In this document: piece after piece, positions 1-64,000 of the stretch
Position numbering within the stretch: the first letter of the stretch is position 1
How the letters are laid out: the number at the start of each line of letters is the position of its first letter
Source of the DNA: Escherichia phage saus132
DNA: 64,000 nt
Sequence record: NC_047884.1
Reading direction: 5' to 3' (one strand)
Position numbers and translations under genes: made by a program
Notes under the pieces: generated by a model
Told to the model about the DNA's origin: nothing
What the model saw: the letters and a program-made list of their open reading frames with translations, nothing else
Database searches by the model: none

Positions 1-1445
1 TAGATGAAGTATTGGCTCCTTATGTTCGTAAGTCTTACGATAAGAATCATGCGTTTGCAAAACGTTGGACTAAGGATGAAGCCAAAGCATCTGTAATGGC
101 TACGGAAATGACTGAGAAAGAAGTTTACGATGCCTGTCAAGGTCTAGAGTATGAAATCAATACGATGTTCAACTCTAATGGTCAGAGTCCATTTATTACC
201 TTTGGTTTTGGTCTAGGAACTTCCTGGGAAGCACGTCTTGTACAGAAAGCAATCTTAGAAGTGCGTATGGATGGTTTGGGTATCAATAAACGTACAGCTA
301 TCTTCCCTAAACTGGTATTTGTTTTGCGTGATGGCGTAAATATGAAACCTGGTGATGTTAACTATGATATCAAGAAGTTAGCTATGAAATGTACTGCTGA
401 ACGTATGTATCCTGACTACATCAGTTATGATAAGGTTGTAGAAGTTACGGGAGACTACAAAGTCTCTATGGGCTGTCGTTCATTCCTGGCTGCTGCGGAA
501 GATGGTGAAACTTCTGGTCGTAACAACTTAGGCGTTGTTTCCGTAAACCTTCCTCGAATCGCTATCGAAGCGGAAGGAAATATTGATCTATTCTTCGATC
601 TGCTTGAGCTGCGTGTGGATACCGCGTTAAAAGCATTGGAGTGGAGGGTTGATCGCTTAAAATACATCCAAGCTAAAGCTGCGCCCATCCTCTATATGTC
701 AGGAGCCTTTGGATTACGTCTGGGGCCAGATGAATATGTGTTTGATCATTTCTACAAGCGTGCTTCTGTATCTCTAGGATATATTGGTTGCCACGAAATG
801 TTGCAGCTCATGTTTGGTAAAGATGTAGATACAATGTCTGAGTCTTGTATCAAGTTCGTTCAACGTGTGCTACAATACATGCGTGATCGTGCTGATCAGA
901 AGAAGGAAGAGACTCAATTAGGGTATAGTCTGTATGCTACACCATCTGAATCTCTATGTGATCGCTTCTGTCGTCTAGATCGTGAGTATTTCCCAGAGCA
1001 TGAAGATATTCTGGCTAAAGGATATTACACTAACTCTCATCACCTTGATGTGGAGCGTAAGGTTGCTCCGAACGTGAAGTTCGATTATGAGTCTAACTTT
1101 ACCCCAATTGCTTCTGGTGGGTGCATTTCCTATGTGGAATTGCCTGATATGAAACGATTCCCAGATGCGCTGGAGTGGGTTATTAACTATGCTGCAAGTA
1201 AAGTTCATTACTTCGGTATTAATACTCCAGTAGACTCTTGTGGGGAATGTGGATTCTTGGGTGAAACTATAGCTTCTGAGGATGGTTTCAAATGCCCAAT
1301 TTGTGGCAACCATGATCCTGAGACTCTTGAGGTAACTCGTCGAGTTTGCGGATATCTTGGAAATCCAGGTGCTCGTCCATTTAACCCAGGTAAACAACAT
1401 GAGGTTATGGGTCGAGTGAAACATCAGGACATTCGCGCTAAATAA
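1..1445 (+). CDS. nrdD: Anaerobic ribonucleoside-triphosphate reductase (class III, NrdD), 5'-truncated by window edge
   Basis: Reading frame open from window start (ORF track 12..1445); C-terminal Cys4 zinc ribbon (CGECGF...CPICG) followed by glycyl-radical motif RRVCGYLG. Confidence 0.85.
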   Translation, partial: DEVLAPYVRKSYDKNHAFAKRWTKDEAKASVMATEMTEKEVYDACQGLEYEINTMFNSNGQSPFITFGFGLGTSWEARLVQKAILEVRMDGLGINKRTAIFPKLVFVLRDGVNMKPGDVNYDIKKLAMKCTAERMYPDYISYDKVVEVTGDYKVSMGCRSFLAAAEDGETSGRNNLGVVSVNLPRIAIEAEGNIDLFFDLLELRVDTALKALEWRVDRLKYIQAKAAPILYMSGAFGLRLGPDEYVFDHFYKRASVSLGYIGCHEMLQLMFGKDVDTMSESCIKFVQRVLQYMRDRADQKKEETQLGYSLYATPSESLCDRFCRLDREYFPEHEDILAKGYYTNSHHLDVERKVAPNVKFDYESNFTPIASGGCISYVELPDMKRFPDALEWVINYAASKVHYFGINTPVDSCGECGFLGETIASEDGFKCPICGNHDPETLEVTRRVCGYLGNPGARPFNPGKQHEVMGRVKHQDIRAK

Positions 1446-1450
1446 TGAAT

Positions 1451-1484
1451 CAGCCAGGTTGCTAGTCGACCTGGCTTTTATTTT
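1451..1484 (+). terminator. Rho-independent terminator after nrdD
   Basis: Hairpin CAGCCAGGT-loop-ACCTGGCTT followed by a T-rich run. Confidence 0.6.
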
Positions 1485-1486
1485 AT

Positions 1487-1515
1487 TTGCTTTCGAGCTA
1501 AAACTTAGGTATAAT
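1487..1515 (+). promoter_or_regulatory. Early sigma70-type promoter
   Basis: TTGCTT, 17 bp spacer, TATAAT; upstream TTTATTTGCTTTC resembles the PN25 -35 region; RBS AAGGAGGG before ATG 1533. Confidence 0.5.
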
Positions 1516-1532
1516 TGTACAAGGAGGGCTAA

Positions 1533-2219
1533 ATGGTACGAAGGAAGTTAGATAAAGACACTATCAATAAAGATTTAGAGCCTAGAAGAATTAAGCTAAT
1601 AAGTGAGTATTCTGGAATCCTTAATAAAGGCACATTCATATGTAGTGTAGGTCATACATGGGAAGCTACTGTTAATAATGTAAGGAATAGCAAATCTGGC
1701 TGTCCAATATGCGCAGGTACTTTTAAACTTACTAAAGATTCGGTAAATGAAGGGTTACGTAGTAGGGGTATTACTCTTATTGGAGAGTATAAAAATAATG
1801 CTACTAAAACTCTTTTTGAATGTGAGCATGGGCATAGGTGGGAAGCCACAGTAGGCAATGTAAAGAATAAAAATTCTGGGTGTCCTGTGTGCGATACTGA
1901 TTGGAATACCCCTGGTTTTATATACATTATGTGTAGTAGTATGGGAACTAAAATAGGAATTAGTATCTCTCCTGAAAGACGGTGGAAAGAGATAGTTAAA
2001 AGCTCCAATATACTAGATTTATATATTTTTGGTGTCTATTCAATAGATTCTGGTACCAAATCTAAAAGTAGGTCTATCGAGAAACAGACTCATGAATATT
2101 TTTCAGAATATAGATTAAAGTATACAGGATTTGCTGGATGTACTGAATTCTTTGATATATCTCCCATAGCCGTAGAAAAGCACTTAATTAATAATGGGTG
2201 TATAAAGGTAGAAAAATAA
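1533..2219 (+). CDS. Putative GIY-YIG-like (T5orf172-type) nuclease with two N-terminal zinc-ribbon repeats
   Basis: Duplicated HxWEATVxNV...SGCPxC repeat; C-terminal GFIYIM...KIGIS segment; very AT-rich island. Confidence 0.5.
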   Translation: MVRRKLDKDTINKDLEPRRIKLISEYSGILNKGTFICSVGHTWEATVNNVRNSKSGCPICAGTFKLTKDSVNEGLRSRGITLIGEYKNNATKTLFECEHGHRWEATVGNVKNKNSGCPVCDTDWNTPGFIYIMCSSMGTKIGISISPERRWKEIVKSSNILDLYIFGVYSIDSGTKSKSRSIEKQTHEYFSEYRLKYTGFAGCTEFFDISPIAVEKHLINNGCIKVEK

Positions 2220-2284
2220 ATAAAGTACTTGCTTATATTACTTTTATTTGATATTATATTATTATAAATTAGAGAGGAGGGTGT

Positions 2285-2644
2285 ATGAAATTAAAACCAT
2301 TTATTGTTGTATCTAAACTAGGGCATTATCACGTAGGAGTAGATACAATTCAGGAAGCTATTTTTGCTGCTACAGGTGATTACTCATTACTAGAAGGTAT
2401 TGGGTATCCTACATTACTAGGAGACTTCGTAGAGCAAGAACTAGATATTACTGTCTATAATCCTATATATGAAGAACCTGAAGACTTAAAAGAGACTCTA
2501 GAATTTGTATACTGGAACCACTTACAAGTATTTAATGTTACCTCTAATGGCACAGAGGATTTCTCTTCTGCTATTAAGTATTATATTAAACAAGTTTACT
2601 ATGATTATTTCTATGAGGATATTGGAGCGGAGCTAAAAGTATGA
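2285..2644 (+). CDS. Hypothetical protein
   Basis: ORF with strong RBS GAGAGGAGGG upstream. Confidence 0.6.
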   Translation: MKLKPFIVVSKLGHYHVGVDTIQEAIFAATGDYSLLEGIGYPTLLGDFVEQELDITVYNPIYEEPEDLKETLEFVYWNHLQVFNVTSNGTEDFSSAIKYYIKQVYYDYFYEDIGAELKV

Positions 2645-2844
2645 AAAACGTAAAACATCTTAAGTATCGCTTAATTTACAACGGACGTATGGAAATAGAA
2701 GATCTAGCTCAGCTAGCGATCAATTCAGATGAAGTTACAGTTCGTGCTTTGTCCATCGAGAAGCTGCGTGCTTCTTACGAAAATCGTATTATGGAATTAG
2801 AGGAGAAACTTTATGGCATTCTCGAGTCAGAAGCTACCAGGTGA
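2641..2844 (+). CDS. Hypothetical small protein
   Basis: ORF start overlaps upstream stop (ATGA). Confidence 0.45.
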   Translation: MKNVKHLKYRLIYNGRMEIEDLAQLAINSDEVTVRALSIEKLRASYENRIMELEEKLYGILESEATR

Positions 2845-3058
2845 AAATGTTAGTCTTATTGATCTGAATAAGCTCAATCAAGAGTTTCAGGGAGTTTTAA
2901 TGAAGCACTGGGAAACTGGTTATAAGGATGGTGTTGAATCCTGTGCTACTATGCTAGAAGTTCTTGCTGATAACCTAGTGGAGAAAGGCAATAAAGAATT
3001 AGCTGAGCTGTTAGACAGTATTGGGCAAAACTTTAGAGAACAGGTGAAAAATGCGTAG
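2813..3058 (+). CDS. Hypothetical small protein (start uncertain)
   Basis: ORF in operon context; no motif recognised. Confidence 0.4.
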   Translation: MAFSSQKLPGENVSLIDLNKLNQEFQGVLMKHWETGYKDGVESCATMLEVLADNLVEKGNKELAELLDSIGQNFREQVKNA

Positions 3059-3902
3059 ACTAATCGTTGTTAGTGGTGCAGGTTTGAGTGTAGATAGTGG
3101 TGTTCGTGCTTTCCGTACTGATACTGCTAGTGGGAAATCCTTGTGGGATGAGTACGATCTAGAGGAAGTATGTAGCTTGCCTAACTTTGAAGCTGGCTTC
3201 CGTCGCTTCTGTGGTGAAGATGATCCTAACTACTTCAGTGCTCGTTTCCCTGGCATTGATGAAGATGGTAACGATCTGTATCTCAAGACTCATGAGTTCT
3301 ACAACATGCGTCGTCAGGAATTACAGACTGTTGAGCCTAACATTGCCCATCTGCGAATTGCAGAATGGTTCCAGCGTTATGGTGCGGATAGCGTGAAGAA
3401 CTTCACTACTAACGTTGATGACCTTCTGGAGCGCGCTGGTATCCCTCGTGATGAAATCATCCATGCTCACGGATACTTGAAAGAGGTGATCTATCGTCGG
3501 GGTCGCAATCAAATCATCGAAGATGTTGGATACACTGCAATTGTTCCTGAAGATTACGAATGGGTAAAACCAAACGTGGTGTTCTTTGGTGAAACAGCTC
3601 CGTGGTACATGGGTCAGATCAACCTGTTTGATACGCTTACTAGCAATGATATGGTTATTGTGGTGGGTTGTAGCAACCAAGTTATCAACTTCAACTGGGA
3701 ATTATTCCCTGCTGTATGTCGTGGAACTAAGATGATGGTTGTTAACCCTCAAGTTCGTTATGATGAACAGCTTGAGTATGAGAAACGTGGTGTTACTGTA
3801 TGGCGGGCTGGAGCTGCCGAAGTTTTTGGTAACAAGAATTTCATTGGTCAAGTAGAAGCCTTTATGGAAGGAACTATTTATGCACCGCAAGAGCATGTGT
3901 GA
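3051..3902 (+). CDS. Sir2-family (sirtuin-like) NAD-dependent enzyme lacking the zinc-ribbon cysteines
   Basis: Motifs VVSGAGLSVDSGVRAFR (GAGxS), TTNVD, catalytic HG, VVFFGE, VVGCS; no CxxC pairs between HG and FGE. Confidence 0.7.
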   Translation: MRRLIVVSGAGLSVDSGVRAFRTDTASGKSLWDEYDLEEVCSLPNFEAGFRRFCGEDDPNYFSARFPGIDEDGNDLYLKTHEFYNMRRQELQTVEPNIAHLRIAEWFQRYGADSVKNFTTNVDDLLERAGIPRDEIIHAHGYLKEVIYRRGRNQIIEDVGYTAIVPEDYEWVKPNVVFFGETAPWYMGQINLFDTLTSNDMVIVVGCSNQVINFNWELFPAVCRGTKMMVVNPQVRYDEQLEYEKRGVTVWRAGAAEVFGNKNFIGQVEAFMEGTIYAPQEHV

Positions 3903-4042
3903 TCTTTTAGTATGGCCGGACGGTAGTTGGTGCTACCGTTTCGAATTTGCTACCGATGACTTCTCATGGAAGAGTGATGATTTCTGCGTTATCTATGAGG
4001 ATACAGCAGAATGGAAAGAGTTCCTTATTAAGGAGGGAGAAT

Positions 4043-4228
4043 ATGGTGAAGAAGATTTTTAAGGGTATCTGGAAGGGTCTAGTATGGTTTGTCAACCTAA
4101 TTGGTATGATTACCATTTATTCTCTGTTCCTATCTGTTATGTGGGGTAAAGGTGAGCTGAAGGTTCCGGTTCCTTTTACTGATGAAGTTAAAGTCTGGAC
4201 GTGGGATGCTACTGGTGGAAATAAGTAA
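4043..4228 (+). CDS. Small membrane protein (61 aa)
   Basis: Strong RBS AAGGAGGGAGA before ATG 4043; single hydrophobic helix VWFVNLIGMITIYSLFLSVMW. Confidence 0.4.
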   Translation: MVKKIFKGIWKGLVWFVNLIGMITIYSLFLSVMWGKGELKVPVPFTDEVKVWTWDATGGNK

Positions 4229-4721
4229 TACTCCTGTGATTTTCCTGGATATTGATGGGGTACTCAATTCGAGCATCTCTCACCATCATGCTCTAGACAG
4301 TGAAAAGCTGTTCTTTGGCAGTGATTGGGTTTATAAGCCATTACTCCAGGTTTTTCAGAACTTTCTTAAACCCTCCCCAATAATGATTGTTGGGGTCTCT
4401 TCATGGTTTTCTGTACGAAATGAAATGGAGAACGTTCAGATTATGACCGGACTCGGTTTGATCGATCGTTTCCTTGGTACAACAGATTTTACTGGAGGTG
4501 GTTTATATCGGGGTAATTCTGTTTTACGTTTCGTCGAAAAACATAAGCTCAAGCATTGGTGTGTCTTAGACGATGCTGGTGCTATGATGTATCAATTTCC
4601 TACTGTTATTGTAAATGGCAGGACTGGAGTAAACCTTCAAGATTTAAATGCTATAAGCTATATGCTGGAATTTAGTCCAGATCTTGAAATGTGTAAGGCT
4701 CTTCAGAAACTTAAGGTATAA
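4206..4721 (+). CDS. HAD-superfamily phosphatase-like protein (start uncertain)
   Basis: N-terminal FLDIDGVLN (DxDGx motif I), later VLDD motif. Confidence 0.5.
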   Translation: MLLVEISNTPVIFLDIDGVLNSSISHHHALDSEKLFFGSDWVYKPLLQVFQNFLKPSPIMIVGVSSWFSVRNEMENVQIMTGLGLIDRFLGTTDFTGGGLYRGNSVLRFVEKHKLKHWCVLDDAGAMMYQFPTVIVNGRTGVNLQDLNAISYMLEFSPDLEMCKALQKLKV

Positions 4722-4723
4722 GC

Positions 4724-5152
4724 ATGTTCAATAATATTTTCATGAAAGAGGTAAATCCTATGCTCCTCAACTTCTGGCGTTCTCTCCCTAATGGTATGTA
4801 TAATGAAACCATCAATCTGCTTAAGATTTGGTGTGAGAATAATGATATCTTCTTATCCTTTAAAGGCCCACTAGAGGAAGCTCCATGTATTGGAGTTAGT
4901 GTGGATTTAGGTGAGGGAGTAGAAGAGATTGTAGACTGGAAAGAACTCGATGAAATGGGTCTGGTTTTTGCCTTAAATCATAAGCTGTTTATGCCTGCAA
5001 ATCACCGTCTTATTGTAAATTATCGCACTGGTGAAGCTCCTGCTTTCCAGGTAAATGAACGTGAGGGCTGGTCATATTCGCCCGAGGAAGTAAATGAGGG
5101 GATTCAGAAACTTCGTCGTTTCGGGTATATGATCCCAGGTTTAACTGCTTAA
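4724..5152 (+). CDS. Hypothetical protein, paralog A of a tandem pair
   Basis: Shares MGLVFALN...P...TGE...PGL pattern with the next ORF. Confidence 0.6.
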   Translation: MFNNIFMKEVNPMLLNFWRSLPNGMYNETINLLKIWCENNDIFLSFKGPLEEAPCIGVSVDLGEGVEEIVDWKELDEMGLVFALNHKLFMPANHRLIVNYRTGEAPAFQVNEREGWSYSPEEVNEGIQKLRRFGYMIPGLTA

Positions 5153-5161
5153 GGAGGCAGA

Positions 5162-5557
5162 ATGGAACAAGTATTTTGGCGTCAGATAGATCCTAGTTTG
5201 GTAGAGCGTGCTGAGGGGCTCCTTGCACGTTGGTTGGGGGTTGACAAGGTTAGTGTAACATTTCCGTTTACTTCTGTAACAGACCCTAGTGTAGGTGTCT
5301 TTGTGGACGAAGATGAAGATGATGGTTGGGAAGCTGACTGGAATGAATTGTCCAGTATGGGCTTGATTGTTGCCCTCAACTTCTCTATATTCCATCCACG
5401 TGGCTTAGCCATTACACGTGACCCCGAAACTGGTGAATCCCCTTATCTTTTGCAAGTAGAAGATGATATTTGGGAGTACACCGAAGATATTCTCGAAGAA
5501 GCTAAAGGTCAATTAAATCGCATTGGGATCTATGTTCCAGGCCTAAATGATGATTGA
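5162..5557 (+). CDS. Hypothetical protein, paralog B of a tandem pair
   Basis: MGLIVALNFSIFHP...TGESPY...VPGL aligns with the preceding ORF. Confidence 0.6.
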   Translation: MEQVFWRQIDPSLVERAEGLLARWLGVDKVSVTFPFTSVTDPSVGVFVDEDEDDGWEADWNELSSMGLIVALNFSIFHPRGLAITRDPETGESPYLLQVEDDIWEYTEDILEEAKGQLNRIGIYVPGLNDD

Positions 5558-5648
5558 TTTTCATTAGTCCAATCCTGATTACCGAGTCATTTTGGCTCGG
5601 TTTTCTCTGTGCTCAAAGACACTGATAGCACCTTCGGAAAAATTTTAC

Positions 5649-5678
5649 TTGCAGGATGCTCAAAATCTTGATATAATA
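5649..5678 (+). promoter_or_regulatory. Early promoter with extended -10
   Basis: TTGCAG, 18 bp spacer, TGaTATAAT, followed by conserved ATTTATATTGAATTGAGAGA downstream block. Confidence 0.5.
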
Positions 5679-6173
5679 TTTATATTGAATTGAGAGACAT
5701 TAGTAAAAATTGATTTTGCTAATTTTTCTTGTTTACAATCCGCAATACGGAACAGTTAGGCTGCCCCATTAAGGGTTGTTTTAACTATTACTAGTGTTTA
5801 TACTGCATTAGTTAATTATCAATTAAGTGATCTGCGTACCCTGAATTCGGAAAGGTAAATCCAAACCGTGCATATTTAGCTCGTTATATAGGCAGAGCTT
5901 TATATGGGGGTGCGAACGAAAAGAGCAGCGAATGGTGACACGTCCAGTAGCCACCTACCAATAGGATAGTGAGGGCAATCAGAATCGGCTTAGCGGCCAA
6001 TGACCTAGGTTCTGATCTGGATAAGAGTTAAGAGAGCGCAGCACTGAGGTATGATAACTTATTCATACTGCTTGATGATGATTAATGTTTGTGTAAATGG
6101 TAGTAATAGTTGTTCTATTCTTTTGAATAGTCCTAAAGAAAGATATCCGAATAACCAACATAGGAGTATTGTT

Positions 6174-8963
6174 GTGTTCTCAATCCTACAAGGTCACGCA
6201 GGATTTTCCAGAGATAAAGCCACTGGCATCTGGAAAGAGATCAAAGTGGAAGACTACACCTTTGCAAAGCGATTCTCTAAAGAGCATCCAGAAGGTAAAC
6301 CAGCTTCCATGCCCTTCAAATTTGATGTACTTGAAGAACTTGACCCGCAAAACCTTGCTGAAATGTTACCTATCATGCGTCGTCTTACCAAAGACCCGCA
6401 TATTGTAGCTATTCGTGGTAAATGTTTAGCTCCAAAAGATAATGTGCGTCGTACCAGAGGAAACTTTAATGTATCCAATCCTAGTCATATTATTGCTATG
6501 GACGTGGATGGTATTGTAGATACTGGTGGCTATGACAAGTTTAATCTTGTCGGCATGGCACGTCATATTATTAAGATGTTGAATAGTATTAGTGAGGATA
6601 TGTTTCCTCTTGATGCAGGGTTTATTGCTCATGCATCGTCTTCGGCTGGCTTAAAACCAGGTATCCGAATGCACTTAATGCTAGAATCTAATGTCAAGGT
6701 AACGCAGGGGCAATTAAAATTCCTATTTACATCCATCAATGACAGTAGTAAGCAAAAGTATGGCTTTGATATTGCTGACTTAGCTTATTATTCTTCTGTT
6801 CAGCTTCACTATTTCGCAGATCCCTTATTTGATGATGGTATAGTCGATCCGTTTAAAGCGGAGAATAAACCACGTCTTGTGTATGTTAAGGGTTCGAAAG
6901 TGAATCTACCCAATAACCTAGTTGACTTTGAAACAACTAGAGGTGAGTTTAAAGAAGAATTCTACTCCTTACTTGACCAAATTAAAGGCAAGAAGGCTGC
7001 ATCTGATAAAGTGGAAGAAACCATCAGCGAACTAGAAGAAGCTGAGGATGGGGTGTACCTGCGTATTATCCCAAAACTTTATCACAGAGCGTTAGAAGAT
7101 GGTGTTGACTTTACGTGGTTAGAACGTGAGATTAAACCAGCTTTATCTGAGTATATTGCGACTAAAGATAATAGTCGTAATATTCAAGATTACTTTAATA
7201 ACGGTCGTAAGCAGGCTCTCAAAGCCTTTGTAAATAACTCCAAACGTGAGATTCCACCAAACTTAAAAGGTGTACCATTAAAACGTCTAGACACAGATTC
7301 TCCACCAGAAGTTCCATACCTGAAAATTAACATTGTACCACCAAAAGGACATTTAACATTTGTTAAGGCAAGTCTTGGTACGGGTAAAACTACAGCAGTA
7401 ACTAAGTGGCTAGATGCAGGTGTTCTTCCAGGGAACTTTATTGCAATCACAAATACTAGGGCACTTGTATCTTCTAACGCGAAGAAATTCGGTGCTGGCC
7501 AGTATGATAAGTCAGTTGATATGCTGAACTTCAAACGTGGTGCTATTGATCGTATGTCTTCAACTATTCACTCTATCCATAAGTTCAAGAGCTTTGTGGG
7601 TCAGATTGATACGATCTTTATTGATGAATGTGATGCAGTAATGAACGATCTGTTATTCGCTCCGGTTGTTAAAAACCGTCGTGAATGTATTCAGGTTCTT
7701 CGTGATATTCTTATTACTGCAAAAACGGTGATCTTATCTGATGGGGATATCAGTGCAGAAACGATTGAAGCCTATGGTTCTTTGATTGATTTTGATAAAC
7801 CGGTTGCGTTCTATAATCATCACCGTAAAATGCTGGCAAAAGCTCATGCTTATGAATTCCCTGACGAATCCAGTATTTGGGTTGCACTTCAAACATCTCT
7901 AGAGATGGGTGAGAAGTCAATCCTAGTATCTGACTGTGGACCAGATGAACTGAATGAAAAGGGAATGGCATTACGTCGTAATACGGGTGCGTTAGTTAAA
8001 GAAATTCACTCAAACTCTACGTCTGATGTAGATATCCGTCGTATTCTGGATTATACAACTAATGAGCTAATTGATCAACAGATTGATTGTTTGTTATGTA
8101 GTCCATCTGTAACGAGTGGTGTTGACTTTAACTATTTTGATAACGTATTCGTAATCACTAGAACCTCAAACCAAGCGCCAAACATGCGTTTTCAAGCAAT
8201 CAGGCGCGACCGTGGTGCTCAGAACATTTATTATTTTATTGATAAATCTACGAGTGGATTTTCTGCGGGTTCCGAGCAATATAATATTGACGAAGGTTGG
8301 ATTGAGTTAGCCCAACAACTGTACGCACGTCGCCGTGAGCTGGAATCTAGAAACTATACCAGTACTTTGCGTTATTATCTTCTCGATCAAGGTGCAACTA
8401 TCGATATTTTCAGCGAAAGCTGGGGAACTATCGAAGGTGCAGGCAAAGAGTATATAGAAGAGCGAATCAAAGCTATTTTGCACTCAACTCCTGAATATTG
8501 CGCACCACGTCATGCAGACGCCTATGAAGCCAAGTTACTTCTGGTTCGCTATTATCATCTGGATTCTATTAAAGATGTAATAGTGGAACACGTTGAACAG
8601 TATATTAAGGATAAACCAAACGATAGAGCTGCATTCTTCCATAAGATGCACGACATGTTCTGGGAAGATATTAAAAAGTGTTCAAACGTAACAATCAAAC
8701 CGTTTATCGAAGCTCTTAAGAATAAGAAGAAGGATTTCTTCCTTAAGACAGGTCAGAGCGCTAACCCAAAATATGCTCGTATGTATCTTGGCATGATGGG
8801 TATCGGTAAAGATCTGGATACGGAAAAGATTGTGGACTGGTACAGAACTTACTGTAAGATCGAATGTATGCCGATTCCAGTTAAGTTTATGACAGATGAA
8901 GAACGTCAGATGCATGAGGAAGCTCTTGCTGAATTGGGGGCTAGAAATGACAGCGAAGAATAA
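6174..8963 (+). CDS. Putative replication initiator / origin-binding-type helicase-like ATPase
   Basis: Walker A SLGTGKTT, Walker B FIDECD; start placed at GTG 6174 (RBS AGGAG 7 nt upstream) instead of track start 6051. Confidence 0.6.
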   Translation: MFSILQGHAGFSRDKATGIWKEIKVEDYTFAKRFSKEHPEGKPASMPFKFDVLEELDPQNLAEMLPIMRRLTKDPHIVAIRGKCLAPKDNVRRTRGNFNVSNPSHIIAMDVDGIVDTGGYDKFNLVGMARHIIKMLNSISEDMFPLDAGFIAHASSSAGLKPGIRMHLMLESNVKVTQGQLKFLFTSINDSSKQKYGFDIADLAYYSSVQLHYFADPLFDDGIVDPFKAENKPRLVYVKGSKVNLPNNLVDFETTRGEFKEEFYSLLDQIKGKKAASDKVEETISELEEAEDGVYLRIIPKLYHRALEDGVDFTWLEREIKPALSEYIATKDNSRNIQDYFNNGRKQALKAFVNNSKREIPPNLKGVPLKRLDTDSPPEVPYLKINIVPPKGHLTFVKASLGTGKTTAVTKWLDAGVLPGNFIAITNTRALVSSNAKKFGAGQYDKSVDMLNFKRGAIDRMSSTIHSIHKFKSFVGQIDTIFIDECDAVMNDLLFAPVVKNRRECIQVLRDILITAKTVILSDGDISAETIEAYGSLIDFDKPVAFYNHHRKMLAKAHAYEFPDESSIWVALQTSLEMGEKSILVSDCGPDELNEKGMALRRNTGALVKEIHSNSTSDVDIRRILDYTTNELIDQQIDCLLCSPSVTSGVDFNYFDNVFVITRTSNQAPNMRFQAIRRDRGAQNIYYFIDKSTSGFSAGSEQYNIDEGWIELAQQLYARRRELESRNYTSTLRYYLLDQGATIDIFSESWGTIEGAGKEYIEERIKAILHSTPEYCAPRHADAYEAKLLLVRYYHLDSIKDVIVEHVEQYIKDKPNDRAAFFHKMHDMFWEDIKKCSNVTIKPFIEALKNKKKDFFLKTGQSANPKYARMYLGMMGIGKDLDTEKIVDWYRTYCKIECMPIPVKFMTDEERQMHEEALAELGARNDSEE

Positions 8964-9180
8964 AAAGTGGGAAACAAGGAAGTTTCCCGTAAAAGAACGT
9001 AAAACTTCTGTTTACGATACTGCGGAGAAACTATGTAGGGTTGTACCACCTCGTCTCGCGGGCATCCCTAACGTCTCCATATGGTTACTTAAACAACGGA
9101 AGACTCGTGTGTCTCTTCGCATTGGCTTTGAGTTAGATAAAGTCTATGCTGAACTTGCTTCTTTGCTCAAAGAATCGTAA
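8947..9180 (+). CDS. Hypothetical small protein
   Basis: ORF overlapping end of upstream gene; start set at internal ATG. Confidence 0.35.
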   Translation: MTAKNKKWETRKFPVKERKTSVYDTAEKLCRVVPPRLAGIPNVSIWLLKQRKTRVSLRIGFELDKVYAELASLLKES

Positions 9181-9188
9181 AAATTTAT

Positions 9189-9217
9189 TTGCTTTCAGAA
9201 AAATTTTTCTGTATAAT
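9189..9217 (+). promoter_or_regulatory. PN25-like strong early promoter
   Basis: AAATTTATTTGCTTTCAG-AAAATTTTTCTGTATAATAGATTCATAAATTTGAGAGAGGAG matches the published T5 PN25 sequence (from memory) almost base for base. Confidence 0.8.
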
Positions 9218-9248
9218 AGATTCATAAATTTGAGAGAGGAGTTTAAAT

Positions 9249-9953
9249 ATGGCTGGTTCTCGTAGAAAGAAACTTATCCATGAAATCCCTGATGAAACCT
9301 TTAAAAAGGTTATTGAACATCTAGAGAATGGTGGTACTAAGAAAGCAGCATGTGAAATGCTCGGCGTTTCTTCTAACCCAACTATGGAACGAATGATCGA
9401 GGAATGGAGAGATCGTCAGGTTCAAGTTGCGGAAATGAAAAAGAAGAAGCGCGGAACACTGATTGAAGGTGTTGAGCTTGCAAACGTAATTGAACAGTAT
9501 CTTTCTGGTGATTCTTTTGAAGAAATCGCTGATCGTAATTATCGTTCTGTAGCGATGATTAAATCTGTTCTAGAACGTTACGGTGCTCTGCTTCGTTTAA
9601 ATGATACTGTTGATCCATTGAATCCTCCATTGATTCCTGATGATGCAATGGCAGAGGAATTTGAAGTTGGTGAACTTGTTTGGGTTCCTGGCTATCAGTG
9701 TATTGGTGAAATCAAGAAAGCAATGACTAACCCAGTTGGTTGCTATCGTGTTTGGTTGTTATCAGAAGGTAAACAACAGAACGTTCACTATATGCACTAC
9801 GAATTAGCTTCTGTTAAACATCTGGAAAAGCTGGGAGTTGATGTTAAAGCTCTTGGCTTTAAATGGAGCCGTGAAGAAGTTATCACGTTGGTTAATGAAG
9901 CTGTTAAAGCTGCACTGAAACTCGATAAAGAGAAAGGAAAACGCCGTGAGTAA
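9249..9953 (+). CDS. Putative DNA-binding protein (N-terminal HTH)
   Basis: GGTKKAACEMLGVSSNPTMERMIEEW helix-turn-helix-like segment; directly downstream of PN25-like promoter. Confidence 0.55.
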   Translation: MAGSRRKKLIHEIPDETFKKVIEHLENGGTKKAACEMLGVSSNPTMERMIEEWRDRQVQVAEMKKKKRGTLIEGVELANVIEQYLSGDSFEEIADRNYRSVAMIKSVLERYGALLRLNDTVDPLNPPLIPDDAMAEEFEVGELVWVPGYQCIGEIKKAMTNPVGCYRVWLLSEGKQQNVHYMHYELASVKHLEKLGVDVKALGFKWSREEVITLVNEAVKAALKLDKEKGKRRE

Positions 9954-10200
9954 ACTAACTGATCTGTTAAAAGCTGGAGACGTAAAATATCTCCAGCGAG
10001 ATAGCTGGGAAAATAATACTTATTCTACCACTATCATCAAAGTAGATGTTGATAATAACAACATTATAGAATTTACTTGGTGGTGGTCTAAAGATGGGCG
10101 CACTAAACCCACGCTAGACGATGCATCGTGGAAAACCACTGAGCTAACTCTAGACGAAGCCCTAGCTGACGATTGGGAGATCGTTGAACTAGATGTGTAG
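9946..10200 (+). CDS. Hypothetical protein
   Basis: ORF overlapping upstream stop. Confidence 0.5.
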   Translation: MSKLTDLLKAGDVKYLQRDSWENNTYSTTIIKVDVDNNNIIEFTWWWSKDGRTKPTLDDASWKTTELTLDEALADDWEIVELDV

Positions 10201-10220
10201 CAGTTACTGAAAAATTTCAG

Positions 10221-10249
10221 TTGCTCAATCCTATAATTCTTGATATAAT
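10221..10249 (+). promoter_or_regulatory. Early promoter
   Basis: TTGCTC, 17 bp spacer, TGaTATAAT. Confidence 0.45.
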
Positions 10250-10307
10250 ATTCTCATAGTTTGAAAGAACTATTCTGTTTAATTCTTAATTAAGGAAATT
10301 CAAAAAT

Positions 10308-10718
10308 ATGACTACTCCAACTCAGTGGACTGATGAACTGTTCGAAAAAATGTCTTCCGATTACGTTGCTCGTATGGAGCAATTCCCAGAAGATGAGCGT
10401 CCGGGCGTTAGCATGGAAATTGTTAGCGAAATTGCTCAGGAAAATGGTGTAACTCCGAACGGTTTCCGTATGAAGCTGACCAAAGCAGGTCTGTATATCA
10501 AGAAAGCTGCTGGCTCTACTTCTAAATCAAGCGCATCTACTGGAGAAAAAGCTTCTGGTGGTTCTCGTACTTCCAAAGCTCAGGCTCACTCCGATCTTCG
10601 CTCTGCATTCTCTGATGCTGGCTTAGCACCGGACTTCCTGGACGACGCAATCATCGACAAGCTGACTGGTAAAGCAGCTGCTCATCTGGCAGAAGCTATC
10701 AGAGCTATCACTAAGTAA
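10308..10718 (+). CDS. Hypothetical abundant early protein
   Basis: Codon usage of highly expressed host genes (ctg, cgt, gct, tct), distinct from AT-rich neighbours. Confidence 0.6.
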   Translation: MTTPTQWTDELFEKMSSDYVARMEQFPEDERPGVSMEIVSEIAQENGVTPNGFRMKLTKAGLYIKKAAGSTSKSSASTGEKASGGSRTSKAQAHSDLRSAFSDAGLAPDFLDDAIIDKLTGKAAAHLAEAIRAITK

Positions 10719-10754
10719 TTCTTAGATAAATCCACCAACACAAGGAATACAGTT

Positions 10755-11051
10755 ATGAATAAAGCTGAAATTATTGCTCAATGCGAAAAATTTGGTGAGT
10801 TTTATCTTCATTACGAAAAACTTCGTCAGAAAGGAACCACGTATCTTCAGGGTACGATGGAATTTGATCCAGCTCAGGATAAATACCTGGCTGAGCGTAT
10901 TAAACGTGAGCGCATCCGTAAGCCGAAAGAGGATGAAATCCTCGTTTTCTCTCGTACTAACGATAGCTTCCGTTTCATTCCTGTTGCGAAAGTTCGCCGT
11001 GTGACGAGCCTCCAGTCAGAGTTAGATCGTGCTTCTCCAGTAGGCCGATAA
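10755..11051 (+). CDS. Hypothetical protein
   Basis: ORF with RBS AAGGAA; followed by terminator. Confidence 0.55.
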   Translation: MNKAEIIAQCEKFGEFYLHYEKLRQKGTTYLQGTMEFDPAQDKYLAERIKRERIRKPKEDEILVFSRTNDSFRFIPVAKVRRVTSLQSELDRASPVGR

Positions 11052-11061
11052 GAAACCAATT

Positions 11062-11083
11062 AGCCCCTATATGGGGCTTTTTG
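11062..11083 (+). terminator. Rho-independent terminator
   Basis: AGCCCC-tatat-GGGGCT followed by TTTTT. Confidence 0.6.
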
Positions 11084-11101
11084 TGTATTTGGGATATGTA
11101 A

Positions 11102-11410
11102 ATGAGCGATCAGGTAAATCAAAACTATGAAGGACACGTTGACGACCAGTCCATCATGCTTTGGGAGAAGGAGGGGGAACAAGTAAGACTAACCGTATCT
11201 GAATTTCGTGGGAATCTATACATGGGAATTCGTTACTGGCTCCAAGATATTACTGGAGAGTGGTTTCCAACGAAATCCGGCTTCTCTTTTCCTTATACCC
11301 TAGAAACTACATCACAGCTATTCTACGCTTTTACGCAAATCCTCAGTGAATCCGAGGTCTTGCATGAAGTACAGAAACGAGCTGAAGAACTCAAAGCCAA
11401 GAATGCCTAG
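11102..11410 (+). CDS. PC4-like single-stranded DNA-binding protein
   Basis: VRLTVSEFRGNLYMGIRYWLQD...PTKSGFSF resembles the PC4/Sub1 ssDNA-binding fold signature. Confidence 0.6.
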   Translation: MSDQVNQNYEGHVDDQSIMLWEKEGEQVRLTVSEFRGNLYMGIRYWLQDITGEWFPTKSGFSFPYTLETTSQLFYAFTQILSESEVLHEVQKRAEELKAKNA

Positions 11411-11423
11411 TTCTTGGCTTTTT
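11395..11423 (+). terminator. Rho-independent terminator
   Basis: GCCAAGAA-tgcctag-TTCTTGGC followed by TTTTT. Confidence 0.55.
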
Positions 11424-11438
11424 CTTTATAAATGTACT

Positions 11439-11466
11439 TGCTTTCATCCCTATTTTCTTATATAAT
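11439..11466 (+). promoter_or_regulatory. Early promoter
   Basis: TTGCTT, 16 bp spacer, TATAAT, then TAGTTATATAAATTAATGAGAGGGG block. Confidence 0.5.
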
Positions 11467-11495
11467 AGTTATATAAATTAATGAGAGGGGTGAAT

Positions 11496-11768
11496 ATGAA
11501 AAAGATAAAAATAAGTCCACTTAAACCTTTACCGTACATAGGACAGTCTTTAGTTCTTTCCTGGGAAGAAAAGCTCAATGGAGAGAAGGTACGTATGGTT
11601 CGACAGGGGTATAAACTTATATCTCTCGCTTACGAAGCAAACACATTAGTTGCTGATATTTACTCTCCAATAACTCAAAGAGTGGGAAGTACTACCTATC
11701 TTTGCTTATGTAAGAACTTTACATGGCAGGGGGATACTATTCAGCCTAAAGCATATGAGGTACAGTAA
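11496..11768 (+). CDS. Hypothetical protein
   Basis: ATG 11496 behind RBS GAGAGGGG (track start 11481). Confidence 0.5.
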   Translation: MKKIKISPLKPLPYIGQSLVLSWEEKLNGEKVRMVRQGYKLISLAYEANTLVADIYSPITQRVGSTTYLCLCKNFTWQGDTIQPKAYEVQ

Positions 11769-11963
11769 ATGGCAATAACACTTCCAAAGATTCAAGCAAA
11801 ACTTAATTTGCTCTCCATAGCAAGAATCAATTACCAGGATAGTATCGGCACTCCAAACCAGAAAGCGTACAAAGATGCGTGGTTGAAAGAAGCTGCTGAT
11901 TTAGCTGGTATGGCTGCGCAGTATAGTAAAGAACTCAAAATGGAAATCGCAGATGATGAATAA
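11769..11963 (+). CDS. Hypothetical small protein
   Basis: ORF abutting upstream stop. Confidence 0.45.
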   Translation: MAITLPKIQAKLNLLSIARINYQDSIGTPNQKAYKDAWLKEAADLAGMAAQYSKELKMEIADDE

Positions 11964-12927
11964 TGTAAAAGACTTTATTAAACGTTGTCAAGAAGCGTAC
12001 TACCAGGGAATGAGTCTTATTTCCGATGAAGAATATGATCGTCTGATTAAAAGATTCCCACTAGAGGAAGAAATCGGACCGAAAGGTGATATCCCTCATT
12101 TGTATCGTATGTATTCTTTGCAGAAAGTCTATTACGATCGTGGTGATAAAGCTCCATTCAACCCACTTGGTCAGGTTGAAACTGATAAGTTAGATGGTTG
12201 TGCGATTTCTCTATTATATATTAATGGTGAATTTATTCAAGCGTTAACTCGTGGTAACGGTATTCTAGGGAATGATGTAACGCATAATGTTAAAATGCTG
12301 AACATCCCTAAAACTATCTCCCAAAAAGTTCCAACTCAAATCACTGGTGAAGTTCTCATCACTAAAGAAGTAGAGAACAAACGTAACTATGCTTCCGGTG
12401 CTATTAACTTGAAAGATAGTGATGATTTCATGCAACGTATTGGTGAAGGTGGTTTAATCTTCGTTGCATATGGTATCCAGTGTTCAGCGGAAACAGTCGG
12501 TATTACAGAAGCCTATTTAAAAGATATGCTTTGGCTAGAGAATGAGAACTTCTTGACAGTTGTTAATGTTCGTTCCTTCTTTAAGTGGATTCCGACGGAT
12601 GGTAAAGTTGTTCGTATTAATGATAACAACAAATTCTTCCGTGAAGGTTGGACTAATAAATTTCCTCGCGGTGCATTTGCTATTAAAGAGGATGAAGAAG
12701 GCGAAATTACCACACTTGTTAAAGTTGAATGGCAAGTAGGGGCTTCTGGTAAAGTAACTCCAGTTGGTTATTTCGAACCGGTGATTATTGATGATGCCAC
12801 AATCGTTAAAGCAACTCTTAATAACGTTGATTATATTAACGCTCTCGATTTAGAGATCGGTTGCCAGATTCGAGTGATTCGTGCTGGTGGTGTAATCCCT
12901 TGTATAGTAGAGCGAGTATACGACTAA
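11953..12927 (+). CDS. NAD-dependent DNA ligase, N-terminal (adenylation) part of a split gene
   Basis: Adenylation motif KLDGCAISLLY (KxDG) in LigA-like context. Confidence 0.85.
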   Translation: MMNNVKDFIKRCQEAYYQGMSLISDEEYDRLIKRFPLEEEIGPKGDIPHLYRMYSLQKVYYDRGDKAPFNPLGQVETDKLDGCAISLLYINGEFIQALTRGNGILGNDVTHNVKMLNIPKTISQKVPTQITGEVLITKEVENKRNYASGAINLKDSDDFMQRIGEGGLIFVAYGIQCSAETVGITEAYLKDMLWLENENFLTVVNVRSFFKWIPTDGKVVRINDNNKFFREGWTNKFPRGAFAIKEDEEGEITTLVKVEWQVGASGKVTPVGYFEPVIIDDATIVKATLNNVDYINALDLEIGCQIRVIRAGGVIPCIVERVYD

Positions 12928-12977
12928 TTCGTAACCCTTTGCTACCCGTTTACCATGTCGGAATTATAAAGTGGTTA

Positions 12978-13006
12978 TTGACATTTTCGCCGCTTAGGTA
13001 TATACT
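12978..13006 (+). promoter_or_regulatory. Near-consensus sigma70 promoter between the two ligase ORFs
   Basis: TTGACA, 17 bp spacer, TATACT. Confidence 0.55.
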
Positions 13007-13070
13007 ATTATCATTCAGTTGAGGGATAGAAAGTTATGGCGAGGGTAAGCAAAGTTAGTTAAAATTGTAG

Positions 13071-13099
13071 TTGCTAAATGCTTAAATACTTGCTATAAT
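13071..13099 (+). promoter_or_regulatory. Early promoter before ligase C-terminal ORF
   Basis: TTGCTA, 17 bp spacer, TGcTATAAT, then ATTTATATAAATTGATAAGGAAG. Confidence 0.5.
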
Positions 13100-13129
13100 A
13101 TTTATATAAATTGATAAGGAAGAAATTTG

Positions 13130-13909
13130 ATGAAAATCGAAATTCCAACACAATGTCCCTCTTGTGGTTCTAAGCTAGATCTTGTCAACGGGCAATTATT
13201 CTGTAGGAATAAGTCCAACTGTCCAGCACAATCAAGTAAGTTAATCGAGAACTTCTGCACAAAAATGAAGTTAAAGGGCTTTGGCCCGAAAACTATTGAG
13301 AAGCTGGAACTGACTAAGATCTCAGAACTGTTTTACCTGACCGAAGAAGATTTGGTCGGAGCTGTGGGTAGCAAGGTTGCCGCTAAGTTGATTAGCGAGT
13401 TAAATACTAAGGTTCGCGGAGACATTGACTTTGGTTCGGTTCTCGGTTCTTTAGGAATTCCTCTTATTGGAGAGGTTGCAGCAAAGAAACTGTCCCAAAA
13501 TTGCACTAGCTTCCACGATGTGAAGGCTGACGGCAAGGCTGGAGAAAATTACAAAACCTGGCTAAATTCCCCACAAGGCAAGGATGTTATTGAATTACCA
13601 TGGAAATTCTCAACTGGTATTCGAGGTACTAAAGCTGATATCATCATTACGGATGATTTAGTTGCCCAGCCAAATGGAATCACGATCTGTATTACCGGAT
13701 CTTTGCAAGATTTTGCAAATCGAACGGATGCAACAAACTATTTAGAAAGTCTAGGATATACGGTTAAGAAATCCGTTACCAAAGACGTCAAATACCTAAT
13801 CTGTGAGGATGAATCAAAACGTTCTTCCTCATCTTATAAGAAAGCCGAAACGAATGGGATAGAAATCCTGTCGATTAAAGAACTATTGGAGAAAAATAAT
13901 AATGTCTAA
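13130..13909 (+). CDS. NAD-dependent DNA ligase, C-terminal part (zinc finger, HhH, BRCT-like)
   Basis: CPSCGSKL...CRNKSNCPAQ Cys4 zinc finger; GIPLIGEVAAKKL HhH-like; C-terminal BRCT-like region. Confidence 0.85.
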   Translation: MKIEIPTQCPSCGSKLDLVNGQLFCRNKSNCPAQSSKLIENFCTKMKLKGFGPKTIEKLELTKISELFYLTEEDLVGAVGSKVAAKLISELNTKVRGDIDFGSVLGSLGIPLIGEVAAKKLSQNCTSFHDVKADGKAGENYKTWLNSPQGKDVIELPWKFSTGIRGTKADIIITDDLVAQPNGITICITGSLQDFANRTDATNYLESLGYTVKKSVTKDVKYLICEDESKRSSSSYKKAETNGIEILSIKELLEKNNNV

Positions 13910-14669
13910 ACTGAACTGGAACGTAGAAGGTGTAACCGAGTCTCTGAAAGCAAAAGCCACTGCTCTGGGTGTTGCTGTAATCTCTCAAGAACAAGTAGCT
14001 GCTATCGCTGCTGAACTGGCTACCGAGACTGGTAAAGACGTTACCGCTCGCTCTGTTGGCTCTAAGCTGCGTAAAGAAGGTTTCGAAGTACAGAAAGCTA
14101 ACGAAGTACAGAAATCCCCGTGGACTCCTGAGCAGGAAGCTGAACTAGTTGATTTCCTGAACGCTCATGCTGGTCAGTATACTTACGCTGAAATCGCTGC
14201 TGCTGTAGCTGGTGGTCAGTTCGGTGCTAAGCAGGTACAGGGTAAGATCCTGAGTCTGGAAATGACTGCTTCTGTTAAGCCAACTGAAAAAGCTGCTGCT
14301 GTTCGTTCCTTCACTCCTGACGAAGAAACTGATTTCGTTAATCAGGTTGTTGCTGGTGCTACTATTGAAGCTATCGCTGCTCACTTCGGTCGTAATATTA
14401 AGCAGATCCGTGGTAAAGCTCTGAGCCTGCTTCGTGAAGGTCGTATCGCTGCTATGCCGGTACAGGAAACATCAAGTGCTAAGACTCGTGAAGATCTGTT
14501 AGAAGGTCTGGATCTGGCTTCCATGACTGTTGCAGAAGTTGCTGAGAAAACTGGTAAGTCTGAGCGCGGTGTTAAATCTATGCTGTCTCGTCGTGGTCTG
14601 GTTGCTAAGGACTATGATGGTGCTGCTAAGCGTGCTAAACTGGATGCAAAAGCTGCGGCTGCTGAATAA
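13902..14669 (+). CDS. Alanine-rich protein with three HTH-like repeats; likely abundant DNA-binding protein
   Basis: Three repeats of the pattern aEIAAxxG...KQIxGKxLSL; high-expression codon usage. Confidence 0.55.
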   Translation: MSKLNWNVEGVTESLKAKATALGVAVISQEQVAAIAAELATETGKDVTARSVGSKLRKEGFEVQKANEVQKSPWTPEQEAELVDFLNAHAGQYTYAEIAAAVAGGQFGAKQVQGKILSLEMTASVKPTEKAAAVRSFTPDEETDFVNQVVAGATIEAIAAHFGRNIKQIRGKALSLLREGRIAAMPVQETSSAKTREDLLEGLDLASMTVAEVAEKTGKSERGVKSMLSRRGLVAKDYDGAAKRAKLDAKAAAAE

Positions 14670-14684
14670 TCTGGTAAATTAAAC

Positions 14685-14720
14685 CTAAGGGGAGGGGGCT
14701 ATGCTCCTTCCCCTTTTTGC
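14685..14720 (+). terminator. Rho-independent terminator
   Basis: AAGGGGAGGGGG-cta-tgCTCCTTCCCCTT followed by TTTTT. Confidence 0.6.
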
Positions 14721-14751
14721 ATTTAGAAGGCACGAAAGCGTGCAAAGGAGA

Positions 14752-16224
14752 ATGACCTTGTTTAACGTGCAAGCTGTAGTGTTGAAGATGCTTCTCGCTT
14801 CTGAACAGAAGCAAATAGCATTGGAAACATTCTCAAAACTGCATAAAGATCATTTTAATGACGCTTTCTCCTCAATTTACCAAGCCGTCCAGAATTATTA
14901 TAAGAAATATAACGCAATGCCGTCCATTGACGCACTGATGCTTGAGGCCAATAGGAACGCCCGCCTTTCTCAAGCTCTTGTCGTCTTAGCTAACACTCAA
15001 ATTCCAGAAGTGAGCATGGAACAGGCACTTGAAGTCCTAGAAGCTGAATATACACAGGATCTATTCCTGAAACTTCTAGAAACAGACGTGCTTCAAGATT
15101 TAACAATGCTGGATCAGGGAGAAATTCTCAATCGAGTTGCCTCCCTTCACTTAAAATTAGAAGAGAAAGTAACGAATACTGGAAAGGTATTCAACGCAGA
15201 CACAATGCGTATTTTCCAGAGAGAAGAAGATACCAAACTGAACTTGATCGCTCTTGGTATTTGTAATGAGTTCGACGCTCAAATTGGTTTAGCTCGCACA
15301 GAAACGTTACTGCTTGGTGGTTGGCGTGGTACTGGTAAATCCATTATCTGTTCAAACATACAGGTTCAGCAATATTTGAATGGAGACATTGCTCCATATT
15401 TCTCAATTGAGATGAAAGAGCACGAAGTGTTTAGACGTAATCTGGCTATGTTAGCTGGAGTATCTGCATTAGCAATGCGTAATAACACTCTTGAAGGTGC
15501 TGCTCTGTTGAGATTAGCCAGAACTAGGGCTAGAATGTTTAATGGTGGTGAAGAGCTTTTCGATAGTTTCGTTAAGCAATACACTATGGCTAAAATGAGT
15601 GACTTCTATGATATGGAAAGTAAACTCCTTGAAGGCTATGAGCTTCACACTCCTATGATCATCGTTTACGATCCTGAACTGTCTATTACGACGGTTGACG
15701 TAGAATTAAATAAACTAGTTGCTAAGTATGGTGATAAGGTTACTGTAGCTCTTCTAGACTATATTAACCAAACAAGACTTCCAGATTCAAAGACCATTGA
15801 CATGTATGACTGGAAAGAACAGATGGTTGTTAGTTCGTCTTTCAAATCTATCTGCCAGAAACATAACGTGGCTGGTGTTGCTCCTTACCAGATTGACCAA
15901 GATGGTAGAACGCGTATGTCTAAAGGGATTCTTGATTCCGCAGATATGGCTGCTAATCTTAATGCTGCAAAAGCTGATAATGGTCAAGGTGCTATTATGT
16001 TTGACTTCGTTAAGACTCGTTCCTCTGATAGTGTGAAGTTTATGCCTAAGATGAACTGGGAAACTCTGCGAATGGATAACACTACCAACCTAGCAATGGA
16101 AGATATTGCGCAAATGGAAGCTGAGTTCGTTATTCCTATTGAAAAGGATAAACCAGCTCAACCTAAACGTGCTAAGAAAGACAAAGCTGAAAATTCAACA
16201 GGTGAACAGGCCAGCGATATATGA
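14752..16224 (+). CDS. DnaB-like replicative helicase (RecA-fold ATPase)
   Basis: Walker A GGWRGTGKS; track start 14701 lies inside the upstream terminator hairpin so start moved to ATG 14752 (or TTG 14758). Confidence 0.7.
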   Translation: MTLFNVQAVVLKMLLASEQKQIALETFSKLHKDHFNDAFSSIYQAVQNYYKKYNAMPSIDALMLEANRNARLSQALVVLANTQIPEVSMEQALEVLEAEYTQDLFLKLLETDVLQDLTMLDQGEILNRVASLHLKLEEKVTNTGKVFNADTMRIFQREEDTKLNLIALGICNEFDAQIGLARTETLLLGGWRGTGKSIICSNIQVQQYLNGDIAPYFSIEMKEHEVFRRNLAMLAGVSALAMRNNTLEGAALLRLARTRARMFNGGEELFDSFVKQYTMAKMSDFYDMESKLLEGYELHTPMIIVYDPELSITTVDVELNKLVAKYGDKVTVALLDYINQTRLPDSKTIDMYDWKEQMVVSSSFKSICQKHNVAGVAPYQIDQDGRTRMSKGILDSADMAANLNAAKADNGQGAIMFDFVKTRSSDSVKFMPKMNWETLRMDNTTNLAMEDIAQMEAEFVIPIEKDKPAQPKRAKKDKAENSTGEQASDI

Positions 16225-17111
16225 GTAGAATAACAGAACTACTTGATCTGAAAGGCATTGAATACAAAGACACAGGTGGGGACATCCTCATCTGTTGTCT
16301 CAATCCAGATCATGATGATAAACACCCAAGCTTGCGTATTGATCCTGAATCAGGTATTATGCATTGCTTGAGCTGTGGCTTCGGTAGAGGAATACCGAGC
16401 ATTTACCATTATTTTAATGAGACTCAGTACAGACAGTCCCCAAGATTGTCACAAGTACATAAAAAGATTTCAGAGATTAGGAATGGATCTACGAATCTTG
16501 CAATTCCTGAATCTGCTTACCTTTTCGAAGGTGATTTCCGAGGTATCAGTTCTAAGACCTTGAAGAAATATTTTGCTTTCCAACATCAAGCAGACTGGGA
16601 AGGCAGAATTGTATTCCCAATAACAGATGCTGTTGGACGCAATATCCTATTCCTGGGACGTTCTATAAACAGTTCTGCCCCTCCTAAATACTTAGTAAAA
16701 CCAAAACAAGTTTCACCACCGATTTTCCCTGTACGATATAATACACCAGTTCTTGTTCTAGTTGAAGGTATCTTTGATATGTTAAATCTAGAAGACAATG
16801 GTGTAGATTATGCTTCTTGCTGCTTTGGTACACATCAGTTTACATCTGATAACATTGCGGATAAGTTTAGTCCTTACATTATTGCTGGAGTAAGAGTAGT
16901 TGTTATCTTGCTAGATAATGATGCCTCTGGTAATAAAGCTGCCCAAGCACTAGCGAAGCTAATTCGTACAAAAACACGTTTAACACCTGTAGTTGGTAAC
17001 TTCCTTCTTCCAGAAGGCAAAGACCCAGGTGACTTAAATAAAGAAGAGATCGATATGTTGGCTCAACGTATTGAAATTTTAGTTGCCGAATCGCTCAAAG
17101 ATTTGGTATAA
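16221..17111 (+). CDS. DNA primase (zinc finger plus TOPRIM)
   Basis: CCLNPDH...HCLSCG zinc-binding segment; TOPRIM-like VLVEGIFD and ILLDNDASG. Confidence 0.8.
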   Translation: MSRITELLDLKGIEYKDTGGDILICCLNPDHDDKHPSLRIDPESGIMHCLSCGFGRGIPSIYHYFNETQYRQSPRLSQVHKKISEIRNGSTNLAIPESAYLFEGDFRGISSKTLKKYFAFQHQADWEGRIVFPITDAVGRNILFLGRSINSSAPPKYLVKPKQVSPPIFPVRYNTPVLVLVEGIFDMLNLEDNGVDYASCCFGTHQFTSDNIADKFSPYIIAGVRVVVILLDNDASGNKAAQALAKLIRTKTRLTPVVGNFLLPEGKDPGDLNKEEIDMLAQRIEILVAESLKDLV

Positions 17112-17112
17112 T
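17083..17112 (+). promoter_or_regulatory. Promoter upstream of DNA polymerase, -10 overlapping primase stop
   Basis: TTGCCG, 18 bp spacer, TATAAT (contains the primase TAA). Confidence 0.45.
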
Positions 17113-17173
17113 ATATTGGTAAGTTAGAGAAGAAACACTGAAGTTATACTTACTTACCAAAAGGAGACTAAAT

Positions 17174-19741
17174 TTGAAAATTGCAGTAGTTGATAAAGCT
17201 CTAAATAACACTCGTTATGATAAACACTTCCAGCTTTATGGTGAGGAAGTTGATGTATTCCATATGTGTAACGAGAAGTTATCTGGCCGTTTGCTGAAAA
17301 AGCATATTACAATCGGAACTCCAGATAACCCGTTCGATCCGAACGATTACGATTTTGTTGTACTAGTTGGTGCTGAACCTTTCCTGTATTTCGCAGGTAA
17401 GAAAGGTATCGGTGATTATACTGGTAAACGTGTAGAGCATGGAGGCTATGCCAACTGGATTGCAAGTATTAGTCCAGCTCAGCTACACTTTAAACCTGAA
17501 ATGAAACCAGTTTTCGATGCAACTGTTGAAAGTATTCATGACATTATTAATGGTCGTGAGAAGATTGCAAAAGCTGGTGATTATCGTCCTATTACTGATC
17601 CAGATGAAGCTGAAGAATACATCAAGATGGTGTATAATATGGTTATCGGACCTATCGCATTCGACTCCGAAACCTCAGCTCTGTATGCTCGTGATGGTTA
17701 TCTTCTTGGTGTTTCTATGTCTCACCAAGAGTATCAGGGTGTCTATATTGACTCTGACAGCATTACCGAAGTAGCTGTACATTATCTCCAGAAAATTCTG
17801 GATAGCAAGAATCATCAGATCGTTTTTCATAACTTGAAGTTCGATATGCACTTTTACTCCTATCATCTAGGACTTTCCTTCGAGAAAGCACATAAAGAGC
17901 GTAGACTTCATGATACCATGTTGCAACACTATGTTCTTGATGAACGTCGTGGTACTCACGGCTTGAAATCTCTGGCTATGAAGTATACTGACATGGGCGA
18001 TTATGACTTTGAACTGGATAAGTTCAAGGATGATTATTGCAAGGCACATAAGATCAAAAAAGAGGATTTCAGCTATGATCTGATTCCTTTTGATATTATG
18101 TGGCCATATGCTGCAAAAGATACCGATGCTACTCTGCGTCTGCATAACTTCTTCTTACCAAAAATTGAGAAGAACGAAAAGCTTTGCAGTCTATACTACG
18201 AAGTTCTGATGCCTGGTTGTGTATTCCTGCAACGTGTTGAAGATCGTGGTGTACCGATTTCCGTTGATCGCTTGAAAGAAGCTCAGTATCAGTTGACACA
18301 TCGATTAAATATGGCTCGTGAGAAGCTGTATACTTATCCAGAAGTCGTTCAGCTGGAGAAGAATCAGAACGAAGCGTTTAACCCGAACTCTGTTAAGCAA
18401 CTCCGTGTTCTTCTGTTTGATTATGTTGGTTTGACTCCAACTGGTAAACTGACGGATACAGGTGCAGATTCTACAAATGCAGAAGCTCTGAATGAACTGG
18501 CTACTCAGCACCCGATTGCTAAAACTCTGCTAGAGATTCGTAAGCTGACTAAGCTGATCTCTACTTATGTTGAGAAGATTCTTCTGAGCATCGATGCAGA
18601 TGGTTGCATTCGTACCGGTTTCCACGAACACATGACTACTTCTGGTCGTCTGAGTTCTTCTGGTAAGCTAAACCTGCAACAGTTACCACGTGATGAATCT
18701 ATTATCAAGGGTTGTGTAGTAGCTCCCCCTGGATATCGTGTAATCGCATGGGACTTAACAACTGCGGAAGTTTATTACGCTGCTGTACTGTCTGGTGACA
18801 GAAACATGCAACAAGTATTTATCAACATGAAGAATGAGCCGGATAAATACCCTGACTTCCACTCAAACATCGCACACATGGTATTTAAACTGACCTGTGA
18901 ACCACGTGATGTTAAAAAGCTGTTCCCAGCTCTGCGTCAGGCTGCTAAGGCAATTACCTTCGGTATTCTGTATGGTTCTGGCCCAGCGAAAGTAGCTCAT
19001 TCTGTTAACGAAGCTCTTCTGGAACAGGCTGCTAAGACAGGTGAACCGTTTGTTGAATGTACCGTTGCAGATGCTAAGGACTATATCGAAACTTACTTCG
19101 GTCAGTTCCCTCAGCTTAAGCGTTGGATTGATAAGTGCCACGATCAGATCAAGAACTTTGGATTCATCTATAGTCACTTTGGTCGTAAGCGTCGTCTGCA
19201 CAACATCCATTCCGAAGATCGTGGTGTTCAGGGTGAAGAAATCCGTTCTGGATTTAACGCAATCATTCAGTCTGCATCTTCTGATAGCCTGTTGTTAGGT
19301 GCTATTGATGCTGATGAAGAAATCCTGTCACTGGGTCTAGGAAAAGAGATGAAGATCGTCATGTTGGTTCACGACTCCGTGGTTGCCATTGTACGTGAAG
19401 ATCTGATCGATCAGTATAACGAGATTCTGATTCGTAACATCCAGAAGGATCGTGGTATTAGTATCCCTGGCTGCCCAATCGGTATTGATTCTGATTCTGA
19501 GAAAGGTGGTTCTCGCGACTACTCTTGTGGTAAGATGAAGAAACAGCACCCATCAATCGCTTGTATTGATGATGATGAATATACTCGTTATGTTAAGGGT
19601 GTATTACTCGATGCAGATTTCGAGTATAAGAAGTTAGCTGCAATGGATAAAGAGCATCCAGACCACAGCAAGTACAAGGATGATAAGTTTATTGCTGTAT
19701 GTAAAGATCTGGATAATGTGAAAAGGATTTTAGGTGCTTGA
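17174..19741 (+). CDS. Family A DNA polymerase with 3'-5' exonuclease domain
   Basis: 855 aa, the size remembered for T5 DNA polymerase; Exo I IAFDSET; motif B RQAAKAITFGILYG; motif C LVHDS; TTG start behind RBS AAGGAGA. Confidence 0.95.
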   Translation: MKIAVVDKALNNTRYDKHFQLYGEEVDVFHMCNEKLSGRLLKKHITIGTPDNPFDPNDYDFVVLVGAEPFLYFAGKKGIGDYTGKRVEHGGYANWIASISPAQLHFKPEMKPVFDATVESIHDIINGREKIAKAGDYRPITDPDEAEEYIKMVYNMVIGPIAFDSETSALYARDGYLLGVSMSHQEYQGVYIDSDSITEVAVHYLQKILDSKNHQIVFHNLKFDMHFYSYHLGLSFEKAHKERRLHDTMLQHYVLDERRGTHGLKSLAMKYTDMGDYDFELDKFKDDYCKAHKIKKEDFSYDLIPFDIMWPYAAKDTDATLRLHNFFLPKIEKNEKLCSLYYEVLMPGCVFLQRVEDRGVPISVDRLKEAQYQLTHRLNMAREKLYTYPEVVQLEKNQNEAFNPNSVKQLRVLLFDYVGLTPTGKLTDTGADSTNAEALNELATQHPIAKTLLEIRKLTKLISTYVEKILLSIDADGCIRTGFHEHMTTSGRLSSSGKLNLQQLPRDESIIKGCVVAPPGYRVIAWDLTTAEVYYAAVLSGDRNMQQVFINMKNEPDKYPDFHSNIAHMVFKLTCEPRDVKKLFPALRQAAKAITFGILYGSGPAKVAHSVNEALLEQAAKTGEPFVECTVADAKDYIETYFGQFPQLKRWIDKCHDQIKNFGFIYSHFGRKRRLHNIHSEDRGVQGEEIRSGFNAIIQSASSDSLLLGAIDADEEILSLGLGKEMKIVMLVHDSVVAIVREDLIDQYNEILIRNIQKDRGISIPGCPIGIDSDSEKGGSRDYSCGKMKKQHPSIACIDDDEYTRYVKGVLLDADFEYKKLAAMDKEHPDHSKYKDDKFIAVCKDLDNVKRILGA

Positions 19742-20231
19742 TTTCAAATTGCCCGTATATGCTTTACGGGCGTTTGTATCAATTGAGCAGGAAGGTGATT
19801 ATTCCGTAATTACAACAAGATATAATAAATATGTGCTAGATAACAGGAAGTTGCCTGGCACATTCTCTCAACGTAGATTAGACCTATTCGAGAAGCGGAA
19901 AGAATTACCTTATAAGCTCTATCCTATTCGTGGTAGAATATCAATGTTGTCCCAATTAGTTGGGTCAAAGCGTAGCCAGTTCATAGATTCTGATGGAAAT
20001 CTTATTAATTGGAAGAAAACTACGTTCTATGATGTTATCACGTCTAAAGTTCTGCATTCTGCAAGAATTTATAATGGAAAGTATCAATGTTATGTGGCCA
20101 AAGTTCCATATCCATTCGTACTATCCTATGTTCCAGCTTATATAAGCTATATTCTGGTAAATAATAGCCCTGTTATTTACCAAGTCCATCAAGAGGAGCC
20201 TGAAATTCCTAGACTTAGAATAAAATTATGA
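19734..20231 (+). CDS. Hypothetical protein
   Basis: GTG start behind RBS AAAAGGA; AT-rich. Confidence 0.5.
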   Translation: MLDFKLPVYALRAFVSIEQEGDYSVITTRYNKYVLDNRKLPGTFSQRRLDLFEKRKELPYKLYPIRGRISMLSQLVGSKRSQFIDSDGNLINWKKTTFYDVITSKVLHSARIYNGKYQCYVAKVPYPFVLSYVPAYISYILVNNSPVIYQVHQEEPEIPRLRIKL

Positions 20232-21574
20232 AGGTTGTTATATCTAATAAAGCCTATTTCAAGCCCGATGATGAACTCTGGGATTACTGTAGTAAACAAA
20301 CTACTTATCACATCGAGACAATGACTAGTAAATACCCTATTATGTATAAGAATAGTGGTGTTGTTGCTAAAGAGATTAAGTGGATTCCCGTTACGCGTCT
20401 GGATTTACTAGAGGCTAAGGGAGTAAAATACGAATTAGTTGATAAACGCACGTTATCTCCGGTAGAAATACCAGAACCTCAGTTCAAGCTACGTGAAGAA
20501 GATCAGCTTCCTATATATGAAGAGTGTGATGATACTTGTATTATCAATGGTAAGCCTGGATTTGGTAAAACTATCTTAGCTCTAGCTCTTGCGTATAAGT
20601 TTGGTCAGAAAACTCTGGTAATCTGCACTAACACATCCATTCGTGAAATGTGGGCTGCAGAAGTTCGTAAATGGTTTGGGTTCGAGCCTGGTATTATAGG
20701 TTCTGGAAAGTATAATATTGATCCACCAATCGTGGTCAGTAATATACAAACAGTGAACAAACATGCGAATAATCTTTCTAAGGTATTCGGTACTGTTATA
20801 GTTGATGAAGTTCACCACTGTGTAGCTACAACTTTCACTAATTTCCTAGAGATCTCATGTGCTCGCTACAAGATCGGTCTATCAGGTACATTAAAACGTA
20901 AAGATGGGCTACAAGTTATGTTCAAAGATTTCTTTGGATATAAGATCTTTAGTCCCCCTGTTAATAACACTGTTCCACCCACAATCCATAGGTACTCCGT
21001 ACCTGTCGAGTTATCAGGAAACCAGAACGTACCGTGGGCACTACGTGCTAATGATGTATATAATCATCCTGAATATCGGGAAACTATTATAAACCTAGCA
21101 CATTTATATGTGTCTATGGGGCATAAGGTTCTCTTTGTAAGTGATAGGACGGAACTAATCCAAACAATATTAGAAGCTCTCGCACAACGTGGTGTTACAA
21201 CCTATGAGATTATAGGTGCAACTCCTTTGGATGACCGATTGAGAATCCAGAAAGATGTAGCGGAGGGCGGACCCTGTGTGCTTGCAGCAGCTCAGAGTAT
21301 CTTCTCAGAAGGTATTTCTCTTAACGAGCTGTCTTGTTTAATAATGGGAAGTCTCATTAATAATGAATCTCTCATAGAACAGTTAGCAGGCCGCGTTCAA
21401 CGTATTGTTGACGGAAAGTTAGATCCGATTGTTGTAGATTTAATTATGAAAGGAGGTACTGGTTTAAGACAGGCTTCTGGACGTATGGCCGTGTATCGCA
21501 ATAATGCATGGAAAACTATTACTATGACTCCGGAGAAAGCAGTTAGATTAGCCCAGGAAGTATTTAAGGCATAA
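20228..21574 (+). CDS. SF2 DNA helicase (T5 D10-like)
   Basis: Walker A GKPGFGKT, DEAH-type box VIVDEVHH; position after polymerase as for T5 D10. Confidence 0.8.
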   Translation: MKVVISNKAYFKPDDELWDYCSKQTTYHIETMTSKYPIMYKNSGVVAKEIKWIPVTRLDLLEAKGVKYELVDKRTLSPVEIPEPQFKLREEDQLPIYEECDDTCIINGKPGFGKTILALALAYKFGQKTLVICTNTSIREMWAAEVRKWFGFEPGIIGSGKYNIDPPIVVSNIQTVNKHANNLSKVFGTVIVDEVHHCVATTFTNFLEISCARYKIGLSGTLKRKDGLQVMFKDFFGYKIFSPPVNNTVPPTIHRYSVPVELSGNQNVPWALRANDVYNHPEYRETIINLAHLYVSMGHKVLFVSDRTELIQTILEALAQRGVTTYEIIGATPLDDRLRIQKDVAEGGPCVLAAAQSIFSEGISLNELSCLIMGSLINNESLIEQLAGRVQRIVDGKLDPIVVDLIMKGGTGLRQASGRMAVYRNNAWKTITMTPEKAVRLAQEVFKA

Positions 21575-21575
21575 A

Positions 21576-22106
21576 ATGATAACACAAGATAAGCTCAAAG
21601 AACTTTTCGAGTATAACCCAGATACAGGTGATTTTACTCGTAGAGTAGCTAAAGGTAGAGCTGCAAAAGGAAGTATTGCTGGATCTCGTAACTCTAATGG
21701 TTATGTCTATATAAAAATAGATAAAATATCTTATCCTGCACATAGGCTTGCCTTCCTATACGTGGAAGGCAGGCTTCCTGAAGAGATAGACCATATTAAT
21801 CGTATAAGATGGGATAATAGGTGGAATAACTTGCGAGAGACCACACATCAACAAAACTGCAGAAATAGAAACACTAGAAGTACTTCTGGATATTTAGGCG
21901 TACATTGGGATAATAATTCTTCTAAATGGAAGGTAGAGATAACTAACTGTATAGGTGTTAAAATATACGGTGGGTTATTCCCTTATGAGGAATTAGAGTT
22001 AGCTATAGATAAAGCTAATGAACTTAGAGCACAGCATCTAGGCATGGATTCCAGACAAGAACTATTCAAAGGATATATTTGTCGACGTGAGGACTTAGAT
22101 AAGTAA
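21576..22106 (+). CDS. HNH homing endonuclease with AP2-type DNA-binding domain
   Basis: EIDHINRIRWDNRWNNLRETTHQQN (HNH_3-like) then SGYLGVHWDNNSSKWKVEI (AP2-like). Confidence 0.75.
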   Translation: MITQDKLKELFEYNPDTGDFTRRVAKGRAAKGSIAGSRNSNGYVYIKIDKISYPAHRLAFLYVEGRLPEEIDHINRIRWDNRWNNLRETTHQQNCRNRNTRSTSGYLGVHWDNNSSKWKVEITNCIGVKIYGGLFPYEELELAIDKANELRAQHLGMDSRQELFKGYICRREDLDK

Positions 22107-22114
22107 AATTGCAT

Positions 22115-22143
22115 TTGGCAACTGCTCATAATTATTGTATAAT
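22115..22143 (+). promoter_or_regulatory. Early promoter (first of a tandem pair)
   Basis: TTGGCA, 17 bp spacer, TGTATAAT, then ATACACATAAATTTGAGAGAGAAAG. Confidence 0.45.
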
Positions 22144-22214
22144 ATACACATAAATTTGAGAGAGAAAGTTTCGGATTGATAAGAAAGTCCGAAGCAGAAA
22201 AATAAAAATTGTAC

Positions 22215-22244
22215 TTGTCAAATCCTCCCGATTTAATGTATAAT
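22215..22244 (+). promoter_or_regulatory. Early promoter (second of a tandem pair)
   Basis: TTGTCA, 18 bp spacer, TGTATAAT, then ATATACATAAATTGATGAGAGA. Confidence 0.45.
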
Positions 22245-22271
22245 ATATACATAAATTGATGAGAGACAAAA

Positions 22272-22634
22272 ATGAAATTCTTTGATTACGAGAGAATTTA
22301 CCTCTTAGCTAGAGGAAACTCCGACCTGATTGTCAAGCTATTTAATAGAATGCTTGCAGAGCCTGATGCTCACCAGTTACTGGTCGGTTCTTCATTCATC
22401 TTGAATGAATCAACTATTGTTGATAACCCTTACAAATTGTCTAATAGACAACTGGCAGAATATCTAGGAATTCTAAGTCTACGAAATTATGCCGAATATA
22501 AGTTTACAAACGATCCGAGTTTGGACATGCAATATGTCCCCATATGGATACCACGTTCTGTAATCGACACTAACCCACTAATTGCAATCAATAAATCGAA
22601 GATAATCTTTAAAGAGGAAATAAAATATGGCTAA
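22272..22634 (+). CDS. Hypothetical protein
   Basis: ORF downstream of tandem promoters. Confidence 0.55.
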   Translation: MKFFDYERIYLLARGNSDLIVKLFNRMLAEPDAHQLLVGSSFILNESTIVDNPYKLSNRQLAEYLGILSLRNYAEYKFTNDPSLDMQYVPIWIPRSVIDTNPLIAINKSKIIFKEEIKYG

Positions 22635-23400
22635 GTCTTGGGGCGAAACTACTGGCGGTTCTAACGATAAAATCGACTTCCTGAAATTCAACAACGGTGT
22701 AACTCGTGTTCGTATCGTTTCTGGTGTTCTTCCACGTTATGTCTACTGGCTGACTAACAAAGATGGTAATGCAGCTCCGTTTGAGTGCCTGCGTTTCAAC
22801 CGTACTAAAGAGAGCTTCGTTCGCGGTAAAGCTGACCCGATTCACGAAATGGGCTTCTTCGAGAAAGAGCTGGACAAAGATGGTAATCGTGTTCCGCTGA
22901 AACCGAAGAAAAACTACATCGCTTTCGTTATCGACCGTTCTGATAACAAACTGAAAGTTATGGAAGTTAAAGCTACGATCCTGAAAGGCATCCAGTCTAT
23001 CATGAAGCAGCTGAAACTGTCCGACCCGTTCGATATCGATATTTCTATCGAGAAGAAAGGTAAAGGCTTCGATACTGAGTACGATGTACAGCAGATCGCA
23101 GCAATGCAGTTCCAGATGGCTCTGAAAGATCCTACTAGCGCAGAAGCTAAACTGCACGCCGCAGATGCCGATATCCTCGGTGAAGCTATGTGTGATGATA
23201 CTGGTGAGTTCATCAAGTTTGAAAAAGTTCCTTCTCTGGAAGAAACCTACCCGGTTCCGTCCTACGAAGAGCAGAAAGAAGCTATTCTCGCCTTCATGGA
23301 AGGTCGTGAGAAGCAAGACGGCGGTGACGCTAAGTCTGGTGGTGATGCTGGTTCTCAGAAAGGCATCGACGCTGAAGCTGCTAGCGATCTGGACGACTAA
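22627..23400 (+). CDS. Abundant early protein, possibly ssDNA-binding (acidic C-terminal tail)
   Basis: High-expression codon usage; acidic C-terminus ...EAASDLDD; RBS AAGAGGAAA; followed by terminator. Confidence 0.5.
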   Translation: MAKSWGETTGGSNDKIDFLKFNNGVTRVRIVSGVLPRYVYWLTNKDGNAAPFECLRFNRTKESFVRGKADPIHEMGFFEKELDKDGNRVPLKPKKNYIAFVIDRSDNKLKVMEVKATILKGIQSIMKQLKLSDPFDIDISIEKKGKGFDTEYDVQQIAAMQFQMALKDPTSAEAKLHAADADILGEAMCDDTGEFIKFEKVPSLEETYPVPSYEEQKEAILAFMEGREKQDGGDAKSGGDAGSQKGIDAEAASDLDD

Positions 23401-23405
23401 TAAAC

Positions 23406-23435
23406 CAAGGGGAGCTACGGCTCCCTTTCTTTTTA
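23406..23435 (+). terminator. Rho-independent terminator
   Basis: AAGGGGAGC-tacg-GCTCCCTT followed by TCTTTTT. Confidence 0.6.
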
Positions 23436-23439
23436 ACTT

Positions 23440-24417
23440 ATGAGAATACTATTTAGTGCTGATCATCATATCAAATTAGGACAAGATAAAGTTCCAAAGG
23501 AATGGCAGAAGCGTCGCTTCCTGATGCTAGGAGAACGGTTAAATGACATATTCCATAATCATAACTGTGATCTGCATATTGCTGGTGGTGATATTCTTGA
23601 TGTTGCCGACCCATCGTCGGAAGAAATAGAACTTCTTGAACAGTTCATGTCAAGACTTGACCATTCAGGCAAGATCTTCACTGGGAACCATGAAATGTTA
23701 ACTAAAACTATTTCATGTCTGTATCATTATGCAGGAGTTATTAATAAAGTAACAAACGGAAATTGGGAAGTCATTACTAAACCATATCGTTCTCCTGAAT
23801 TTGATATTATCCCTTATGATGAAATCCACAAACCAAAGTGGAAACCATCTGAGTCAAAACTATGTTTCACGCATGTTCGTGGTGAAATCCCTCCACATGT
23901 AAAACCAGAGATTGATCTAACGAGGTATAACTGTTATGACACTGTAATTGCTGGCGATTTACATTCTTATACTAATAGTCAAACTGTTGGTTCTACTAGA
24001 CTTCTTTATCCAGGATCTCCATTAACTACATCGTTCCATAGAGAACGAACAAAAGGTACAAATGGTTGTTTTATCATTGATACCGACACATTAAAAGTAG
24101 AATGGATTGAACTTGGTGACTTACCACAACTGATTCGTAAAACAATCGGAGTTGGTGAGGAAATGGAGCCTAGTGACTATGACCGTGTAATTTATGAAGT
24201 CACTGGTGACGTCGTTCAGTTAAAGTCTATTAAAGATTCTGATCTCTTAGATAAAAAGATTAACCATCGAGTTACTAAAGATGCTAAGTTAAATCTTGTT
24301 GATCTTGATATGTTAGGCGAGCTTGAGCTTTACTTCCGTGAAGTTGAAAAGCTGTCTCAAGACGACATTGATAGAATCTTGGCTAGAGCTGCTAAATATG
24401 TCAAAGATTATAATTAA
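23440..24417 (+). CDS. SbcD/Mre11-like metallophosphatase nuclease
   Basis: Motifs ADHH, AGGDILD, GNHE. Confidence 0.85.
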   Translation: MRILFSADHHIKLGQDKVPKEWQKRRFLMLGERLNDIFHNHNCDLHIAGGDILDVADPSSEEIELLEQFMSRLDHSGKIFTGNHEMLTKTISCLYHYAGVINKVTNGNWEVITKPYRSPEFDIIPYDEIHKPKWKPSESKLCFTHVRGEIPPHVKPEIDLTRYNCYDTVIAGDLHSYTNSQTVGSTRLLYPGSPLTTSFHRERTKGTNGCFIIDTDTLKVEWIELGDLPQLIRKTIGVGEEMEPSDYDRVIYEVTGDVVQLKSIKDSDLLDKKINHRVTKDAKLNLVDLDMLGELELYFREVEKLSQDDIDRILARAAKYVKDYN

Positions 24418-26236
24418 GACACTAAAATTCAGCAACGTTATGTCTTACGGTAAGGATACCGTAATTCATTTCGATAAGAATCCAGTTACTCAGTTAATCG
24501 GAGGAAACGGTCTAGGGAAGTCCACTATTGCTACTGTTATTGAGGAATTGTTTTATAACAAGAACTCACGTGGTATCAAGAAGGACGCCCTATTCTCTTG
24601 GGGTTCTCCGAAGAAAGAGTATGATATGCATGCTTACTTCTCGAAAGATGAAGATGAGTATGAATTGCATAAAGTAGTTAAATCAACTGCTAAGGTTACA
24701 CTGATTAAGAATGGAGAAGATATCAGTGGACACACAGCAACTCAAACGTACAAGATGATTGAAGAGATTATGGGTGGTGACTTCCAAACATTCACTAAAC
24801 TAATCTATCAATCTGTTGGTTCCAATCTAGACTTCCTCAAAGCAACTGATGCAACACGTAAAGCTTTTCTTGTTAATCTGTTCAATCAGGAACAGTATAA
24901 AGAGATGTCAGAAACTATTAAGGCTGATCGTAAAGAAGTGGCAAGTACGTTAAGTAACTTGCAAGGCCAGATGGCCGTAATTACGAAGATCCTCAATGGA
25001 AAAGGTAATCTCGGAAGTTTACAGGAGCCAGTTGAAGTTCCAGAATTTGATGAAGAACCGTTAGCACAAGAACTTACTGAATCGAAAATTAAGGCGGCAT
25101 TAGCCAAGTCACAAGAGGCTAATATTACTAAACTCCGTAATTTGGACAAAGCTGTACAAGTTGCCGAACAATCTTTCGAGCCTTTCAAAAATTTCCCTGC
25201 GCCCACCGACCAATCTGAAGAGATCTCAAGTGTTACGCGTGACTTAACGATTGTTGCCTCACGTGCGGGAGAAGTCAAGAAACGTTATCAGAAGTTTAAG
25301 CAAGAGGCTTCAAATACTGAATGTCCTACTTGTGGTACGCATCTTGATACAACTGCTGCTCAAAAAGCAATGGATATGGCTAGAACAGAATATGATCCTC
25401 TGTTTAAAGAGAAACAATCTCTTGAAGCTACATTGGAGCAGTTGAAGAAAGAACAAGTCGAGTACACTGCGTATACTAGAGCTAAGGATGCTTTGGATAA
25501 GGCAATAGAAGCTAGGGACGAGTTCAAAAATTCAATGAGTGATGCTTCTTTTGAAGAACTCAATGTGCAAATCCTACAGGTGCAAATCCGACAATTAGAA
25601 CAGGAAATCGCTGATGGCCGTTCTAAAGTTGCAATTGCCAAAGAGCATAATGTAAATGTCGAATTAGCCAATGCAAAATATAAAGCGAAACTAGAACAGA
25701 TTGAAAAAGCTGAGGCAGAAATGTCTGAGATAACGTCCAAACTGGATGGAGTATCAGAAGCTGTTGCTGATCTTGATATTCTGATCGCTGCATTGAAAAA
25801 TCTGGTAGGATATAAACTAGAGCATAGTGTGAAAGTATTTGAGGAATTGATTAATAAATATCTTTCTATTATGACTGGTGGTAAGTTCGCACTTGGATTT
25901 GAACTTGATGAAACTAAATTACAAGTAGTAATCTTCAATGATGGAAACCGCACCAGTATGGAGAACTGCTCTACAGGTCAGCAAAGTAGAATTAACCTAG
26001 CAACTCTGTTAGCAATTCGAATGCTGTTAACATCTATTAGTAAAGTTAATATTAATCTTCTGTTCCTTGACGAAGTTATTAGCTTTATTGATACGAAAGG
26101 ACTTGATACTCTCGTTGAATTATTAAATGAGGAGGATAGTCTGAATTCTATCATTGTTTCTCATGGGCATACGCATCCATTAGCCCATAAGATTACTGTC
26201 AAAAAAGATGCAGAAGGATTTTCCTACTTAGAATAA
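24398..26236 (+). CDS. SbcC/Rad50-like ATPase
   Basis: Walker A GGNGLGKST, CPTCG zinc hook, signature CSTGQQSRINLA, Walker B LLFLDEV; start at ATG 24398 (track start 24323 overlaps SbcD). Confidence 0.85.
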   Translation: MSKIIIKTLKFSNVMSYGKDTVIHFDKNPVTQLIGGNGLGKSTIATVIEELFYNKNSRGIKKDALFSWGSPKKEYDMHAYFSKDEDEYELHKVVKSTAKVTLIKNGEDISGHTATQTYKMIEEIMGGDFQTFTKLIYQSVGSNLDFLKATDATRKAFLVNLFNQEQYKEMSETIKADRKEVASTLSNLQGQMAVITKILNGKGNLGSLQEPVEVPEFDEEPLAQELTESKIKAALAKSQEANITKLRNLDKAVQVAEQSFEPFKNFPAPTDQSEEISSVTRDLTIVASRAGEVKKRYQKFKQEASNTECPTCGTHLDTTAAQKAMDMARTEYDPLFKEKQSLEATLEQLKKEQVEYTAYTRAKDALDKAIEARDEFKNSMSDASFEELNVQILQVQIRQLEQEIADGRSKVAIAKEHNVNVELANAKYKAKLEQIEKAEAEMSEITSKLDGVSEAVADLDILIAALKNLVGYKLEHSVKVFEELINKYLSIMTGGKFALGFELDETKLQVVIFNDGNRTSMENCSTGQQSRINLATLLAIRMLLTSISKVNINLLFLDEVISFIDTKGLDTLVELLNEEDSLNSIIVSHGHTHPLAHKITVKKDAEGFSYLE

Positions 26237-26239
26237 AAC

Positions 26240-26722
26240 ATGGCCGTAGATAGTAGAGAGAAAGGTAAACGTGGTGAATATCAGGTAAGAGATATACTGC
26301 GTGAACGTACAGGTCTTGAGTGGGAACGTGTTCCAGGTTCTGGTGCTTTTGGCCAGAGCCATGGACTGAAAGGTGACATCTACCTTCCACCACAAAGCGG
26401 ACACATTAGTAAATACTGCTTCGAAGTTAAGTGGTATAAAGATGATAACATATCAAGTAATTTATTTAACGTTGGTGAATCCACTCTAGAGAAGTGGTGG
26501 CAGCAGTGTTCCCGTGAAGGTGAACAGATGAACTCCAAACCAGCTTTAATATTCAAGAAAGACAGAGGACAGTGGTTAATTGCTTTGGATAGCTCAGACC
26601 CGATGGTCGACAACTTAATGAGTCGTACCCATATGGTGTTAAATAAGAAAGACATGGAAATCGTAATCGGGTTATTCGAACCGTGGTTACATCACGCATC
26701 TGTTGAGGACTTAATTAAATAA
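26240..26722 (+). CDS. Putative PD-(D/E)XK-type nuclease (resolvase-like)
   Basis: GDIY...FEVKWYK fits a D...ExK arrangement. Confidence 0.45.
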   Translation: MAVDSREKGKRGEYQVRDILRERTGLEWERVPGSGAFGQSHGLKGDIYLPPQSGHISKYCFEVKWYKDDNISSNLFNVGESTLEKWWQQCSREGEQMNSKPALIFKKDRGQWLIALDSSDPMVDNLMSRTHMVLNKKDMEIVIGLFEPWLHHASVEDLIK

Positions 26723-27597
26723 TGAGTAAATCCTGGGGAAAATTTATTGAAGAGGAAGAAGCTGAGCTGGCTTCTCGTCGCAACCTAATGATTGTTGATG
26801 GAACTAACTTAGGCTTCCGCTTCAAACATAATAATAGTAAGAAACCATTCGCTTCAAGTTATGTTTCTACAATTCAATCTTTAGCAAAATCCTATTCAGC
26901 TAGAACTACAATCGTTCTCGGCGATAAAGGAAAGTCTGTATTCCGTTTAGAACATCTTCCCGATTACAAAGGGAACCGTGACGAAAAGTATGCACAACGT
27001 ACAGAAGAAGAGAAAGCACTAGATGAACAGTTCTTCGAGTATCTTCGTGATGCTTTCGAGTTGTGTGAAACCACATTCCCAACTTTCACTATTCGTGGTG
27101 TAGAAGCAGACGATATGGCAGCTTATATTGTTAAGCTCATTGGTCATTTATATGATCACGTTTGGCTGATCTCTACTGATGGTGACTGGGATACTCTATT
27201 AACTGATCGAGTTTCTCGCTTCTCCTTCACCACACGTCGTGAGTACCATCTTCGTGATATGTATGAACATCATAACGTTGATGATGTAGATCAGTTTATC
27301 TCTCTGAAAGCAATTATGGGAGATCTTGGTGATAACATCCGTGGTGTTGAAGGCATCGGTGCAAAACGTGGTTATAATATTATCCGTGAATTTGGTAATG
27401 TTCTGGATATTATTGATCAACTCCCTCTGCCTGGGAAACAGAAATATATACAGAATCTAAATGCATCGGAGGAGTTGCTTTTCCGAAATTTGATTCTGGT
27501 TGATTTACCGACCTATTGTATAGATGCTATTGCTGCTGTGGGTCAAGACGTACTAGATAAGTTTACGAAAGATATTTTGGAGATCGCAGGACAATGA
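26722..27597 (+). CDS. 5'-3' exonuclease / flap endonuclease (T5 D15-like)
   Basis: 291 aa; MIVDGTNLGFR, GVEADD, ISTDGDWDTL, GDLGDNIRGVEGIGAKRG (FEN/PIN plus H3TH motifs). Confidence 0.95.
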   Translation: MSKSWGKFIEEEEAELASRRNLMIVDGTNLGFRFKHNNSKKPFASSYVSTIQSLAKSYSARTTIVLGDKGKSVFRLEHLPDYKGNRDEKYAQRTEEEKALDEQFFEYLRDAFELCETTFPTFTIRGVEADDMAAYIVKLIGHLYDHVWLISTDGDWDTLLTDRVSRFSFTTRREYHLRDMYEHHNVDDVDQFISLKAIMGDLGDNIRGVEGIGAKRGYNIIREFGNVLDIIDQLPLPGKQKYIQNLNASEELLFRNLILVDLPTYCIDAIAAVGQDVLDKFTKDILEIAGQ

Positions 27598-28040
27598 TTA
27601 AAATTAAACTAACTCATCCAGATTGCATGCCAAAGATTGGTTCTAATGATGCCGCAGGTATGGATCTGCGTGCATTCTTTGGTACTAACCTTGCAGCAGA
27701 TTTACGTGCTATTGCACCAGGCAAATCCCTTATGATTGACACCGGTGTCGCGGTGGAAATTCCGCGAGGTTGGTTTGGTCTGGTAGTTCCTCGCAGCTCT
27801 TTAGGTAAGCGTAAACTGATGATCGCAAACACCGCAGGAGTGATCGACTCAGACTACCGTGGTACTATTAAGATGAACCTTTATAACTATGGTTCTGAAA
27901 TGCAAACTCTGGAGAATTTCGAGAGACTTTGTCAGCTAGTAGTACTACCACACTACTCAACTCATCATTTTGAAATCGTTGACGAACTAGAGGAGACTGA
28001 TCGTGGAGAAGGCGGCTTTGGAAGCTCAGGAAGTAAGTAA
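27594..28040 (+). CDS. dut: dUTPase
   Basis: dUTPase motifs AAGMDLRA, VVPRSSLG, GVIDSDYRG, RGEGGFGSSG. Confidence 0.95.
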   Translation: MIKIKLTHPDCMPKIGSNDAAGMDLRAFFGTNLAADLRAIAPGKSLMIDTGVAVEIPRGWFGLVVPRSSLGKRKLMIANTAGVIDSDYRGTIKMNLYNYGSEMQTLENFERLCQLVVLPHYSTHHFEIVDELEETDRGEGGFGSSGSK

Positions 28041-28269
28041 TTTTGTTGGTCCTACTATGGTAGGAGTAGGCGTAGATCAATCTAACTTTTACAAGATTGA
28101 CGTTAAATACGTTGAACCTGAGAAAATAGTACTGAGAGTTGGTGCATCTGGTGTAGTAGAACAGTGGGATGAAGAAGGATTTATCGCACTTTGCACTGAA
28201 TCTCAAGATCCTATGCTTAAAGCCATGCTAGCAGTATATAACTTAGGTAGTATTGCAGGTAGTAGATAA
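28003..28269 (+). CDS. Hypothetical protein (doubtful)
   Basis: ORF overlapping dut 3' end; no motif. Confidence 0.3.
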   Translation: MEKAALEAQEVSNFVGPTMVGVGVDQSNFYKIDVKYVEPEKIVLRVGASGVVEQWDEEGFIALCTESQDPMLKAMLAVYNLGSIAGSR

Positions 28270-28272
28270 TAA

Positions 28273-28303
28273 GAAACCCCAGTGGACAATCCACTGGGGT
28301 TTC
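28273..28303. terminator. Bidirectional terminator at early/late boundary
   Basis: GAAACCCCAGTGG-acaa-TCCACTGGGGTTTC with T/A runs on both sides; convergent genes meet here. Confidence 0.6.
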
Positions 28304-28328
28304 TTTATATTACGTATATATATATATA

Positions 28329-29654
28329 TTATGAGTTATCTGGCGTAATGAGCTCGCTCACAAGTTTTTTCAGTTCGTCTAGCTCTTGTTCTAAAGTAGC
28401 AACTTTTAGTTTCAATTCGTCTGTTTCCTTCTGTTGCTTATCATTATCCTCAATTATTTCTTTAATTGCGTTGGTGAGTAACGCCGTCACACCTGCATAG
28501 TTAATTGAAAGATAATCCGTGTCTGCTACTTTGTAGACAGCTTCTGGTAAAACAGTTACAACGTCTTGAGCAATTAAACCAGCTTCTTCCGTGTAAAAAG
28601 AATGTTCGTTTTCCTCTAAGCTATTACGTTTGAAGTAGGTGTATCCCTGTAAGACTTTAACTTTATCTTTTGCGGATACTATTTCTTTTAACTGAGCTTT
28701 AAGGCGTATATCAGATGTGCTTTGCCATGCGACGGCCGTAGCTTGTCCCGCGCTATTGAAACCATAAGATGTATTTCCAACTAGAAGACGCTGGTAGGGG
28801 TTCCCATCCCCATAAATAACAACATCAGCGCCAGATGCAAAAGTATCACCCCATCTAACTGATTTCCAAATATTTACACCGCCGTCCCTAGACGGGATTT
28901 CCACTAACAGACCAGCCGCCCGATCTCGCCATTCACCATGACCGCCAGCTTGCACTTGACCCGCTATAAGCGCACTACCGGCCCCAGCACGAACACCGTA
29001 TACATACATACCACGAGAGTCATTAGGCGCTGAACTGGAGATAGCGCGTAGGGTGGAAAATCCATTCCCATTAAAAGTACAGAGATTAAGTGAATCGGTA
29101 TAAACATCTAAAACACCATCACTACGCTGTGCAAATCCAGTGTCACTATCACCAATAGCAATAGATCGAGCACCTAAACCCTGTGCGTCACCCGGAGTAC
29201 CAATTGACATACGATCGGTTACTGCTAATGTTGCTGTACGGGATTTGCCAGAAACACCCAAAGCGTTAATAGATAAAAGCCCTGAATTATTGAACGTACA
29301 ATATGATTCTATATTATTTGATAGATTCTTAGTGTGAATTACGGTTTGGGTTTCACCAGTGGCACCATTAATCGCATTATAAAAACGCGATTGGGAACGT
29401 GCCGAGCCTGACGTAGAATATAATGTACTATGATAGATCCCACCATTAGTAGATTCAATATCATAACGAGTAAGAGCATTAACACCGCTAAAGGTAACAG
29501 TTTGACCTTCGCCTAATCGAAGATTAGTACGAGCACCGTTTACATCTGTTGCACCTGTACCGCCAGCACCAATAGGAAGAGCTGATGTAGCGTTATCGCT
29601 ATTTCTAGCAACTCGCCAATCGCCATTATTAGCAATCCGGAGTTCATATGTGGC
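28329..29654 (-). CDS. ltf: L-shaped tail fibre, C-terminal part in frame with upstream ORF (no own start); ends in intramolecular-chaperone (S74) domain
   Basis: Frame open and in phase from the TAA at 29655-29657 down to 28329 (2928 nt overall, divisible by 3); no ATG/GTG before the track's TTG at 29261; C-terminal LKAQLKEIVSAKDKVKVLQGYTYFKRNS is S74 chaperone-like. Confidence 0.7.
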   Translation of the reverse strand, partial: ATYELRIANNGDWRVARNSDNATSALPIGAGGTGATDVNGARTNLRLGEGQTVTFSGVNALTRYDIESTNGGIYHSTLYSTSGSARSQSRFYNAINGATGETQTVIHTKNLSNNIESYCTFNNSGLLSINALGVSGKSRTATLAVTDRMSIGTPGDAQGLGARSIAIGDSDTGFAQRSDGVLDVYTDSLNLCTFNGNGFSTLRAISSSAPNDSRGMYVYGVRAGAGSALIAGQVQAGGHGEWRDRAAGLLVEIPSRDGGVNIWKSVRWGDTFASGADVVIYGDGNPYQRLLVGNTSYGFNSAGQATAVAWQSTSDIRLKAQLKEIVSAKDKVKVLQGYTYFKRNSLEENEHSFYTEEAGLIAQDVVTVLPEAVYKVADTDYLSINYAGVTALLTNAIKEIIEDNDKQQKETDELKLKVATLEQELDELKKLVSELITPDNS

Positions 29655-31256
29655 TTATGGGTTAGTAAATGCGTTATAATCACCTAAAGTAGTTCCAGTT
29701 GTTTGTCTAACAGAATCAACGCCGAGATTCCCTCGAGCTGAAACTTTATCTGTAAGGTCCGCGAGGTTCTGGTCCTTTTTCAAAGACGCTTGCATAACCT
29801 GTGCTGCAGATGCAGCCGCTGTCTCCGCTCTATCTGCTGCACTGGTGGCGTTAGTAGCTTTCTCACTTGCCGTTGTAGCGCTACCAGCGGCCTCTGTAGC
29901 CTTTTGCGTAGCTGTGGTAGCCTTTTGTGTAGCTAAAGCCGCAGCATCTTCTGCTGCTTCTCTCAGCGGTGTCATTGCGTTCAGTGATTCAGTTTTAGCA
30001 GTATTAATAGCGTTAACACCAGCGACCTTGGCTGTGTTAACACCACCAATCGCGCTAGATTTAGCACTTCCTATTGCCGTTAACGCTGCGTCTTTTGACT
30101 GGGTAATGCTGGTTGTTGCATCCGTTTTAGCGGTATTAATTTCTCCAACAGCACCGTCTTTAATAGTTTGCGTGTCGCTCTTTAACTGCTCAACGTCGGA
30201 CTTAAGATTCTGTACTGTGATCACAGCTTGCATAGCAGTACTCGCGCTACCTGATGCAGCTTGTTGAGCTAACTTAGCAGCGTCTTCACTAGCTTTTGAG
30301 TTAATTTCGCTAGTCTTTGCATTAGTTTCTGAATTTTTTGCTGCTAATGCTGATGTAGAGGCTTGTGTAGCGAATGTTTCTGCTTCATCTCTGAATCCTT
30401 TGGATTCAGAGGCAGAGGCAGCGGATAGGGCAGCATTAGTCTCACTATTTTTTGCTGCTGCTGCATATGCTGCTGCATTAGTCTCACTAGTTTTTGCCTT
30501 AGTCTCACTAGTTTTTGCATTAGTCTCACTAGTTTTTGCATTAGTCTCACTAGTTTTTGCCTTAGTCTCACTAGTTTTTGCATTAGTCTCACTAGTTTTT
30601 GCTGCTATTTGTGATGTAGCAGCAGCATTTTTACTTGCTAATGCATTAGTTTCGCTAGTAGCAGCATTCATAGCCGAAGTAGCTGCCGCTAATTCGGAAG
30701 CTTTAGCGTTAGTCTCTGAAACTTCAGCGTTAGTCTCAGAAGTTTTTGCTGCTGTTTGTGAAGCTGCTGCCGCATTTTTACTTGCTAATGCATTAGTTTC
30801 AGAAGTCTTGGCATTAGTCTCAGAAGTTTTTGCGTTAGTTTCAGAAGTTTTTGCTGCGTTTTTGCTTGCTAAAGCTGCTATTTCAGAAGCCTTAGCACTA
30901 GTTTCAGAAGTCTTGGCATTAGTTTCTGAAGTTTTAGCATTTGTAGCAGAAGTTGCTGCGGCTGTTTGAGAGGCGGCAGCTGCATTTTTACTAGTTAATG
31001 CATTAGTCTCGGAAGTCTTAGCGTTTGTCTCAGAAGTTTTTGCATTGATTTCTGATGTTTTTGCAGCATTCTCAGAATCTTTTGCTGCCGCAGCAGAAGC
31101 AGCAGAGGCCTCAACAGCCGCTGTTAGTTGACCAGCAGTAATAGAACTAATAGAATTACCTAAAACTACTGTATATTTAGGATACTTACTAGCAGTAGTT
31201 GTAGTGTCATCTATGTTCAGAGTCTGCTGTACAATAATTTTAGTTTTAAGTGCCAT
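29655..31256 (-). CDS. ltf: L-shaped tail fibre (pb1-like), N-terminal 533 codons ending at an in-frame TAA
   Basis: N-terminus [17 protein letters not shown]...; about 30 heptads of AKTSETN type; fibre motif NLADLTDKVSARGNLG. Confidence 0.8.
   Translation of the reverse strand: MALKTKIIVQQTLNIDDTTTTASKYPKYTVVLGNSISSITAGQLTAAVEASAASAAAAKDSENAAKTSEINAKTSETNAKTSETNALTSKNAAAASQTAAATSATNAKTSETNAKTSETSAKASEIAALASKNAAKTSETNAKTSETNAKTSETNALASKNAAAASQTAAKTSETNAEVSETNAKASELAAATSAMNAATSETNALASKNAAATSQIAAKTSETNAKTSETKAKTSETNAKTSETNAKTSETKAKTSETNAAAYAAAAKNSETNAALSAASASESKGFRDEAETFATQASTSALAAKNSETNAKTSEINSKASEDAAKLAQQAASGSASTAMQAVITVQNLKSDVEQLKSDTQTIKDGAVGEINTAKTDATTSITQSKDAALTAIGSAKSSAIGGVNTAKVAGVNAINTAKTESLNAMTPLREAAEDAAALATQKATTATQKATEAAGSATTASEKATNATSAADRAETAAASAAQVMQASLKKDQNLADLTDKVSARGNLGVDSVRQTTGTTLGDYNAFTNP
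30300..31080. repeat. Tandem 21-bp repeats inside the tail fibre gene
   Basis: Perfect copies of ATTAGTCTCACTAGTTTTTGC around 30476-30603 with degenerate copies on both sides. Confidence 0.85.
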
Positions 31257-31678
31257 TATTTAGTTACTCCATCGCTGATGTATACTTTACCTTCCATAAT
31301 ACGGAAAGAATTGACTTCAGAGCCAATCACATCACGAGTCATTAGGATATCATAATAACCAGCAAAACGTTGTCTTGGGTTATACTTATCACGTTCTTTA
31401 GATGCTTTTTCACCAATATTAGTAGTGTCTACAATGGAAAGACTAATTGCAGCAGCACCTTGAGCAGCATCAATAACATGAGTTTTAAAGTTAGCTAGAA
31501 CCTCGGCGTTCTCATCTAGACTAGATTTAATAGTTCCTCGGAGTGAATATCCGGTTAAGTTAATAGGAACTTCTGTTGGTGGATATACACTGTCGTCAAC
31601 ATCCATAAACTGCATGATAAGACCATAAGGCACTTTCTCATCAACAATAATATCAATAACTCGGTTTTCTGTACTCAT
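31256..31678 (-). CDS. Tail-tip collar protein (T5 p132-like)
   Basis: 140 aa, position between baseplate genes and fibre; stop overlaps fibre start (TAATG). Confidence 0.55.
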
Positions 31679-31683
31679 TATAA

Positions 31684-33741
31684 TTACCTTATATGGATAT
31701 ACCCACTATTTAGGTCTATCTTCATCTTGTAGTATGCTTCAGGGTTTCCTGATAACGCAGCATTTCTATCGTATATTATATTAACACCTATTTGTGATAA
31801 GAAGGCATTTCCTGCCACAATCTTATCAGCAGTTACAGTTCCATTAACAATCATGTTGCCATGAAGAACCATTGCAGGGTTAATCCATCCACCCCCGTTC
31901 CATTGGCGGGTAAATGCTGTTTGTGGAGCATTACTGTTAAATTGTGTTAAGACATCGTATTTAACTGGAGGTTTTCCAAAGTTATTTTGGAAGAATGCAT
32001 TAGCCTGTCCATCATCCCAACCACCTAATCCAGGAATACCCATGGAGTACATCCCAGGACCACGCTGTCCATCACGCCCTATAGTACCTTCAGTACCACT
32101 CCACTGAACCACATCAGACCAGCTAGTACCTTCAAGAAGTTTGTTAGTAACTGGATCAAGTGTACCAGTAGTAGTATAGATATTTTGTGTCATATCTGTA
32201 CGATTAGGTGGAGTTTTTGACCAACCAGGAGGTGGATAATCTTGTTCTAGCGGTTTGGTGGGTAGAGATGTTGCTAACTTATAAACAAATACTGTTTGTT
32301 TACCCTGTAATCCAGTACCAATATCTACGTCACCATTTGGTGTTCCAATTACTACACCACTAGAAATACGTAGGGTAGTACCATCATAACGTATCCATTG
32401 TGTAGCATTACCAATATCTAATTTAGCTTTGGCAGAGGTATTATCCATGCCCATCCAAATACCAGAGTTATTATCTCCCCAAGATTTACCTTGAGTGTAA
32501 ATTGCTGGATTATCTTTACCAGACAAGTTAGTCATAATAAAGTTTGCAGCATTAATATCTCTAGTGATTACTTTACCATCAACGTTAACAACACGGTTTA
32601 TAGGGTCGAAAGAAATAGGTGCTTTACCTTCTCTATCTAGCAGACCAATGTTAATAGCACCAGTAGCTGCATCAATTAGGAATGTTTGTCTCCATATTTC
32701 CCCATCTTTCATACTACCCTTAATAAAGGCATAGTTAACATCAATACCCGTCTCATTGACAAAACTATTATCTAGAGGAGTATCTTCATTCAGAATAAAT
32801 GTTACAGGAGCTGATTCTGTTATATCTTGTTTGTTTGGTCCCCAGGCAATTGATGAAACCTTAAAGGTATGTTCAACTTTCCATGGGAATGATATAATCG
32901 TTGCAGCTCTAGCAGCACCCACGTTTATCTTTTGAGCTTTAGCCCATCCGGTTTTAGCGTATTCCTCGGAGTTTATATAAGTAACCAAGAACTCACGAAC
33001 ATTAGCACCAGCACCGCGTTCCCAATCCCACTCAATTCTAACATCATATCGTTCTTTACCATCAGCAATTCGTGCAGCTTTAAAAACAATATCGATAGGT
33101 GCAGTAGGAGGAACAAAATTATAAGCTACAGTTAGAATACTAGGGGACTCATAGTAACCAGAAGAATCAACTGTAACACCATCAGGCATAGTTACTTGAC
33201 CAGATATTCTGATCTTATAATCTCCGATAGGAACTCCACCAAATTTAATAGTAGAACCTAAAGCCCCAATGTAATACTTAGTCCAAGGACTATCTTCCGT
33301 GGCTGTACTTTTTAACTCAATAGTACAGTAACTTGCTTCACCAGTAGTTTCCACAACAACTATCGGTGCGCCCACCCCAACATCCACTGGTTCTGACTCA
33401 GACCTTGCTGTAACAATTATTGGCTTCTCTTTTGTTTTAAAGTTAGTTTCATTAGAGAGGTTAATACCAATTTTTGCATTTAAAAGTTCTGAGTCAATAA
33501 TTGAGTCATAAAAAGCTCCCTGAACCTGATAGGTAGTTGAGGGAGTTAAATTATTGATCATAACAAAGAAAGTGTCGATCCCAGTGAAATCTCTTCTATC
33601 CACTTCTTCGCCAAGTTTAAGCCAGAATGATCTACCGATAACATCGTAGTCGGTATAGATAGAATGCTGGATATACGCCATCGTATACCCAGTCATAATA
33701 CTATTTAAGACCATCTTGGCTGGTGCATTATTAGAAATCAT
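31684..33741 (-). CDS. Baseplate/central fibre protein (T5 pb4-like)
   Basis: 685 aa; synteny downstream of hub protein; size close to remembered T5 pb4. Confidence 0.6.
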
Positions 33742-36591
33742 TTAAATAGATGCCCAATCCACAGATTGCTCGCCATTATCACCTTCTGCTCTTATACGGA
33801 AGCGTAACTTCCTATTAATACCTAGAGCATCCTCGTTATGAAGAGCATAGTCTGCCTTATTGTATATCAGTAGATAATCGTAGACATACTGATCTTCAAT
33901 TCGTACACTTCTTAATAAACGATCTAGGTTATCGTAGATTTCGAGAGTGTAGAAGATTCCATCAATGATATCTTCTTCTGGAATTCTATCCCAGGCCAAC
34001 TTAACGTCTGGTCCTACAAACTCCGATGCATCTCCTGAAGCTGTATTAGTAACCCTGAAATTACTAACGACGCTTAAGTTTTTAGCAGAGTTAAGTTCTA
34101 CCGATAGTGTTACAGGAGAACTTCGTCTACCATTAATATCTACAGCTCTAATCTCAAAGACTGCTAAACCAGCAGGTTCTCCAATAATTTCTTGGATCAT
34201 TCGTAGATTTGGATTAGTTTCTAGTTGCTGTACGATATAAGGATCAGCATGTCCAGAATGAACGATGGAGTAATAAACAACGTTATTAGTTAAGCTAGGA
34301 AGCCAAGATAGCTCACCATTCTTACCAATAGATCCTACTTGTCCACCCGGTGTTGGTGTGTACATAAAGTCTCTAGGGGGCAGTACGTTATTACTAACAT
34401 CAGGGATATCGTTACCACTATTATCAACCTGCTCGGAGTTAATGAATACATCCTCACCATACTCTTGCAGTGTAATATTAATCTTACCTTCTCTAGAGTT
34501 TTCAACTTCATCAACTAGGAAGTATTTCTTATCCCAACCATAACGACCATATGTAAAAGCAACCGGATCGTTAGGCTCAATACCTATGAAATGATATGGT
34601 AATGAGAATGTGAGAGTTCGTGAGTAACGAGATTTTTTCAGTTCTCTATCTGCAAAGCTACGTGCAGTATAATAGTTAGTGATGTTTGCAAAAGAAAGCT
34701 GAAGTTTTTTATCTAATCCTTTATCTTGTTCTTTAAATACAGAATTAAAGAATGTGATAGAGTTAGTTTTCCAACTTAATGCAGGATCTAATATAGAGGC
34801 TTGTACTGAGTTGAATTTATTTCTGCCAGTAGTATCTGACAATTCCAGATCACCATAGGTATCTAAGAAGTCAATCTCCAGTGGAGTATTCGAGAACTTC
34901 TCAACAGTTATTCTATACTGACCAGATAAGTTGTTGATAGCACCCCCATAAGACTCTATTAATCCCTGCACGTTTTTAAATACTGACTCAGAGGTATCGA
35001 GAATAGTGTTCATTTGAACTATTTGTCTATTCTCTCCTACAGCATCAGTCCATCCAACGTATCTCCAGTAGGGTTGCCAAGAAACCTGATAGGATTCATC
35101 AATTATATCCAGAATAGCTGCTTCTTGAATAAGTTGCTGGAGAGGGAACTGATCAATAGTGATATTAGCACCATAGCGATCAGAGGTTAGGTAGTCCAGA
35201 GTTTGCCAGATACCATTTAAGCTAGTCTTATCAGCAGTTACTCTACCATCTGAATGATAGATCTTAATCTTCTTACCTTGAACTTCAGCGCTAACTTCTG
35301 GAATTTCTGTTCTGTTTTCATTAATAGTAAAGCGAACAATAGCGTAAGCAGTATCTAACAGTTTATAACGAGAGTCCCAGTATTCTGGTCCATTCTCATT
35401 CATGTTCTGTAGGTAGAAACCTTTCTCTTTTGCAATGTTAACTAGAACATCCGCAGCAGATTGGTCTGCTTTACCATGATAAGTCCAGATACGTATATCG
35501 CCATTACCATCGTTATACCTATATTCCTGTCCATGAACAGAGGGTTCAGAGCTTGATTGACCAGAAGCAATACGTTGCATGGTATCTCCAGCTACTTTCT
35601 TAGTACCAAAGCAAGTACGAGACTTACTATCGTTAGGATCAATACAGATCATTGGTACATCACCAAAGTAGAAATCTAGAAATCCATCAATCTCACCCTC
35701 ACAGAAGGCGTATACTATATATACGATATTAGGGTTATGCAGCTCAGTATCCGCAAATACGGGGATTCCAGGGATTTTCTGAGTTCCATACACTACTGGA
35801 AGGAACTTAGCCGCTAAGTTAAAATCGATGTCAACTTCCTTAGTCACAGTCTCATAGTATTTCTTTAGGCTATAGCTTCTAGAAAGACCAAATAACTTTT
35901 TCTTAGACTGTAACTTGTAACGCTCTTCCTGAACCTGATATTTAGCAAGAATAGAAATACTCTTGTTAGCGTGGAAGAATCCATAGTCCTCTTGATATTC
36001 AGGTCGCTTAGCACCATTAGATGGAACTAATTGGCCAGCAACAATCTCAAGTCCCCTATGGTCAGCATCGTCTGTGAAACGTCCGTTTACTCTATCAAAG
36101 TCGTAAAACTGGTTCGAACAGTTCCATGTGATAGTGGATGTGCTAATTCCAGAAGTACCAATGTTATCCTTAATACCACCACCAGTGATTTTACCACGGA
36201 AGTAAAGTAAAGGACCATTAGTGTCTGGATCTACAGGAAGAATGTTACCTTCTTCATCAATAACCGCTTGATGGATTGAGATGGATCTATCTAGGAATGA
36301 TACACCATTTTGGACTAGTTTTAATACTTCATCCTCAGCAGTACCTGTGATAGTAAAAGAAAGACTACCAATGGAAAGATCTCTATTTTGTTTATGTGTT
36401 GTTATAGACTTAACCTTACCGGATGTATAAAGAATCCCATTATATCTTACATCTCTAAAATAATCTGTAAGATATATGTAGGCAGAACTTGATCCAGTAG
36501 AGCTTGGCAATTCAAGAGTAATAAGGCATGCAGTTTTTATTTTATTATTAGTTCTTAAATACTCTCTTGCACTGTCAAGAATTTTCTTCAT
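33742..36591 (-). CDS. Baseplate hub protein (T5 pb3-like)
   Basis: 949 aa, matching remembered pb3 size; lies between distal tail protein and pb4-like gene. Confidence 0.7.
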   Translation of the reverse strand: MKKILDSAREYLRTNNKIKTACLITLELPSSTGSSSAYIYLTDYFRDVRYNGILYTSGKVKSITTHKQNRDLSIGSLSFTITGTAEDEVLKLVQNGVSFLDRSISIHQAVIDEEGNILPVDPDTNGPLLYFRGKITGGGIKDNIGTSGISTSTITWNCSNQFYDFDRVNGRFTDDADHRGLEIVAGQLVPSNGAKRPEYQEDYGFFHANKSISILAKYQVQEERYKLQSKKKLFGLSRSYSLKKYYETVTKEVDIDFNLAAKFLPVVYGTQKIPGIPVFADTELHNPNIVYIVYAFCEGEIDGFLDFYFGDVPMICIDPNDSKSRTCFGTKKVAGDTMQRIASGQSSSEPSVHGQEYRYNDGNGDIRIWTYHGKADQSAADVLVNIAKEKGFYLQNMNENGPEYWDSRYKLLDTAYAIVRFTINENRTEIPEVSAEVQGKKIKIYHSDGRVTADKTSLNGIWQTLDYLTSDRYGANITIDQFPLQQLIQEAAILDIIDESYQVSWQPYWRYVGWTDAVGENRQIVQMNTILDTSESVFKNVQGLIESYGGAINNLSGQYRITVEKFSNTPLEIDFLDTYGDLELSDTTGRNKFNSVQASILDPALSWKTNSITFFNSVFKEQDKGLDKKLQLSFANITNYYTARSFADRELKKSRYSRTLTFSLPYHFIGIEPNDPVAFTYGRYGWDKKYFLVDEVENSREGKINITLQEYGEDVFINSEQVDNSGNDIPDVSNNVLPPRDFMYTPTPGGQVGSIGKNGELSWLPSLTNNVVYYSIVHSGHADPYIVQQLETNPNLRMIQEIIGEPAGLAVFEIRAVDINGRRSSPVTLSVELNSAKNLSVVSNFRVTNTASGDASEFVGPDVKLAWDRIPEEDIIDGIFYTLEIYDNLDRLLRSVRIEDQYVYDYLLIYNKADYALHNEDALGINRKLRFRIRAEGDNGEQSVDWASI

Positions 36592-37202
36592 AGACTTTCC
36601 CTCAAGGAAAGTGAAATACCAGTATATGTACCATTGCTATTTAACGTAGAGCCGAAGCTATCTCCATTCATTAATTTAGTTCTAAATAGAATACCATTAA
36701 ATACCGGTTTCTCACTACCCGTAGTAGTAATGAATAGATCAGGATAAACACTTATATTCCAAGTATTTCCTGCTGTGTTGATAGAAGTGATTTTATACAC
36801 TTTTGGATGATTGGACAACTTAAATAAATCGCCTGGTTTAGGCAGTCCACGAAGTGTACCTTTAGTGTACATAATAACTGTTGAACCTTTTTGTCCAGCA
36901 GGAATATTTACAGCACTAGTATCACCACGAACTCGGAAAGCCTCATATTGTGGTAATAACACATCAATATAGCTACCTGTTCTTTTATAATCTAGGATGA
37001 ATGAGTCTAATTTAGCAAATTCATCTGGGAATAATTCTGGATAAGAGATATTAATACCCCAATATTGAGCAGACACCTTAACCTCCCTAACTTTACCATT
37101 GGGTAATTCATCACGAATCATAGGGTCATTGTCTACTAAGTTAACGCTTTCAAAACCTAACCCTGATAGCTCTGGGTTCGTGTATGGGTCTGGTAGTCTC
37201 AT
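36588..37202 (-). CDS. Distal tail protein (T5 pb9-like)
   Basis: 204 aa, immediately downstream of tape measure gene. Confidence 0.7.
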   Translation of the reverse strand: MRLPDPYTNPELSGLGFESVNLVDNDPMIRDELPNGKVREVKVSAQYWGINISYPELFPDEFAKLDSFILDYKRTGSYIDVLLPQYEAFRVRGDTSAVNIPAGQKGSTVIMYTKGTLRGLPKPGDLFKLSNHPKVYKITSINTAGNTWNISVYPDLFITTTGSEKPVFNGILFRTKLMNGDSFGSTLNSNGTYTGISLSLRESL

Positions 37203-37227
37203 AGTTAATTTCTCCTCTTAATAACAA

Positions 37228-37256
37228 TATTATAATAGGATTGGAAAATTTTATCA
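37228..37256 (-). promoter_or_regulatory. Sigma70-like promoter upstream of distal tail protein gene
   Basis: Minus strand TTGATA, 17 bp spacer, TATAAT, then RBS AAGAGGAG. Confidence 0.4.
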
Positions 37257-37284
37257 AGAAATTTTTATTTTTCCATAAAGAAAA

Positions 37285-37305
37285 GGAGGACATAAAGTCC
37301 TCCTC
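37285..37305 (-). terminator. Terminator-like hairpin after tape measure gene
   Basis: Minus strand GGAGGAC-tttat-GTCCTCC followed by TTTTCTTT. Confidence 0.5.
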
Positions 37306-37310
37306 CAGTA

Positions 37311-40300
37311 TTAAGAATTACCAAGTGATTTCAGGGTGGTTCCATTCTCATTAAGAGCCTGTTCCACGGCATCCCTGAAAGCAGCACTGTTACTCGAAGC
37401 AAAGTCTCGGAAGCTAGCCGCATCCATCGTACTGATGTTCAGCACAATAGGTCTACCCGATGTACTCTTTGAAGATCCTTTGAGTTCATCAGTAGGAGTA
37501 GCCTTCATCGGAACCATAGGAGTGATTACTTCGGTACCATGCTCACCCATCTGGTAACTAACTCCAGGGTACATATTACCACCTTCTGCACGAGGTACGA
37601 AAGAGTTCGCATTACCAATCCCTTGATCTCCTCTAATATAAGAAAGTTCTCCTGCGTTAGCCGACATAGAAACGTCCACGTTCTTCTGGCGCTCTCCAAG
37701 AGACAAGTATTGAGCTGTATCAGTACCCGAGTCTCCAATAGAAGACATACCAGATGCAGAGGATGCTTGTGCAAGAGACAATGCACCTGCAACACCTGCG
37801 GCAATCATAAGAGGAATAGACCAGGGGTAGGGAACAGCTGTTGCTGCTTGCATCACCGCTACTGCCGTCTGAATAATGATTTGCTTCTTAGCTGCATCCT
37901 GCTGGATCTTAACCTTTTCCGCTTCCAGTTTCTTGAGCTTAGCTTTAGATGCTTCGGATTTACCGTCACGTTTTTGCTCTGCTGCAATAGCCTGATCAAT
38001 AGCGGATACTTGATTACTTACTCCCATAGCGATCATTGAAGAAACCATCTGCATACCCGCTGCCACAGTGCTAACAGTATCTAAAGATCCCTGAGAGAAC
38101 TGCATCATGGCATTAGTAAGATTGCCTATACTCTGGCCAACTTCCGTTGCTTGGCTATTTAATGCTCCAAGCTTAGAAATAGCTTCGTCGTAAGAGGCCA
38201 TCTGGTTCTGCATATCAGCATACTTCTTATCATCCCCGGATAAACCAGTCGTAGGAGTATAAGTAGCTCCAACAGAAGAACCTACCTGTTGCTGCATCTG
38301 AGCATCTCTCTGTTTTTTAAGCTGTTCTAGGGCTGCTGAAGTTTTATAAATCTCATTACGATATTTAATTTCTTCTTCAGTATTGTCTTTGGATAACTCT
38401 AACTGCTTTTCTGAAATCGATAACCTTTCAGTAAGAATCTGAGACTGGCCAGTGACATTTCTCTCAGTTTGACTAACCTCTAAGGCATCCATGAGAGCTG
38501 ATACATGAGTAGCGGTAGCTTGTTTCTCTGCTTCCACGAGTTCTCTATTTATCTGTGCTTGAGCACGCCTAGATTGTTCAGCCTCTTTCTGTTTACCAGC
38601 TTGTCTAGAGTACCACGCATACTTTTCTTTCTCAATAGTCAGTTCTAGTTTTAACTGTGCTAAACGATACTGGGTATCTGTCATAGTACGGTTATTCAGG
38701 AGAGCAATTTCACGATCAACACCAAGAATCTTATCCGTATAGTCCTTAACTTTCTTCTGAGCTTCCATGTCCTGGTTAGTAATTTTGATACGTTCTAACT
38801 GAACCTTAGCTATTTCATTCTCAATTGCCTTGTTACCCTTGTTAGTTTCTAGGACACGCTTAAGGGCTGCTTCCTGTTCTTCTAACTGTTGGATTTCTAG
38901 ACGTCTACCCGCTTCCTGTGCTTTCTCTTTATCCTTGGTCTGGTTGTACACTTCGGCAATCTTTTGCTGAACTTCTAACTGATTTTTAGTCTCATTACTA
39001 GTTAATTTTACATAACCAGCAAGAGCTTGTGAGGCAGTCTTCATCTCACTAAGAGTATTATACCCTAAGTTCAGACTCTTAACATACTCATCAGCATTTT
39101 TACCAGTACCAGCAGATAGAGACTCAATAGTCTTAATCGTATCTGATAGGGATGCACTAGTTTTAGCCGCAGTATTAGTATTCTGAGCGATGTTCTGTAT
39201 ATCGTTAGCTAAATCACTAGCAGTTTTCTTAGCCTGATCATATGCTTTCTGCTGTTCCGTCAGTCCTTTCAGAGTTGCGGAGTTAAAGTCATAAACCGCA
39301 TCAGGGTCATTCATATCCTTCTGCAGATTAATCTGCTTCTGAAATTCTGGATTAGTCTTAGCAGCCGCAGCACCAGCAGCTTGATACGCAGATTTCCAAG
39401 CATTAAGGTTTTCAGTAGAGTCATCAACTTCTTTACCTAACCTTGCTACCTGTAGTCCCATAGCTGCGGTTTCTTCTACAAACTTTTTGTTAGCTTCGGA
39501 AGAACCTATGCGCACTCCCCCTACTTCAAATCCCCCAGCAGCTAATCCAACAGGCATCCCCTCACCCACTAATCTAATAGCGGCAGCAGTACTAGCATCT
39601 GCTTGGGACATACGTTTATCAAACTCAGTCTTTAGTTTATTACGCTTATCCAGAGACTCTTTATACATATCAAGAGCTTTATTATATCCTTCCTCGGAAG
39701 CGGAAAGACTTAAAGCTACAGCACCAACGTTAGTTGGGTCAATCTGACGGTTAGTTTCTTCTTGTGCTCTAGCAGCAGAAGCCGAGATAGATGCTTGAGA
39801 AGTATAGAATACTGCGTTAATAGAATCAATTACCGGCCCTAAATACTTAGCAGCAGCCTGTTGAACCTTTCTTAGTGCAGCATCAGCGTTAGCAGCAAAC
39901 TGTTCCCATGGAGTTGCACGGAGTACGTCATCCAAGTAGCCGAAACGTTTAGTAGATTCAGCAATTACTGCGTTAGCATATGCTTGTTGCTTTTGGAAAG
40001 TGGAAAGACTATTGACGTTATATGTGATACCTGTGTTAGCAGCATTTAACTGTTTAACGTAGTCAGCGTAAGCATCATTAAGACGAATAGTAACACCAAG
40101 TTCGTCCAGAAGTTCGATTTCTTGTTTAGATACACCTTTGATTACACGGTTAAGTGCATCAGTCATATCAACACCAAGAACAGCAGCAGCACGACGAGCT
40201 ACTAGACCAAATTTATTAAGTTGTTCAGCATCGAATCCATATGCAGAAGCAGAGGATGCCTGTCTCATTGCTTCTTCGAAGGAGATTGCATAACCAGCAG

Positions 40301-41018
40301 CCTCTTGTAGAGATCTAGCTAGAGTTTGTACCGGAGTACCTGTTTGAGTACCTACAATAGTACCGAACTTCTCCAGACGGTTTAACTGGTCACCCATCTT
40401 AAGTTGTTCGAATGCAGATTGTAGAACGAACACGTTAGATGCGATAGCAGCATACATAAGAGGTAGAGAACCACCAACTTTAGCCATTGCTGCGAAGTCA
40501 CGAGTAGCACCACGTGCAGAACCAGATGTATTACCTAGAGCACGACTAGCACGACCTGCGGATGTGGTAGTATCATTGAAGCCTCTAGTAGTACCCGACA
40601 AAACACGGTTTGTATCGTATAATCTATCTTGAACTTTTTCAGTTGCAGCAGCTACATCGTTACCCATCGCCTTAACAGATTTACCAACATGTGTAAATCC
40701 AGACTCTAGCTTATCGGATACCTCAATCATAGCAATAGCAAGGTCATCTAACTTAGCACCAATACTATCTATAGATTTGGTGATACCCATCATACCTCTG
40801 CTAGCCTGCATTTTAGTTAGGCTTTTAGCTGCTCTATCCGCTGCCCTCTCAATGGAGTAAAGAGTTTTGGGCATTTTTCCTAGCTGCTCATTAGTCAGTT
40901 CGGAAGCGGCAGCAGCATTTTCTAACGCATCGGAAACGTTCTCAATAGATTTTGCAGTACGGGTTGCCCCTTTCTGCTTTACATCTATAAGTAGTTCTCG
41001 TATTAGCTTATCAGTCAT
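37311..41018 (-). CDS. Tail tape measure protein (T5 pb2-like)
   Basis: 1235 aa, largely helical/coiled-coil; between chaperone ORFs and distal tail protein. Confidence 0.85.
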   Translation of the reverse strand: MTDKLIRELLIDVKQKGATRTAKSIENVSDALENAAAASELTNEQLGKMPKTLYSIERAADRAAKSLTKMQASRGMMGITKSIDSIGAKLDDLAIAMIEVSDKLESGFTHVGKSVKAMGNDVAAATEKVQDRLYDTNRVLSGTTRGFNDTTTSAGRASRALGNTSGSARGATRDFAAMAKVGGSLPLMYAAIASNVFVLQSAFEQLKMGDQLNRLEKFGTIVGTQTGTPVQTLARSLQEAAGYAISFEEAMRQASSASAYGFDAEQLNKFGLVARRAAAVLGVDMTDALNRVIKGVSKQEIELLDELGVTIRLNDAYADYVKQLNAANTGITYNVNSLSTFQKQQAYANAVIAESTKRFGYLDDVLRATPWEQFAANADAALRKVQQAAAKYLGPVIDSINAVFYTSQASISASAARAQEETNRQIDPTNVGAVALSLSASEEGYNKALDMYKESLDKRNKLKTEFDKRMSQADASTAAAIRLVGEGMPVGLAAGGFEVGGVRIGSSEANKKFVEETAAMGLQVARLGKEVDDSTENLNAWKSAYQAAGAAAAKTNPEFQKQINLQKDMNDPDAVYDFNSATLKGLTEQQKAYDQAKKTASDLANDIQNIAQNTNTAAKTSASLSDTIKTIESLSAGTGKNADEYVKSLNLGYNTLSEMKTASQALAGYVKLTSNETKNQLEVQQKIAEVYNQTKDKEKAQEAGRRLEIQQLEEQEAALKRVLETNKGNKAIENEIAKVQLERIKITNQDMEAQKKVKDYTDKILGVDREIALLNNRTMTDTQYRLAQLKLELTIEKEKYAWYSRQAGKQKEAEQSRRAQAQINRELVEAEKQATATHVSALMDALEVSQTERNVTGQSQILTERLSISEKQLELSKDNTEEEIKYRNEIYKTSAALEQLKKQRDAQMQQQVGSSVGATYTPTTGLSGDDKKYADMQNQMASYDEAISKLGALNSQATEVGQSIGNLTNAMMQFSQGSLDTVSTVAAGMQMVSSMIAMGVSNQVSAIDQAIAAEQKRDGKSEASKAKLKKLEAEKVKIQQDAAKKQIIIQTAVAVMQAATAVPYPWSIPLMIAAGVAGALSLAQASSASGMSSIGDSGTDTAQYLSLGERQKNVDVSMSANAGELSYIRGDQGIGNANSFVPRAEGGNMYPGVSYQMGEHGTEVITPMVPMKATPTDELKGSSKSTSGRPIVLNISTMDAASFRDFASSNSAAFRDAVEQALNENGTTLKSLGNS

Positions 41019-41039
41019 TTATTTTTCCCAATAAAAAAG

Positions 41040-41064
41040 GCTCTGGGCAAATCACCCAGAGCCA
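41040..41064 (-). terminator. Hairpin plus T-run immediately upstream of tape measure start
   Basis: Minus strand GGCTCTGGGTGATTTGCCCAGAGCC followed by TTTTTTATTGGGAAAAATAAATG. Confidence 0.55.
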
Positions 41065-41098
41065 AGCCTCATCGTGGAACGCCCATTGGAGGAAACTT

Positions 41099-41467
41099 TT
41101 ACTGAGCTCGAGATCTAGCATGCGGTTTAATGTTCGGAGTGCGACCATTTTGTTTACCATGCTTCTCGGCTCTCTTACGAGCTGCATCTACAGCTTTCGA
41201 ATCAAATATATTGATTATGTGTAGAACAAACTCTTTCTCTATGGGATCAGTAATCCCATAGATATCAAATAAAACACCTAGTGCACTTTTATCTTTTCCT
41301 ATAAAAATAGGAAAGTCACCTGGTATGAAACAGTCAATAAGACTGTTATAAATATTCATACTAGTAGATACAATAGGTGGAAAATCTTCGAGTTCAACAG
41401 GCATTGCCTTAGGATCAGGTTCAATACCTAGCGACTCACAAAGCATTAAATATTGTTGTTTTGTCAT
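41099..41467 (-). CDS. Putative tail assembly chaperone (second ORF)
   Basis: Small ORF directly upstream of tape measure gene. Confidence 0.45.
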   Translation of the reverse strand: MTKQQYLMLCESLGIEPDPKAMPVELEDFPPIVSTSMNIYNSLIDCFIPGDFPIFIGKDKSALGVLFDIYGITDPIEKEFVLHIINIFDSKAVDAARKRAEKHGKQNGRTPNIKPHARSRAQ

Positions 41468-41528
41468 TTTAGATGCTGATGATTTAATGCATTTATCAGC
41501 AAAATCGGCAACAGCATCTAGTAACTGC

Positions 41529-41933
41529 TTACGCTTTTGAGCTACGAAAAGTGTCTAAGTGGAACACTGTCTGGTTGATCCAAGAATCAAACGCAGCAGA
41601 GTTCTGCATAAGCATGATAGCGTTATCGCGACTAAATGGAACTTCAGTAGTAGGATCAGCTTCAGTTTCGATAAGCATCAGTTTCTCAACGTCTCCAATA
41701 GTCAAGCCAGTCCAGCCAGCAATTGCAGTATCAACGAAAGCTTCAATAAACTTATCATCGTCCTGAACTTGAATCATAGTACCGTTAACCCACTCGTCAC
41801 GCTTAGCGGAAGAGATAACACGCTTAGATGCAGCACGAGACATGTAGTTCAGTTGCAGCTTGAAGTTAGGCATACCTGGGTAAGCCAGCTCAATAGTACG
41901 AGTTTCAAGGGTAATATCTTTTAAATTGATCAT
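41529..41933 (-). CDS. Putative tail assembly chaperone (first ORF)
   Basis: Small ORF between tail tube region and tape measure gene. Confidence 0.45.
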   Translation of the reverse strand: MINLKDITLETRTIELAYPGMPNFKLQLNYMSRAASKRVISSAKRDEWVNGTMIQVQDDDKFIEAFVDTAIAGWTGLTIGDVEKLMLIETEADPTTEVPFSRDNAIMLMQNSAAFDSWINQTVFHLDTFRSSKA

Positions 41934-42829
41934 TTCTTTATTTCTCCAAAGAAGTCGATTCTTACCGGATCAGAGTCTGCAGTAGGGATTACATCCCATT
42001 CAACTCTGTATATATCCGAGAATTGTAGGCGTTTTGTTATACGTGCTGAAGGGAAGTCAATCGAAATATGTCCATTCCGGATGGTTAATGGTATGTCAGT
42101 TTCGGGTTCAATATTATAAAACATATCACCAGCAAATCGCTTAGTGTAGTAAAATGCAATTGTTGCCGAAGCATTCATTTCATTAACATAAGCTCTCTTA
42201 TTATTATATATTTTGTTTATGTCAAATACGCTTTTATCTTCTCTCCAAGAACATTGTTGCTGGAATGACATAGAAGCGGATAAAAGAGCTGGTAAAACAT
42301 TACTGTTGGTAGATACTCTAGGAGGACTATATGACATAACTTCACCCTGAACAATAGAACCAGCAGGAGTAAAAGTAGACACCTCAGAGAACTTACCAGA
42401 TTCAATTCCTACGTTTAGGATAGGAACGCTTTTGTCTAGAGAAAAGTCTACAGTAGATACATAGCAATTCTCAAAGTACACACAGTTATTATTTTTATTA
42501 ACTATGTATATATTAAACATTGTTGGCTCAATATTTGTACTATAAAGTGGTAGTAAGAATGTGTTACCCTCTCGGTCAAAGCCCATCCATTCAAAGAAGT
42601 TAGCTTCAGTAAGGGTATTACTAAAATTTATAGCCAGCGATATTGAAGATGGAGTTTGTGCATTAATAATAGAGTCAGCATAGTTGGTTCTACGATGGAT
42701 AGTCCTACGAAGAGTTTTAAATTCCTCATAGGACGTATTGATATCGTAATTTGACAGGGCATCAAAATGATAAGCCCTGCCATCATACTCAACTATAACT
42801 TTTGACTCCCTCATTAGAGAGTAGTACAT
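41930..42829 (-). CDS. Minor tail protein (T5 p140-like)
   Basis: 299 aa ORF directly downstream of tail tube gene. Confidence 0.5.
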   Translation of the reverse strand: MYYSLMRESKVIVEYDGRAYHFDALSNYDINTSYEEFKTLRRTIHRRTNYADSIINAQTPSSISLAINFSNTLTEANFFEWMGFDREGNTFLLPLYSTNIEPTMFNIYIVNKNNNCVYFENCYVSTVDFSLDKSVPILNVGIESGKFSEVSTFTPAGSIVQGEVMSYSPPRVSTNSNVLPALLSASMSFQQQCSWREDKSVFDINKIYNNKRAYVNEMNASATIAFYYTKRFAGDMFYNIEPETDIPLTIRNGHISIDFPSARITKRLQFSDIYRVEWDVIPTADSDPVRIDFFGEIKK

Positions 42830-42833
42830 TTAA

Positions 42834-44243
42834 TTAGCCACCAGAAGCAGTAACTGTAATGCTCTTAGTACCTTCTACACCAGAACCATCTTTAGCTACA
42901 GCTTTCACAGTAACTGCACCAGTCTTAGAAGCATCAGCGGTCAGTAAACCAGAAGTTGCATCAATAGTAGCAGCAGTACCAGAGGAAATAGACCAAGTTA
43001 CTTCCTTATTAGTAGCTTCAGCAGGTAAAACGTCTACAGTCATCTGAAGAGTTGCGCTATTCTTAACGGAAGTTGCATCGCCCGCAGATTTAACAGTAAT
43101 ACCTGTTACCTTAACCGGAGCTGCTTTACCACCGTCACCAGTTGCAATCAGATTTGCAATAGTAGTTTTGGTGTACTTATTAGAGAAACCAAGATAACCT
43201 TCATCACCAGTATCCAGATCAGTAGGAATTGCTTTGAACTCTACAGAAGTACCAAGTACATCGTCAGTCTCAATAGTTGGGATGTTAACGTGAGCTTGCT
43301 TAGCAACTAGAACAGCGGCTGGGCGCTCATCATCATATTCACCGCCAAGTACTAGAGCGATTTCGAAACGGTTAACTACCTTCAGGGTCTTAATCAGATC
43401 TTTATACAGATCCATAGAACCTAGAGCTTTATCGTTAAGATACGCAGTTAGAGAACCAGTTAATTCGAATGCACCAGTAAATGAACCGATTGGGATGTTA
43501 ACACGGGACATGACGTTAGGAGTCAGATAGGTGATGTTGTTGTTAATTGTAAAACTACCACCAGTGATCGGAATGTCATATGCCTTACCAGTATCCATAT
43601 CCTTAATTTTGAGGATAGTCAGTTTGTTCTTGATGTAAGAACCCTGGATAGTCATGTAAGTTTCATCATCAATACCTACAGTATCAGGATCAAATGGAGC
43701 AGCGTCCAGAGGGATCAGCTGGTTACCATTACCAGACCAAGTTACACGACCAATATCCTCAATATCAACGTTAACTTCTGCCTGGTTGATCTGGCAAGAG
43801 TCAATATAGCTCCATGCTTTGTCAGTAAGAATGTAGATGTGCAGCATAGCCAACTCATGATAAGAGTTATCTTTAAAGTTAACCATGAAGTTAGCTTCAT
43901 TATTATGCGCACCTGTGTCTCCCTCAAGGTTTAACGCTTTACCACTAGAAAGAGCATGCCATAACATGTAGTCGGGAACAATCTGTTTATTAGAGGTTTT
44001 ATCCTTGTATGGCAGAATATAAGTAGAAAAACTCCACTCAGCCGCATTCAAGGAATCGTTAAAACGTTTAGAACCACGAGTAGGACGCGGACCAGCTTCG
44101 TTAACAGTAATATCTGTTGAGTTACTGTCCTGACCCCAAGAAATATCATCCTGAACTAGAATCTCTTGCGTGTTGGTCTTATCGTGACCAGTCTTAACCG
44201 TAGACACGAAGATTCGAGTATTACGTAATAGTTGTAAAGACAT
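42834..44243 (-). CDS. Major tail tube protein with C-terminal Ig-like domain (T5 pb6-like)
   Basis: 469 aa; C-terminal KVTGITVKSAGDATSV...VTWSISSG...VTVKAVAKDG is Big_2/Ig-like. Confidence 0.8.
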   Translation of the reverse strand: MSLQLLRNTRIFVSTVKTGHDKTNTQEILVQDDISWGQDSNSTDITVNEAGPRPTRGSKRFNDSLNAAEWSFSTYILPYKDKTSNKQIVPDYMLWHALSSGKALNLEGDTGAHNNEANFMVNFKDNSYHELAMLHIYILTDKAWSYIDSCQINQAEVNVDIEDIGRVTWSGNGNQLIPLDAAPFDPDTVGIDDETYMTIQGSYIKNKLTILKIKDMDTGKAYDIPITGGSFTINNNITYLTPNVMSRVNIPIGSFTGAFELTGSLTAYLNDKALGSMDLYKDLIKTLKVVNRFEIALVLGGEYDDERPAAVLVAKQAHVNIPTIETDDVLGTSVEFKAIPTDLDTGDEGYLGFSNKYTKTTIANLIATGDGGKAAPVKVTGITVKSAGDATSVKNSATLQMTVDVLPAEATNKEVTWSISSGTAATIDATSGLLTADASKTGAVTVKAVAKDGSGVEGTKSITVTASGG

Positions 44244-44269
44244 TTAATTATTTTCTCCTAATCTGTAAC

Positions 44270-44755
44270 TTATCTGCGAAGTGACCTACGTGGAGGCTGA
44301 TACCTCACTGTTACATTTATTTCTGCTAAACCATATGGGGCCAGTAGACCCTCATCTGTACTAACTGATGTAATGCTCATATCAGTCGCCTCACATGGGA
44401 AGGTCGATCCATTAGGTTTACTAACAGTATATTCTAAATTTCCACCTGTGTCAATAACGGTTTTTATATCCGCTACGAGTTTTTCAAGTTGCTCTTGAAT
44501 GTCTGTTTTCTCTTTATCGTACACCAGGATTGGAAGTTCTAAAAACATCCACTGTTGGCCTGAAGGAAGATACTGCCCAGTTTCAGTTCCGATATGGACT
44601 GCCACATAAGGAAATTCTCGGATTTCCTCGAATTTATAAGTTTGACGAGAAACGTTTCCATAAAGGTTATTGAAATACTCATCAGGTTGTGAACCATCCA
44701 TTTGTGTGGCGATTCGGTCAACCACTGCTTGTGCAATACTTGTTCTGTGATCCAT
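44270..44755 (-). CDS. Tail terminator protein (T5 p142-like)
   Basis: 161 aa ORF immediately upstream of tail tube gene. Confidence 0.5.
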   Translation of the reverse strand: MDHRTSIAQAVVDRIATQMDGSQPDEYFNNLYGNVSRQTYKFEEIREFPYVAVHIGTETGQYLPSGQQWMFLELPILVYDKEKTDIQEQLEKLVADIKTVIDTGGNLEYTVSKPNGSTFPCEATDMSITSVSTDEGLLAPYGLAEINVTVRYQPPRRSLRR

Positions 44756-44758
44756 TTA

Positions 44759-45526
44759 TTAGGTTCCTTGATTAACCTTGATTTTATATCTAGAGTGAAT
44801 CAGGTCTCTTGCAGCTTTTGCGATTGCTTCCCCAATAAGTTTTTGAGGGTTTCGAGCGCCAGGGTAAGGTCGTAGAGAAAGTCTTCGATATGTAGAAACT
44901 GCGGGGTTGAACACAGAGTAAGGACGAACCATATAGTTATACGTCACATTCAGCTCTGGAGCACCTTTACTAGTTTCTGCATCACGTAACATAACATCTT
45001 TAATCTTTAAGGAGTTAGCAAAGCGACCAGTTCTGAACTTCAATGGTGCCCCTGCTTTTTTCATATCCTTGATTAAGTATTCCTTAGCTACTATCTCAAG
45101 AATAGCACGCATGTTACTATTTGATACGAAACGACCGGAAGCACCTGTTACTGCACCTGAATAGCCATCTTCAGTATCTCTAGGATCTCCAAAGTTTACC
45201 TGAACTCTACCGGTAGAACGTTTTTTACCTACAGCAGAACGTTTACCTGCGGTTGCTTGAATTAACTTCTCTAGAGCGCCTAAATCACCAGAAAGATCTA
45301 AGTTAGAAGAAACAGCCTTCAGTATAGATGCTGTCCTAACATTTAATAAGTCTTGTGATACTGGTTTTGAGAATTTGAAAGATACCTGTGCAACTGTGCC
45401 ATCTCTTGTGGGATCCTTCAAACCAGTCTCAACTGTATATACAACAGTATTCTTATTATTCTCAGATCGTCCTGCAGTATCTAGCTGCTCTTTAATAATT
45501 TGTCTAGCTAGATCAGAAAGAGCCAT
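44759..45526 (-). CDS. Neck / tail completion protein
   Basis: 255 aa ORF in head-tail joining region. Confidence 0.45.
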   Translation of the reverse strand: MALSDLARQIIKEQLDTAGRSENNKNTVVYTVETGLKDPTRDGTVAQVSFKFSKPVSQDLLNVRTASILKAVSSNLDLSGDLGALEKLIQATAGKRSAVGKKRSTGRVQVNFGDPRDTEDGYSGAVTGASGRFVSNSNMRAILEIVAKEYLIKDMKKAGAPLKFRTGRFANSLKIKDVMLRDAETSKGAPELNVTYNYMVRPYSVFNPAVSTYRRLSLRPYPGARNPQKLIGEAIAKAARDLIHSRYKIKVNQGT

Positions 45527-46038
45527 TACACTCTCCTATAGACTTCGATGATTGTACGAATATGTTCTGGAATACCAGACTTAGTATTGTTAAACGTAAC
45601 TGTCTCACCACCAATAGTCTTGGCTTGACGATAATCTTGCTTATGCCAGTGATCTACTAACAGACATGCTGCCAGCTTAAGATCTTCAGGCATTGGATTG
45701 AAACCACCTTGGGTATATTCTACATCCATATACCCTTCAGGAGGATTAAACTTAAGAAGAATAACACCATCAGGGTACAATTTAAACTGTTCCGGGTCTA
45801 TTTCATTCTCGTTAATAGTCATTTTTGTAATAGATGTGGCTGAGGGGGAACTCAGAAAATATTTCCTACGGCTAGGTTTTGTAGTGATTAATTGATCTAC
45901 CGCATCTGCATCATCCATACCTAGAAGGCTTGTAATCAGCGTATTGGCAGCTTTAATCATCATCTCAACCTGAGTTTCCATATCAGGTCGCTTTGCATTA
46001 GCATATAGTCTGTAGTCTTCAACAGTGATGATTTGCAT
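45526..46038 (-). CDS. Head completion / head-tail adaptor protein
   Basis: 170 aa ORF after capsid gene; preceded by hairpin-ATTGGGAAAAATAAATG module. Confidence 0.45.
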   Translation of the reverse strand: MQIITVEDYRLYANAKRPDMETQVEMMIKAANTLITSLLGMDDADAVDQLITTKPSRRKYFLSSPSATSITKMTINENEIDPEQFKLYPDGVILLKFNPPEGYMDVEYTQGGFNPMPEDLKLAACLLVDHWHKQDYRQAKTIGGETVTFNNTKSGIPEHIRTIIEVYRRV

Positions 46039-46057
46039 TTATTTTTCCCAATAAAAA

Positions 46058-46079
46058 AGGAGAGCCGAAGCTCTCCTTA
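46058..46079 (-). terminator. Hairpin plus T-run after major capsid gene
   Basis: Minus strand AAGGAGAGC-ttcg-GCTCTCCTT followed by TTTTTTATTGGGAAAAATAAATG. Confidence 0.55.
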
Positions 46080-46097
46080 TCGGCTGAAAAGCCTGTA

Positions 46098-47474
46098 TTA
46101 AGATGCAGCGTAAGTACCGGATACAACGCCATTTGCAAAGTAACGTTGCAGGTTAACACGCTGAGTAACGTAGTATGCGTCACGCTGTTTGCCAGCTTGG
46201 CGCTCACGTTCAACAGTAACAGCACGCTGACGCGGCATTACGAAGTTATCTTTATAAACAATAACTGCGAATTCTGCAGAAGCAGCCTTAGCTGGGAAGT
46301 ACTCAGAAACTACAACTGGCAGACCGTAAATACGACCAACCTGACCCTGCAGTTTAACAGCATCGTTACCAACCTGGGCAACATCCTGCCATTCTTCATC
46401 TTCCAGCAGATCGTAGTAAGCATCCATAGATACGATCAGTACCAGTTTGCTCAGTTTCAGACCGTGACGGCCCAGTTTACGACGCAGCTTGGAGATAGTT
46501 TTAGCAGTTACCAGAACAGAACCGTCAGCTTTAGCTTCGGTAACAACCTTAGCACCATCATCAGCAGCCAGTTTCAGCAGACCCTTAGGCTGACCAGTAC
46601 CATTACCGGACATGAAAGCTTCTTCGATAGAAACAGCGTGTGCTTCGATCAGACGCTTACGCAGCAGAGGCAGCAGGGAGAAGATTGCATCTTCTTCAGT
46701 TTCATCAGTGATGAAGGATTTAGCAGCCAGCTTGTAAGTTTTGAAGCTGATTTCAGTCAGTTGACCTTTAACTTCGTCACCAACAGTTTCGTCAGTACCG
46801 AATTTGGAAGCATCTACCCAAGTAGCACGACCAGCTTCTGGTTCAACGAGCATAGTAAGGATTTTGCTGGACATTGGCAGTTCATCGAACAGTGCACCAA
46901 CTACCAGTTCCTTCTGCAGGTCACGGATAATACGGGTAGAGAAGATAGTTTCGTATGCTTCGCTAGACATGGAAACGGAAGAAGAACCGTTAACAGCTTT
47001 AACGTGAGCCTTACCGTGTTCAGTTTCGAATACGTCCTTCTCCATCATATAAGACAGAAGAACCAGTTTCTCAACTTCATCTTCGAAAGCATCCTGAGTG
47101 CCATAAAGAGCTTTAGCTACGCTATCACCAACGAAGGAACGACCTTCACGAGCTGCTAACAGAGACTTAATTTCGTCCTGAAGACCAACGATGGTTTCCT
47201 GCTGCTTTTCTACAGTCTGTGCAAACAGTTCTGCGCTCTTCTTAGACTTCTCGTCCAGGTTCTTAACCAGATCCAGAGCTTCTTCCAGACGCTTACGGTC
47301 TTCACCAACAGCTTTAGATACTAGGTCATTCATACGAGACAGTTCTTTTTCTTCCTGCTCTTCACGCAGACGCTTAGCTTCCGCAGCTTTCTGAGCAGCA
47401 GTCAGACCTTCCAGAGATTTAGCCAGATCACCCAGACCAAGTTCTTCCTTCAGCTTATTAATATCAATAGTCAT
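46098..47474 (-). CDS. Major capsid protein with N-terminal scaffolding (delta) domain (T5 pb8-like)
   Basis: 458 aa; coiled-coil-rich N-terminal ~160 aa then HK97-fold-like body; precedes protease in transcription order. Confidence 0.85.
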   Translation of the reverse strand: MTIDINKLKEELGLGDLAKSLEGLTAAQKAAEAKRLREEQEEKELSRMNDLVSKAVGEDRKRLEEALDLVKNLDEKSKKSAELFAQTVEKQQETIVGLQDEIKSLLAAREGRSFVGDSVAKALYGTQDAFEDEVEKLVLLSYMMEKDVFETEHGKAHVKAVNGSSSVSMSSEAYETIFSTRIIRDLQKELVVGALFDELPMSSKILTMLVEPEAGRATWVDASKFGTDETVGDEVKGQLTEISFKTYKLAAKSFITDETEEDAIFSLLPLLRKRLIEAHAVSIEEAFMSGNGTGQPKGLLKLAADDGAKVVTEAKADGSVLVTAKTISKLRRKLGRHGLKLSKLVLIVSMDAYYDLLEDEEWQDVAQVGNDAVKLQGQVGRIYGLPVVVSEYFPAKAASAEFAVIVYKDNFVMPRQRAVTVERERQAGKQRDAYYVTQRVNLQRYFANGVVSGTYAAS

Positions 47475-47491
47475 TTTTAAATAATTCTCCG

Positions 47492-48124
47492 TTATTCTTT
47501 AACGTAGCCTAAAGCTATCGCAAGTTTTTCTAGTTCAGAAAGATTACGTTCTTGAGCTGGGACAGCCTTAGAACTTATTGCAGTAAAAGATTTGCGCCAT
47601 TCAGTATAATCGTGGCCATTCATACTCTTAGCGAGGTTGAACGTTGAGTCCTGATTACAGGGTACAGAAACTACCGAAACTTCGTATAGTTCTAAATCTT
47701 TAATAATAAATATGTCAGTAGCTTCATCCCATTCTGCATCTAGGCAGCGGAATCCGATACTAAAAGTTTTCAGTACACCGTTTTTAATTAGTGAAAAGAT
47801 AGCCGGGTCAGAACTTTCATAGATCTCGCATTCGATTTCGAGACCCATTTCAGTAGGGTTAAGATCAATACACTTACCGATTGGACGACGATGATCGTGT
47901 CCGAAAAGAATAATCGGGTTTTTCATATAGTTAGCAAGTGCATTAGATGTTTTCCACGCAGAAGCAGGAATTACATCACCAGCGCGATCTTTACTAATTG
48001 TATTAGCGAATCCACGGATTTTTACAACACCCTCTTTGGATTCGCTATCAATAGATTTAATATAAGCATCTAAATGAACGGGTGCTGATTTTAACTTGTT
48101 ATAGTCAATAGCAGCTTGTGTCAT
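47492..48124 (-). CDS. Prohead maturation protease
   Basis: 210 aa between decoration and capsid genes; size matches remembered T5 protease. Confidence 0.7.
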   Translation of the reverse strand: MTQAAIDYNKLKSAPVHLDAYIKSIDSESKEGVVKIRGFANTISKDRAGDVIPASAWKTSNALANYMKNPIILFGHDHRRPIGKCIDLNPTEMGLEIECEIYESSDPAIFSLIKNGVLKTFSIGFRCLDAEWDEATDIFIIKDLELYEVSVVSVPCNQDSTFNLAKSMNGHDYTEWRKSFTAISSKAVPAQERNLSELEKLAIALGYVKE

Positions 48125-48127
48125 TTA

Positions 48128-48610
48128 TTAGCCTCCAACACCAGGGTTAATTGTAGTTACACACTCGTTAGAAGTAATAGAAGTAGATTTACTATCCGTT
48201 ACAACAACTTTGTAAGTACCAGCATCTTCTGCAGCAGCTGTAGCTTTGTTGAAATTAGGGCCAGTAACACCACTTAGTGGAGAACCGTCTTTAGTCCAAG
48301 CATAAGTATATGGTGCAGTACCACCAGTAACTGTTACGCCCAGATTAATTGCTGCACCAGTATCAACAGCTAGAGTTTTAGCCAGATTCTTCGTGAAAGC
48401 TAGAGCCGGAACAACCGGAGCAGTAACTTCGTATGCTTCTTTGAACTTATTCCAAACCTTGCGGTTGGTATGTGCAGTGGTCATTCCAAACTCTTTACGT
48501 AGAGTAGCGTAGTTTGGAACGAACTTGTGTGCTGCAACCGTAGCAAAGAAGATATGAGATTCTGGCAGCTTTTCACCAAAAATGGCCTTTAGACCATCAT
48601 AATCAATCAT
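48128..48610 (-). CDS. Capsid decoration protein with C-terminal Ig-like domain (T5 pb10-like)
   Basis: 160 aa; C-terminal GGTAPYTYAWTKDGSPL...AGTYKVVVTD Ig-like segment. Confidence 0.7.
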   Translation of the reverse strand: MIDYDGLKAIFGEKLPESHIFFATVAAHKFVPNYATLRKEFGMTTAHTNRKVWNKFKEAYEVTAPVVPALAFTKNLAKTLAVDTGAAINLGVTVTGGTAPYTYAWTKDGSPLSGVTGPNFNKATAAAEDAGTYKVVVTDSKSTSITSNECVTTINPGVGG

Positions 48611-49824
48611 TCTTTATCCCCATCGGCAGTGCCTTGCGGTCTACCACCTTCTTGACCAGATACACCTGTTGCAGAACCAGCAACGTTAGCAGGAATACGA
48701 ATCTTATTCATCTGCTCATCATCTAAAGGTTCAAGGTTAAGCTCTTCACGAGCCTCGTTACCAGTCATGATACCGTTATTAACCAAAGAGGTTAAATGTT
48801 TAGCCTCAGCTTCTTTATCTGGCGTCAGTGCAGCTACTTCCTTAGTATTAGGAGTAACCTTGTAGCCAAAGAAGAAAGTAAGAGAACTAGTCAGCTTGTT
48901 CAGCATAGGAATGATAGTCATGTAATAGAACAATTCGATGTTTGGTCGAATGTTAGCATTATTACCACCATCAAGTAACACTTGCGGAACACCAAAGGCA
49001 AGACAGATGGATTTATTAAATCCTTCGATATCTTCCTTGAAGTCTAGATCTTTAAAAGAGGATATTTGGGAGTACGGTTTTGCTTTCATACCACCATCTA
49101 GAATCAGGACAGTAGACTGACCCGTACTAGGATTATAATCGAGTTGTAATTCTTCTTGTTTACGCTCACGCAATTTCTTGTTCAGGATTTCATCCGTCTC
49201 AAGAATAAGACCAATCACTGTGCCGTTATCGAGGAACTTCTCTTTAAAGTTAAGCATTTTAGAACGCTTCTCAAGAGAGTCAATAACTGTAGCAACACGA
49301 GATTGTCCAGAAATTTGGGAGTTTGTGCCACACACGTAACTGTTATCCTTTATAAAGATAATCTCATCTACGCGATAGTCTATCTGGTTATTAAATATGA
49401 ATTTTTTGATAAACTTATTGGCATCTGCCTCTACTTGCATTAGTGCAGCAGGGACATGGTAAAGTGCTGTGCCATCCCAATAGATGTATGCACAACCCTC
49501 AAAAAGTAGGTCAGTGACTACAAGTCTACGGAATGTGCTTATATCCATGAATGGATTAGGTCGTACATTTAAGAGAGTGTCTAGAGTCTTTGCCTTGACG
49601 CCATTAGCGTACGTGACAATATTATATTTATCTCCGACAGTATAAGAACACTCCGCCGCACTATCAATAACCATGTTAGCAGTTCGGTTGAGAATCTCAA
49701 TCTTACTGTAGGCTTGTCCAGTGGTAAAGGGCTTACGGTTAGTGCGATGACTAACTGGTTCCATGTCTCTTATAATACGTTGACCCGGATTTAGCTTTTC
49801 AGTAATCCAGCTTTTTAAACCCAT
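48607..49824 (-). CDS. Portal protein
   Basis: 405 aa ORF between terminase region and head genes. Confidence 0.75.
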   Translation of the reverse strand: MGLKSWITEKLNPGQRIIRDMEPVSHRTNRKPFTTGQAYSKIEILNRTANMVIDSAAECSYTVGDKYNIVTYANGVKAKTLDTLLNVRPNPFMDISTFRRLVVTDLLFEGCAYIYWDGTALYHVPAALMQVEADANKFIKKFIFNNQIDYRVDEIIFIKDNSYVCGTNSQISGQSRVATVIDSLEKRSKMLNFKEKFLDNGTVIGLILETDEILNKKLRERKQEELQLDYNPSTGQSTVLILDGGMKAKPYSQISSFKDLDFKEDIEGFNKSICLAFGVPQVLLDGGNNANIRPNIELFYYMTIIPMLNKLTSSLTFFFGYKVTPNTKEVAALTPDKEAEAKHLTSLVNNGIMTGNEAREELNLEPLDDEQMNKIRIPANVAGSATGVSGQEGGRPQGTADGDKE

Positions 49825-50348
49825 TATAAGAACCTTGCGAATCCTGATTTAGTTTCAGTCTTGACTTGTGTCTTTTCTTGAGGATTCTGTAGCTTTTCCT
49901 TTTGTTTAAGAACCCATGCCTTCTGCTTATTAGCAGAAAAAAGGGGAGGTTCCTTAGTGTACACCTTATGTAATAGTTGGTGATGGTGGACACAAAGGGT
50001 AACAGTGTCATCTACTAGCTCATGCCTATATCTTTCATAGAATGCCGTCCTATTTGAGAGGACTGTTTCTTCGTCAGTGAAATCCAATTGGAGTTCTTTA
50101 GCAAATTTTTTAACTAGTAGAGACACTGTATGGTAATGATGAAGCTCTAATTCTTCACCACAACCACAGATTTCGCAGCGATCGGCTTTTTTATATTGAC
50201 TTTTTATACCGTCTCGCATGAGTGATATAGCATCACGTTTATATTTTACATTTCCTGCCACAGTATTCTCCTCAACTGTATGAATATAGTATACATAATC
50301 ATGTCGAATTTGTAAAGGGGATTTTAAAATGCAGGAATGGGATACCAA
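49824..50348 (-). CDS. HNH-type endonuclease-like protein between terminase and portal (start uncertain)
   Basis: CEICGCGEELELHHYH...CVHHHQLLH Cys/His cluster. Confidence 0.5.
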   Translation of the reverse strand: MVSHSCILKSPLQIRHDYVYYIHTVEENTVAGNVKYKRDAISLMRDGIKSQYKKADRCEICGCGEELELHHYHTVSLLVKKFAKELQLDFTDEETVLSNRTAFYERYRHELVDDTVTLCVHHHQLLHKVYTKEPPLFSANKQKAWVLKQKEKLQNPQEKTQVKTETKSGFARFL

Positions 50349-50375
50349 CTGAGTAGTATCCCATCCTATACTTAT

Positions 50376-51692
50376 TTATTTCCCACGGGAAATTGAGTAA
50401 ATTCCATAACGCAGTGCGTCACAAAGGTGAGAGTTCGCATCATGACGTGGTTTTTCACGTGATAATTTCTCTTCGCCCTCCTGGAAGTCCCACTTGTAGT
50501 TCGCTAGGGCGTGGATCAGTGAGGTACATGAAGCATCTACGATGATCTTACCTTGCTGGAACAGTGCTTGTAGGCATGCCAGACCATCTAGGACAGATTT
50601 CTTAGCAGGAGCAGAAGCGATTTCATGTTCATATGCTAAGTCCTGACGGAACTGAGCAGCAGCGGAGTCTACAAATATACGATCAACGTTATAACGATCT
50701 ATACAGTGCTGTATGTAAGCAGCGTGTTGAGCTGTAGTCTTTTCAGCCTGCTGATACTCTTCTAATACGTAATAAACATCAGTATCATAGTGGTACTTGA
50801 TAGTAAGAACTGCTGTAGGATCACGATAACCAACGTCGATACCAAGTAATGTTTCGAAAGCCTCATCATCTTTAAAGAAGTGACGCATACCCTTGAGGTC
50901 TTTAACATGTTCGATAGCATTGAAGGTGTCAAAGATCTGACCTTCGAATACGGAGAAATCAGCCTCATATTCTTGACGAAAATAGTTTTTACTAACAGTA
51001 CGACGCGCTTCTTCGATATCGTTCAGGTCAGCGCGTGGGTTATCACGATATGTACCATGAATAGATACCCAGTTAGGTAACGTTTCATTAAATCCTTTCT
51101 CGTAGAACTCTTTGAACCAGTTACCACCACGAGGTGTAGAAATAAATAGAGCTTTAGAGTTTGGTTTATCTAGGGTAGGACGTAACTGAATATCGAAAGC
51201 TGCACCACCAACGTCGGAAATCGCTGCTTCGTCAAAAATGATGAAGTCATATGAACGACCAACCGCGGAGTCAGCCTGTGCCGCAGAAGCCAGCTTAAAG
51301 AGAGAACCATTCGCTAGTTCAATCTCCTTATCTTTGGCGTTCTCACGTTCAGTCTGTAGTCCATATTTCTTAATAAGACCACGAATCTGAGACCAACCGA
51401 TGTTAGCCAGTGAGTAGTTAGGTGCAACTACTAGCACCTTCACATTAGGCTCCAGAAGCTTCAGGAACCCAAGTGTATATGCGATGAATGACTTACCTAC
51501 ACGACGTGATACACATGCAGTTACGAAACGGTGTCTAGGATCTTCCAGCGCGTTAATAATTGCAACCTGAGGGGCATTAGGTGTAATTCCCTCTTGTGCT
51601 AGGATGCTAGAGACTGGTAGACGAAAGAATCGTTTGTCAATACCAAAGTCAATAACATCTGTGGTGTTAATATAATCTCTAGAGACTTTCAT
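50376..51692 (-). CDS. Terminase large subunit
   Basis: 438 aa; Walker A CVSRRVGKSF; C-terminal nuclease acidic motifs DVGYRDPT and DSAAAQ. Confidence 0.9.
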   Translation of the reverse strand: MKVSRDYINTTDVIDFGIDKRFFRLPVSSILAQEGITPNAPQVAIINALEDPRHRFVTACVSRRVGKSFIAYTLGFLKLLEPNVKVLVVAPNYSLANIGWSQIRGLIKKYGLQTERENAKDKEIELANGSLFKLASAAQADSAVGRSYDFIIFDEAAISDVGGAAFDIQLRPTLDKPNSKALFISTPRGGNWFKEFYEKGFNETLPNWVSIHGTYRDNPRADLNDIEEARRTVSKNYFRQEYEADFSVFEGQIFDTFNAIEHVKDLKGMRHFFKDDEAFETLLGIDVGYRDPTAVLTIKYHYDTDVYYVLEEYQQAEKTTAQHAAYIQHCIDRYNVDRIFVDSAAAQFRQDLAYEHEIASAPAKKSVLDGLACLQALFQQGKIIVDASCTSLIHALANYKWDFQEGEEKLSREKPRHDANSHLCDALRYGIYSISRGK

Positions 51693-52174
51693 TATCTCTT
51701 ACCTCCTCCTGCTAGAGCGGTAATAAGATTCATATAGTTTTCGTCACCACTTCCAGCAATAATATTATTCTGAATATTAGTCTGGTTAGCCGGAGTACGG
51801 GCTGCTGCCTTCACTTTCTCCAGTTCTACCATCATTTTCATTTCTTCCATCTTCATCTTGTGCGCCTTCCAGAGAATATCCATGATATCCTGGTCAGAAC
51901 CCATGCCAGTTTCTTCGAGTTCTTCCAACTTGCGTTTGATAACTTCATCAAGAACTCCGAATAAGCGGTCACGATTACGGAAGCCGCTTTCCATAAAGAT
52001 ATCGTTGAGATAGTTTTTAACTTCCCCACGATTCATTATATCACGAAATGCAATCTCGGACATTCCAAGACTACGAGCGGCGGCAGGAACATCACTACCA
52101 CACTGTAAATAGGCTTCAATAACATCCATGCCTTCGGGAGACATGAGATCGGGAACTAATACATCATTTGCCAT
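51692..52174 (-). CDS. Putative terminase small subunit
   Basis: 160 aa ORF coupled upstream of TerL; HTH-like [16 protein letters not shown]. Confidence 0.55.
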
Positions 52175-52184
52175 ATATCCTCCT

Positions 52185-53966
52185 TTAGGTTAGGCGTTGA
52201 ACTGTTACACGTAGTCTTGGCAAGAAAACAGCTGCCGCTTCTGCAGCGTGAATGATAACACCCAACTCAACGTTGCCATTACCAAGGTTTTTAATAGTAT
52301 AAATATATCCGTTCCTACGGAAAGCAAACTCATCAGGCCTACTAGCCCAAGTTTGTGTATAACTATAGGAAGTTGTACTGTGATAAGGTACTAGATATCC
52401 AGGTGGCAGAGTAAGAATCTGGTGGAATACACCATCACCAGCAGTATAACTTTGTTGCCGTCTACCTTGTACCTGCCAAGCACTACCTCCGTAAGTACGC
52501 ACAGGCATTCCAGCAGTATTAAGATTACCCATAATAACTTCAGTAGTTAATATAACAGTAGAGTGAGCATTCGGTAATCCCAACCAAACTGTGGCCAAAG
52601 GTGTGTAGAAGTCACCAGCACCAGGGTAGGATGGAGTTATATCGTCCCCTACATAAGTACTTGCAACGTTGCCTGGGAATAACCTGAGGGGTACAGTACT
52701 AGGACTCCAGACAGGTCCATGTTCATTACCAATGGAGTTGGTATTAGTATCTACATACCATTGTTTACCTACACCAAATTTATATAAGCTAATTTGAGAA
52801 GCTGCACCCCCATAGTTAACAGGAGACCACAATCCGCCATTACTAGAGCCGATAAATTCACATCGTGCAGTATTATCACCAAAAACTCCGGTATACGCAG
52901 CGTTATTACCAACATACTCCATATCAGGGCGATAGCCTAAGTTTCCGAAAGCATTCTGGTTAATAAATTTATAGCCTGTATTTGGTAGGCTAACACCTTT
53001 AATAGTAAAGTTAGATGGAGATATTAAGATATCTGAACCGGTAAATGGATTACCAGAAACTCCCATACTACCATTAGAATAGCGCAGATTTAGTACATAC
53101 CAAATAACCTTAGTTGGCGTAACGTTGTACCAGTCCTGTACATATACCTTTCTAGTGGCTTGCGCAGCCATATTAGTTGTAGAACCCCTACAAACGTATA
53201 CTTTAGTAGGAAAGGAGGGGGATTGGTAGTTAATGTTTACGTTATCTGGTAGTACGCCTTTTTTACCTGCGAAGCCACGAATATTAGAACTACAAACATA
53301 AAACCAATCATGGCCTCTACCAGCAGAACCAATAGGCGCCTGCCAGTTAGGATCCCAATAATCAGCGTTACCACCATCTAAAGGAACAGTAGAGACACCA
53401 GTTGGAAAACCCATAAGACTCCAGGCTCTGGCAATGGCTTCACCAGCAGGAACACCACCAGGTCTAAAGATCTGGAAACCAGAGGACTGTAGTAAACTGC
53501 CTCCAGAACCTTGCCTAGCAATAGATTCCTCATGACCAAGACCACCATTATAGATATAAGTACCATGAGCTAAACTATCCCCGATCGCAAAAGCAGATGT
53601 TACAGATAATTCAGCACCAGCACGTGGTGGGTCTTCAAAAAATGATAAGAACTGGCCAACCTGAGATTGAGTACCATTGAGGAATCCTCTATGAGTACCG
53701 TTTATCTCAATAGCAGTTAATATAACTCTACCTGGATCATTGGATTTAATATTTATAATATCCCAAGGCATCTGAGTAACAAAGTATCCATTACCTGCAT
53801 TACCTAGGGCTGCTTCATAAGTCCCATCAACCAGGACGAAAGGCATATCGGAGTGGAAAATACTATTAGTATTTGGAGAATAGTGCTCACCAGTATCACC
53901 ACCATTAGCAGCATTTAGAGATAATACAGTTTTACCATCACTAAATTTTCCTGCGAAAAAACTCAT
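52185..53966 (-). CDS. Receptor-binding protein (T5 pb5/oad-like)
   Basis: N-terminus MSFFAGKF...[20 protein letters not shown] resembles remembered pb5 start; Gly/Asn/Tyr-rich; divergent lipoprotein gene alongside. Confidence 0.7.
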
Positions 53967-53991
53967 ACAATCTCCTTCTTTAAAAATGTAT

Positions 53992-54020
53992 TTGCTTAGA
54001 TCCCTCTATTTTGCTATAAT
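53992..54020 (+). promoter_or_regulatory. Early-type promoter driving the lipoprotein gene
   Basis: TTGCTT, 17 bp spacer, TGCTATAAT, then ATATTTATAAATTAAACAGAGGAAC. Confidence 0.55.
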
Positions 54021-54049
54021 ATATTTATAAATTAAACAGAGGAACGATT

Positions 54050-54316
54050 ATGAAAAAGTTACTAGCTATCGTAGTTGCAGCAGTAGTGTTGACTGGTTGT
54101 GTACCAGCTCCCGAGCCATTCTGTAAGGCATACGTGAAGTCTTATGGACATGTTGGTGAAGAACACTACGCTTTAGATATTCGAGAAGCACGTACTGTGG
54201 GCTACCGATTCCCTAAAACTCAGTTACGCACTAAGTTTGGGTGGTGGGATTTGTCACAGTTTGATCTCAAATATGGTGATTGCAAATTTAAACTAGAACA
54301 ATCTGGTCACTTGTAA
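54050..54316 (+). CDS. llp: Lipoprotein, putative receptor-blocking superinfection-exclusion protein (Llp-like)
   Basis: Signal peptide with lipobox MKKLLAIVVAAVVLTGC; small size; divergent from the receptor-binding protein gene. Confidence 0.7.
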   Translation: MKKLLAIVVAAVVLTGCVPAPEPFCKAYVKSYGHVGEEHYALDIREARTVGYRFPKTQLRTKFGWWDLSQFDLKYGDCKFKLEQSGHL

Positions 54317-54389
54317 TTAGTATAAAGTAAAAAGATCTCGAAGTAAACAAAAATTTTTATTTCTGGGATGAGGTACAGGTAGCAAACAC

Positions 54390-54600
54390 AATGCAAGATG
54401 AAGAAAAGTCCTTTCAGGAACCTGTTAACTTTGAAATAAATCCCAGGAATAAAAAGCAATACATGATGCAATTGATGAAATCATTCAAGACGTCATAGAA
54501 GATACAGTAGAAGACGTGATGGAACATCCTTCTTACTAGAAGAATCCGGCTTCGACGAAGTAATGGATCTAATCGGGACAGTCGTAATGGTTCGTGCAAT
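54390..54600 (+). pseudogene. Possible decayed gene remnant
   Basis: Three consecutive short protein-like frames (MQDEEKSFQEPVNFEINP..., ...AIHDAIDEIIQDVIEDTVEDVMEHPSY, ...EESGFDEVMDLIGTVVMVRAIARVFQ) separated by frame changes. Confidence 0.3.
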
Positions 54601-54779
54601 TGCTAGGGTATTCCAAATACCAAGACTATAGGAGAAGCAAAGAGATGTCAGAAGACAACAGAAGAAAGAACAGACGTGGGGAAGTGTACGAAAGTTGGAT
54701 AAATAGTTTCGGATTCGGAACTGTATTATTCTTTATCTTTGTACTCTTTTGGTTAGCGGCTATGGCGGGGTGGTTATAA
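54594..54779 (+). CDS. Small membrane protein
   Basis: C-terminal hydrophobic helix FGFGTVLFFIFVLFWLAAMAGWL. Confidence 0.4.
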   Translation: MQLLGYSKYQDYRRSKEMSEDNRRKNRRGEVYESWINSFGFGTVLFFIFVLFWLAAMAGWL

Positions 54780-54882
54780 TGGAAGTAATAATTATTGCTT
54801 TACTAGTTGTGGTAATTATAGAGCAGTGCATCTTAGATAACCACTTAGCTCGTATCGAACGTAAGCTGCGGGGAGACAAGTA

Positions 54883-55128
54883 ATGTTTAGTTTTGTAGCT
54901 ATCTTCATTATCGGGGTACTTGCGGGAATCTTCGGAACACTCGGGGCTATTAACAAACATCGTGAATATATTGCGGGAGTATCGCGGGAGCTTTCGGAAA
55001 GGGAGCGGAAGTTTGCGGAGAAACGTGCGGAGTTTGAGCGAGAATGGTCTGATGGATCTCGGGCGTCGCGGAGGAGGTTTCGTATGTCAGAATCAGGAGA
55101 CAAGCCAGTAGACCGGTGTTCTTCCTAA
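54883..55128 (+). CDS. Small membrane-anchored protein
   Basis: N-terminal helix FSFVAIFIIGVLAGIFGTLGAI then charged tail. Confidence 0.45.
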   Translation: MFSFVAIFIIGVLAGIFGTLGAINKHREYIAGVSRELSERERKFAEKRAEFEREWSDGSRASRRRFRMSESGDKPVDRCSS

Positions 55129-55243
55129 GTTAGCGCTAATTACCAATTCTCGAAATTTCATAAGATTACACATGCGGGTGGGCCCAGAGGTTCCCCAGAT
55201 GAGAATGAGTCTCATTACCGCCCCGGTACTTAGCAAGCTAATA

Positions 55244-55286
55244 GTCACACCATGTTATCATTACACAGTGTGACTATTTTATTTTT
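55244..55286 (+). terminator. Rho-independent terminator
   Basis: GTCACAC-17 nt loop-GTGTGAC followed by TATTTTATTTTT. Confidence 0.55.
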
Positions 55287-55291
55287 AATTG

Positions 55292-56026
55292 TTAGGCAAC
55301 TTTTAATTTATCAATGAATTGTTGCGGAGTGGTACTATATTCCGCGCGTTCTTCCTCGGTCATACCTTCCCAACACATTTTTAAACGTTCGGCTAGGAAT
55401 TGATAATCGTTATCATCATCAAGCGATTCATCAATAAAGGTTTCACCGATCAATGTTACGCCGATTGATAGGATATCATTAACGGCTTGAGCGTCCAGCG
55501 TTTTAAATCCAGCACTTGCCGCCGCCGATAATACACCTTTATGATCATCAATCATTGTAAAATCAGCGTTAGGATATAGCTGTTTAAACAGTTCAAAGTA
55601 ATAAGATTTATATACAGCGTCTTTGCTGTGATATATTTCGCTAACCTTATTTGCATCAAAGTATTTATGTAATGTATCGCGGGAAAATACGCGAATATTA
55701 CTATTTCCGCGCCCTCGCAAGCCTTGTTTACGCAAATAAAAGTAATCGCTTTTAGACATTAAGCGAGCGGTACAAATAATATTTAAAGTATTTGCATCAT
55801 TCATGCACTGGCGCATATATTCAACCAACGGCAATAAAGAATCCTGCATAATTAAATCATGTTTACAGGCTTCGCGGAAATACTTATTTAAATCTAAATT
55901 CCCGTTATCATCAAAGCAAGGCGCTACACGGTGGAAAGAATTAATGATAGTTCCGTCTAAGTCCCAAATCATAACGCGGGAAATATGCGGGAAAGTGCGG
56001 GTAATATTCATATTGACTTGATTCAT
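55292..56026 (-). CDS. dmp: Deoxynucleoside-5'-monophosphatase (HAD family, T5 Dmp-like)
   Basis: 244 aa; N-terminal MIWDLDGTIIN (DxDGT). Confidence 0.75.
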   Translation of the reverse strand: MNQVNMNITRTFPHISRVMIWDLDGTIINSFHRVAPCFDDNGNLDLNKYFREACKHDLIMQDSLLPLVEYMRQCMNDANTLNIICTARLMSKSDYFYLRKQGLRGRGNSNIRVFSRDTLHKYFDANKVSEIYHSKDAVYKSYYFELFKQLYPNADFTMIDDHKGVLSAAASAGFKTLDAQAVNDILSIGVTLIGETFIDESLDDDNDYQFLAERLKMCWEGMTEEERAEYSTTPQQFIDKLKVA

Positions 56027-56113
56027 TTGTTACATTCTCCATTTAAGGGATTTAGGTTAATTCAATCTTGCCAGCTAATTATATTAGATTAGCTGGCAAT
56101 GTTCAATTAACTA

Positions 56114-56506
56114 TTAATTAGTGAGGCCATACGCTAGCGCGTCACCGATAAAGGAAAGATCTTCACCATGTACGCTAGAACGGATACCCGCGCAAGTGTA
56201 AACCATCGCGCTAGCTTCTGGATTGCAGACCGGACACGGCTTAACAACTGCAAACGCTAGACCGGATTTAAGCGCATCAATAATAATTGTTTGCACTGTC
56301 AAAGTATCAGCGTAAACTCCTTTTGCTTTTGTATGGCTTGCCACTTTGCCGGTATCATAAGCAAAGGTAGTAACCTGCAAAGCGTCGTTATAATTCAGCA
56401 AATCGAAATTAACTTGCCCCGCCTCGACGTGATAACGTTCGCCATTAGAATAAACTAGAACGATGGAAGAAGTAGCACGATCAAAAGGAATGTTTTGGTT
56501 TTTCAT
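56114..56506 (-). CDS. Hypothetical pre-early-region protein
   Basis: ORF with GC-richer codon usage typical of this block. Confidence 0.55.
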   Translation of the reverse strand: MKNQNIPFDRATSSIVLVYSNGERYHVEAGQVNFDLLNYNDALQVTTFAYDTGKVASHTKAKGVYADTLTVQTIIIDALKSGLAFAVVKPCPVCNPEASAMVYTCAGIRSSVHGEDLSFIGDALAYGLTN

Positions 56507-56538
56507 GTTTATGACTCCAGATTATTTAATTACGGGAT

Positions 56539-56817
56539 TTATTGAAAAAATACATTTAAAGATAAATCAGTTTTACGAAAATATGTTTCGTCGCCGTCTT
56601 TCCTTTCTTGATTAAGGTAATCGCCTGTCATTACCTGAATAGAATCTTTTCCGAAAAAGATCATATTTTCGCCAATATTACTATCCCATACGGCATACAT
56701 TCCCGCGTACATTCCACGGGTAACTAAATAAACGCAACTATCAAAAGACATTTCAGACCATGCAATATCTTCTAAACAATTGCTATCAGGGATAGATATA
56801 TTAATTTTACTAGCCAT
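56539..56817 (-). CDS. Hypothetical pre-early-region protein
   Basis: ORF between A1-like and dmp-like genes. Confidence 0.5.
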   Translation of the reverse strand: MASKINISIPDSNCLEDIAWSEMSFDSCVYLVTRGMYAGMYAVWDSNIGENMIFFGKDSIQVMTGDYLNQERKDGDETYFRKTDLSLNVFFQ

Positions 56818-56869
56818 TTAATAAACCTTTTATTAATGGCGGTATATTTCAACCGCCGATTAAATTTAA

Positions 56870-58534
56870 TTATGCAAAGAATTTTCCATTCTTAAAGTCA
56901 ATCAAAGTACGCTGCCCGTTTGCGTATGTAATTAAATGGGTTTGCGTCCAGCTACTAGCGCCAACGTTGTAACCCATATCGAGACTACCAGCAACGCCAG
57001 CGGTATAAACGCCGCCATAAATACTAGCCGTGTGAGTGTGGCCAGTATTGAGGCGTCCCAACTTTTTGAACTGTTTTGGATTGCCCCGACTGCCATTAAT
57101 GCCGTTGTGACCATGAACACCGCATTCAATTCCTGCAATCTTGAAAGATTGGTCAGTGGTTAGGAAAATGGCGTTAAATTCGCAACCTGCAACGTTTCTA
57201 AGCGCGTAATCCAATACGTTAAAGGTATCATCTTGTTTTGCAATAGCTGCATAAATCGCGGCGTTTAGGCTGTGATACAGTTCGGCGTTTGCGGGGTCGT
57301 CTTTAATGTTAGCGTTGCGATCATCAAGCCAACGGGATAACGCCAAATCATGATTGGATTCCACGATGATTGTTTGAGAAAAATCGCGCTCCATTGACTC
57401 CAACACGCGACCGGTATCAATGAGATCGTCAATAACTTTGTCACGTCCGGCGGCGTACTGTTTAGCTAGGAATACACCAGAGGCACGATTATGATGATTG
57501 CGGGATGTAAAATCGTGTACGTCATGGATAAACTGATATTTCGGTTTAAGAATATCAAGCAAGCTATTTTCGCCCACCCATGATGCAACGGCGCAATCAT
57601 CATCTAATTTTTCGGCGTGAATATCGCCATATTGCAAGCCTAAAACATGATCAGATGTTTTGAAACATCCGGTGGGCACAGCGCAAACGTTCAAATCGTA
57701 GAACATCCCGCTTTCGTCCATAGTTTCAAGCTGGCGAACAAAAAATTCTCCGTCGTCGTCAAATTCTACCAGTAAAGCACCGAAATTATGCAGCGCCTCG
57801 GCCTTTTGTCCTGCCTTTTGCTGAATATAGTTTTTAAGTGTAGCCGTTCCGGTGGAGTACATACGGCGCACTACTTCACCTTTTAACGCTGGCACACTTT
57901 CAGCGGTAATTTTTGCGTGACCAATTGCCAGACCTTCGATGTTTAAAGCCGTTGCAGTTTCTGCGAATCCAGAAAGCGGATAATCTGCCGTTGGTAATAC
58001 ATTAATTTCAGCCATGAAAGCAAAACGGCGATTATTCAAAAACACGTTTTTCTCACAAATATATTTATCAAATGCGGGATCATATTTGATTTTTTCGCCG
58101 CCTTCCCCGTTCTGAAATCCGTTTTTGTTGTAAATGAATTTGCTAACAAGTAATTCAGCGCCGTAATAACTAGCGTACTGCTCAAGCGCTTTCAAAAAGT
58201 TTTTATGCGGGAAAGTATTGTTTTGAATCGACGTTAGAATAAAACGGCGACCGGATTTAACTTCCCACTGTTCAACGGTGCTAGAAACAATCCCCGCCGC
58301 TTCTGGGCGATCATCGTTTTTAATGGCTTTTACTGCCTTCGCTGCCTTCGGTTTCGCTGGCTTATTTGCTTCCAACCAGTCACAAATTGCCGTTGAATGT
58401 TTCGGCGTATCATAAACAGCTTTTGAAATATCGTCGCAAACTTCCAATTTAGTAGCGCGTAAACGCTTACCGTAGAAGTTAAAATCTGCGGCCATTTTCA
58501 AAATTTGAGCTTGTTTTTCTGCGGAAATATTCAT
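56870..58534 (-). CDS. A1: A1-like pre-early protein (calcineurin-type metallophosphatase motifs)
   Basis: 554 aa; motifs GDIHAEK, GHNGINGSRGNP, GHTHTASIY; size matches remembered T5 A1. Confidence 0.75.
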   Translation of the reverse strand: MNISAEKQAQILKMAADFNFYGKRLRATKLEVCDDISKAVYDTPKHSTAICDWLEANKPAKPKAAKAVKAIKNDDRPEAAGIVSSTVEQWEVKSGRRFILTSIQNNTFPHKNFLKALEQYASYYGAELLVSKFIYNKNGFQNGEGGEKIKYDPAFDKYICEKNVFLNNRRFAFMAEINVLPTADYPLSGFAETATALNIEGLAIGHAKITAESVPALKGEVVRRMYSTGTATLKNYIQQKAGQKAEALHNFGALLVEFDDDGEFFVRQLETMDESGMFYDLNVCAVPTGCFKTSDHVLGLQYGDIHAEKLDDDCAVASWVGENSLLDILKPKYQFIHDVHDFTSRNHHNRASGVFLAKQYAAGRDKVIDDLIDTGRVLESMERDFSQTIIVESNHDLALSRWLDDRNANIKDDPANAELYHSLNAAIYAAIAKQDDTFNVLDYALRNVAGCEFNAIFLTTDQSFKIAGIECGVHGHNGINGSRGNPKQFKKLGRLNTGHTHTASIYGGVYTAGVAGSLDMGYNVGASSWTQTHLITYANGQRTLIDFKNGKFFA

Positions 58535-58642
58535 AACTAAATCAACTCCTATAAAGGGATAAATATTAATACTGGCAATATTGCCAAATATAACGCCTTA
58601 CCTGAAGTGAGGACAATTTAAAAGGCGTTATAATTTGCAATA

Positions 58643-58888
58643 TTATTCTAGAATTGGCATAAGACTAGAACTAAAACCGCAACTAATAGCCAGCGTTAAA
58701 AATATAATCGCCAGATATTTTTGTTTATTAGCTTGACGTTTAAACATATCAGCGGCATAAGCTGAATTAATGCCGATAATAGAAATTATATATTTGCCGT
58801 AATTAAATATAAATATAGCGGCAACTATAAATAAACCTAAAATAAACGCTTCACTAGGGAAGAAGATCATTTTAATAACTCCGGTCAA
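58643..58888 (-). CDS. Small integral membrane protein
   Basis: Two hydrophobic helices (FILGLFIVAAIFIFNY and YLAIIFLTLAISCGF). Confidence 0.45.
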   Translation of the reverse strand: MTGVIKMIFFPSEAFILGLFIVAAIFIFNYGKYIISIIGINSAYAADMFKRQANKQKYLAIIFLTLAISCGFSSSLMPILE

Positions 58889-58928
58889 AGGGAAATTATA
58901 GCGGGGAATAATCCCCGCTAATTAAAAT

Positions 58929-59345
58929 TTATTCACCTGCGGCCTGTTTTACTTCCTCCGCTACGCCTAACAATTGCGCTACGGCTTCCAGCGTTTCCAG
59001 TTTTGCACTTTCCAGACTTGCCAGATCATCAGCGTCTTTGATAACGCCAGCATCAATGGCATGTTTAGCCATAACGCGCACATAGTGAGCTTTACGGACA
59101 CTAGACCCGCCGCCAACTTTACGCGGTTTATCACTTTTCTGGTACGCTTTTGCGCTTGTCAGTTTAGAACGTACAGAAACAGGGCTTGCAGCGCCAACGG
59201 CGGCGGCAATTTCTTTCAGGCCGTCACTGTTAGCAAATTCAATTCCGCTTTTAGCGACCATTTCAGAATACATAGAAACAGCCTTTTCGGTGTTTTCTTC
59301 GTTCCAAGAGAATTTTGCGGTTTTTTCGGTTTTAACGTTAGACAT
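58929..59345 (-). CDS. Putative A2-like pre-early DNA-binding protein
   Basis: 138 aa ORF upstream of A1-like gene in transcription order; assignment by position and size only. Confidence 0.4.
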   Translation of the reverse strand: MSNVKTEKTAKFSWNEENTEKAVSMYSEMVAKSGIEFANSDGLKEIAAAVGAASPVSVRSKLTSAKAYQKSDKPRKVGGGSSVRKAHYVRVMAKHAIDAGVIKDADDLASLESAKLETLEAVAQLLGVAEEVKQAAGE

Positions 59346-59631
59346 AATTTAATACTCCATTCAATTATTAATTAAGGGATTATGATTAACTAAATGTTAA
59401 TCGCTATATATTCTATTAGCTAGAATATATAACGGAAACATTTTATTTTTATTTCCAGTTTCAAGCGGTTTATTAATTCCCGAATATATTTATATTCTCA
59501 CCTTATCCGGCTTGCCAGAGAATTAATAAGGCAACATTGTATTTATACGCTGTTTATTATTCCGTTCACGCTAGGAATATTTCGAGTTATCTTTATTGCC
59601 TAACTAAGCATGATATGTAAGGCGCATTAAT

Positions 59632-59883
59632 TTATGCGATAGCTTGCCATTTATCATCTTTCTGAATGATTTTTACAACGTCGCCAGATTTAACACGGAC
59701 GTTATAAATAGGCTTGCCGTGGTTACTGCGTTCCGTTTCCGCATAGACCGCTTCAATCTTATCAAAGGGATCAAGCGCCGCACCTTTAATACGTTCGGCT
59801 TTTCCGGTTAATTCATCCGTTTTAGTTACAAAAGGAATGAATACAGATTGACCTACTTTCGGCGCGGTAATAACGTTTTGCAT
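59632..59883 (-). CDS. Hypothetical protein
   Basis: ORF in pre-early block. Confidence 0.5.
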   Translation of the reverse strand: MQNVITAPKVGQSVFIPFVTKTDELTGKAERIKGAALDPFDKIEAVYAETERSNHGKPIYNVRVKSGDVVKIIQKDDKWQAIA

Positions 59884-60047
59884 TTTTAATACTCCGGTTT
59901 ATTGGGGATTATTCCACAATAGCGCCTCGATACTTTGAAACGCTATTAGATTATAATCCGCTAGGAGTTAGCCTAAACATTACCGTTATCCAAATTGTTA
60001 AAGAGCAGTTACTACGGGGAACATCTTAAAACCTATCGGCTAGCGTG

Positions 60048-60257
60048 TCAAGCGTTTTTTAAACTTTTTTCGATTTGATGTGAGTTATATAAATCAATCA
60101 TTATATTACGCCACACCATTTCCAGACCTTGCTGCTTACCTTTCTTGTATTGCTTGAATCTGTATTTTACAGATCTTTGCGCTACTGTCAACAAATTTTT
60201 TGTTCTGCTATCAAGTGACTTGATAGGCTTGCCAGTGATCAAAAGCGTTTGTTTCAT
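60048..60257 (-). CDS. Hypothetical basic protein
   Basis: Lys/Arg-rich ORF; an upstream 52-codon ORF (60260-60418) overlaps its start by ATGA. Confidence 0.45.
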   Translation of the reverse strand: MKQTLLITGKPIKSLDSRTKNLLTVAQRSVKYRFKQYKKGKQQGLEMVWRNIMIDLYNSHQIEKSLKNA

Positions 60258-60749
60258 TTGAGATCCTCCAAAGCATATAAACCATCCCCATCATTGCAGA
60301 TTATTACCGCTTCCGAATGATTAGCATAGTATTCATTTGCAGTCTTTACCCATTGTTCGATTTTTTCGATAGTGTCGTGGGTAGCTGGATGATCGTTAAA
60401 TATTATTGTCATATCGTCGATTCCTTATAATGTATAAGTTTACCGCCGATAGGCTTTAAGATGTTCCCTAGTTTTTAAAGAGCATGGCGGTAAACTTCCC
60501 CGCCGTGTAGTTCGTCATTGCCGCCCTACGTGATAAATATTAGGGGAATACCGAAAAGGGCGCAACCATATTTTTGTAAAGAAACGTAAAGACAAACGCC
60601 ACCGCACCACGTCCAGCGGCGCACTAAATTTAATGAAACGGGCGCGCGAATAACACCAAAACAACCATTTTAGCAAGTAATTTTTTCATTTATATCTGCT
60701 CTAGGGTACTTGACAAAATCTAAAATCCTCGTGGTGAGGTTTTCTCGGT

Positions 60750-60830
60750 GTGCCCCTTATGGTTGCCTATCTTTTCCTTTGAGGCGCTTAGAATGCGTTA
60801 CAGAGCGTTTTAGACCCTGTTAATAACTTA
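60750..60830 (+). repeat. Direct repeat copy 1 (core TTAGAATGCGTTACAGAGCGTTTTAGA)
   Basis: 27-bp core at 60786-60812 identical to 63363-63389, degenerate similarity on both flanks. Confidence 0.85.
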
Positions 60831-60859
60831 TACAAAAAGCAAAAATGAAATTTAATGAG

Positions 60860-61201
60860 TTATCCACTTGATTTTTCAAAAAAGTATTTTCTGCTATTAT
60901 TTTTCATTGACAAATAAGTTTAGACGTGCATTGATTGGTTAGCAGACTAACAATCGCTAGGATGATAATCACGCTGGTGGATTGTAACAGCTGAAACAGT
61001 TAGCAGACTATTAATACTCTAAAAACCTATTAGCCAACTAACTATTTCATATTATATAATATACTTATAAATTAAAGAGAAATAATAACTATAAGAAACT
61101 ATCGGCTAAGTGAGAACCACTATCATTTAGGTTATTCACAAAGTTATCCACAGCACAAAATAACTTGACGCAATAGGCGACGTTTTGGCGACTTATCCAC
61201 A
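60860..61201. promoter_or_regulatory. Cluster of DnaA-box-like 9-mers
   Basis: TTATCCACT at 60860; TTATCCACA at 61144 and 61193; weaker GGTGGATTG at 60976. Confidence 0.6.
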
Positions 61202-61247
61202 GACTTATATACAGGTTATCCTACTGTATAAATATACAGGGTAGAAT
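61192..61247. repeat. Left arm of long inverted repeat (contains DnaA box and palindrome CTGTATAAATATACAG)
   Basis: About 90 percent identical to reverse complement of 63418-63472. Confidence 0.85.
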
Positions 61248-61519
61248 GGTAGCAGTAACAACCGCAATCAAATTTAAGCGGCCTAGAACACGCTATACGG
61301 CGTTTTCTCACTGCTACCCTTATTATAATAAAGCCTTGTGTACGCTTACAGAGAACTAGAAATAGAAAACGCGCGGCAATGGAAGCGGCAATGTTGGAAA
61401 TGGTACAAAGTTTCAATATTGCTGAAATGATCGATGAAATGGTAAAAGGTATTGACATTTCAACCTTTACCCAAAATGCTGAAAGCGAGTAATAATTAGT
61501 CTAATGTAAAGTTTTGTAA

Positions 61520-61546
61520 AGGTCGCCCTAATCGGCGGCCTTTTTT
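61520..61546 (+). terminator. Terminator-like hairpin
   Basis: GGTCGCC-ctaatc-GGCGGCC followed by TTTTTT. Confidence 0.45.
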
Positions 61547-61548
61547 GT

Positions 61549-61554
61549 TATAAT
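61549..61554 (+). promoter_or_regulatory. Extended -10 promoter element
   Basis: TGtTATAAT followed by RBS TAGGAGG and ATG 61612. Confidence 0.4.
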
Positions 61555-61611
61555 GCCTTTACACCGAAACGGTGGATTGAAAATTTTCCCCTGATTTCTA
61601 GGAGGCGTTAA

Positions 61612-61839
61612 ATGGTACATTCATCATCTTCTGCAATTTTTAACGGTATGGAATGGGTATCCGTTCCCGCTATTGTCAGCGTTATGGTTTCTGAGTTCGG
61701 CATAGGTAAAACTTATGTTACCATTCAGGGGCTTTACGACAATGACAAGATTGACCAGCAAACCGCCGGATTTTTGCTGGATGAATTGAAAGCTAACCAT
61801 TGCACTAAAAAGCAAGCGGCAAAAATTGTTTTAATGTAA
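61612..61839 (+). CDS. Hypothetical small protein
   Basis: RBS context ATTTCTAGGAGG. Confidence 0.55.
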   Translation: MVHSSSSAIFNGMEWVSVPAIVSVMVSEFGIGKTYVTIQGLYDNDKIDQQTAGFLLDELKANHCTKKQAAKIVLM

Positions 61840-61885
61840 TTATTAAAGGGGATATATTATCCCCTAATTTCTAGGAGCTAATAAA

Positions 61886-62035
61886 ATGGTTATTTTTCGA
61901 TCTATTCTGGCTAGTATCTTGGGCGCTATTTTATCGTTGTTTGCAATAGCTTTCGGTGTTCATGCCGTTATTATCGGAGCAGGTATCGCGGGGTTTTCTT
62001 ACTTGTTAGGCTGTATGACTGGTAAAGGGGAATAA
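61886..62035 (+). CDS. Small membrane peptide (49 aa, below ORF-track size cutoff)
   Basis: RBS context ATTTCTAGGAG; hydrophobic ILASILGAILSLFAIAFGVHAVIIGAGIAGF. Confidence 0.4.
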   Translation: MVIFRSILASILGAILSLFAIAFGVHAVIIGAGIAGFSYLLGCMTGKGE

Positions 62036-62037
62036 AA

Positions 62038-62250
62038 ATGTTAAAGAATGTTTCCCTTGCCCGTTCCAAAGGTTTTAAGCTGGTGGATGTTAACACGTTC
62101 GAGCGTCCAGATTGTAAAATTGAATATGTAGCACGCAACAAAAACGCTTTCCGTGTCACTGAAAAGAAATTTGACAAGCGCGGCAATTTGGTAGCCGAAA
62201 CGGTTAAACACTTTGCCACTTTTTACGCTGCATTTCGTGGGGTATTATGA
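62038..62250 (+). CDS. Hypothetical small protein
   Basis: ORF in tightly packed operon. Confidence 0.5.
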   Translation: MLKNVSLARSKGFKLVDVNTFERPDCKIEYVARNKNAFRVTEKKFDKRGNLVAETVKHFATFYAAFRGVL

Positions 62251-62387
62251 AAACTTTATTTTCTATTTTGCTCGGTGCTGCTGGTGGCTTTATTGCTACC
62301 TGCTTTAAAAGTGATCCTGCACTGTTAGGCGTTTATTCGATTTGTTTTGGCTATTTGCTAGGGAGGCTGGCAGATGGTTATTTATGA
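62247..62387 (+). CDS. Small membrane peptide (46 aa, below ORF-track size cutoff)
   Basis: MKTLFSILLGAAGGFIATCF...; start overlaps upstream stop. Confidence 0.35.
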   Translation: MKTLFSILLGAAGGFIATCFKSDPALLGVYSICFGYLLGRLADGYL

Positions 62388-62718
62388 GGGCAATCGCTTT
62401 GTTACTAATTGCCGTCCGGCATTATTAGCAAACTATTTAAACCAGCTTTCACCAGTTTATAAAGGCGTAATTAATATCTATGAGGGCAAAGCACATTATA
62501 AGATTAATGCCATTGTTGCCCGTGAACTAGCGTTTCAATTTTTAACTTTTGGATCTTGTGACGTTCAGGTTATGGGGGAAGCGTTAATAGCAGAAAATGA
62601 AAATGAATTTATCGACATTTTCCGCAAAGTATGTACAGAGCGCCTGATTATGAAAGGCGCGTATATTCAATCAACCGCTGAAAGTATAGAAACAGCGTTT
62701 CGAAAGGTGGCGCAATGA
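62374..62718 (+). CDS. Hypothetical protein
   Basis: ORF in operon. Confidence 0.55.
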   Translation: MVIYEGNRFVTNCRPALLANYLNQLSPVYKGVINIYEGKAHYKINAIVARELAFQFLTFGSCDVQVMGEALIAENENEFIDIFRKVCTERLIMKGAYIQSTAESIETAFRKVAQ

Positions 62719-62912
62719 CTAAAGATGAAGCACTAGAAAAAATGAAACAAGGTTTCAAAGTTCGTCAAGAATACTTCACTAGTGAGGAATTTTTGTACAT
62801 GAAAAATGGCGTGATCATGTCAGAAGATGGATATACTTTTAATGACTGGTTTTTCAAGATTACCCCTGCTACACGTTGGAAGCTAGACGGTTGGAGCGTC
62901 TACCGTGAATAG
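62715..62912 (+). CDS. Hypothetical small protein
   Basis: ORF overlapping upstream stop (ATGA). Confidence 0.5.
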   Translation: MTKDEALEKMKQGFKVRQEYFTSEEFLYMKNGVIMSEDGYTFNDWFFKITPATRWKLDGWSVYRE

Positions 62913-63035
62913 CTGGTGGCGAAAAACACAAAGCCATAAATCTAATAATACCGCTGGGAAACATTCCCAGCGTTTACGATTTAGTAGCGGGCTTGTAATG
63001 GTAATAATAATCATTCTCATTCTAGGAGCGATGGC

Positions 63036-63275
63036 ATGGCTGTAAGAATTTTACGATATGTGGAACGTAAAGAAACCGATATTATGCAACATCATTTAAC
63101 TGATGCGCAATACGCGCAATTTTTAGAAATGCAGAAAAGCGGAGCTGATACGGCAACGCTAGGAGCGTGGATCAACTCAGTTTCAACGTGTACGCATTTT
63201 GATTCATACGGGTATACGCCAGCCGAAACCGTCCAGATCTTTGATGACTACGAGAAAGAATACATAGCAGACTAA
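63036..63275 (+). CDS. Hypothetical small protein
   Basis: RBS TCTAGGAGCGATGGC-ATG; followed by terminator. Confidence 0.55.
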   Translation: MAVRILRYVERKETDIMQHHLTDAQYAQFLEMQKSGADTATLGAWINSVSTCTHFDSYGYTPAETVQIFDDYEKEYIAD

Positions 63276-63281
63276 TAATAA

Positions 63282-63309
63282 CGGGGCGCAACTATCGGCC
63301 CCGCTTTTT
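63282..63309 (+). terminator. Rho-independent terminator
   Basis: CGGGGC-gcaactatcg-GCCCCG followed by CTTTTT. Confidence 0.6.
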
Positions 63310-63324
63310 CTGGCCTTCCTCAAA

Positions 63325-63405
63325 TTTCCCCTTATTAAAATACCTCCTCCAAAAATAAACGCGTTAGAATGCGTTACAGAGCGTTTTAGAGCTATATTAG
63401 AGTTA
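63325..63405 (+). repeat. Direct repeat copy 2 (core TTAGAATGCGTTACAGAGCGTTTTAGA)
   Basis: 27-bp core at 63363-63389 identical to 60786-60812. Confidence 0.85.
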
Positions 63406-63417
63406 TTCACTACGCAG

Positions 63418-63472
63418 GAATACTGTATAAATATACAGTAGAATAACCTGTTGATAAGTCTGTGGATAACGC
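63418..63472. repeat. Right arm of long inverted repeat (contains DnaA box TGTGGATAA and palindrome)
   Basis: Reverse complement matches 61192-61247 at about 90 percent; further GGTGGATAA at 63522. Confidence 0.85.
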
Positions 63473-63562
63473 CTCAAAATCGCTAGGATTTTGTCAAGTC
63501 AAATCGTGCTGTTAATAAACCGGTGGATAACTTAAATAACAGTGTTTCTCACTTCGCTTTGT

Positions 63563-63706
63563 AAATGCGAGTCACTCTCATTATCATTCGCGTTTCCCTT
63601 CCTAAATGCAAATCATTCTCATTCGTATTCCGGTAGTCAAATGATAACTATTCTCATTCGCATTCAACTTCTCAAATGCGAATCAATCTCATTATCATTT
63701 GCATTT
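63563..63706 (+). repeat. Iteron array 1: four tandem ~36-bp units each containing an inverted pair AAATGCGAAT...ATTCGCATTT
   Basis: Units start at 63563, 63604, 63639, 63674. Confidence 0.8.
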
Positions 63707-63743
63707 CGGCAGGCAGGGCATTTTCTATTTGCCCTGCGCTTTT

Positions 63744-63966
63744 GTGCAAATCCGACATTTGCCCCCACGGATTACGTGCCAGCGTGCATGTGCGAATCCG
63801 ACAATTTTTGGTAGTGTGCAAATCCGATGGCAAATATTTTTTATATGTGCGAATCCGACAATGAATTTTCCTAAAAACTCCAGCAATCCGCAACTGCGAT
63901 GCAATCCAGCTGGGTTTACTAGAGTATGTGCAAATTCGACAAGTGTTAAGGTGTGCGAATCCGACA
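63744..63966 (+). repeat. Iteron array 2: six same-orientation copies of GTGCRAATYCGAYR (array may continue beyond window)
   Basis: Copies at 63744, 63790, 63816, 63847, 63929, 63953; shares core TGCGAATC with array 1; perfect hairpin GCAGGGC/GCCCTGC at 63713-63737 between arrays. Confidence 0.8.
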
Positions 63967-64000
63967 AGATTTTTGTGACTTCGATGAGAGGGTGTGTGAT

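Follow-up and report, generated by a model that had tools for sequence, protein, structure and literature searches.

The window analysed here is a 64,000-nucleotide stretch of Escherichia phage saus132 (NC_047884.1), and close to its right-hand edge lies a compact series of small ORFs. The locus raises the question of which of these ORFs are genes, how they would be transcribed and whether they form a novel unit or part of a system already known. Very likely, these ORFs form the rightward pre-early (first-step-transfer) transcription unit of a T5-like Epseptimavirus, and the copy seen is that of the right terminal repeat. Such an operon, the repeats that flank it and most of the genes have already been described for T5 and its relatives and are ordinary for this phage family.

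Position of the locus in the phage genome

The last 8717 bases of the window (55284-64000) make up a terminal repeat, the phage being 100% identical to chee130_1 (MF431736), and 3 kb are 100% identical to this record and to four sister records, where they fall within the annotated terminal repeat. Window positions 53500-57000 correspond to 111486-114986 of the record, and position 64000 is therefore the genome end. The window represents the right end of a T5-like Epseptimavirus genome, the copy of the operon contained in it being that of the right terminal repeat; dmp, A1 and A2 occupy the minus strand (55292-59345) and the ORF unit is transcribed away from them. The features of a T5-type rightward pre-early operon are present: the site is part of the long direct repeat at the terminus of a Demerecviridae genome, it is placed between IRC-spacer-IRD and IRD'-spacer-IRC' (iss), and orthologues of T5.012, T5.013, T5.014 and T5.015 are collinear in it (72, 63, 93 and 89% identity, respectively). 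The first-pass annotation had not recognised an operon of this type. The windowed copy, belonging to the right terminal repeat, is the last to enter the cell and may never be expressed as 'pre-early'.

The unit had also been described as bounded by long inverted repeats, and arms of 135 nt with 75% complementarity do flank it; they are, however, known T5 injection-stop elements and not operon boundary elements as such. The left arm aligns to T5 positions 6019-6237 and, inverted, to 9411-9542. A LexA-box-like palindrome is located at 61222-61241, and a 19/20 LexA-box match at 63421-63440. The IRC/IRD nomenclature and the DnaA boxes come from the Davison preprint, and chee130_1 is among the 25 phages compared by Davison.

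Pre-early genes were reported in the BF23 paper to be arranged in two inversely oriented transcription units, and those of Bas33 are transcribed, with 10 products seen by proteomics. Thirteen of the 17 T5 pre-early genes are dispensable, including those from hegG to 017; as the T5 mutant ΔLΔR, in which hegG to 017 is deleted on top of left-hand deletions, is still viable (being the only mutant with smaller plaques), any function of the unit is auxiliary.

Table 1. Features of the locus, numbered according to the 64-kb window.
Feature	Position	Strand	Evidence
Left inverted-repeat arm (equivalent of T5 IRC-spacer-IRD), DnaA boxes	61105-61239	.	Repeat search; alignment to T5
C-terminal remnant of T5.011/DUF7566 gene, 37 codons	61379-61492	+	Pfam DUF7566 positions 300-336 of 336, E=1e-14
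Intrinsic terminator ending the gene-011 unit: 10-bp stem, 6-nt loop, T-tract	61518-61549	+	-16 kcal/mol, z=-3.9
Candidate extended -10 promoter TGTTATAAT	61546-61554	+	Sequence match; predicted start near 61561
Repeated RBS context, copy 1 ATTTCTAGGAG, SD for ORF1	61594-61604	+	
ORF1, 75 aa, T5.012 homologue (72% identity)	61612-61839	+	phrog_5145 E=2e-47; dN/dS 0.16 vs 1.3-1.5 out of frame
ORF1-ORF2 hairpin, possibly an attenuator or a stem that stabilises the mRNA	61847-61865	+	-11.4 kcal/mol
Repeated RBS context, copy 2 ATTTCTAGGAG, SD for ORF2	61867-61877	+	
ORF2, 49-aa two-helix hydrophobic peptide, T5.013 homologue (63% identity)	61886-62035	+	phrog_5607 E=2e-31; dN/dS 0.23; hydropathy
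ORF3, 70 aa, basic (pI 10.1), T5.014 homologue (93% identity)	62038-62250	+	phrog_4227; dN/dS 0.07
ORF4, 46-aa hydrophobic peptide, polymorphic slot	62247-62387	+	phrog_19184 E=3e-30; dN/dS 0.29 vs 0.64/0.98 out of frame
ORF5, 114 aa, orthologue of T5.015 (89% identity), the Ung-dependent AP-site nickase	62374-62718	+	phrog_4379; tblastn; dN/dS 0.06
ORF6, 65 aa, Tad2-like (DUF2829) fold	62715-62912	+	Pfam PF11195 sub-threshold; AF2; fold search
ORFx (eighth gene), 46 aa, GTG start	62905-63045	+	omega 0.28 in frame vs 0.91/2.5
Strong hairpin inside ORFx, followed by UUUACGAUUU (U-rich)	62952-62972	+	-15 kcal/mol, z=-5.5
TCTAGGAG, SD context of ORF7, within ORFx	63021-63028	+	
ORF7, 79 aa, acidic (net -7)	63036-63275	+	phrog_12351 E=6e-58; dN/dS 0.14
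Operon-end hairpin with T-tract, terminator	63282-63310	+	-12.7 kcal/mol; T5 equivalent 9275-9296; T5 and Seafire annotations
Right inverted-repeat arm (T5 IRD'-spacer-IRC', start of the injection-stop region), DnaA boxes	63423-63557	.	Repeat search; T5 alignment

Eight small protein genes

The first-pass annotation had proposed a seven-gene operon, and its ORF1 to ORF7 are indeed found on the plus strand at the positions of Table 1 as a compact, co-oriented series of genes for small proteins, showing stop/start overlaps as well as SD-like sites. All seven were matched to PHROG families, and across 39 related loci dN/dS amounts to 0.06-0.29 in the own frame of all eight ORFs, compared with at least 0.64 in the shifted frames. 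Because of these matches and of purifying selection confined to their own frame, the small ORFs are real genes. The apparent gap between ORF6 and ORF7, however, is filled by a GTG-start ORF (ORFx), which brings the locus from seven to eight closely spaced protein genes. Purifying selection acts on every one of them, and as a set they are homologues of T5.012-T5.017 or take their place. Only four are annotated in the identical GenBank record (MF431736), which omits ORF5 (the 114-aa nickase orthologue), ORF2, ORFx and ORF7.

The stop/start overlaps (ATGA, GTGAATAG and ATGGCTGTAA) probably couple translation of the genes. Modular indels are seen in slot and RBS comparisons among relatives, and the gene content of the unit appears to turn over through whole-gene indels with their joints at the start/stop overlaps. 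ORF1, ORF3 and the acidic ORF7 would encode small soluble proteins; ORF7 is present in 89 phage records, its slot being held in most relatives by a T5.017-like acidic protein.

Predicted small membrane peptides and a Tad2-like protein

Two hydrophobic peptides outside the ORF track had been pointed out, and both ORF2 (GRAVY 1.59) and ORF4 (GRAVY 1.03) are borne out as such. The conservation check suggested for them gave a positive result, with the families phrog_5607 and phrog_19184 and in-frame dN/dS values of 0.23 and 0.29 compared with 0.64-2.3 out of frame. ORF2 belongs to the T5 Gp013 family (phrog_5607), showing full-length homology (positions 1-49 of 49) and two hydrophobic helices. It aligns end to end with T5 Gp013, both helices and the C-terminal FSYLLGCM..KGE being kept, although the latter carries a 10-11-residue loop insertion which is absent from ORF2. 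For T5 Gp013, and for this protein only, two TM segments and a toxic/lytic effect of ectopic expression were reported (Annor et al. 2026 preprint), whereas Mahata et al. observed no toxicity for T5 013. By analogy, ORF2 may be a two-TM membrane-perturbing peptide like T5 Gp013.

ORF4 and ORFx are predicted to be two further small membrane peptides. ORF4 occurs in 160 phage records but not in T5, and unrelated hydrophobic peptides of 35-41 aa take its slot in some relatives. ORFx has a basic N-terminus and a C-terminal TM helix; its start overlaps the ORF6 stop and its own stop overlaps the ORF7 start, while in loci L005, L031 and L038 an ATG-start version is located directly after ORF5. Every change in codons 2-15 is synonymous, including Ser AGC<->TCC; ORFx is an annotated CDS in OQ359889, and its N-terminus is found in 224 phage records. 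Across relatives, the slots that separate T5.014 from T5.015 or follow T5.015 are taken up by membrane peptides of 31-60 aa, which fall into eight or more unrelated families if ORF2, ORF4 and ORFx are counted in.

ORF6, with relatives in 424 phage records and no counterpart in T5, scores 18.8 bits (E=0.0025) against PF11195, below the gathering score of 25 bits, and 16 of 21 members of its family match this model, with a best E-value of 5e-4. Its AF2 model (pLDDT 93.6) has the Tad2 fold (alpha1 and an antiparallel beta-sheet with short helices), and the only PDB fold matches above noise are those to SPO1 Tad2 (prob 0.87/0.77), with modest TMq values of 0.55-0.59; BFVD matches are DUF2829/Tad2-like proteins (E 1e-4 to 1e-2, TM 0.6-0.74). 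Tad2 is the top match both by sequence and by PDB fold. In the SPO1 Tad2 structures (PDB 8SME/8SMF/8SMG) the elements follow the same order, an N-terminal helix and then an antiparallel sheet with short helices, but ORF6 is shorter (65 compared with 89 aa), lacks the long loops and shares only ~20% sequence identity. Tad2 (DUF2829, PF11195) of Bacillus phage SPO1 is a sponge for gcADPR Thoeris signals; sponges of this type are homotetramers with a pocket between protomers for gcADPR or other signals, and they inhibit Thoeris, CBASS or Pycsar. ORF6, as a small Tad2-like protein, may likewise sequester a nucleotide immune signal.

Transcription signals

The unit had been considered to be bounded by a promoter and a terminator. 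Intrinsic terminators consisting of a GC-rich stem-loop and a T-tract were found on both sides (61518-61549 and 63282-63310), whereas the 'promoter' at the 5' edge is a consensus match only. The two stem sides of the upstream terminator co-vary among relatives, and the homologous T5 position (7534-7559) is an annotated terminator. This structure ends the remnant of gene 011: compared with Seafire, ~990 bp were deleted, including the gene-011 promoter, RBS and start, with the junction at window positions ~61371-61380 and Seafire 3381/4370 (locus L002). No rightward promoter other than the one ahead of gene 011 has been mapped experimentally, and this deletion removed it from the saus132 lineage.

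The candidate promoter overlaps the T-tract of the upstream terminator, and among 29 distinct upstream contexts, 27 (that of T5 being one of them) carry TG(T/C)TATAAT 63-67 nt ahead of ORF1 or of whichever ORF comes first. No good or recognisable -35 accompanies it, and the site was not listed by a simple promoter scan. The conserved extended -10 is nevertheless the putative start point of transcription, and because gene 011 and the only mapped rightward promoter were lost, this terminator-fused element constitutes a testable promoter.

Two conserved internal hairpins may subdivide transcription. For the one between ORF1 and ORF2, RNAalifold gave six pairs in 12 sequences, three of them with compensatory double changes and none broken, and a U-tract is absent after it in most relatives. 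The hairpin inside ORFx is an annotated terminator in Seafire, and in one relative its loop is flipped, the stem being kept while two codons are changed, and the structure itself thus appears to be under selection.

In the proposed sequence of events, the left-end copy would enter the cell first and host sigma-70 RNA polymerase would start at TGTTATAAT, pass the ORF1-ORF2 hairpin and the hairpin within translated ORFx, and stop at the operon-end terminator; the products would serve as accessory host-takeover and counter-defence factors. The promoter, the readthrough and the translational coupling in the saus132 operon are all proposed from its sequence.

Alternative explanations

It is very improbable that the small hydrophobic ORFs, be they two or three, arose by chance in AT-rich intergenic or overlapping sequence and go untranslated. 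Their length is only 46-49 aa, T-rich sequence can yield hydrophobic ORFs, MF431736 annotates ORF4 but neither ORF2 nor ORFx, and Seafire leaves ORFx unannotated, its hairpin being called a terminator; each of them, however, has its own PHROG family or a CDS annotation elsewhere and is found in 160-224 or more phage records, omega is 0.23, 0.29 and 0.28 in frame compared with 0.64-2.5 out of frame, and start codons and stop/start overlaps are kept across differing gene contexts. The double synonymous serine change in ORFx and the expression phenotype of the ORF2 homologue T5 Gp013 also argue for genuine coding sequences. A different question is which of two neighbours is the Ung-dependent nickase, since the name has been attached by RefSeq/PHROG to the 70-aa protein and by UniProt to the 114-aa protein, the RefSeq label having spread to many genomes. 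In RefSeq NC_005859, T5.014 (70 aa) is called 'endonuclease nicking abasic sites generated by host uracil glycosylase Ung', a label also carried by phrog_4227 and many RefSeq T5-like genomes; moreover, the 70-aa protein is named 'ORF015' in another T5 record (Q5DMS9_BPT5) and is lysine-rich, and the published non-toxic nickase mutant had three Lys substitutions. That ORF3 and not ORF5 is the nickase is nonetheless unlikely. Mahata et al. tested T5.002,.003,.005,.007-.009 and.011-.017, a list leaving out exactly dmp (.001), A1 (.004), A2 (.006) and hegG (.010) in the numbering of NC_005859, in which T5.015 is the 114-aa protein; Annor et al. use NC_005859.1, with 013 as the two-TM protein and 015 as the nickase, and the UniRef name of the ORF5 cluster and T5.015 is 'DNA-(apurinic or apyrimidinic site) endonuclease'. 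For ORF3, whose family is confined to T5-like phages, the AF2 model (pLDDT 84.6) gave no significant PDB fold match and none that is nuclease-like; ORF5 has no solved or recognisable nuclease fold. The RefSeq/PHROG label of ORF3 is probably an error. ORF5 is orthologous to locus tag T5.015 (89% identity over residues 1-114, the full length, and the same operon position), which Mahata et al. (2021, PNAS) described as an AP-site nickase dependent on Ung. The nickase activity is known for T5.015, and ORF5 would share it, damaging dUMP-containing host DNA.

At the level of transcription, the locus may comprise two or three units instead of one operon if the internal hairpins terminate or attenuate, a reading which we consider possible, though the less likely one. 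ORF1 would then be overproduced, expression would drop for ORF2-ORF6, and ORF7 would depend solely on readthrough or on a start of its own. The hairpin energies (-11.4 and -15 kcal/mol), the U-rich tract after the second and its annotation as a terminator in Seafire are consistent with it, as are the compensatory changes in three of six pairs of the first stem and the loop flip keeping the second stem despite two codon changes. On the other hand, the promoter scan found no promoter-like site in 62973-63035 or before ORF2, most relatives lack the U-tract at the first hairpin, and the second is embedded in an ORF that is conserved in the manner of coding sequence and has a stop/start overlap at either end. 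Coupled translation would be expected to suppress termination at the hairpin inside ORFx (translation-coupled attenuation). A single rightward unit is retained here, in which the repeated RBS context noted by the first-pass annotation is real at its sites but lineage-specific. ATTTCTAGGAG occurs exactly twice in the 64-kb window, each copy ending 7-8 nt upstream of an ATG, and TCTAGGAG four times, three of them in the operon (61597, 61870 and 63021). Raw motif counts were matched in 12 of 100 dinucleotide shuffles and the count alone is not significant; the repeat is considered real because its copies are clustered, have the same placement before start codons and extend to 22 nt at 91% identity. 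These same properties (an 11-mer whose two exact copies have no further match in the 64 kb, the presence in the operon of three out of four TCTAGGAG sites, equally distant from start codons, and the 91% identical 22-nt repeat) could suggest a specific regulatory role for the 11-22-nt context CCCCTGATTTCTAGGAG, for example as the operator of a translational repressor or as a processing site, co-regulating ORF1, ORF2 and ORF7 beyond a strong SD. We regard this as improbable: the repeat is found in one sub-lineage only, the common core is merely AGGAG, the remaining five ORFs have other SD contexts, and 12% of shuffles reach the raw counts. Most relatives have TTTGGAGG upstream of ORF1 (given as TTTGGAGGCTTAAA for T5 and most relatives) and CTAACTAGG(G)GAG upstream of ORF2; being lineage-restricted, the repeat is not a conserved regulatory signature.

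Significance of the locus

As a discovery the operon matters little, every ORF being already in a phage protein family, and its value lies in annotation and in leads. A Tad2-like protein and interchangeable membrane peptides in the first-entering DNA are candidates for early counter-defence and may bear on differences between Epseptimavirus and Tequintavirus in sensitivity to host defences. We tentatively suggest, while considering it rather doubtful, that the unit is a fast-turnover counter-defence cassette in the first 8% of the genome, with ORF6 as a minimal sponge and the peptide slots under diversifying selection. If true, the 65-aa ORF6 would neutralise a nucleotide immune signal (of Thoeris, CBASS or Pycsar type) before the remaining genome enters, and the diversity of the peptide slots may reflect diversifying selection on small membrane effectors, directed for example against membrane-acting abortive-infection systems or at control of ion/nucleoside efflux during the injection pause. 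T5 has served as a sponge-free chassis for Tad2 knock-ins.

Comparison with T5 and Seafire

The paired DnaA boxes of T5 IRC-spacer-IRD and IRD'-spacer-IRC' (Wang 2005; Davison 2015, 2020) have their equivalents in the saus132 arms, which carry TTATCCACA-type boxes, and nothing material differs. T5.012-T5.017 (NC_005859 7624-9157) have the same orientation and place, with the gene-011 terminator preceding them and the injection-stop repeats following, and T5 and saus132 share the same terminator/TGTTATAAT junction and the same terminal terminator. In T5, however, no peptide gene separates T5.014 from T5.015, T5.016 and T5.017 are present in place of ORF6, ORFx and ORF7, and gene 011 is intact and retains the promoter that saus132 has lost by deletion.

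The gp012-gp017 region of Salmonella phage Seafire (Epseptimavirus, NC_048110) shares 91% DNA identity across the unit. In this phage gp011 is intact and the ORF4 slot is taken by an unrelated 41-aa hydrophobic peptide (MIAQIKTAF...), while its DNA contains ORFx and ORF7, both unannotated. ORF1, ORF2, ORF3, ORF5, ORF6 and ORF7 are identical or near-identical in the two phages, and the RBSs and both hairpins are annotated in Seafire.

Identity and origin of the operon

The operon at 61540-63310 is a T5-type pre-early operon and is already known as such. In T5 (NC_005859) the homologous stretch runs from a promoter (6411-6489) through T5.011, a terminator (7534-7559) and T5.012 to T5.017 to the injection stop signal, which carries a terminator at 9275-9296, and ORF1, ORF2, ORF3 and ORF5 are collinear with T5.012, T5.013, T5.014 and T5.015. 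This collinearity, together with the alignment of the flanking inverted repeats to T5 and the description in the BF23 paper of the pre-early genes as two transcription units in inverse orientation, identifies the operon as the rightward pre-early unit. Upstream of it, on the minus strand, are dmp, A1 and A2. Window positions 53500-57000 map to 111486-114986 of the record, which puts position 64000 at the right-hand terminus of the 121,986-bp genome and therefore places the operon in the right terminal repeat.

Five "Bacteriophage T5-like" records of the genus Epseptimavirus (chee130_1, poul149, chee158, cott162 and saus176N) match the 3-kb surroundings of the operon at 100% identity, within their annotated terminal repeat; for Seafire, Eps7 and other Salmonella and Escherichia phages the identity is 93-95%. 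A plasmid origin was considered and rejected, as PLSDB contains no plasmid match for the operon region and the DnaA boxes and iteron-like repeats are those of the T5 injection-stop region, not of a replicon.

Thirteen of the 17 T5 pre-early genes are dispensable, hegG to 017 among them, so that the unit is accessory; the T5 ΔLΔR mutant, which also lacks these right-hand genes, was the sole mutant with smaller plaques. The first-pass annotation of a compact, bounded operon of small proteins is confirmed as an observation, and its interpretation was partly right, having missed an eighth gene and over-read a repeated RBS context. The new points are modest: the under-annotated eighth gene, a possibly Tad2-like ORF6, polymorphic slots for membrane peptides, the joint loss of gene 011 and its promoter, and a conflict over which protein is named a nickase.

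Coordinates of features in and around the operon (ORFs on the plus strand)
Feature	Window	dN/dS	T5 counterpart (NC_005859)
27-nt direct repeat, left copy	60788-60814		
Inverted repeat, left arm	61105-61239		6019-6237
LexA-like box TACTGTATAAATATACAGGG	61222-61241		
Region of gene-011 remnant	61250-61492		T5.011
Terminator of gene-011 unit	61518-61549		
Extended -10 TGTTATAAT	61546-61554		
ATTTCTAGGAG, first copy	61594-61604		
ORF1	61612-61839	0.16	T5.012, 72% identity
Hairpin 3' of ORF1	61847-61865		
ATTTCTAGGAG, second copy	61867-61877		
ORF2	61886-62035	0.23	T5.013, 63% identity
ORF3 (70 aa)	62038-62250	0.07	T5.014, 93% identity; 8086-8298
ORF4	62247-62387	0.29	
ORF5 (114 aa)	62374-62718	0.06	T5.015, 89% identity; 8300-8644
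ORF6	62715-62912	0.19	absent
ORFx	62905-63045		
Hairpin inside ORFx	62952-62972		
ORF7	63036-63275	0.14	
Terminator, operon end	63282-63310		
27-nt direct repeat, right copy	63364-63390		
LexA-like box TACTGTATAAATATACAGTA	63421-63440		
Inverted repeat, right arm	63423-63557		9411-9542
Three 51-nt direct repeats	63546-63707		DRE/DRD region
Five copies of TGTGCRAATCCGACA	63743-63972		DRE/DRD region

Coding potential of the small ORFs

All seven ORFs originally proposed lie on the plus strand where they had been placed, and the two peptides described as hydrophobic are strongly so (GRAVY 1.59 for ORF2 and 1.03 for ORF4). Conservation, which had been named as one check on the small ORFs, was found throughout: 7/7 matched PHROG families end to end, including the 49-aa ORF2 (phrog_5607) and the 46-aa ORF4 (phrog_19184), and pooled Nei-Gojobori dN/dS, calculated on codon alignments of 36 related IMG/VR loci and three GenBank loci, was low in frame (see table) and ranged from 0.64 to 4.6 in the +1 and +2 frames of the same alignments. 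By these comparative measures the small ORFs are genes. ORF4 has tblastn matches in 160 phage records. The T5 homologue of ORF2, Gp013, has two predicted TM domains, and its ectopic expression caused lysis-like toxicity in one study and none in another. Paralogy of ORF2 and ORF4, prompted by a cross-hit and a common G[YS]YL[LI]G motif, is not claimed because the hhalign probability was only 8.7%.

A PADLOC search for defence systems with all eight proteins gave no match, no PDB sequence relatives were found for ORF1, ORF3, ORF5 or ORF7, and the best PDB match in a fold search with ORF3 had E=0.43 and prob 0.21 (model pLDDT 84.6). In MF431736 (chee130_1), whose positions 6000-8100 correspond to 61283-63383 and are identical to the window, the unit is annotated with ORF1, ORF3, ORF4 and ORF6 only, leaving ORF2, the 114-aa ORF5, ORFx and ORF7 without annotation.

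For ORF6, weak but convergent evidence suggests a Tad2-like/DUF2829 fold: a sub-threshold Pfam match to PF11195 recurs in 16/21 members of its family, its best PDB match by sequence is SPO1 Tad2, its AF2 model is confident (pLDDT 93.6) with Tad2 as the sole PDB fold match above noise, and BFVD returned several DUF2829/Tad2-like proteins at E 1e-4 to 1e-2. Relatives of ORF6 occur in 424 phage records, most of them not T5-like.

An eighth gene between ORF6 and ORF7

The count of seven genes has to be corrected, since what looked like a 123-nt gap between ORF6 and ORF7 is occupied by ORFx, which starts with GTG, has GGAG 9 nt upstream, and overlaps the ORF6 stop (GTGAATAG) with its start and the ORF7 start with its stop. 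Its product, MNSWWRKTQSHKSNNTAGKHSQRLRFSSGLVMVIIIILILGAMAWL, has a basic N-terminus and a hydrophobic helix at the C-terminus. In three related loci that lack ORF6 (L005, L031 and L038) it begins with ATG right at the ORF5 stop, and in L031 its stop overlaps a downstream gene other than ORF7. Substitutions in codons 2-15 are all synonymous among eight distinct sequences, including a Ser AGC<->TCC exchange, and omega is 0.28 in frame versus 0.91 and 2.5 out of frame. ORFx is annotated as a CDS in OQ359889, and its N-terminus is present in 224 phage records.

A strong hairpin (-15 kcal/mol) lies inside ORFx and is annotated as a terminator in Seafire. In one relative its loop is flipped, with the stem kept and two codons changed (KH to NV), so that the structure itself also seems to be maintained. 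Among relatives this hairpin occurs in two loop orientations, GGGAAACATTCCC or GGGAATGTTTCCC, and a second palindrome, the LexA-like one at 63421-63440, is likewise flipped at its centre; such flips suggest that hairpin loops have been inverted in this stretch rich in repeats, through template switching or cruciform processing.

Repeated RBS context

The observation that ATTTCTAGGAG precedes the ATGs of ORF1 and ORF2 holds, these being the only two copies in the 64-kb window, and TCTAGGAG occurs four times, 3/4 within the 1.5-kb operon stretch. The raw counts were reached in 12/100 shuffled-sequence trials, which makes the count by itself weak evidence. The copies before ORF1 and ORF2 are nevertheless part of a 22-nt repeat of 91% identity with identical register to the start codon. 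When the upstream regions of relatives were compared, TTTCTAGGAG ahead of ORF1 was confined to the sub-lineage of the window, most relatives, T5 included, having AAAATTTGGAGGCTTAAA ahead of ORF1 and CTAACTAGG(G)GAG ahead of ORF2. The repeat is thus genuine, but local in character: it surrounds a strong SD and is not a conserved regulatory element. We also considered whether recombination between the two copies had removed ORF1 from some relatives. This was rejected because the joint lies at the start codons (ATGGT) and outside the repeat, the ORF1-type RBS and spacer of L038 and L034/35 running straight into the ORF2 coding sequence.

Boundaries and loss of gene 011

Of the promoter and terminator first proposed as bounds, the terminator stands as the operon end, and the promoter is a sequence-derived candidate consisting of an extended -10 only. 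The 5' edge is the terminator (-16 kcal/mol) that closes the gene-011 unit, and TGTTATAAT, a textbook extended -10 that lacks a usable -35, continues directly from its T-tract. This composite, 63-67 nt ahead of the first ORF, is kept in 27/29 distinct upstream contexts, T5 included. Relative to Seafire, about 990 bp are absent from the window, comprising the gene-011 promoter (TTGCCC-N18-TATCAT), its RBS, its start and the coding sequence up to the last 37 codons. As the promoter upstream of 011 is the sole experimentally characterised rightward promoter (Annor et al.) and is deleted here, we infer that the extended -10 is the best candidate promoter.

This lineage thus lacks nine-tenths of the T5.011/DUF7566 gene from its 5' end, along with its promoter and RBS; in T5 the gene is toxic. 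The 37-codon remnant has an ATG start, is annotated as a gene in MF431736 and has its own PHROG (phrog_23458), although neither an SD nor a promoter precedes it. The hairpin directly 3' of ORF1 is kept in all relatives, with compensatory changes in 3/6 pairs and none broken, and usually lacks a U-tract. Over 60400-64000, Rfam gave merely two sub-threshold matches, both on the terminator hairpin, and a tRNA search gave none.

Gene turnover

Joints of gene-sized indels coincide with start/stop overlaps. The slot between the T5.014 and T5.015 homologues is empty in T5 and holds the ORF4 family (41-47 aa) in some relatives, and elsewhere an unrelated 40-41-aa peptide (MIAQIKTAF...), a 35-aa peptide (MERAIVKML...) or two at once. 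After T5.015, relatives have ORF6, ORFx, 52-53-aa hydrophobic peptides, T5.016 or other genes, and the protein in the final slot is acidic, either T5.017-like or ORF7 (net -7). Among the related T5-like loci L002-L039, interchangeable slots are occupied by at least eight unrelated families of 31-60-aa hydrophobic peptides, namely those of ORF2, ORF4 and ORFx and those beginning MIAQIKTAF..., MERAIVKML..., MKKFLIAGMF..., MAVYIALLGY... and MSITTAFYIM...

Assignment of the nickase

T5.015, of which ORF5 is the orthologue, binds Ung and nicks the AP sites that Ung creates (Mahata et al. 2021). RefSeq and phrog_4227 place the label of Ung-dependent nicking endonuclease on the 70-aa T5.014 family, another T5 record names the 70-aa protein 'ORF015', and UniRef names the 114-aa cluster 'DNA-(apurinic or apyrimidinic site) endonuclease'. 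The main texts on T5.015 state neither protein size nor accession. Because the genes listed by Mahata et al. and the statement of Annor et al. that they used NC_005859.1 both fit the 114-aa protein, we assign the nickase to ORF5, which locus-tag logic and the UniProt name make a quite probable identification. RefSeq appears to have its label one gene off, and the label has spread through many T5-like genomes.

Flanking repeats and comparison with T5

The long inverted repeat reported to bound the operon is real (135 nt, 75% complementary). Both arms contain near-consensus LexA (SOS) boxes, scoring 17/20 (left) and 19/20 (right) against TACTGTATATATATACAGTA; the window has four CTGT-N8-ACAG sites, the other two scoring 11-12/20. 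Nearly all of the 39 T5-like loci, T5 included, retain the 19/20 site to the right of the operon, its asymmetric centre being flipped between phages (ATAAATAT or ATATTTAT). LexA is not mentioned in the Davison iss preprint, and a literature search gave no LexA link to the T5 repeat region; through these candidate boxes LexA could serve the host as a roadblock or a sensor at the injection stop signal.

Outside each arm is one copy of TTAGAATGCGTTACAGAGCGTTTTAGA, a 27-nt direct repeat whose two copies are exact and lie 2576 nt apart; it is probably part of the conserved repeat architecture (Repeat Regions 1/2 and 3). The stretch 63540-64000, downstream of the right arm, is dense in direct repeats that correspond to DRE/DRD of the T5 injection-stop region, and the window ends at the exact genome terminus. 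The arms themselves are the IRC-spacer-IRD and IRD'-spacer-IRC' elements of T5, which Wang and Davison described with their paired DnaA boxes, and chee130_1 is among the phages in the Davison comparison.

Follow-up and report, generated by a model that had tools for sequence, protein, structure and literature searches.

A probable T5-type injection stop signal at the inner end of the right terminal repeat of Escherichia phage saus132

The 3′ end of the DNA analyzed here, a 64,000-nt stretch from the Escherichia phage saus132 record NC_047884.1 (referred to below as the window), carries two adjacent repeat arrays that are almost certainly part of the right-repeat copy of the injection stop signal (iss, or "Repeat Region 3") of the T5 phage family. 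The best overall explanation, to which we assign a probability of about 0.88, is that the region is a non-coding, modular, cis-acting iss element. It occupies the inner end of the ≈9-kb terminal repeat, in which the pre-early genes lie. Read from the left, its modules are a palindrome resembling a LexA box, two DnaA box pairs, a palindromic array (array 1), a GC-rich hairpin with the putative nick motif CCCTGCGC, and an array of DRD repeats (array 2) that reaches the end of the terminal repeat and extends past it. This feature has been annotated in GenBank records of T5 and named in the literature, so the repeats themselves are not new.

Position and identity of the repeat region

The window starts at position 57987 of the record, and its last base is the final base of the 121,986-bp deposited sequence. 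An earlier note on the same DNA, made from the sequence alone, had placed the arrays at the 3′ edge of the window; this edge is thus the deposited end of the genome and not an arbitrary cut, and the window holds the copy of the element that belongs to the right terminal repeat (window positions 55284–64000). The element is duplicated, and the window holds its right-end version: over the final 3,701 bases of the window, the sequence agrees completely with that of the left repeat. Positions 63300–64000 matched MF431736 and its siblings (five "Bacteriophage T5-like" genomes, Epseptimavirus saus132) with 100% identity, within the terminal repeat. The pause in DNA transfer would occur on the identical left-end copy, and the right-end copy in the window does not perform it.

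Upstream of the repeat region, in the same terminal repeat, lie dmp, A1 (56870–58534) and A2 (58929–59345), the last of which matched phrog_1725 ("DNA binding protein") in a PHROG search. The region follows these genes at the untranslated inner end of the repeat, as in the iss of the T5 family, with the last ORF ending at 63275. Its left edge is marked by a terminator-like hairpin (Table 1) that is homologous to the annotated T5 terminator at 9275–9296. Counted from the start of the terminal repeat at 55284, the region is situated 8.3–8.7 kb into the repeat, which bears out the position of the T5 stop that the earlier note had given.

When aligned with T5, the region matched positions 9287–10009 with 79% identity (79.3%) over 97% of its length, and the same architecture could be followed base by base. 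In the T5 GenBank entry (NC_005859), this stretch falls under two features, "injection stop signal (iss)" (misc_feature 9140–10149) and "major DNA single-chain interruption" (major nick at 9748/9749). The homologous stretch in the record of Salmonella phage S114 is labelled "similar to DNA injection stop signal", and conservation of the region extends to at least 536 phage records. Its modules occur in the same order in the Klebsiella, Proteus and Vibrio relatives. The injection-stop reading, which the earlier note had offered as one of several equal possibilities, is therefore supported by the homology to the T5 iss, by the S114 label and by the presence of A1, A2 and dmp upstream in the same repeat.

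The elements of Repeat Region 3 have been listed in the order palC, palD, IRD′, DRE1, DRB, IRC′, DRE2, DRC1, palE, DRC2-3, palH, palG, DRC4, palI, palJ, nine DRD and DRA (Davison 2020, bioRxiv 10.1101/866236). On the basis of this order, array 1 corresponds to the DRC/palindrome block (palE–palI), the hairpin to the last palindrome and array 2 to the DRD series. According to the account in the same preprint (10.1101/866236), the repeats and DnaA boxes of the region were first shown in a study from 1987. Besides the position downstream of A1 and A2 at the inner end of the terminal repeat, T5 and the window phage share the succession of paired DnaA boxes, palindromic units, a GC palindrome with the nick GCGC and nine same-strand DRD, and the first DRD spacings (46/26/31) are identical. 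There are also differences between the two. The window phage belongs to the genus Epseptimavirus, unlike T5. Its array 1 consists of four units whose half-sites are AAATGCRAAT, whereas T5 has more units, with AAATGAGAAT/AATACGAAT; its hairpin has a 9-nt loop, whereas that of T5 is the perfect palindrome GCAGGGCAATTGCCCTGC; and its deposited repeat stops ≈210 bp earlier than the T5 repeat.

Table 1. Features of the repeat region and its partner module, in window coordinates.
Feature	Position	Strand	Remarks
Inverted partner module (IRC-spacer-IRD)	61132–61241	+	DnaA-type pairs 61132/61144 and 61193/61205; LexA-like palindrome 61222–61241
Terminator-like hairpin and T-run	63282–63309	+	Closes the last pre-early ORF (63036–63275); −7.3 kcal/mol
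LexA (SOS) box look-alike palindrome, TACTGTATAAATATACAGTA	63421–63440		One mismatch to the E. coli consensus, at a central position
DnaA/DnaA*-type box pairs (IRD′-spacer-IRC′ of Davison)	63449–63457 and 63461–63469; 63510–63518 and 63522–63530	−	3 bp within each pair
Array 1, four units, imperfect inverted pairs of AAATGCRAAT-type half-sites	63563–63703		Repeat and folding analysis
GC-rich hairpin/palindrome, 8-bp stem GCAGGGCA/TGCCCTGC, 9-nt loop	63713–63737		ΔG −9.3, z −3.2
Predicted major nick motif, CCCTGCGC	63732–63739	−	Homology to the T5 7.9% nick and to the right-repeat copy of that nick
Array 2, six DRD, 14-nt core TGTGCRAATCCGAY	63743–63965	+	Starts at 63743, 63789, 63815, 63846, 63927 and 63952

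Organization of the arrays and the upstream module

The four units of array 1 described in the earlier note were borne out, with starts at 63563, 63604, 63639 and 63674 (spacing 41/35/35) and a unit length of 35–41 bp; Tandem Repeats Finder reported a period of 35 with a score of 96. An inverted pair is present in all four units, but the perfect pair AAATGCGAAT/ATTCGCATTT that had been ascribed to each is not: the inverted arms match at 8, 7, 6 and 9 of 10 positions in units 1–4, respectively. As single-stranded DNA, the array folded far better than shuffled sequences (z = −4.9). The number of units differs by whole-unit indels among close relatives, and Proteus phage Stubb has about one unit. 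At the same position, Vibrio phage VCPH carries about ten 15-bp units, each with the palindrome GCAAC-T-GTTGC, and Vibrio phage Chester has tandem units of the AGAAGTCTAGATGGAT type. Taken together, these comparisons indicate that some array is always present and often palindromic, with a sequence that is specific to the lineage. The A2 proteins of the window phage and VCPH are 33% identical, a divergence that is compatible with co-variation of A2 and array 1 but proves nothing.

The hairpin between the arrays lies at the coordinates originally given for it, but its stem was found to be 8 bp long, rather than 7 bp. All seven Markadamsvirinae that were compared retain the stem. The motif CCCTGCGC occurs exactly twice in the window, both times on the + strand: once in the hairpin and once at 25195–25202, the homologue of the T5 64.8% site, in D13. 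By homology, the nick in the hairpin is predicted to fall on the minus strand between 63739 and 63740, the bases homologous to the annotated T5 nick at 9748/9749. The major nicks annotated in T5 follow CCCTGCGC at 7.9%, 18.5% and 32.6%, and GCCCGCGC at 64.8%. In Proteus phage Stubb, the terminus assigned by PhageTerm lies exactly at the nick motif. In every enteric lineage, the first DRD follows the nick GCGC at a distance of 4–5 nt; this includes Stubb, which has no other copy. The idea that DRD generally accompany nick sites was considered and rejected, since there are none near the T5 18.5% and 32.6% nicks.

Array 2 was described as six copies in the same orientation at irregular spacing, and exactly six copies of the 12-nt core GTGCRAATYCGAYR were found there, all on the + strand (63744, 63790, 63816, 63847, 63928 and 63953). 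The whole 64-kb window has seven matches to this core, compared to 0.03 expected. When the array was extended beyond the window by way of the left-repeat copy, three more DRD were found in the adjacent DNA; the total of nine same-strand DRD after the palindromes corresponds to the number in the T5-family iss. The spacings (46, 26, 31, 81, 25, 67, 276 and 35) are irregular and show no helical phasing. In the reconstructed 122-kb genome, DRD are confined to the regions around the two repeat ends and to one pair within D13, without exception on the + strand.

Conserved across genera, the DRD core is a 14-nt site with sharp boundaries that always lies on the same strand: for the 59 copies taken from seven phages, information content was ≈2 bits across TGTGCRAATCCGAY and collapsed outside of it. 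The first three spacings are kept in Tequintavirus and Epseptimavirus. Klebsiella phage Sealy has 9–10 copies, with spacers that no longer align with those of the window (48% identity, versus 81% for the cores), and Stubb has about one. The array spans the repeat end, with its last copies in unique DNA, an unexpected arrangement for a signal that does nothing but stop transfer. The DRD appears to be an asymmetric, oriented site that is coupled to the nick and straddles the terminus.

A core sequence common to both arrays had also been proposed. The exact 8-mer TGCGAATC is indeed present in unit 4 of array 1 and in three DRD copies, but the remaining copies are variants, and array 1 of T5 has ATGAGAATC/ATACGAATC in its place; consequently, the shared core is not conserved. 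We considered the possibility that one ligand binds both arrays through this core and rejected it, as the core is conserved neither in T5 nor in the Vibrio phages.

The module just to the left of array 1 is the most conserved part of the region. It combines the candidate DnaA boxes with the LexA-like palindrome, and the DnaA part is still 90% identical over 49 nt in Vibrio phage VCPH. As in the T5-family iss, the DnaA/DnaA* boxes form pairs 3 bp apart, with an inverted partner upstream (61132–61213). The partner module as a whole, including its own LexA-like palindrome, sits in the central non-coding region of the terminal repeat, and an IRC-spacer-IRD module has been described in the literature as the partner of the iss module. 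There are six exact TTATCCACA boxes in the 122-kb genome, all of them within the terminal repeats, in agreement with Davison's emphasis on the DnaA boxes. A search for the IHF consensus gave one match overlapping a DnaA* box (63444–63456), with a window-wide count at the level of chance (7 vs 5.5 expected).

Compared with the 16-mer CTGT-N8-ACAG consensus TACTGTATATATATACAGTA, the LexA-like sites have one mismatch at 63421–63440 and three at 61222–61241; none are expected by chance. The palindrome is conserved in T5 and in the Klebsiella, Proteus and Vibrio relatives, and two of the eight enteric phages have a substitution in its CTGT/ACAG arms. It resembles the LexA operators of gamma-proteobacteria and prophages in that its single mismatch is central and that an identical 18-mer precedes DinI-family genes elsewhere. 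It differs from them in occurring in a virulent phage, beside DnaA boxes and without a clear promoter or downstream gene, and is a candidate LexA site by its sequence. Only weak promoter-like matches overlap 63421–63440, and there is no obvious target gene.

The 18-mer itself was found in more than 120 viral contigs, most of which are not T5-like. In several unrelated prophage-like contigs, it lies ≈21 nt upstream of genes of the DinI family (PF06183, E = 1.9e-17), a classic SOS gene. Some other genes downstream of the 18-mer looked UmuD-like, an identity that was set aside because it lacked confirmation by Pfam; the DinI class alone was confirmed. LexA and SOS are not mentioned in Davison's preprint (10.1101/866236), and within the literature open to full-text search, no paper was listed that combined "LexA" with a T5-related term.

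Repeat ends and alternative explanations

The earlier note had stated that no ORF covers the region. Mechanical ORFs of 62–90 aa do cross it, and some GenBank records annotate hypothetical proteins here. The conclusion that the region is non-coding nevertheless stands: a Pfam and PHROG search of the four mechanical ORFs across the arrays gave nothing above threshold (one sub-threshold match was to Myticin-prepro, at 18.4 bits versus a cut-off of 28.5 bits), the frames and extents of the ORFs are not conserved between relatives, and the indels are whole repeat units. The T5 reference gives no CDS in the region, and an Rfam search at E ≤ 1 produced no match there, so that small proteins or a structured RNA encoded by the region are hardly credible. 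An iteron-type replication origin, in which an initiator would bind the direct repeats next to DnaA boxes, is very unlikely, and this alternative in the earlier note found no support. A cluster of DnaA boxes does adjoin same-orientation direct repeats in non-coding DNA, as in the plasmid and phage-plasmid origins P1 oriR, pSC101 and RK2 oriV. However, the 14-nt DRD cores are spaced 25–276 bp apart without phasing, compared to ≈17–22 bp for regular iterons (≈22 bp in origins of the P1 oriR, pSC101 and RK2 oriV type). No AT-rich unwinding element abuts the repeats; the GC content is 0.33–0.51 across the arrays, and the 80-nt stretch of lowest GC (0.26) is ≈230 bp beyond the last DRD. There is no adjacent initiator gene: none of the six flanking ORFs has a Rep-like Pfam domain, a weak argument, as most have no match of any kind. 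A megablast search of 63300–64000 against PLSDB showed no similarity to plasmids, which argues against a plasmid-type origin. Moreover, each genome has two copies of the element, one in the terminal repeat at either end, and the T5 origins have been mapped elsewhere, near the genome center, according to the account given by Davison 2020 (10.1101/866236). Somewhat less remote, but still improbable, is a transcriptional boundary, in which operators and terminators would keep pre-early transcription in the repeat separate from the convergent early genes and the repeats would bind a regulator of the temporal switch. The region does sit between the last pre-early ORF and oppositely oriented early genes, promoter-like hexamer pairs are enriched (9 vs 2.9 expected), there are hairpins with a T-run behind them, and elsewhere the LexA-like palindrome is a genuine operator-type sequence. 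Yet the promoter matches are weak (9/12) and lie in AT-rich repeats, and nine same-strand 14-mers over 600 bp are untypical of operators.

The most serious rival, which we regard as unlikely but which is compatible with the iss reading, is a role of the DRD in forming the terminus. Instead of or besides stopping injection, the DRD array and the nick site would serve as a terminase or nickase platform that makes the right end and duplicates the repeat. Five records (T5, EscoHU1, vB_SenS-3, Sw2, the latter by PhageTerm, and Stitch) have their repeat end 470–475 bp to the right of the nick, with DRD on both sides, and four of these share the junction ...GTGGCTC/TAAAAACTC, with 5–6 DRD before the end and 2–3 after it. 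From these repeat ends, the deposited end of the window genome is probably ≈210 bp short of the true terminus, and the window region would lie within ≈0.2–0.7 kb of the physical right end. In addition, the records of Vibrio phages VCPH and Chester end just after or inside the equivalent arrays. The 4–5 nt that separate the first DRD from the nick GCGC in all enteric lineages also fit a packaging role, as does the location of the sole DRDs elsewhere, 362 nt downstream of another major nick motif. DNA that is packaged last is usually ejected first, so the right end would be packaged first, which counts in favor of this rival. A likeness exists to the arrays at concatemer junctions of phages with direct terminal repeats, where short direct repeats flank the repeat boundary near the genome end; T7, for example, has pac signals and short repeat arrays beside its terminal repeat. 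However, the repeat measures ≈9 kb here compared to 160 bp in T7, and the window arrays are found only at the right boundary: at the left boundary, which is the other cut site, the search of 55284 ± 1500 yielded chance 10-mers and no DRD-like repeats. The nearest DRD are ≈190 bp before and ≈86 bp after the consensus terminus and hence not at it, and the T5 18.5% and 32.6% nicks have no nearby DRD. Binding of terminase to the window arrays is hypothetical, and no recognition site for the T5 terminase was found in the literature. Finally, the annotated repeat ends disagree among records: they lie exactly at the nick in T5 st0 and in Stubb (PhageTerm) and elsewhere in Kenya-K20 and MF431736. The assignments at GCGC may be artefacts of the nick.

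Stop and restart of DNA transfer

In T5, DNA transfer halts at ≈8% of the genome, and its restart requires A1 and A2, the sole essential pre-early genes. A1 is a predicted metallo-phosphatase-type nuclease that is both essential and sufficient for host DNA degradation, while A2 is a predicted DNA-binding protein that has been described as a DNA-binding dimer required for restart. Two-step transfer was shown for T5 and BF23, not for the genus Epseptimavirus; in the window phage, a halt at ≈8% that is released by A1 and A2 would be expected by homology. In vitro, ejection of T5 DNA into receptor-bearing liposomes or into solution can be complete, and pauses have been reported close to nick positions. 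In the classical assay, first-step DNA is recovered from infected cells treated with chloramphenicol, from which we infer that the halt needs no phage protein synthesis; the stop factor would then have to pre-exist, either as a host protein or as a component of the virion.

According to the injection-stop reading, transfer would halt at ≈8% on the left-end copy until A1 and A2 let the remainder of the DNA enter. The halt might be imposed by host DnaA, and possibly LexA, on the conserved upstream module and/or by a pre-existing factor on the DRD. For the palindromic units of array 1, whose sequence varies with lineage, we favor a dimeric phage protein, A2, as the ligand, which would act in the restart step. 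It is quite likely, judging from their sequence, that the arrays are protein-binding sites. Their variation with lineage suggests that they more probably bind phage-encoded proteins. The specific proposal that array 1 binds A2 is a tentative one, and we would not expect it to hold more often than it fails.

That the stop is determined by arrays 1 and 2 themselves is also rather doubtful. They are the least universal parts of the region, with about one unit of each in Stubb and different sequences in the Vibrio phages, and if two-step transfer is a family-wide process, arrays this variable cannot be what determines it in every member. As a universal stop element, the strongest candidate would be the family-wide module with its host-type sites, the DnaA boxes and the LexA-like palindrome. 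Two copies of this module, inverted relative to each other, occur in the first-step DNA, and the module is conserved from E. coli phages to those of Proteus and Vibrio. Davison likewise favors the DnaA-box module to the left of array 1 as the stop element (10.1101/866236). In a more specific version, the universal stop core would be a landing pad for host proteins in place before the DNA arrives, formed by the near-consensus LexA box and the two DnaA pairs, to which the arrays would be lineage-specific accessories, array 1 for A2 and the DRD coupled to the formation of the nick and terminus. In its entirety, we give this version only a small chance of being correct.

An equally small chance is given to the model of cleavage and restart put forward by Davison, in which DnaA at its boxes would hold the DNA at the membrane until A1 and A2 cut a palindrome to the right, either in array 1 or in the hairpin, freeing the DNA and allowing circularization with the right repeat. 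Palindromes are abundant exactly in this region, the predicted activities of A1 (metallo-phosphatase) and A2 (DNA-binding) suit such a reaction, and the old observations in support of the model have been set out in the literature. On the other hand, the model is hypothetical and no specific cleavage has been reported; the palindromes of array 1 are imperfect and variable in number; and most of the repeats are given no role, as Davison states (10.1101/866236).

The two-step delivery of T5 DNA has been known since the 1960s, and the element described here bears on the mechanism by which it stops and restarts. The comparison also yielded the 14-nt DRD tied to the nick motif, the lineage dependence of array 1 and the LexA look-alike in the conserved upstream module. 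The existence of two classes of published repeat ends, at the nick and ≈470 bp beyond it, matters for the annotation of T5-like genomes. If LexA does take part, degradation of the host DNA driven by A1 would lead to activation of RecA and cleavage of LexA, which could help to time the end of the pause.

LexA-like palindromes and DnaA boxes in the terminal repeats

Across the whole reconstructed 122-kb genome, the exact DnaA box (TTATCCACA) occurs six times: each terminal repeat contains three copies, and the 104.5 kb separating the two repeats contains none. Each DnaA-box module of the right terminal repeat is adjoined by a near-consensus look-alike of the LexA (SOS) box (see table). This palindrome is kept across E. 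coli, Proteus and Vibrio phages, and an identical 18-mer sits before DinI-family genes in unrelated prophage-like contigs; no mention of it was found in the searchable T5 literature. The pattern for the integration host factor, IHF, also matches here, and was observed seven times across the window, versus 5.5 expected, which corresponds to chance frequency.

Features of the window outside the main direct-repeat array
Feature	Position	Strand	Sequence	Remark
LexA box look-alikes	63421-63440 and 61222-61241		TACTGTATAAATATACAG(TA/GG)	One adjoining each DnaA-box module
IHF consensus match	63444-63456	-	TATCAACAGGTTA	Overlaps first DnaA* box, between LexA-like palindrome and DnaA pair
Second nick motif	25195-25202		CCCTGCGC	Sole copy besides that in the injection stop signal region (iss); homologous to the major nick annotated at 64.8% in T5
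DRD-like tandem pair	25564-25592		TGTGCAAATCCTAC + GGTGCAAATCCGAC	Sole DRD-like copies outside iss
Short repeats, then hairpin	54984-55044 and 55243-55279		GCGGAG/GCGGAA type	Just left of right-repeat start (55284)
65-aa pre-early ORF	62715-62912	+		Sub-threshold Pfam match to Tad2-like (Thoeris anti-defence 2) domain

Nick motif and direct repeats in D13

The homologue of the 64.8% nick falls within the D13 gene, which encodes an SbcC-like exonuclease, and the pair resembling the 14-nt direct repeats of iss (DRDs) follows 362 nt downstream. Both are kept in T5 (at 1574 and at 1936/1951, respectively, of the T5 stretch L140). No DRD lies close to the T5 nicks at 18.5% and 32.6%. The proximity in D13 may be a coincidence, or it may reflect a link between DRDs and nicking.

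Boundaries of the terminal repeat

The hairpin near the start of the right repeat has a 10-bp stem (ATAGTCACAC...GTGTGACTAT), and a T-rich run comes after it; together with the short repeats, this hairpin could be a left repeat-boundary signal or a plain terminator.

At the right end, published positions disagree among T5-like records. The deposited terminal repeat is 8,717 bp long and ends at 64000 (MF431736 121986), while the repeat end of five other records (GTGGCTC, then TAAAAACTC, with the end between them) lies ≈210 bp beyond it (3701 vs. 3910 in L001, the left-repeat copy). In the T5 st0 and Proteus Stubb (PhageTerm) records, the repeat ends exactly at the nick motif GCGC. Some published ends may be nick artefacts. 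At L001 3884-3960, just past the homologue of the window end, the consensus end falls inside a promoter-like TTGACA-N18-TCTAAA element that is followed by a GGGCC-TTCG-GGCCC hairpin, and around it recur TCCTAAAAACT-type repeats, which are probably Davison's DRA.

A pre-early ORF

The Tad2-like match had an E-value of 0.0025, and its score of 18.8 bits fell short of the 25-bit cut-off. By this domain similarity, the 65-aa ORF, one of the pre-early genes, may have an anti-defence role.
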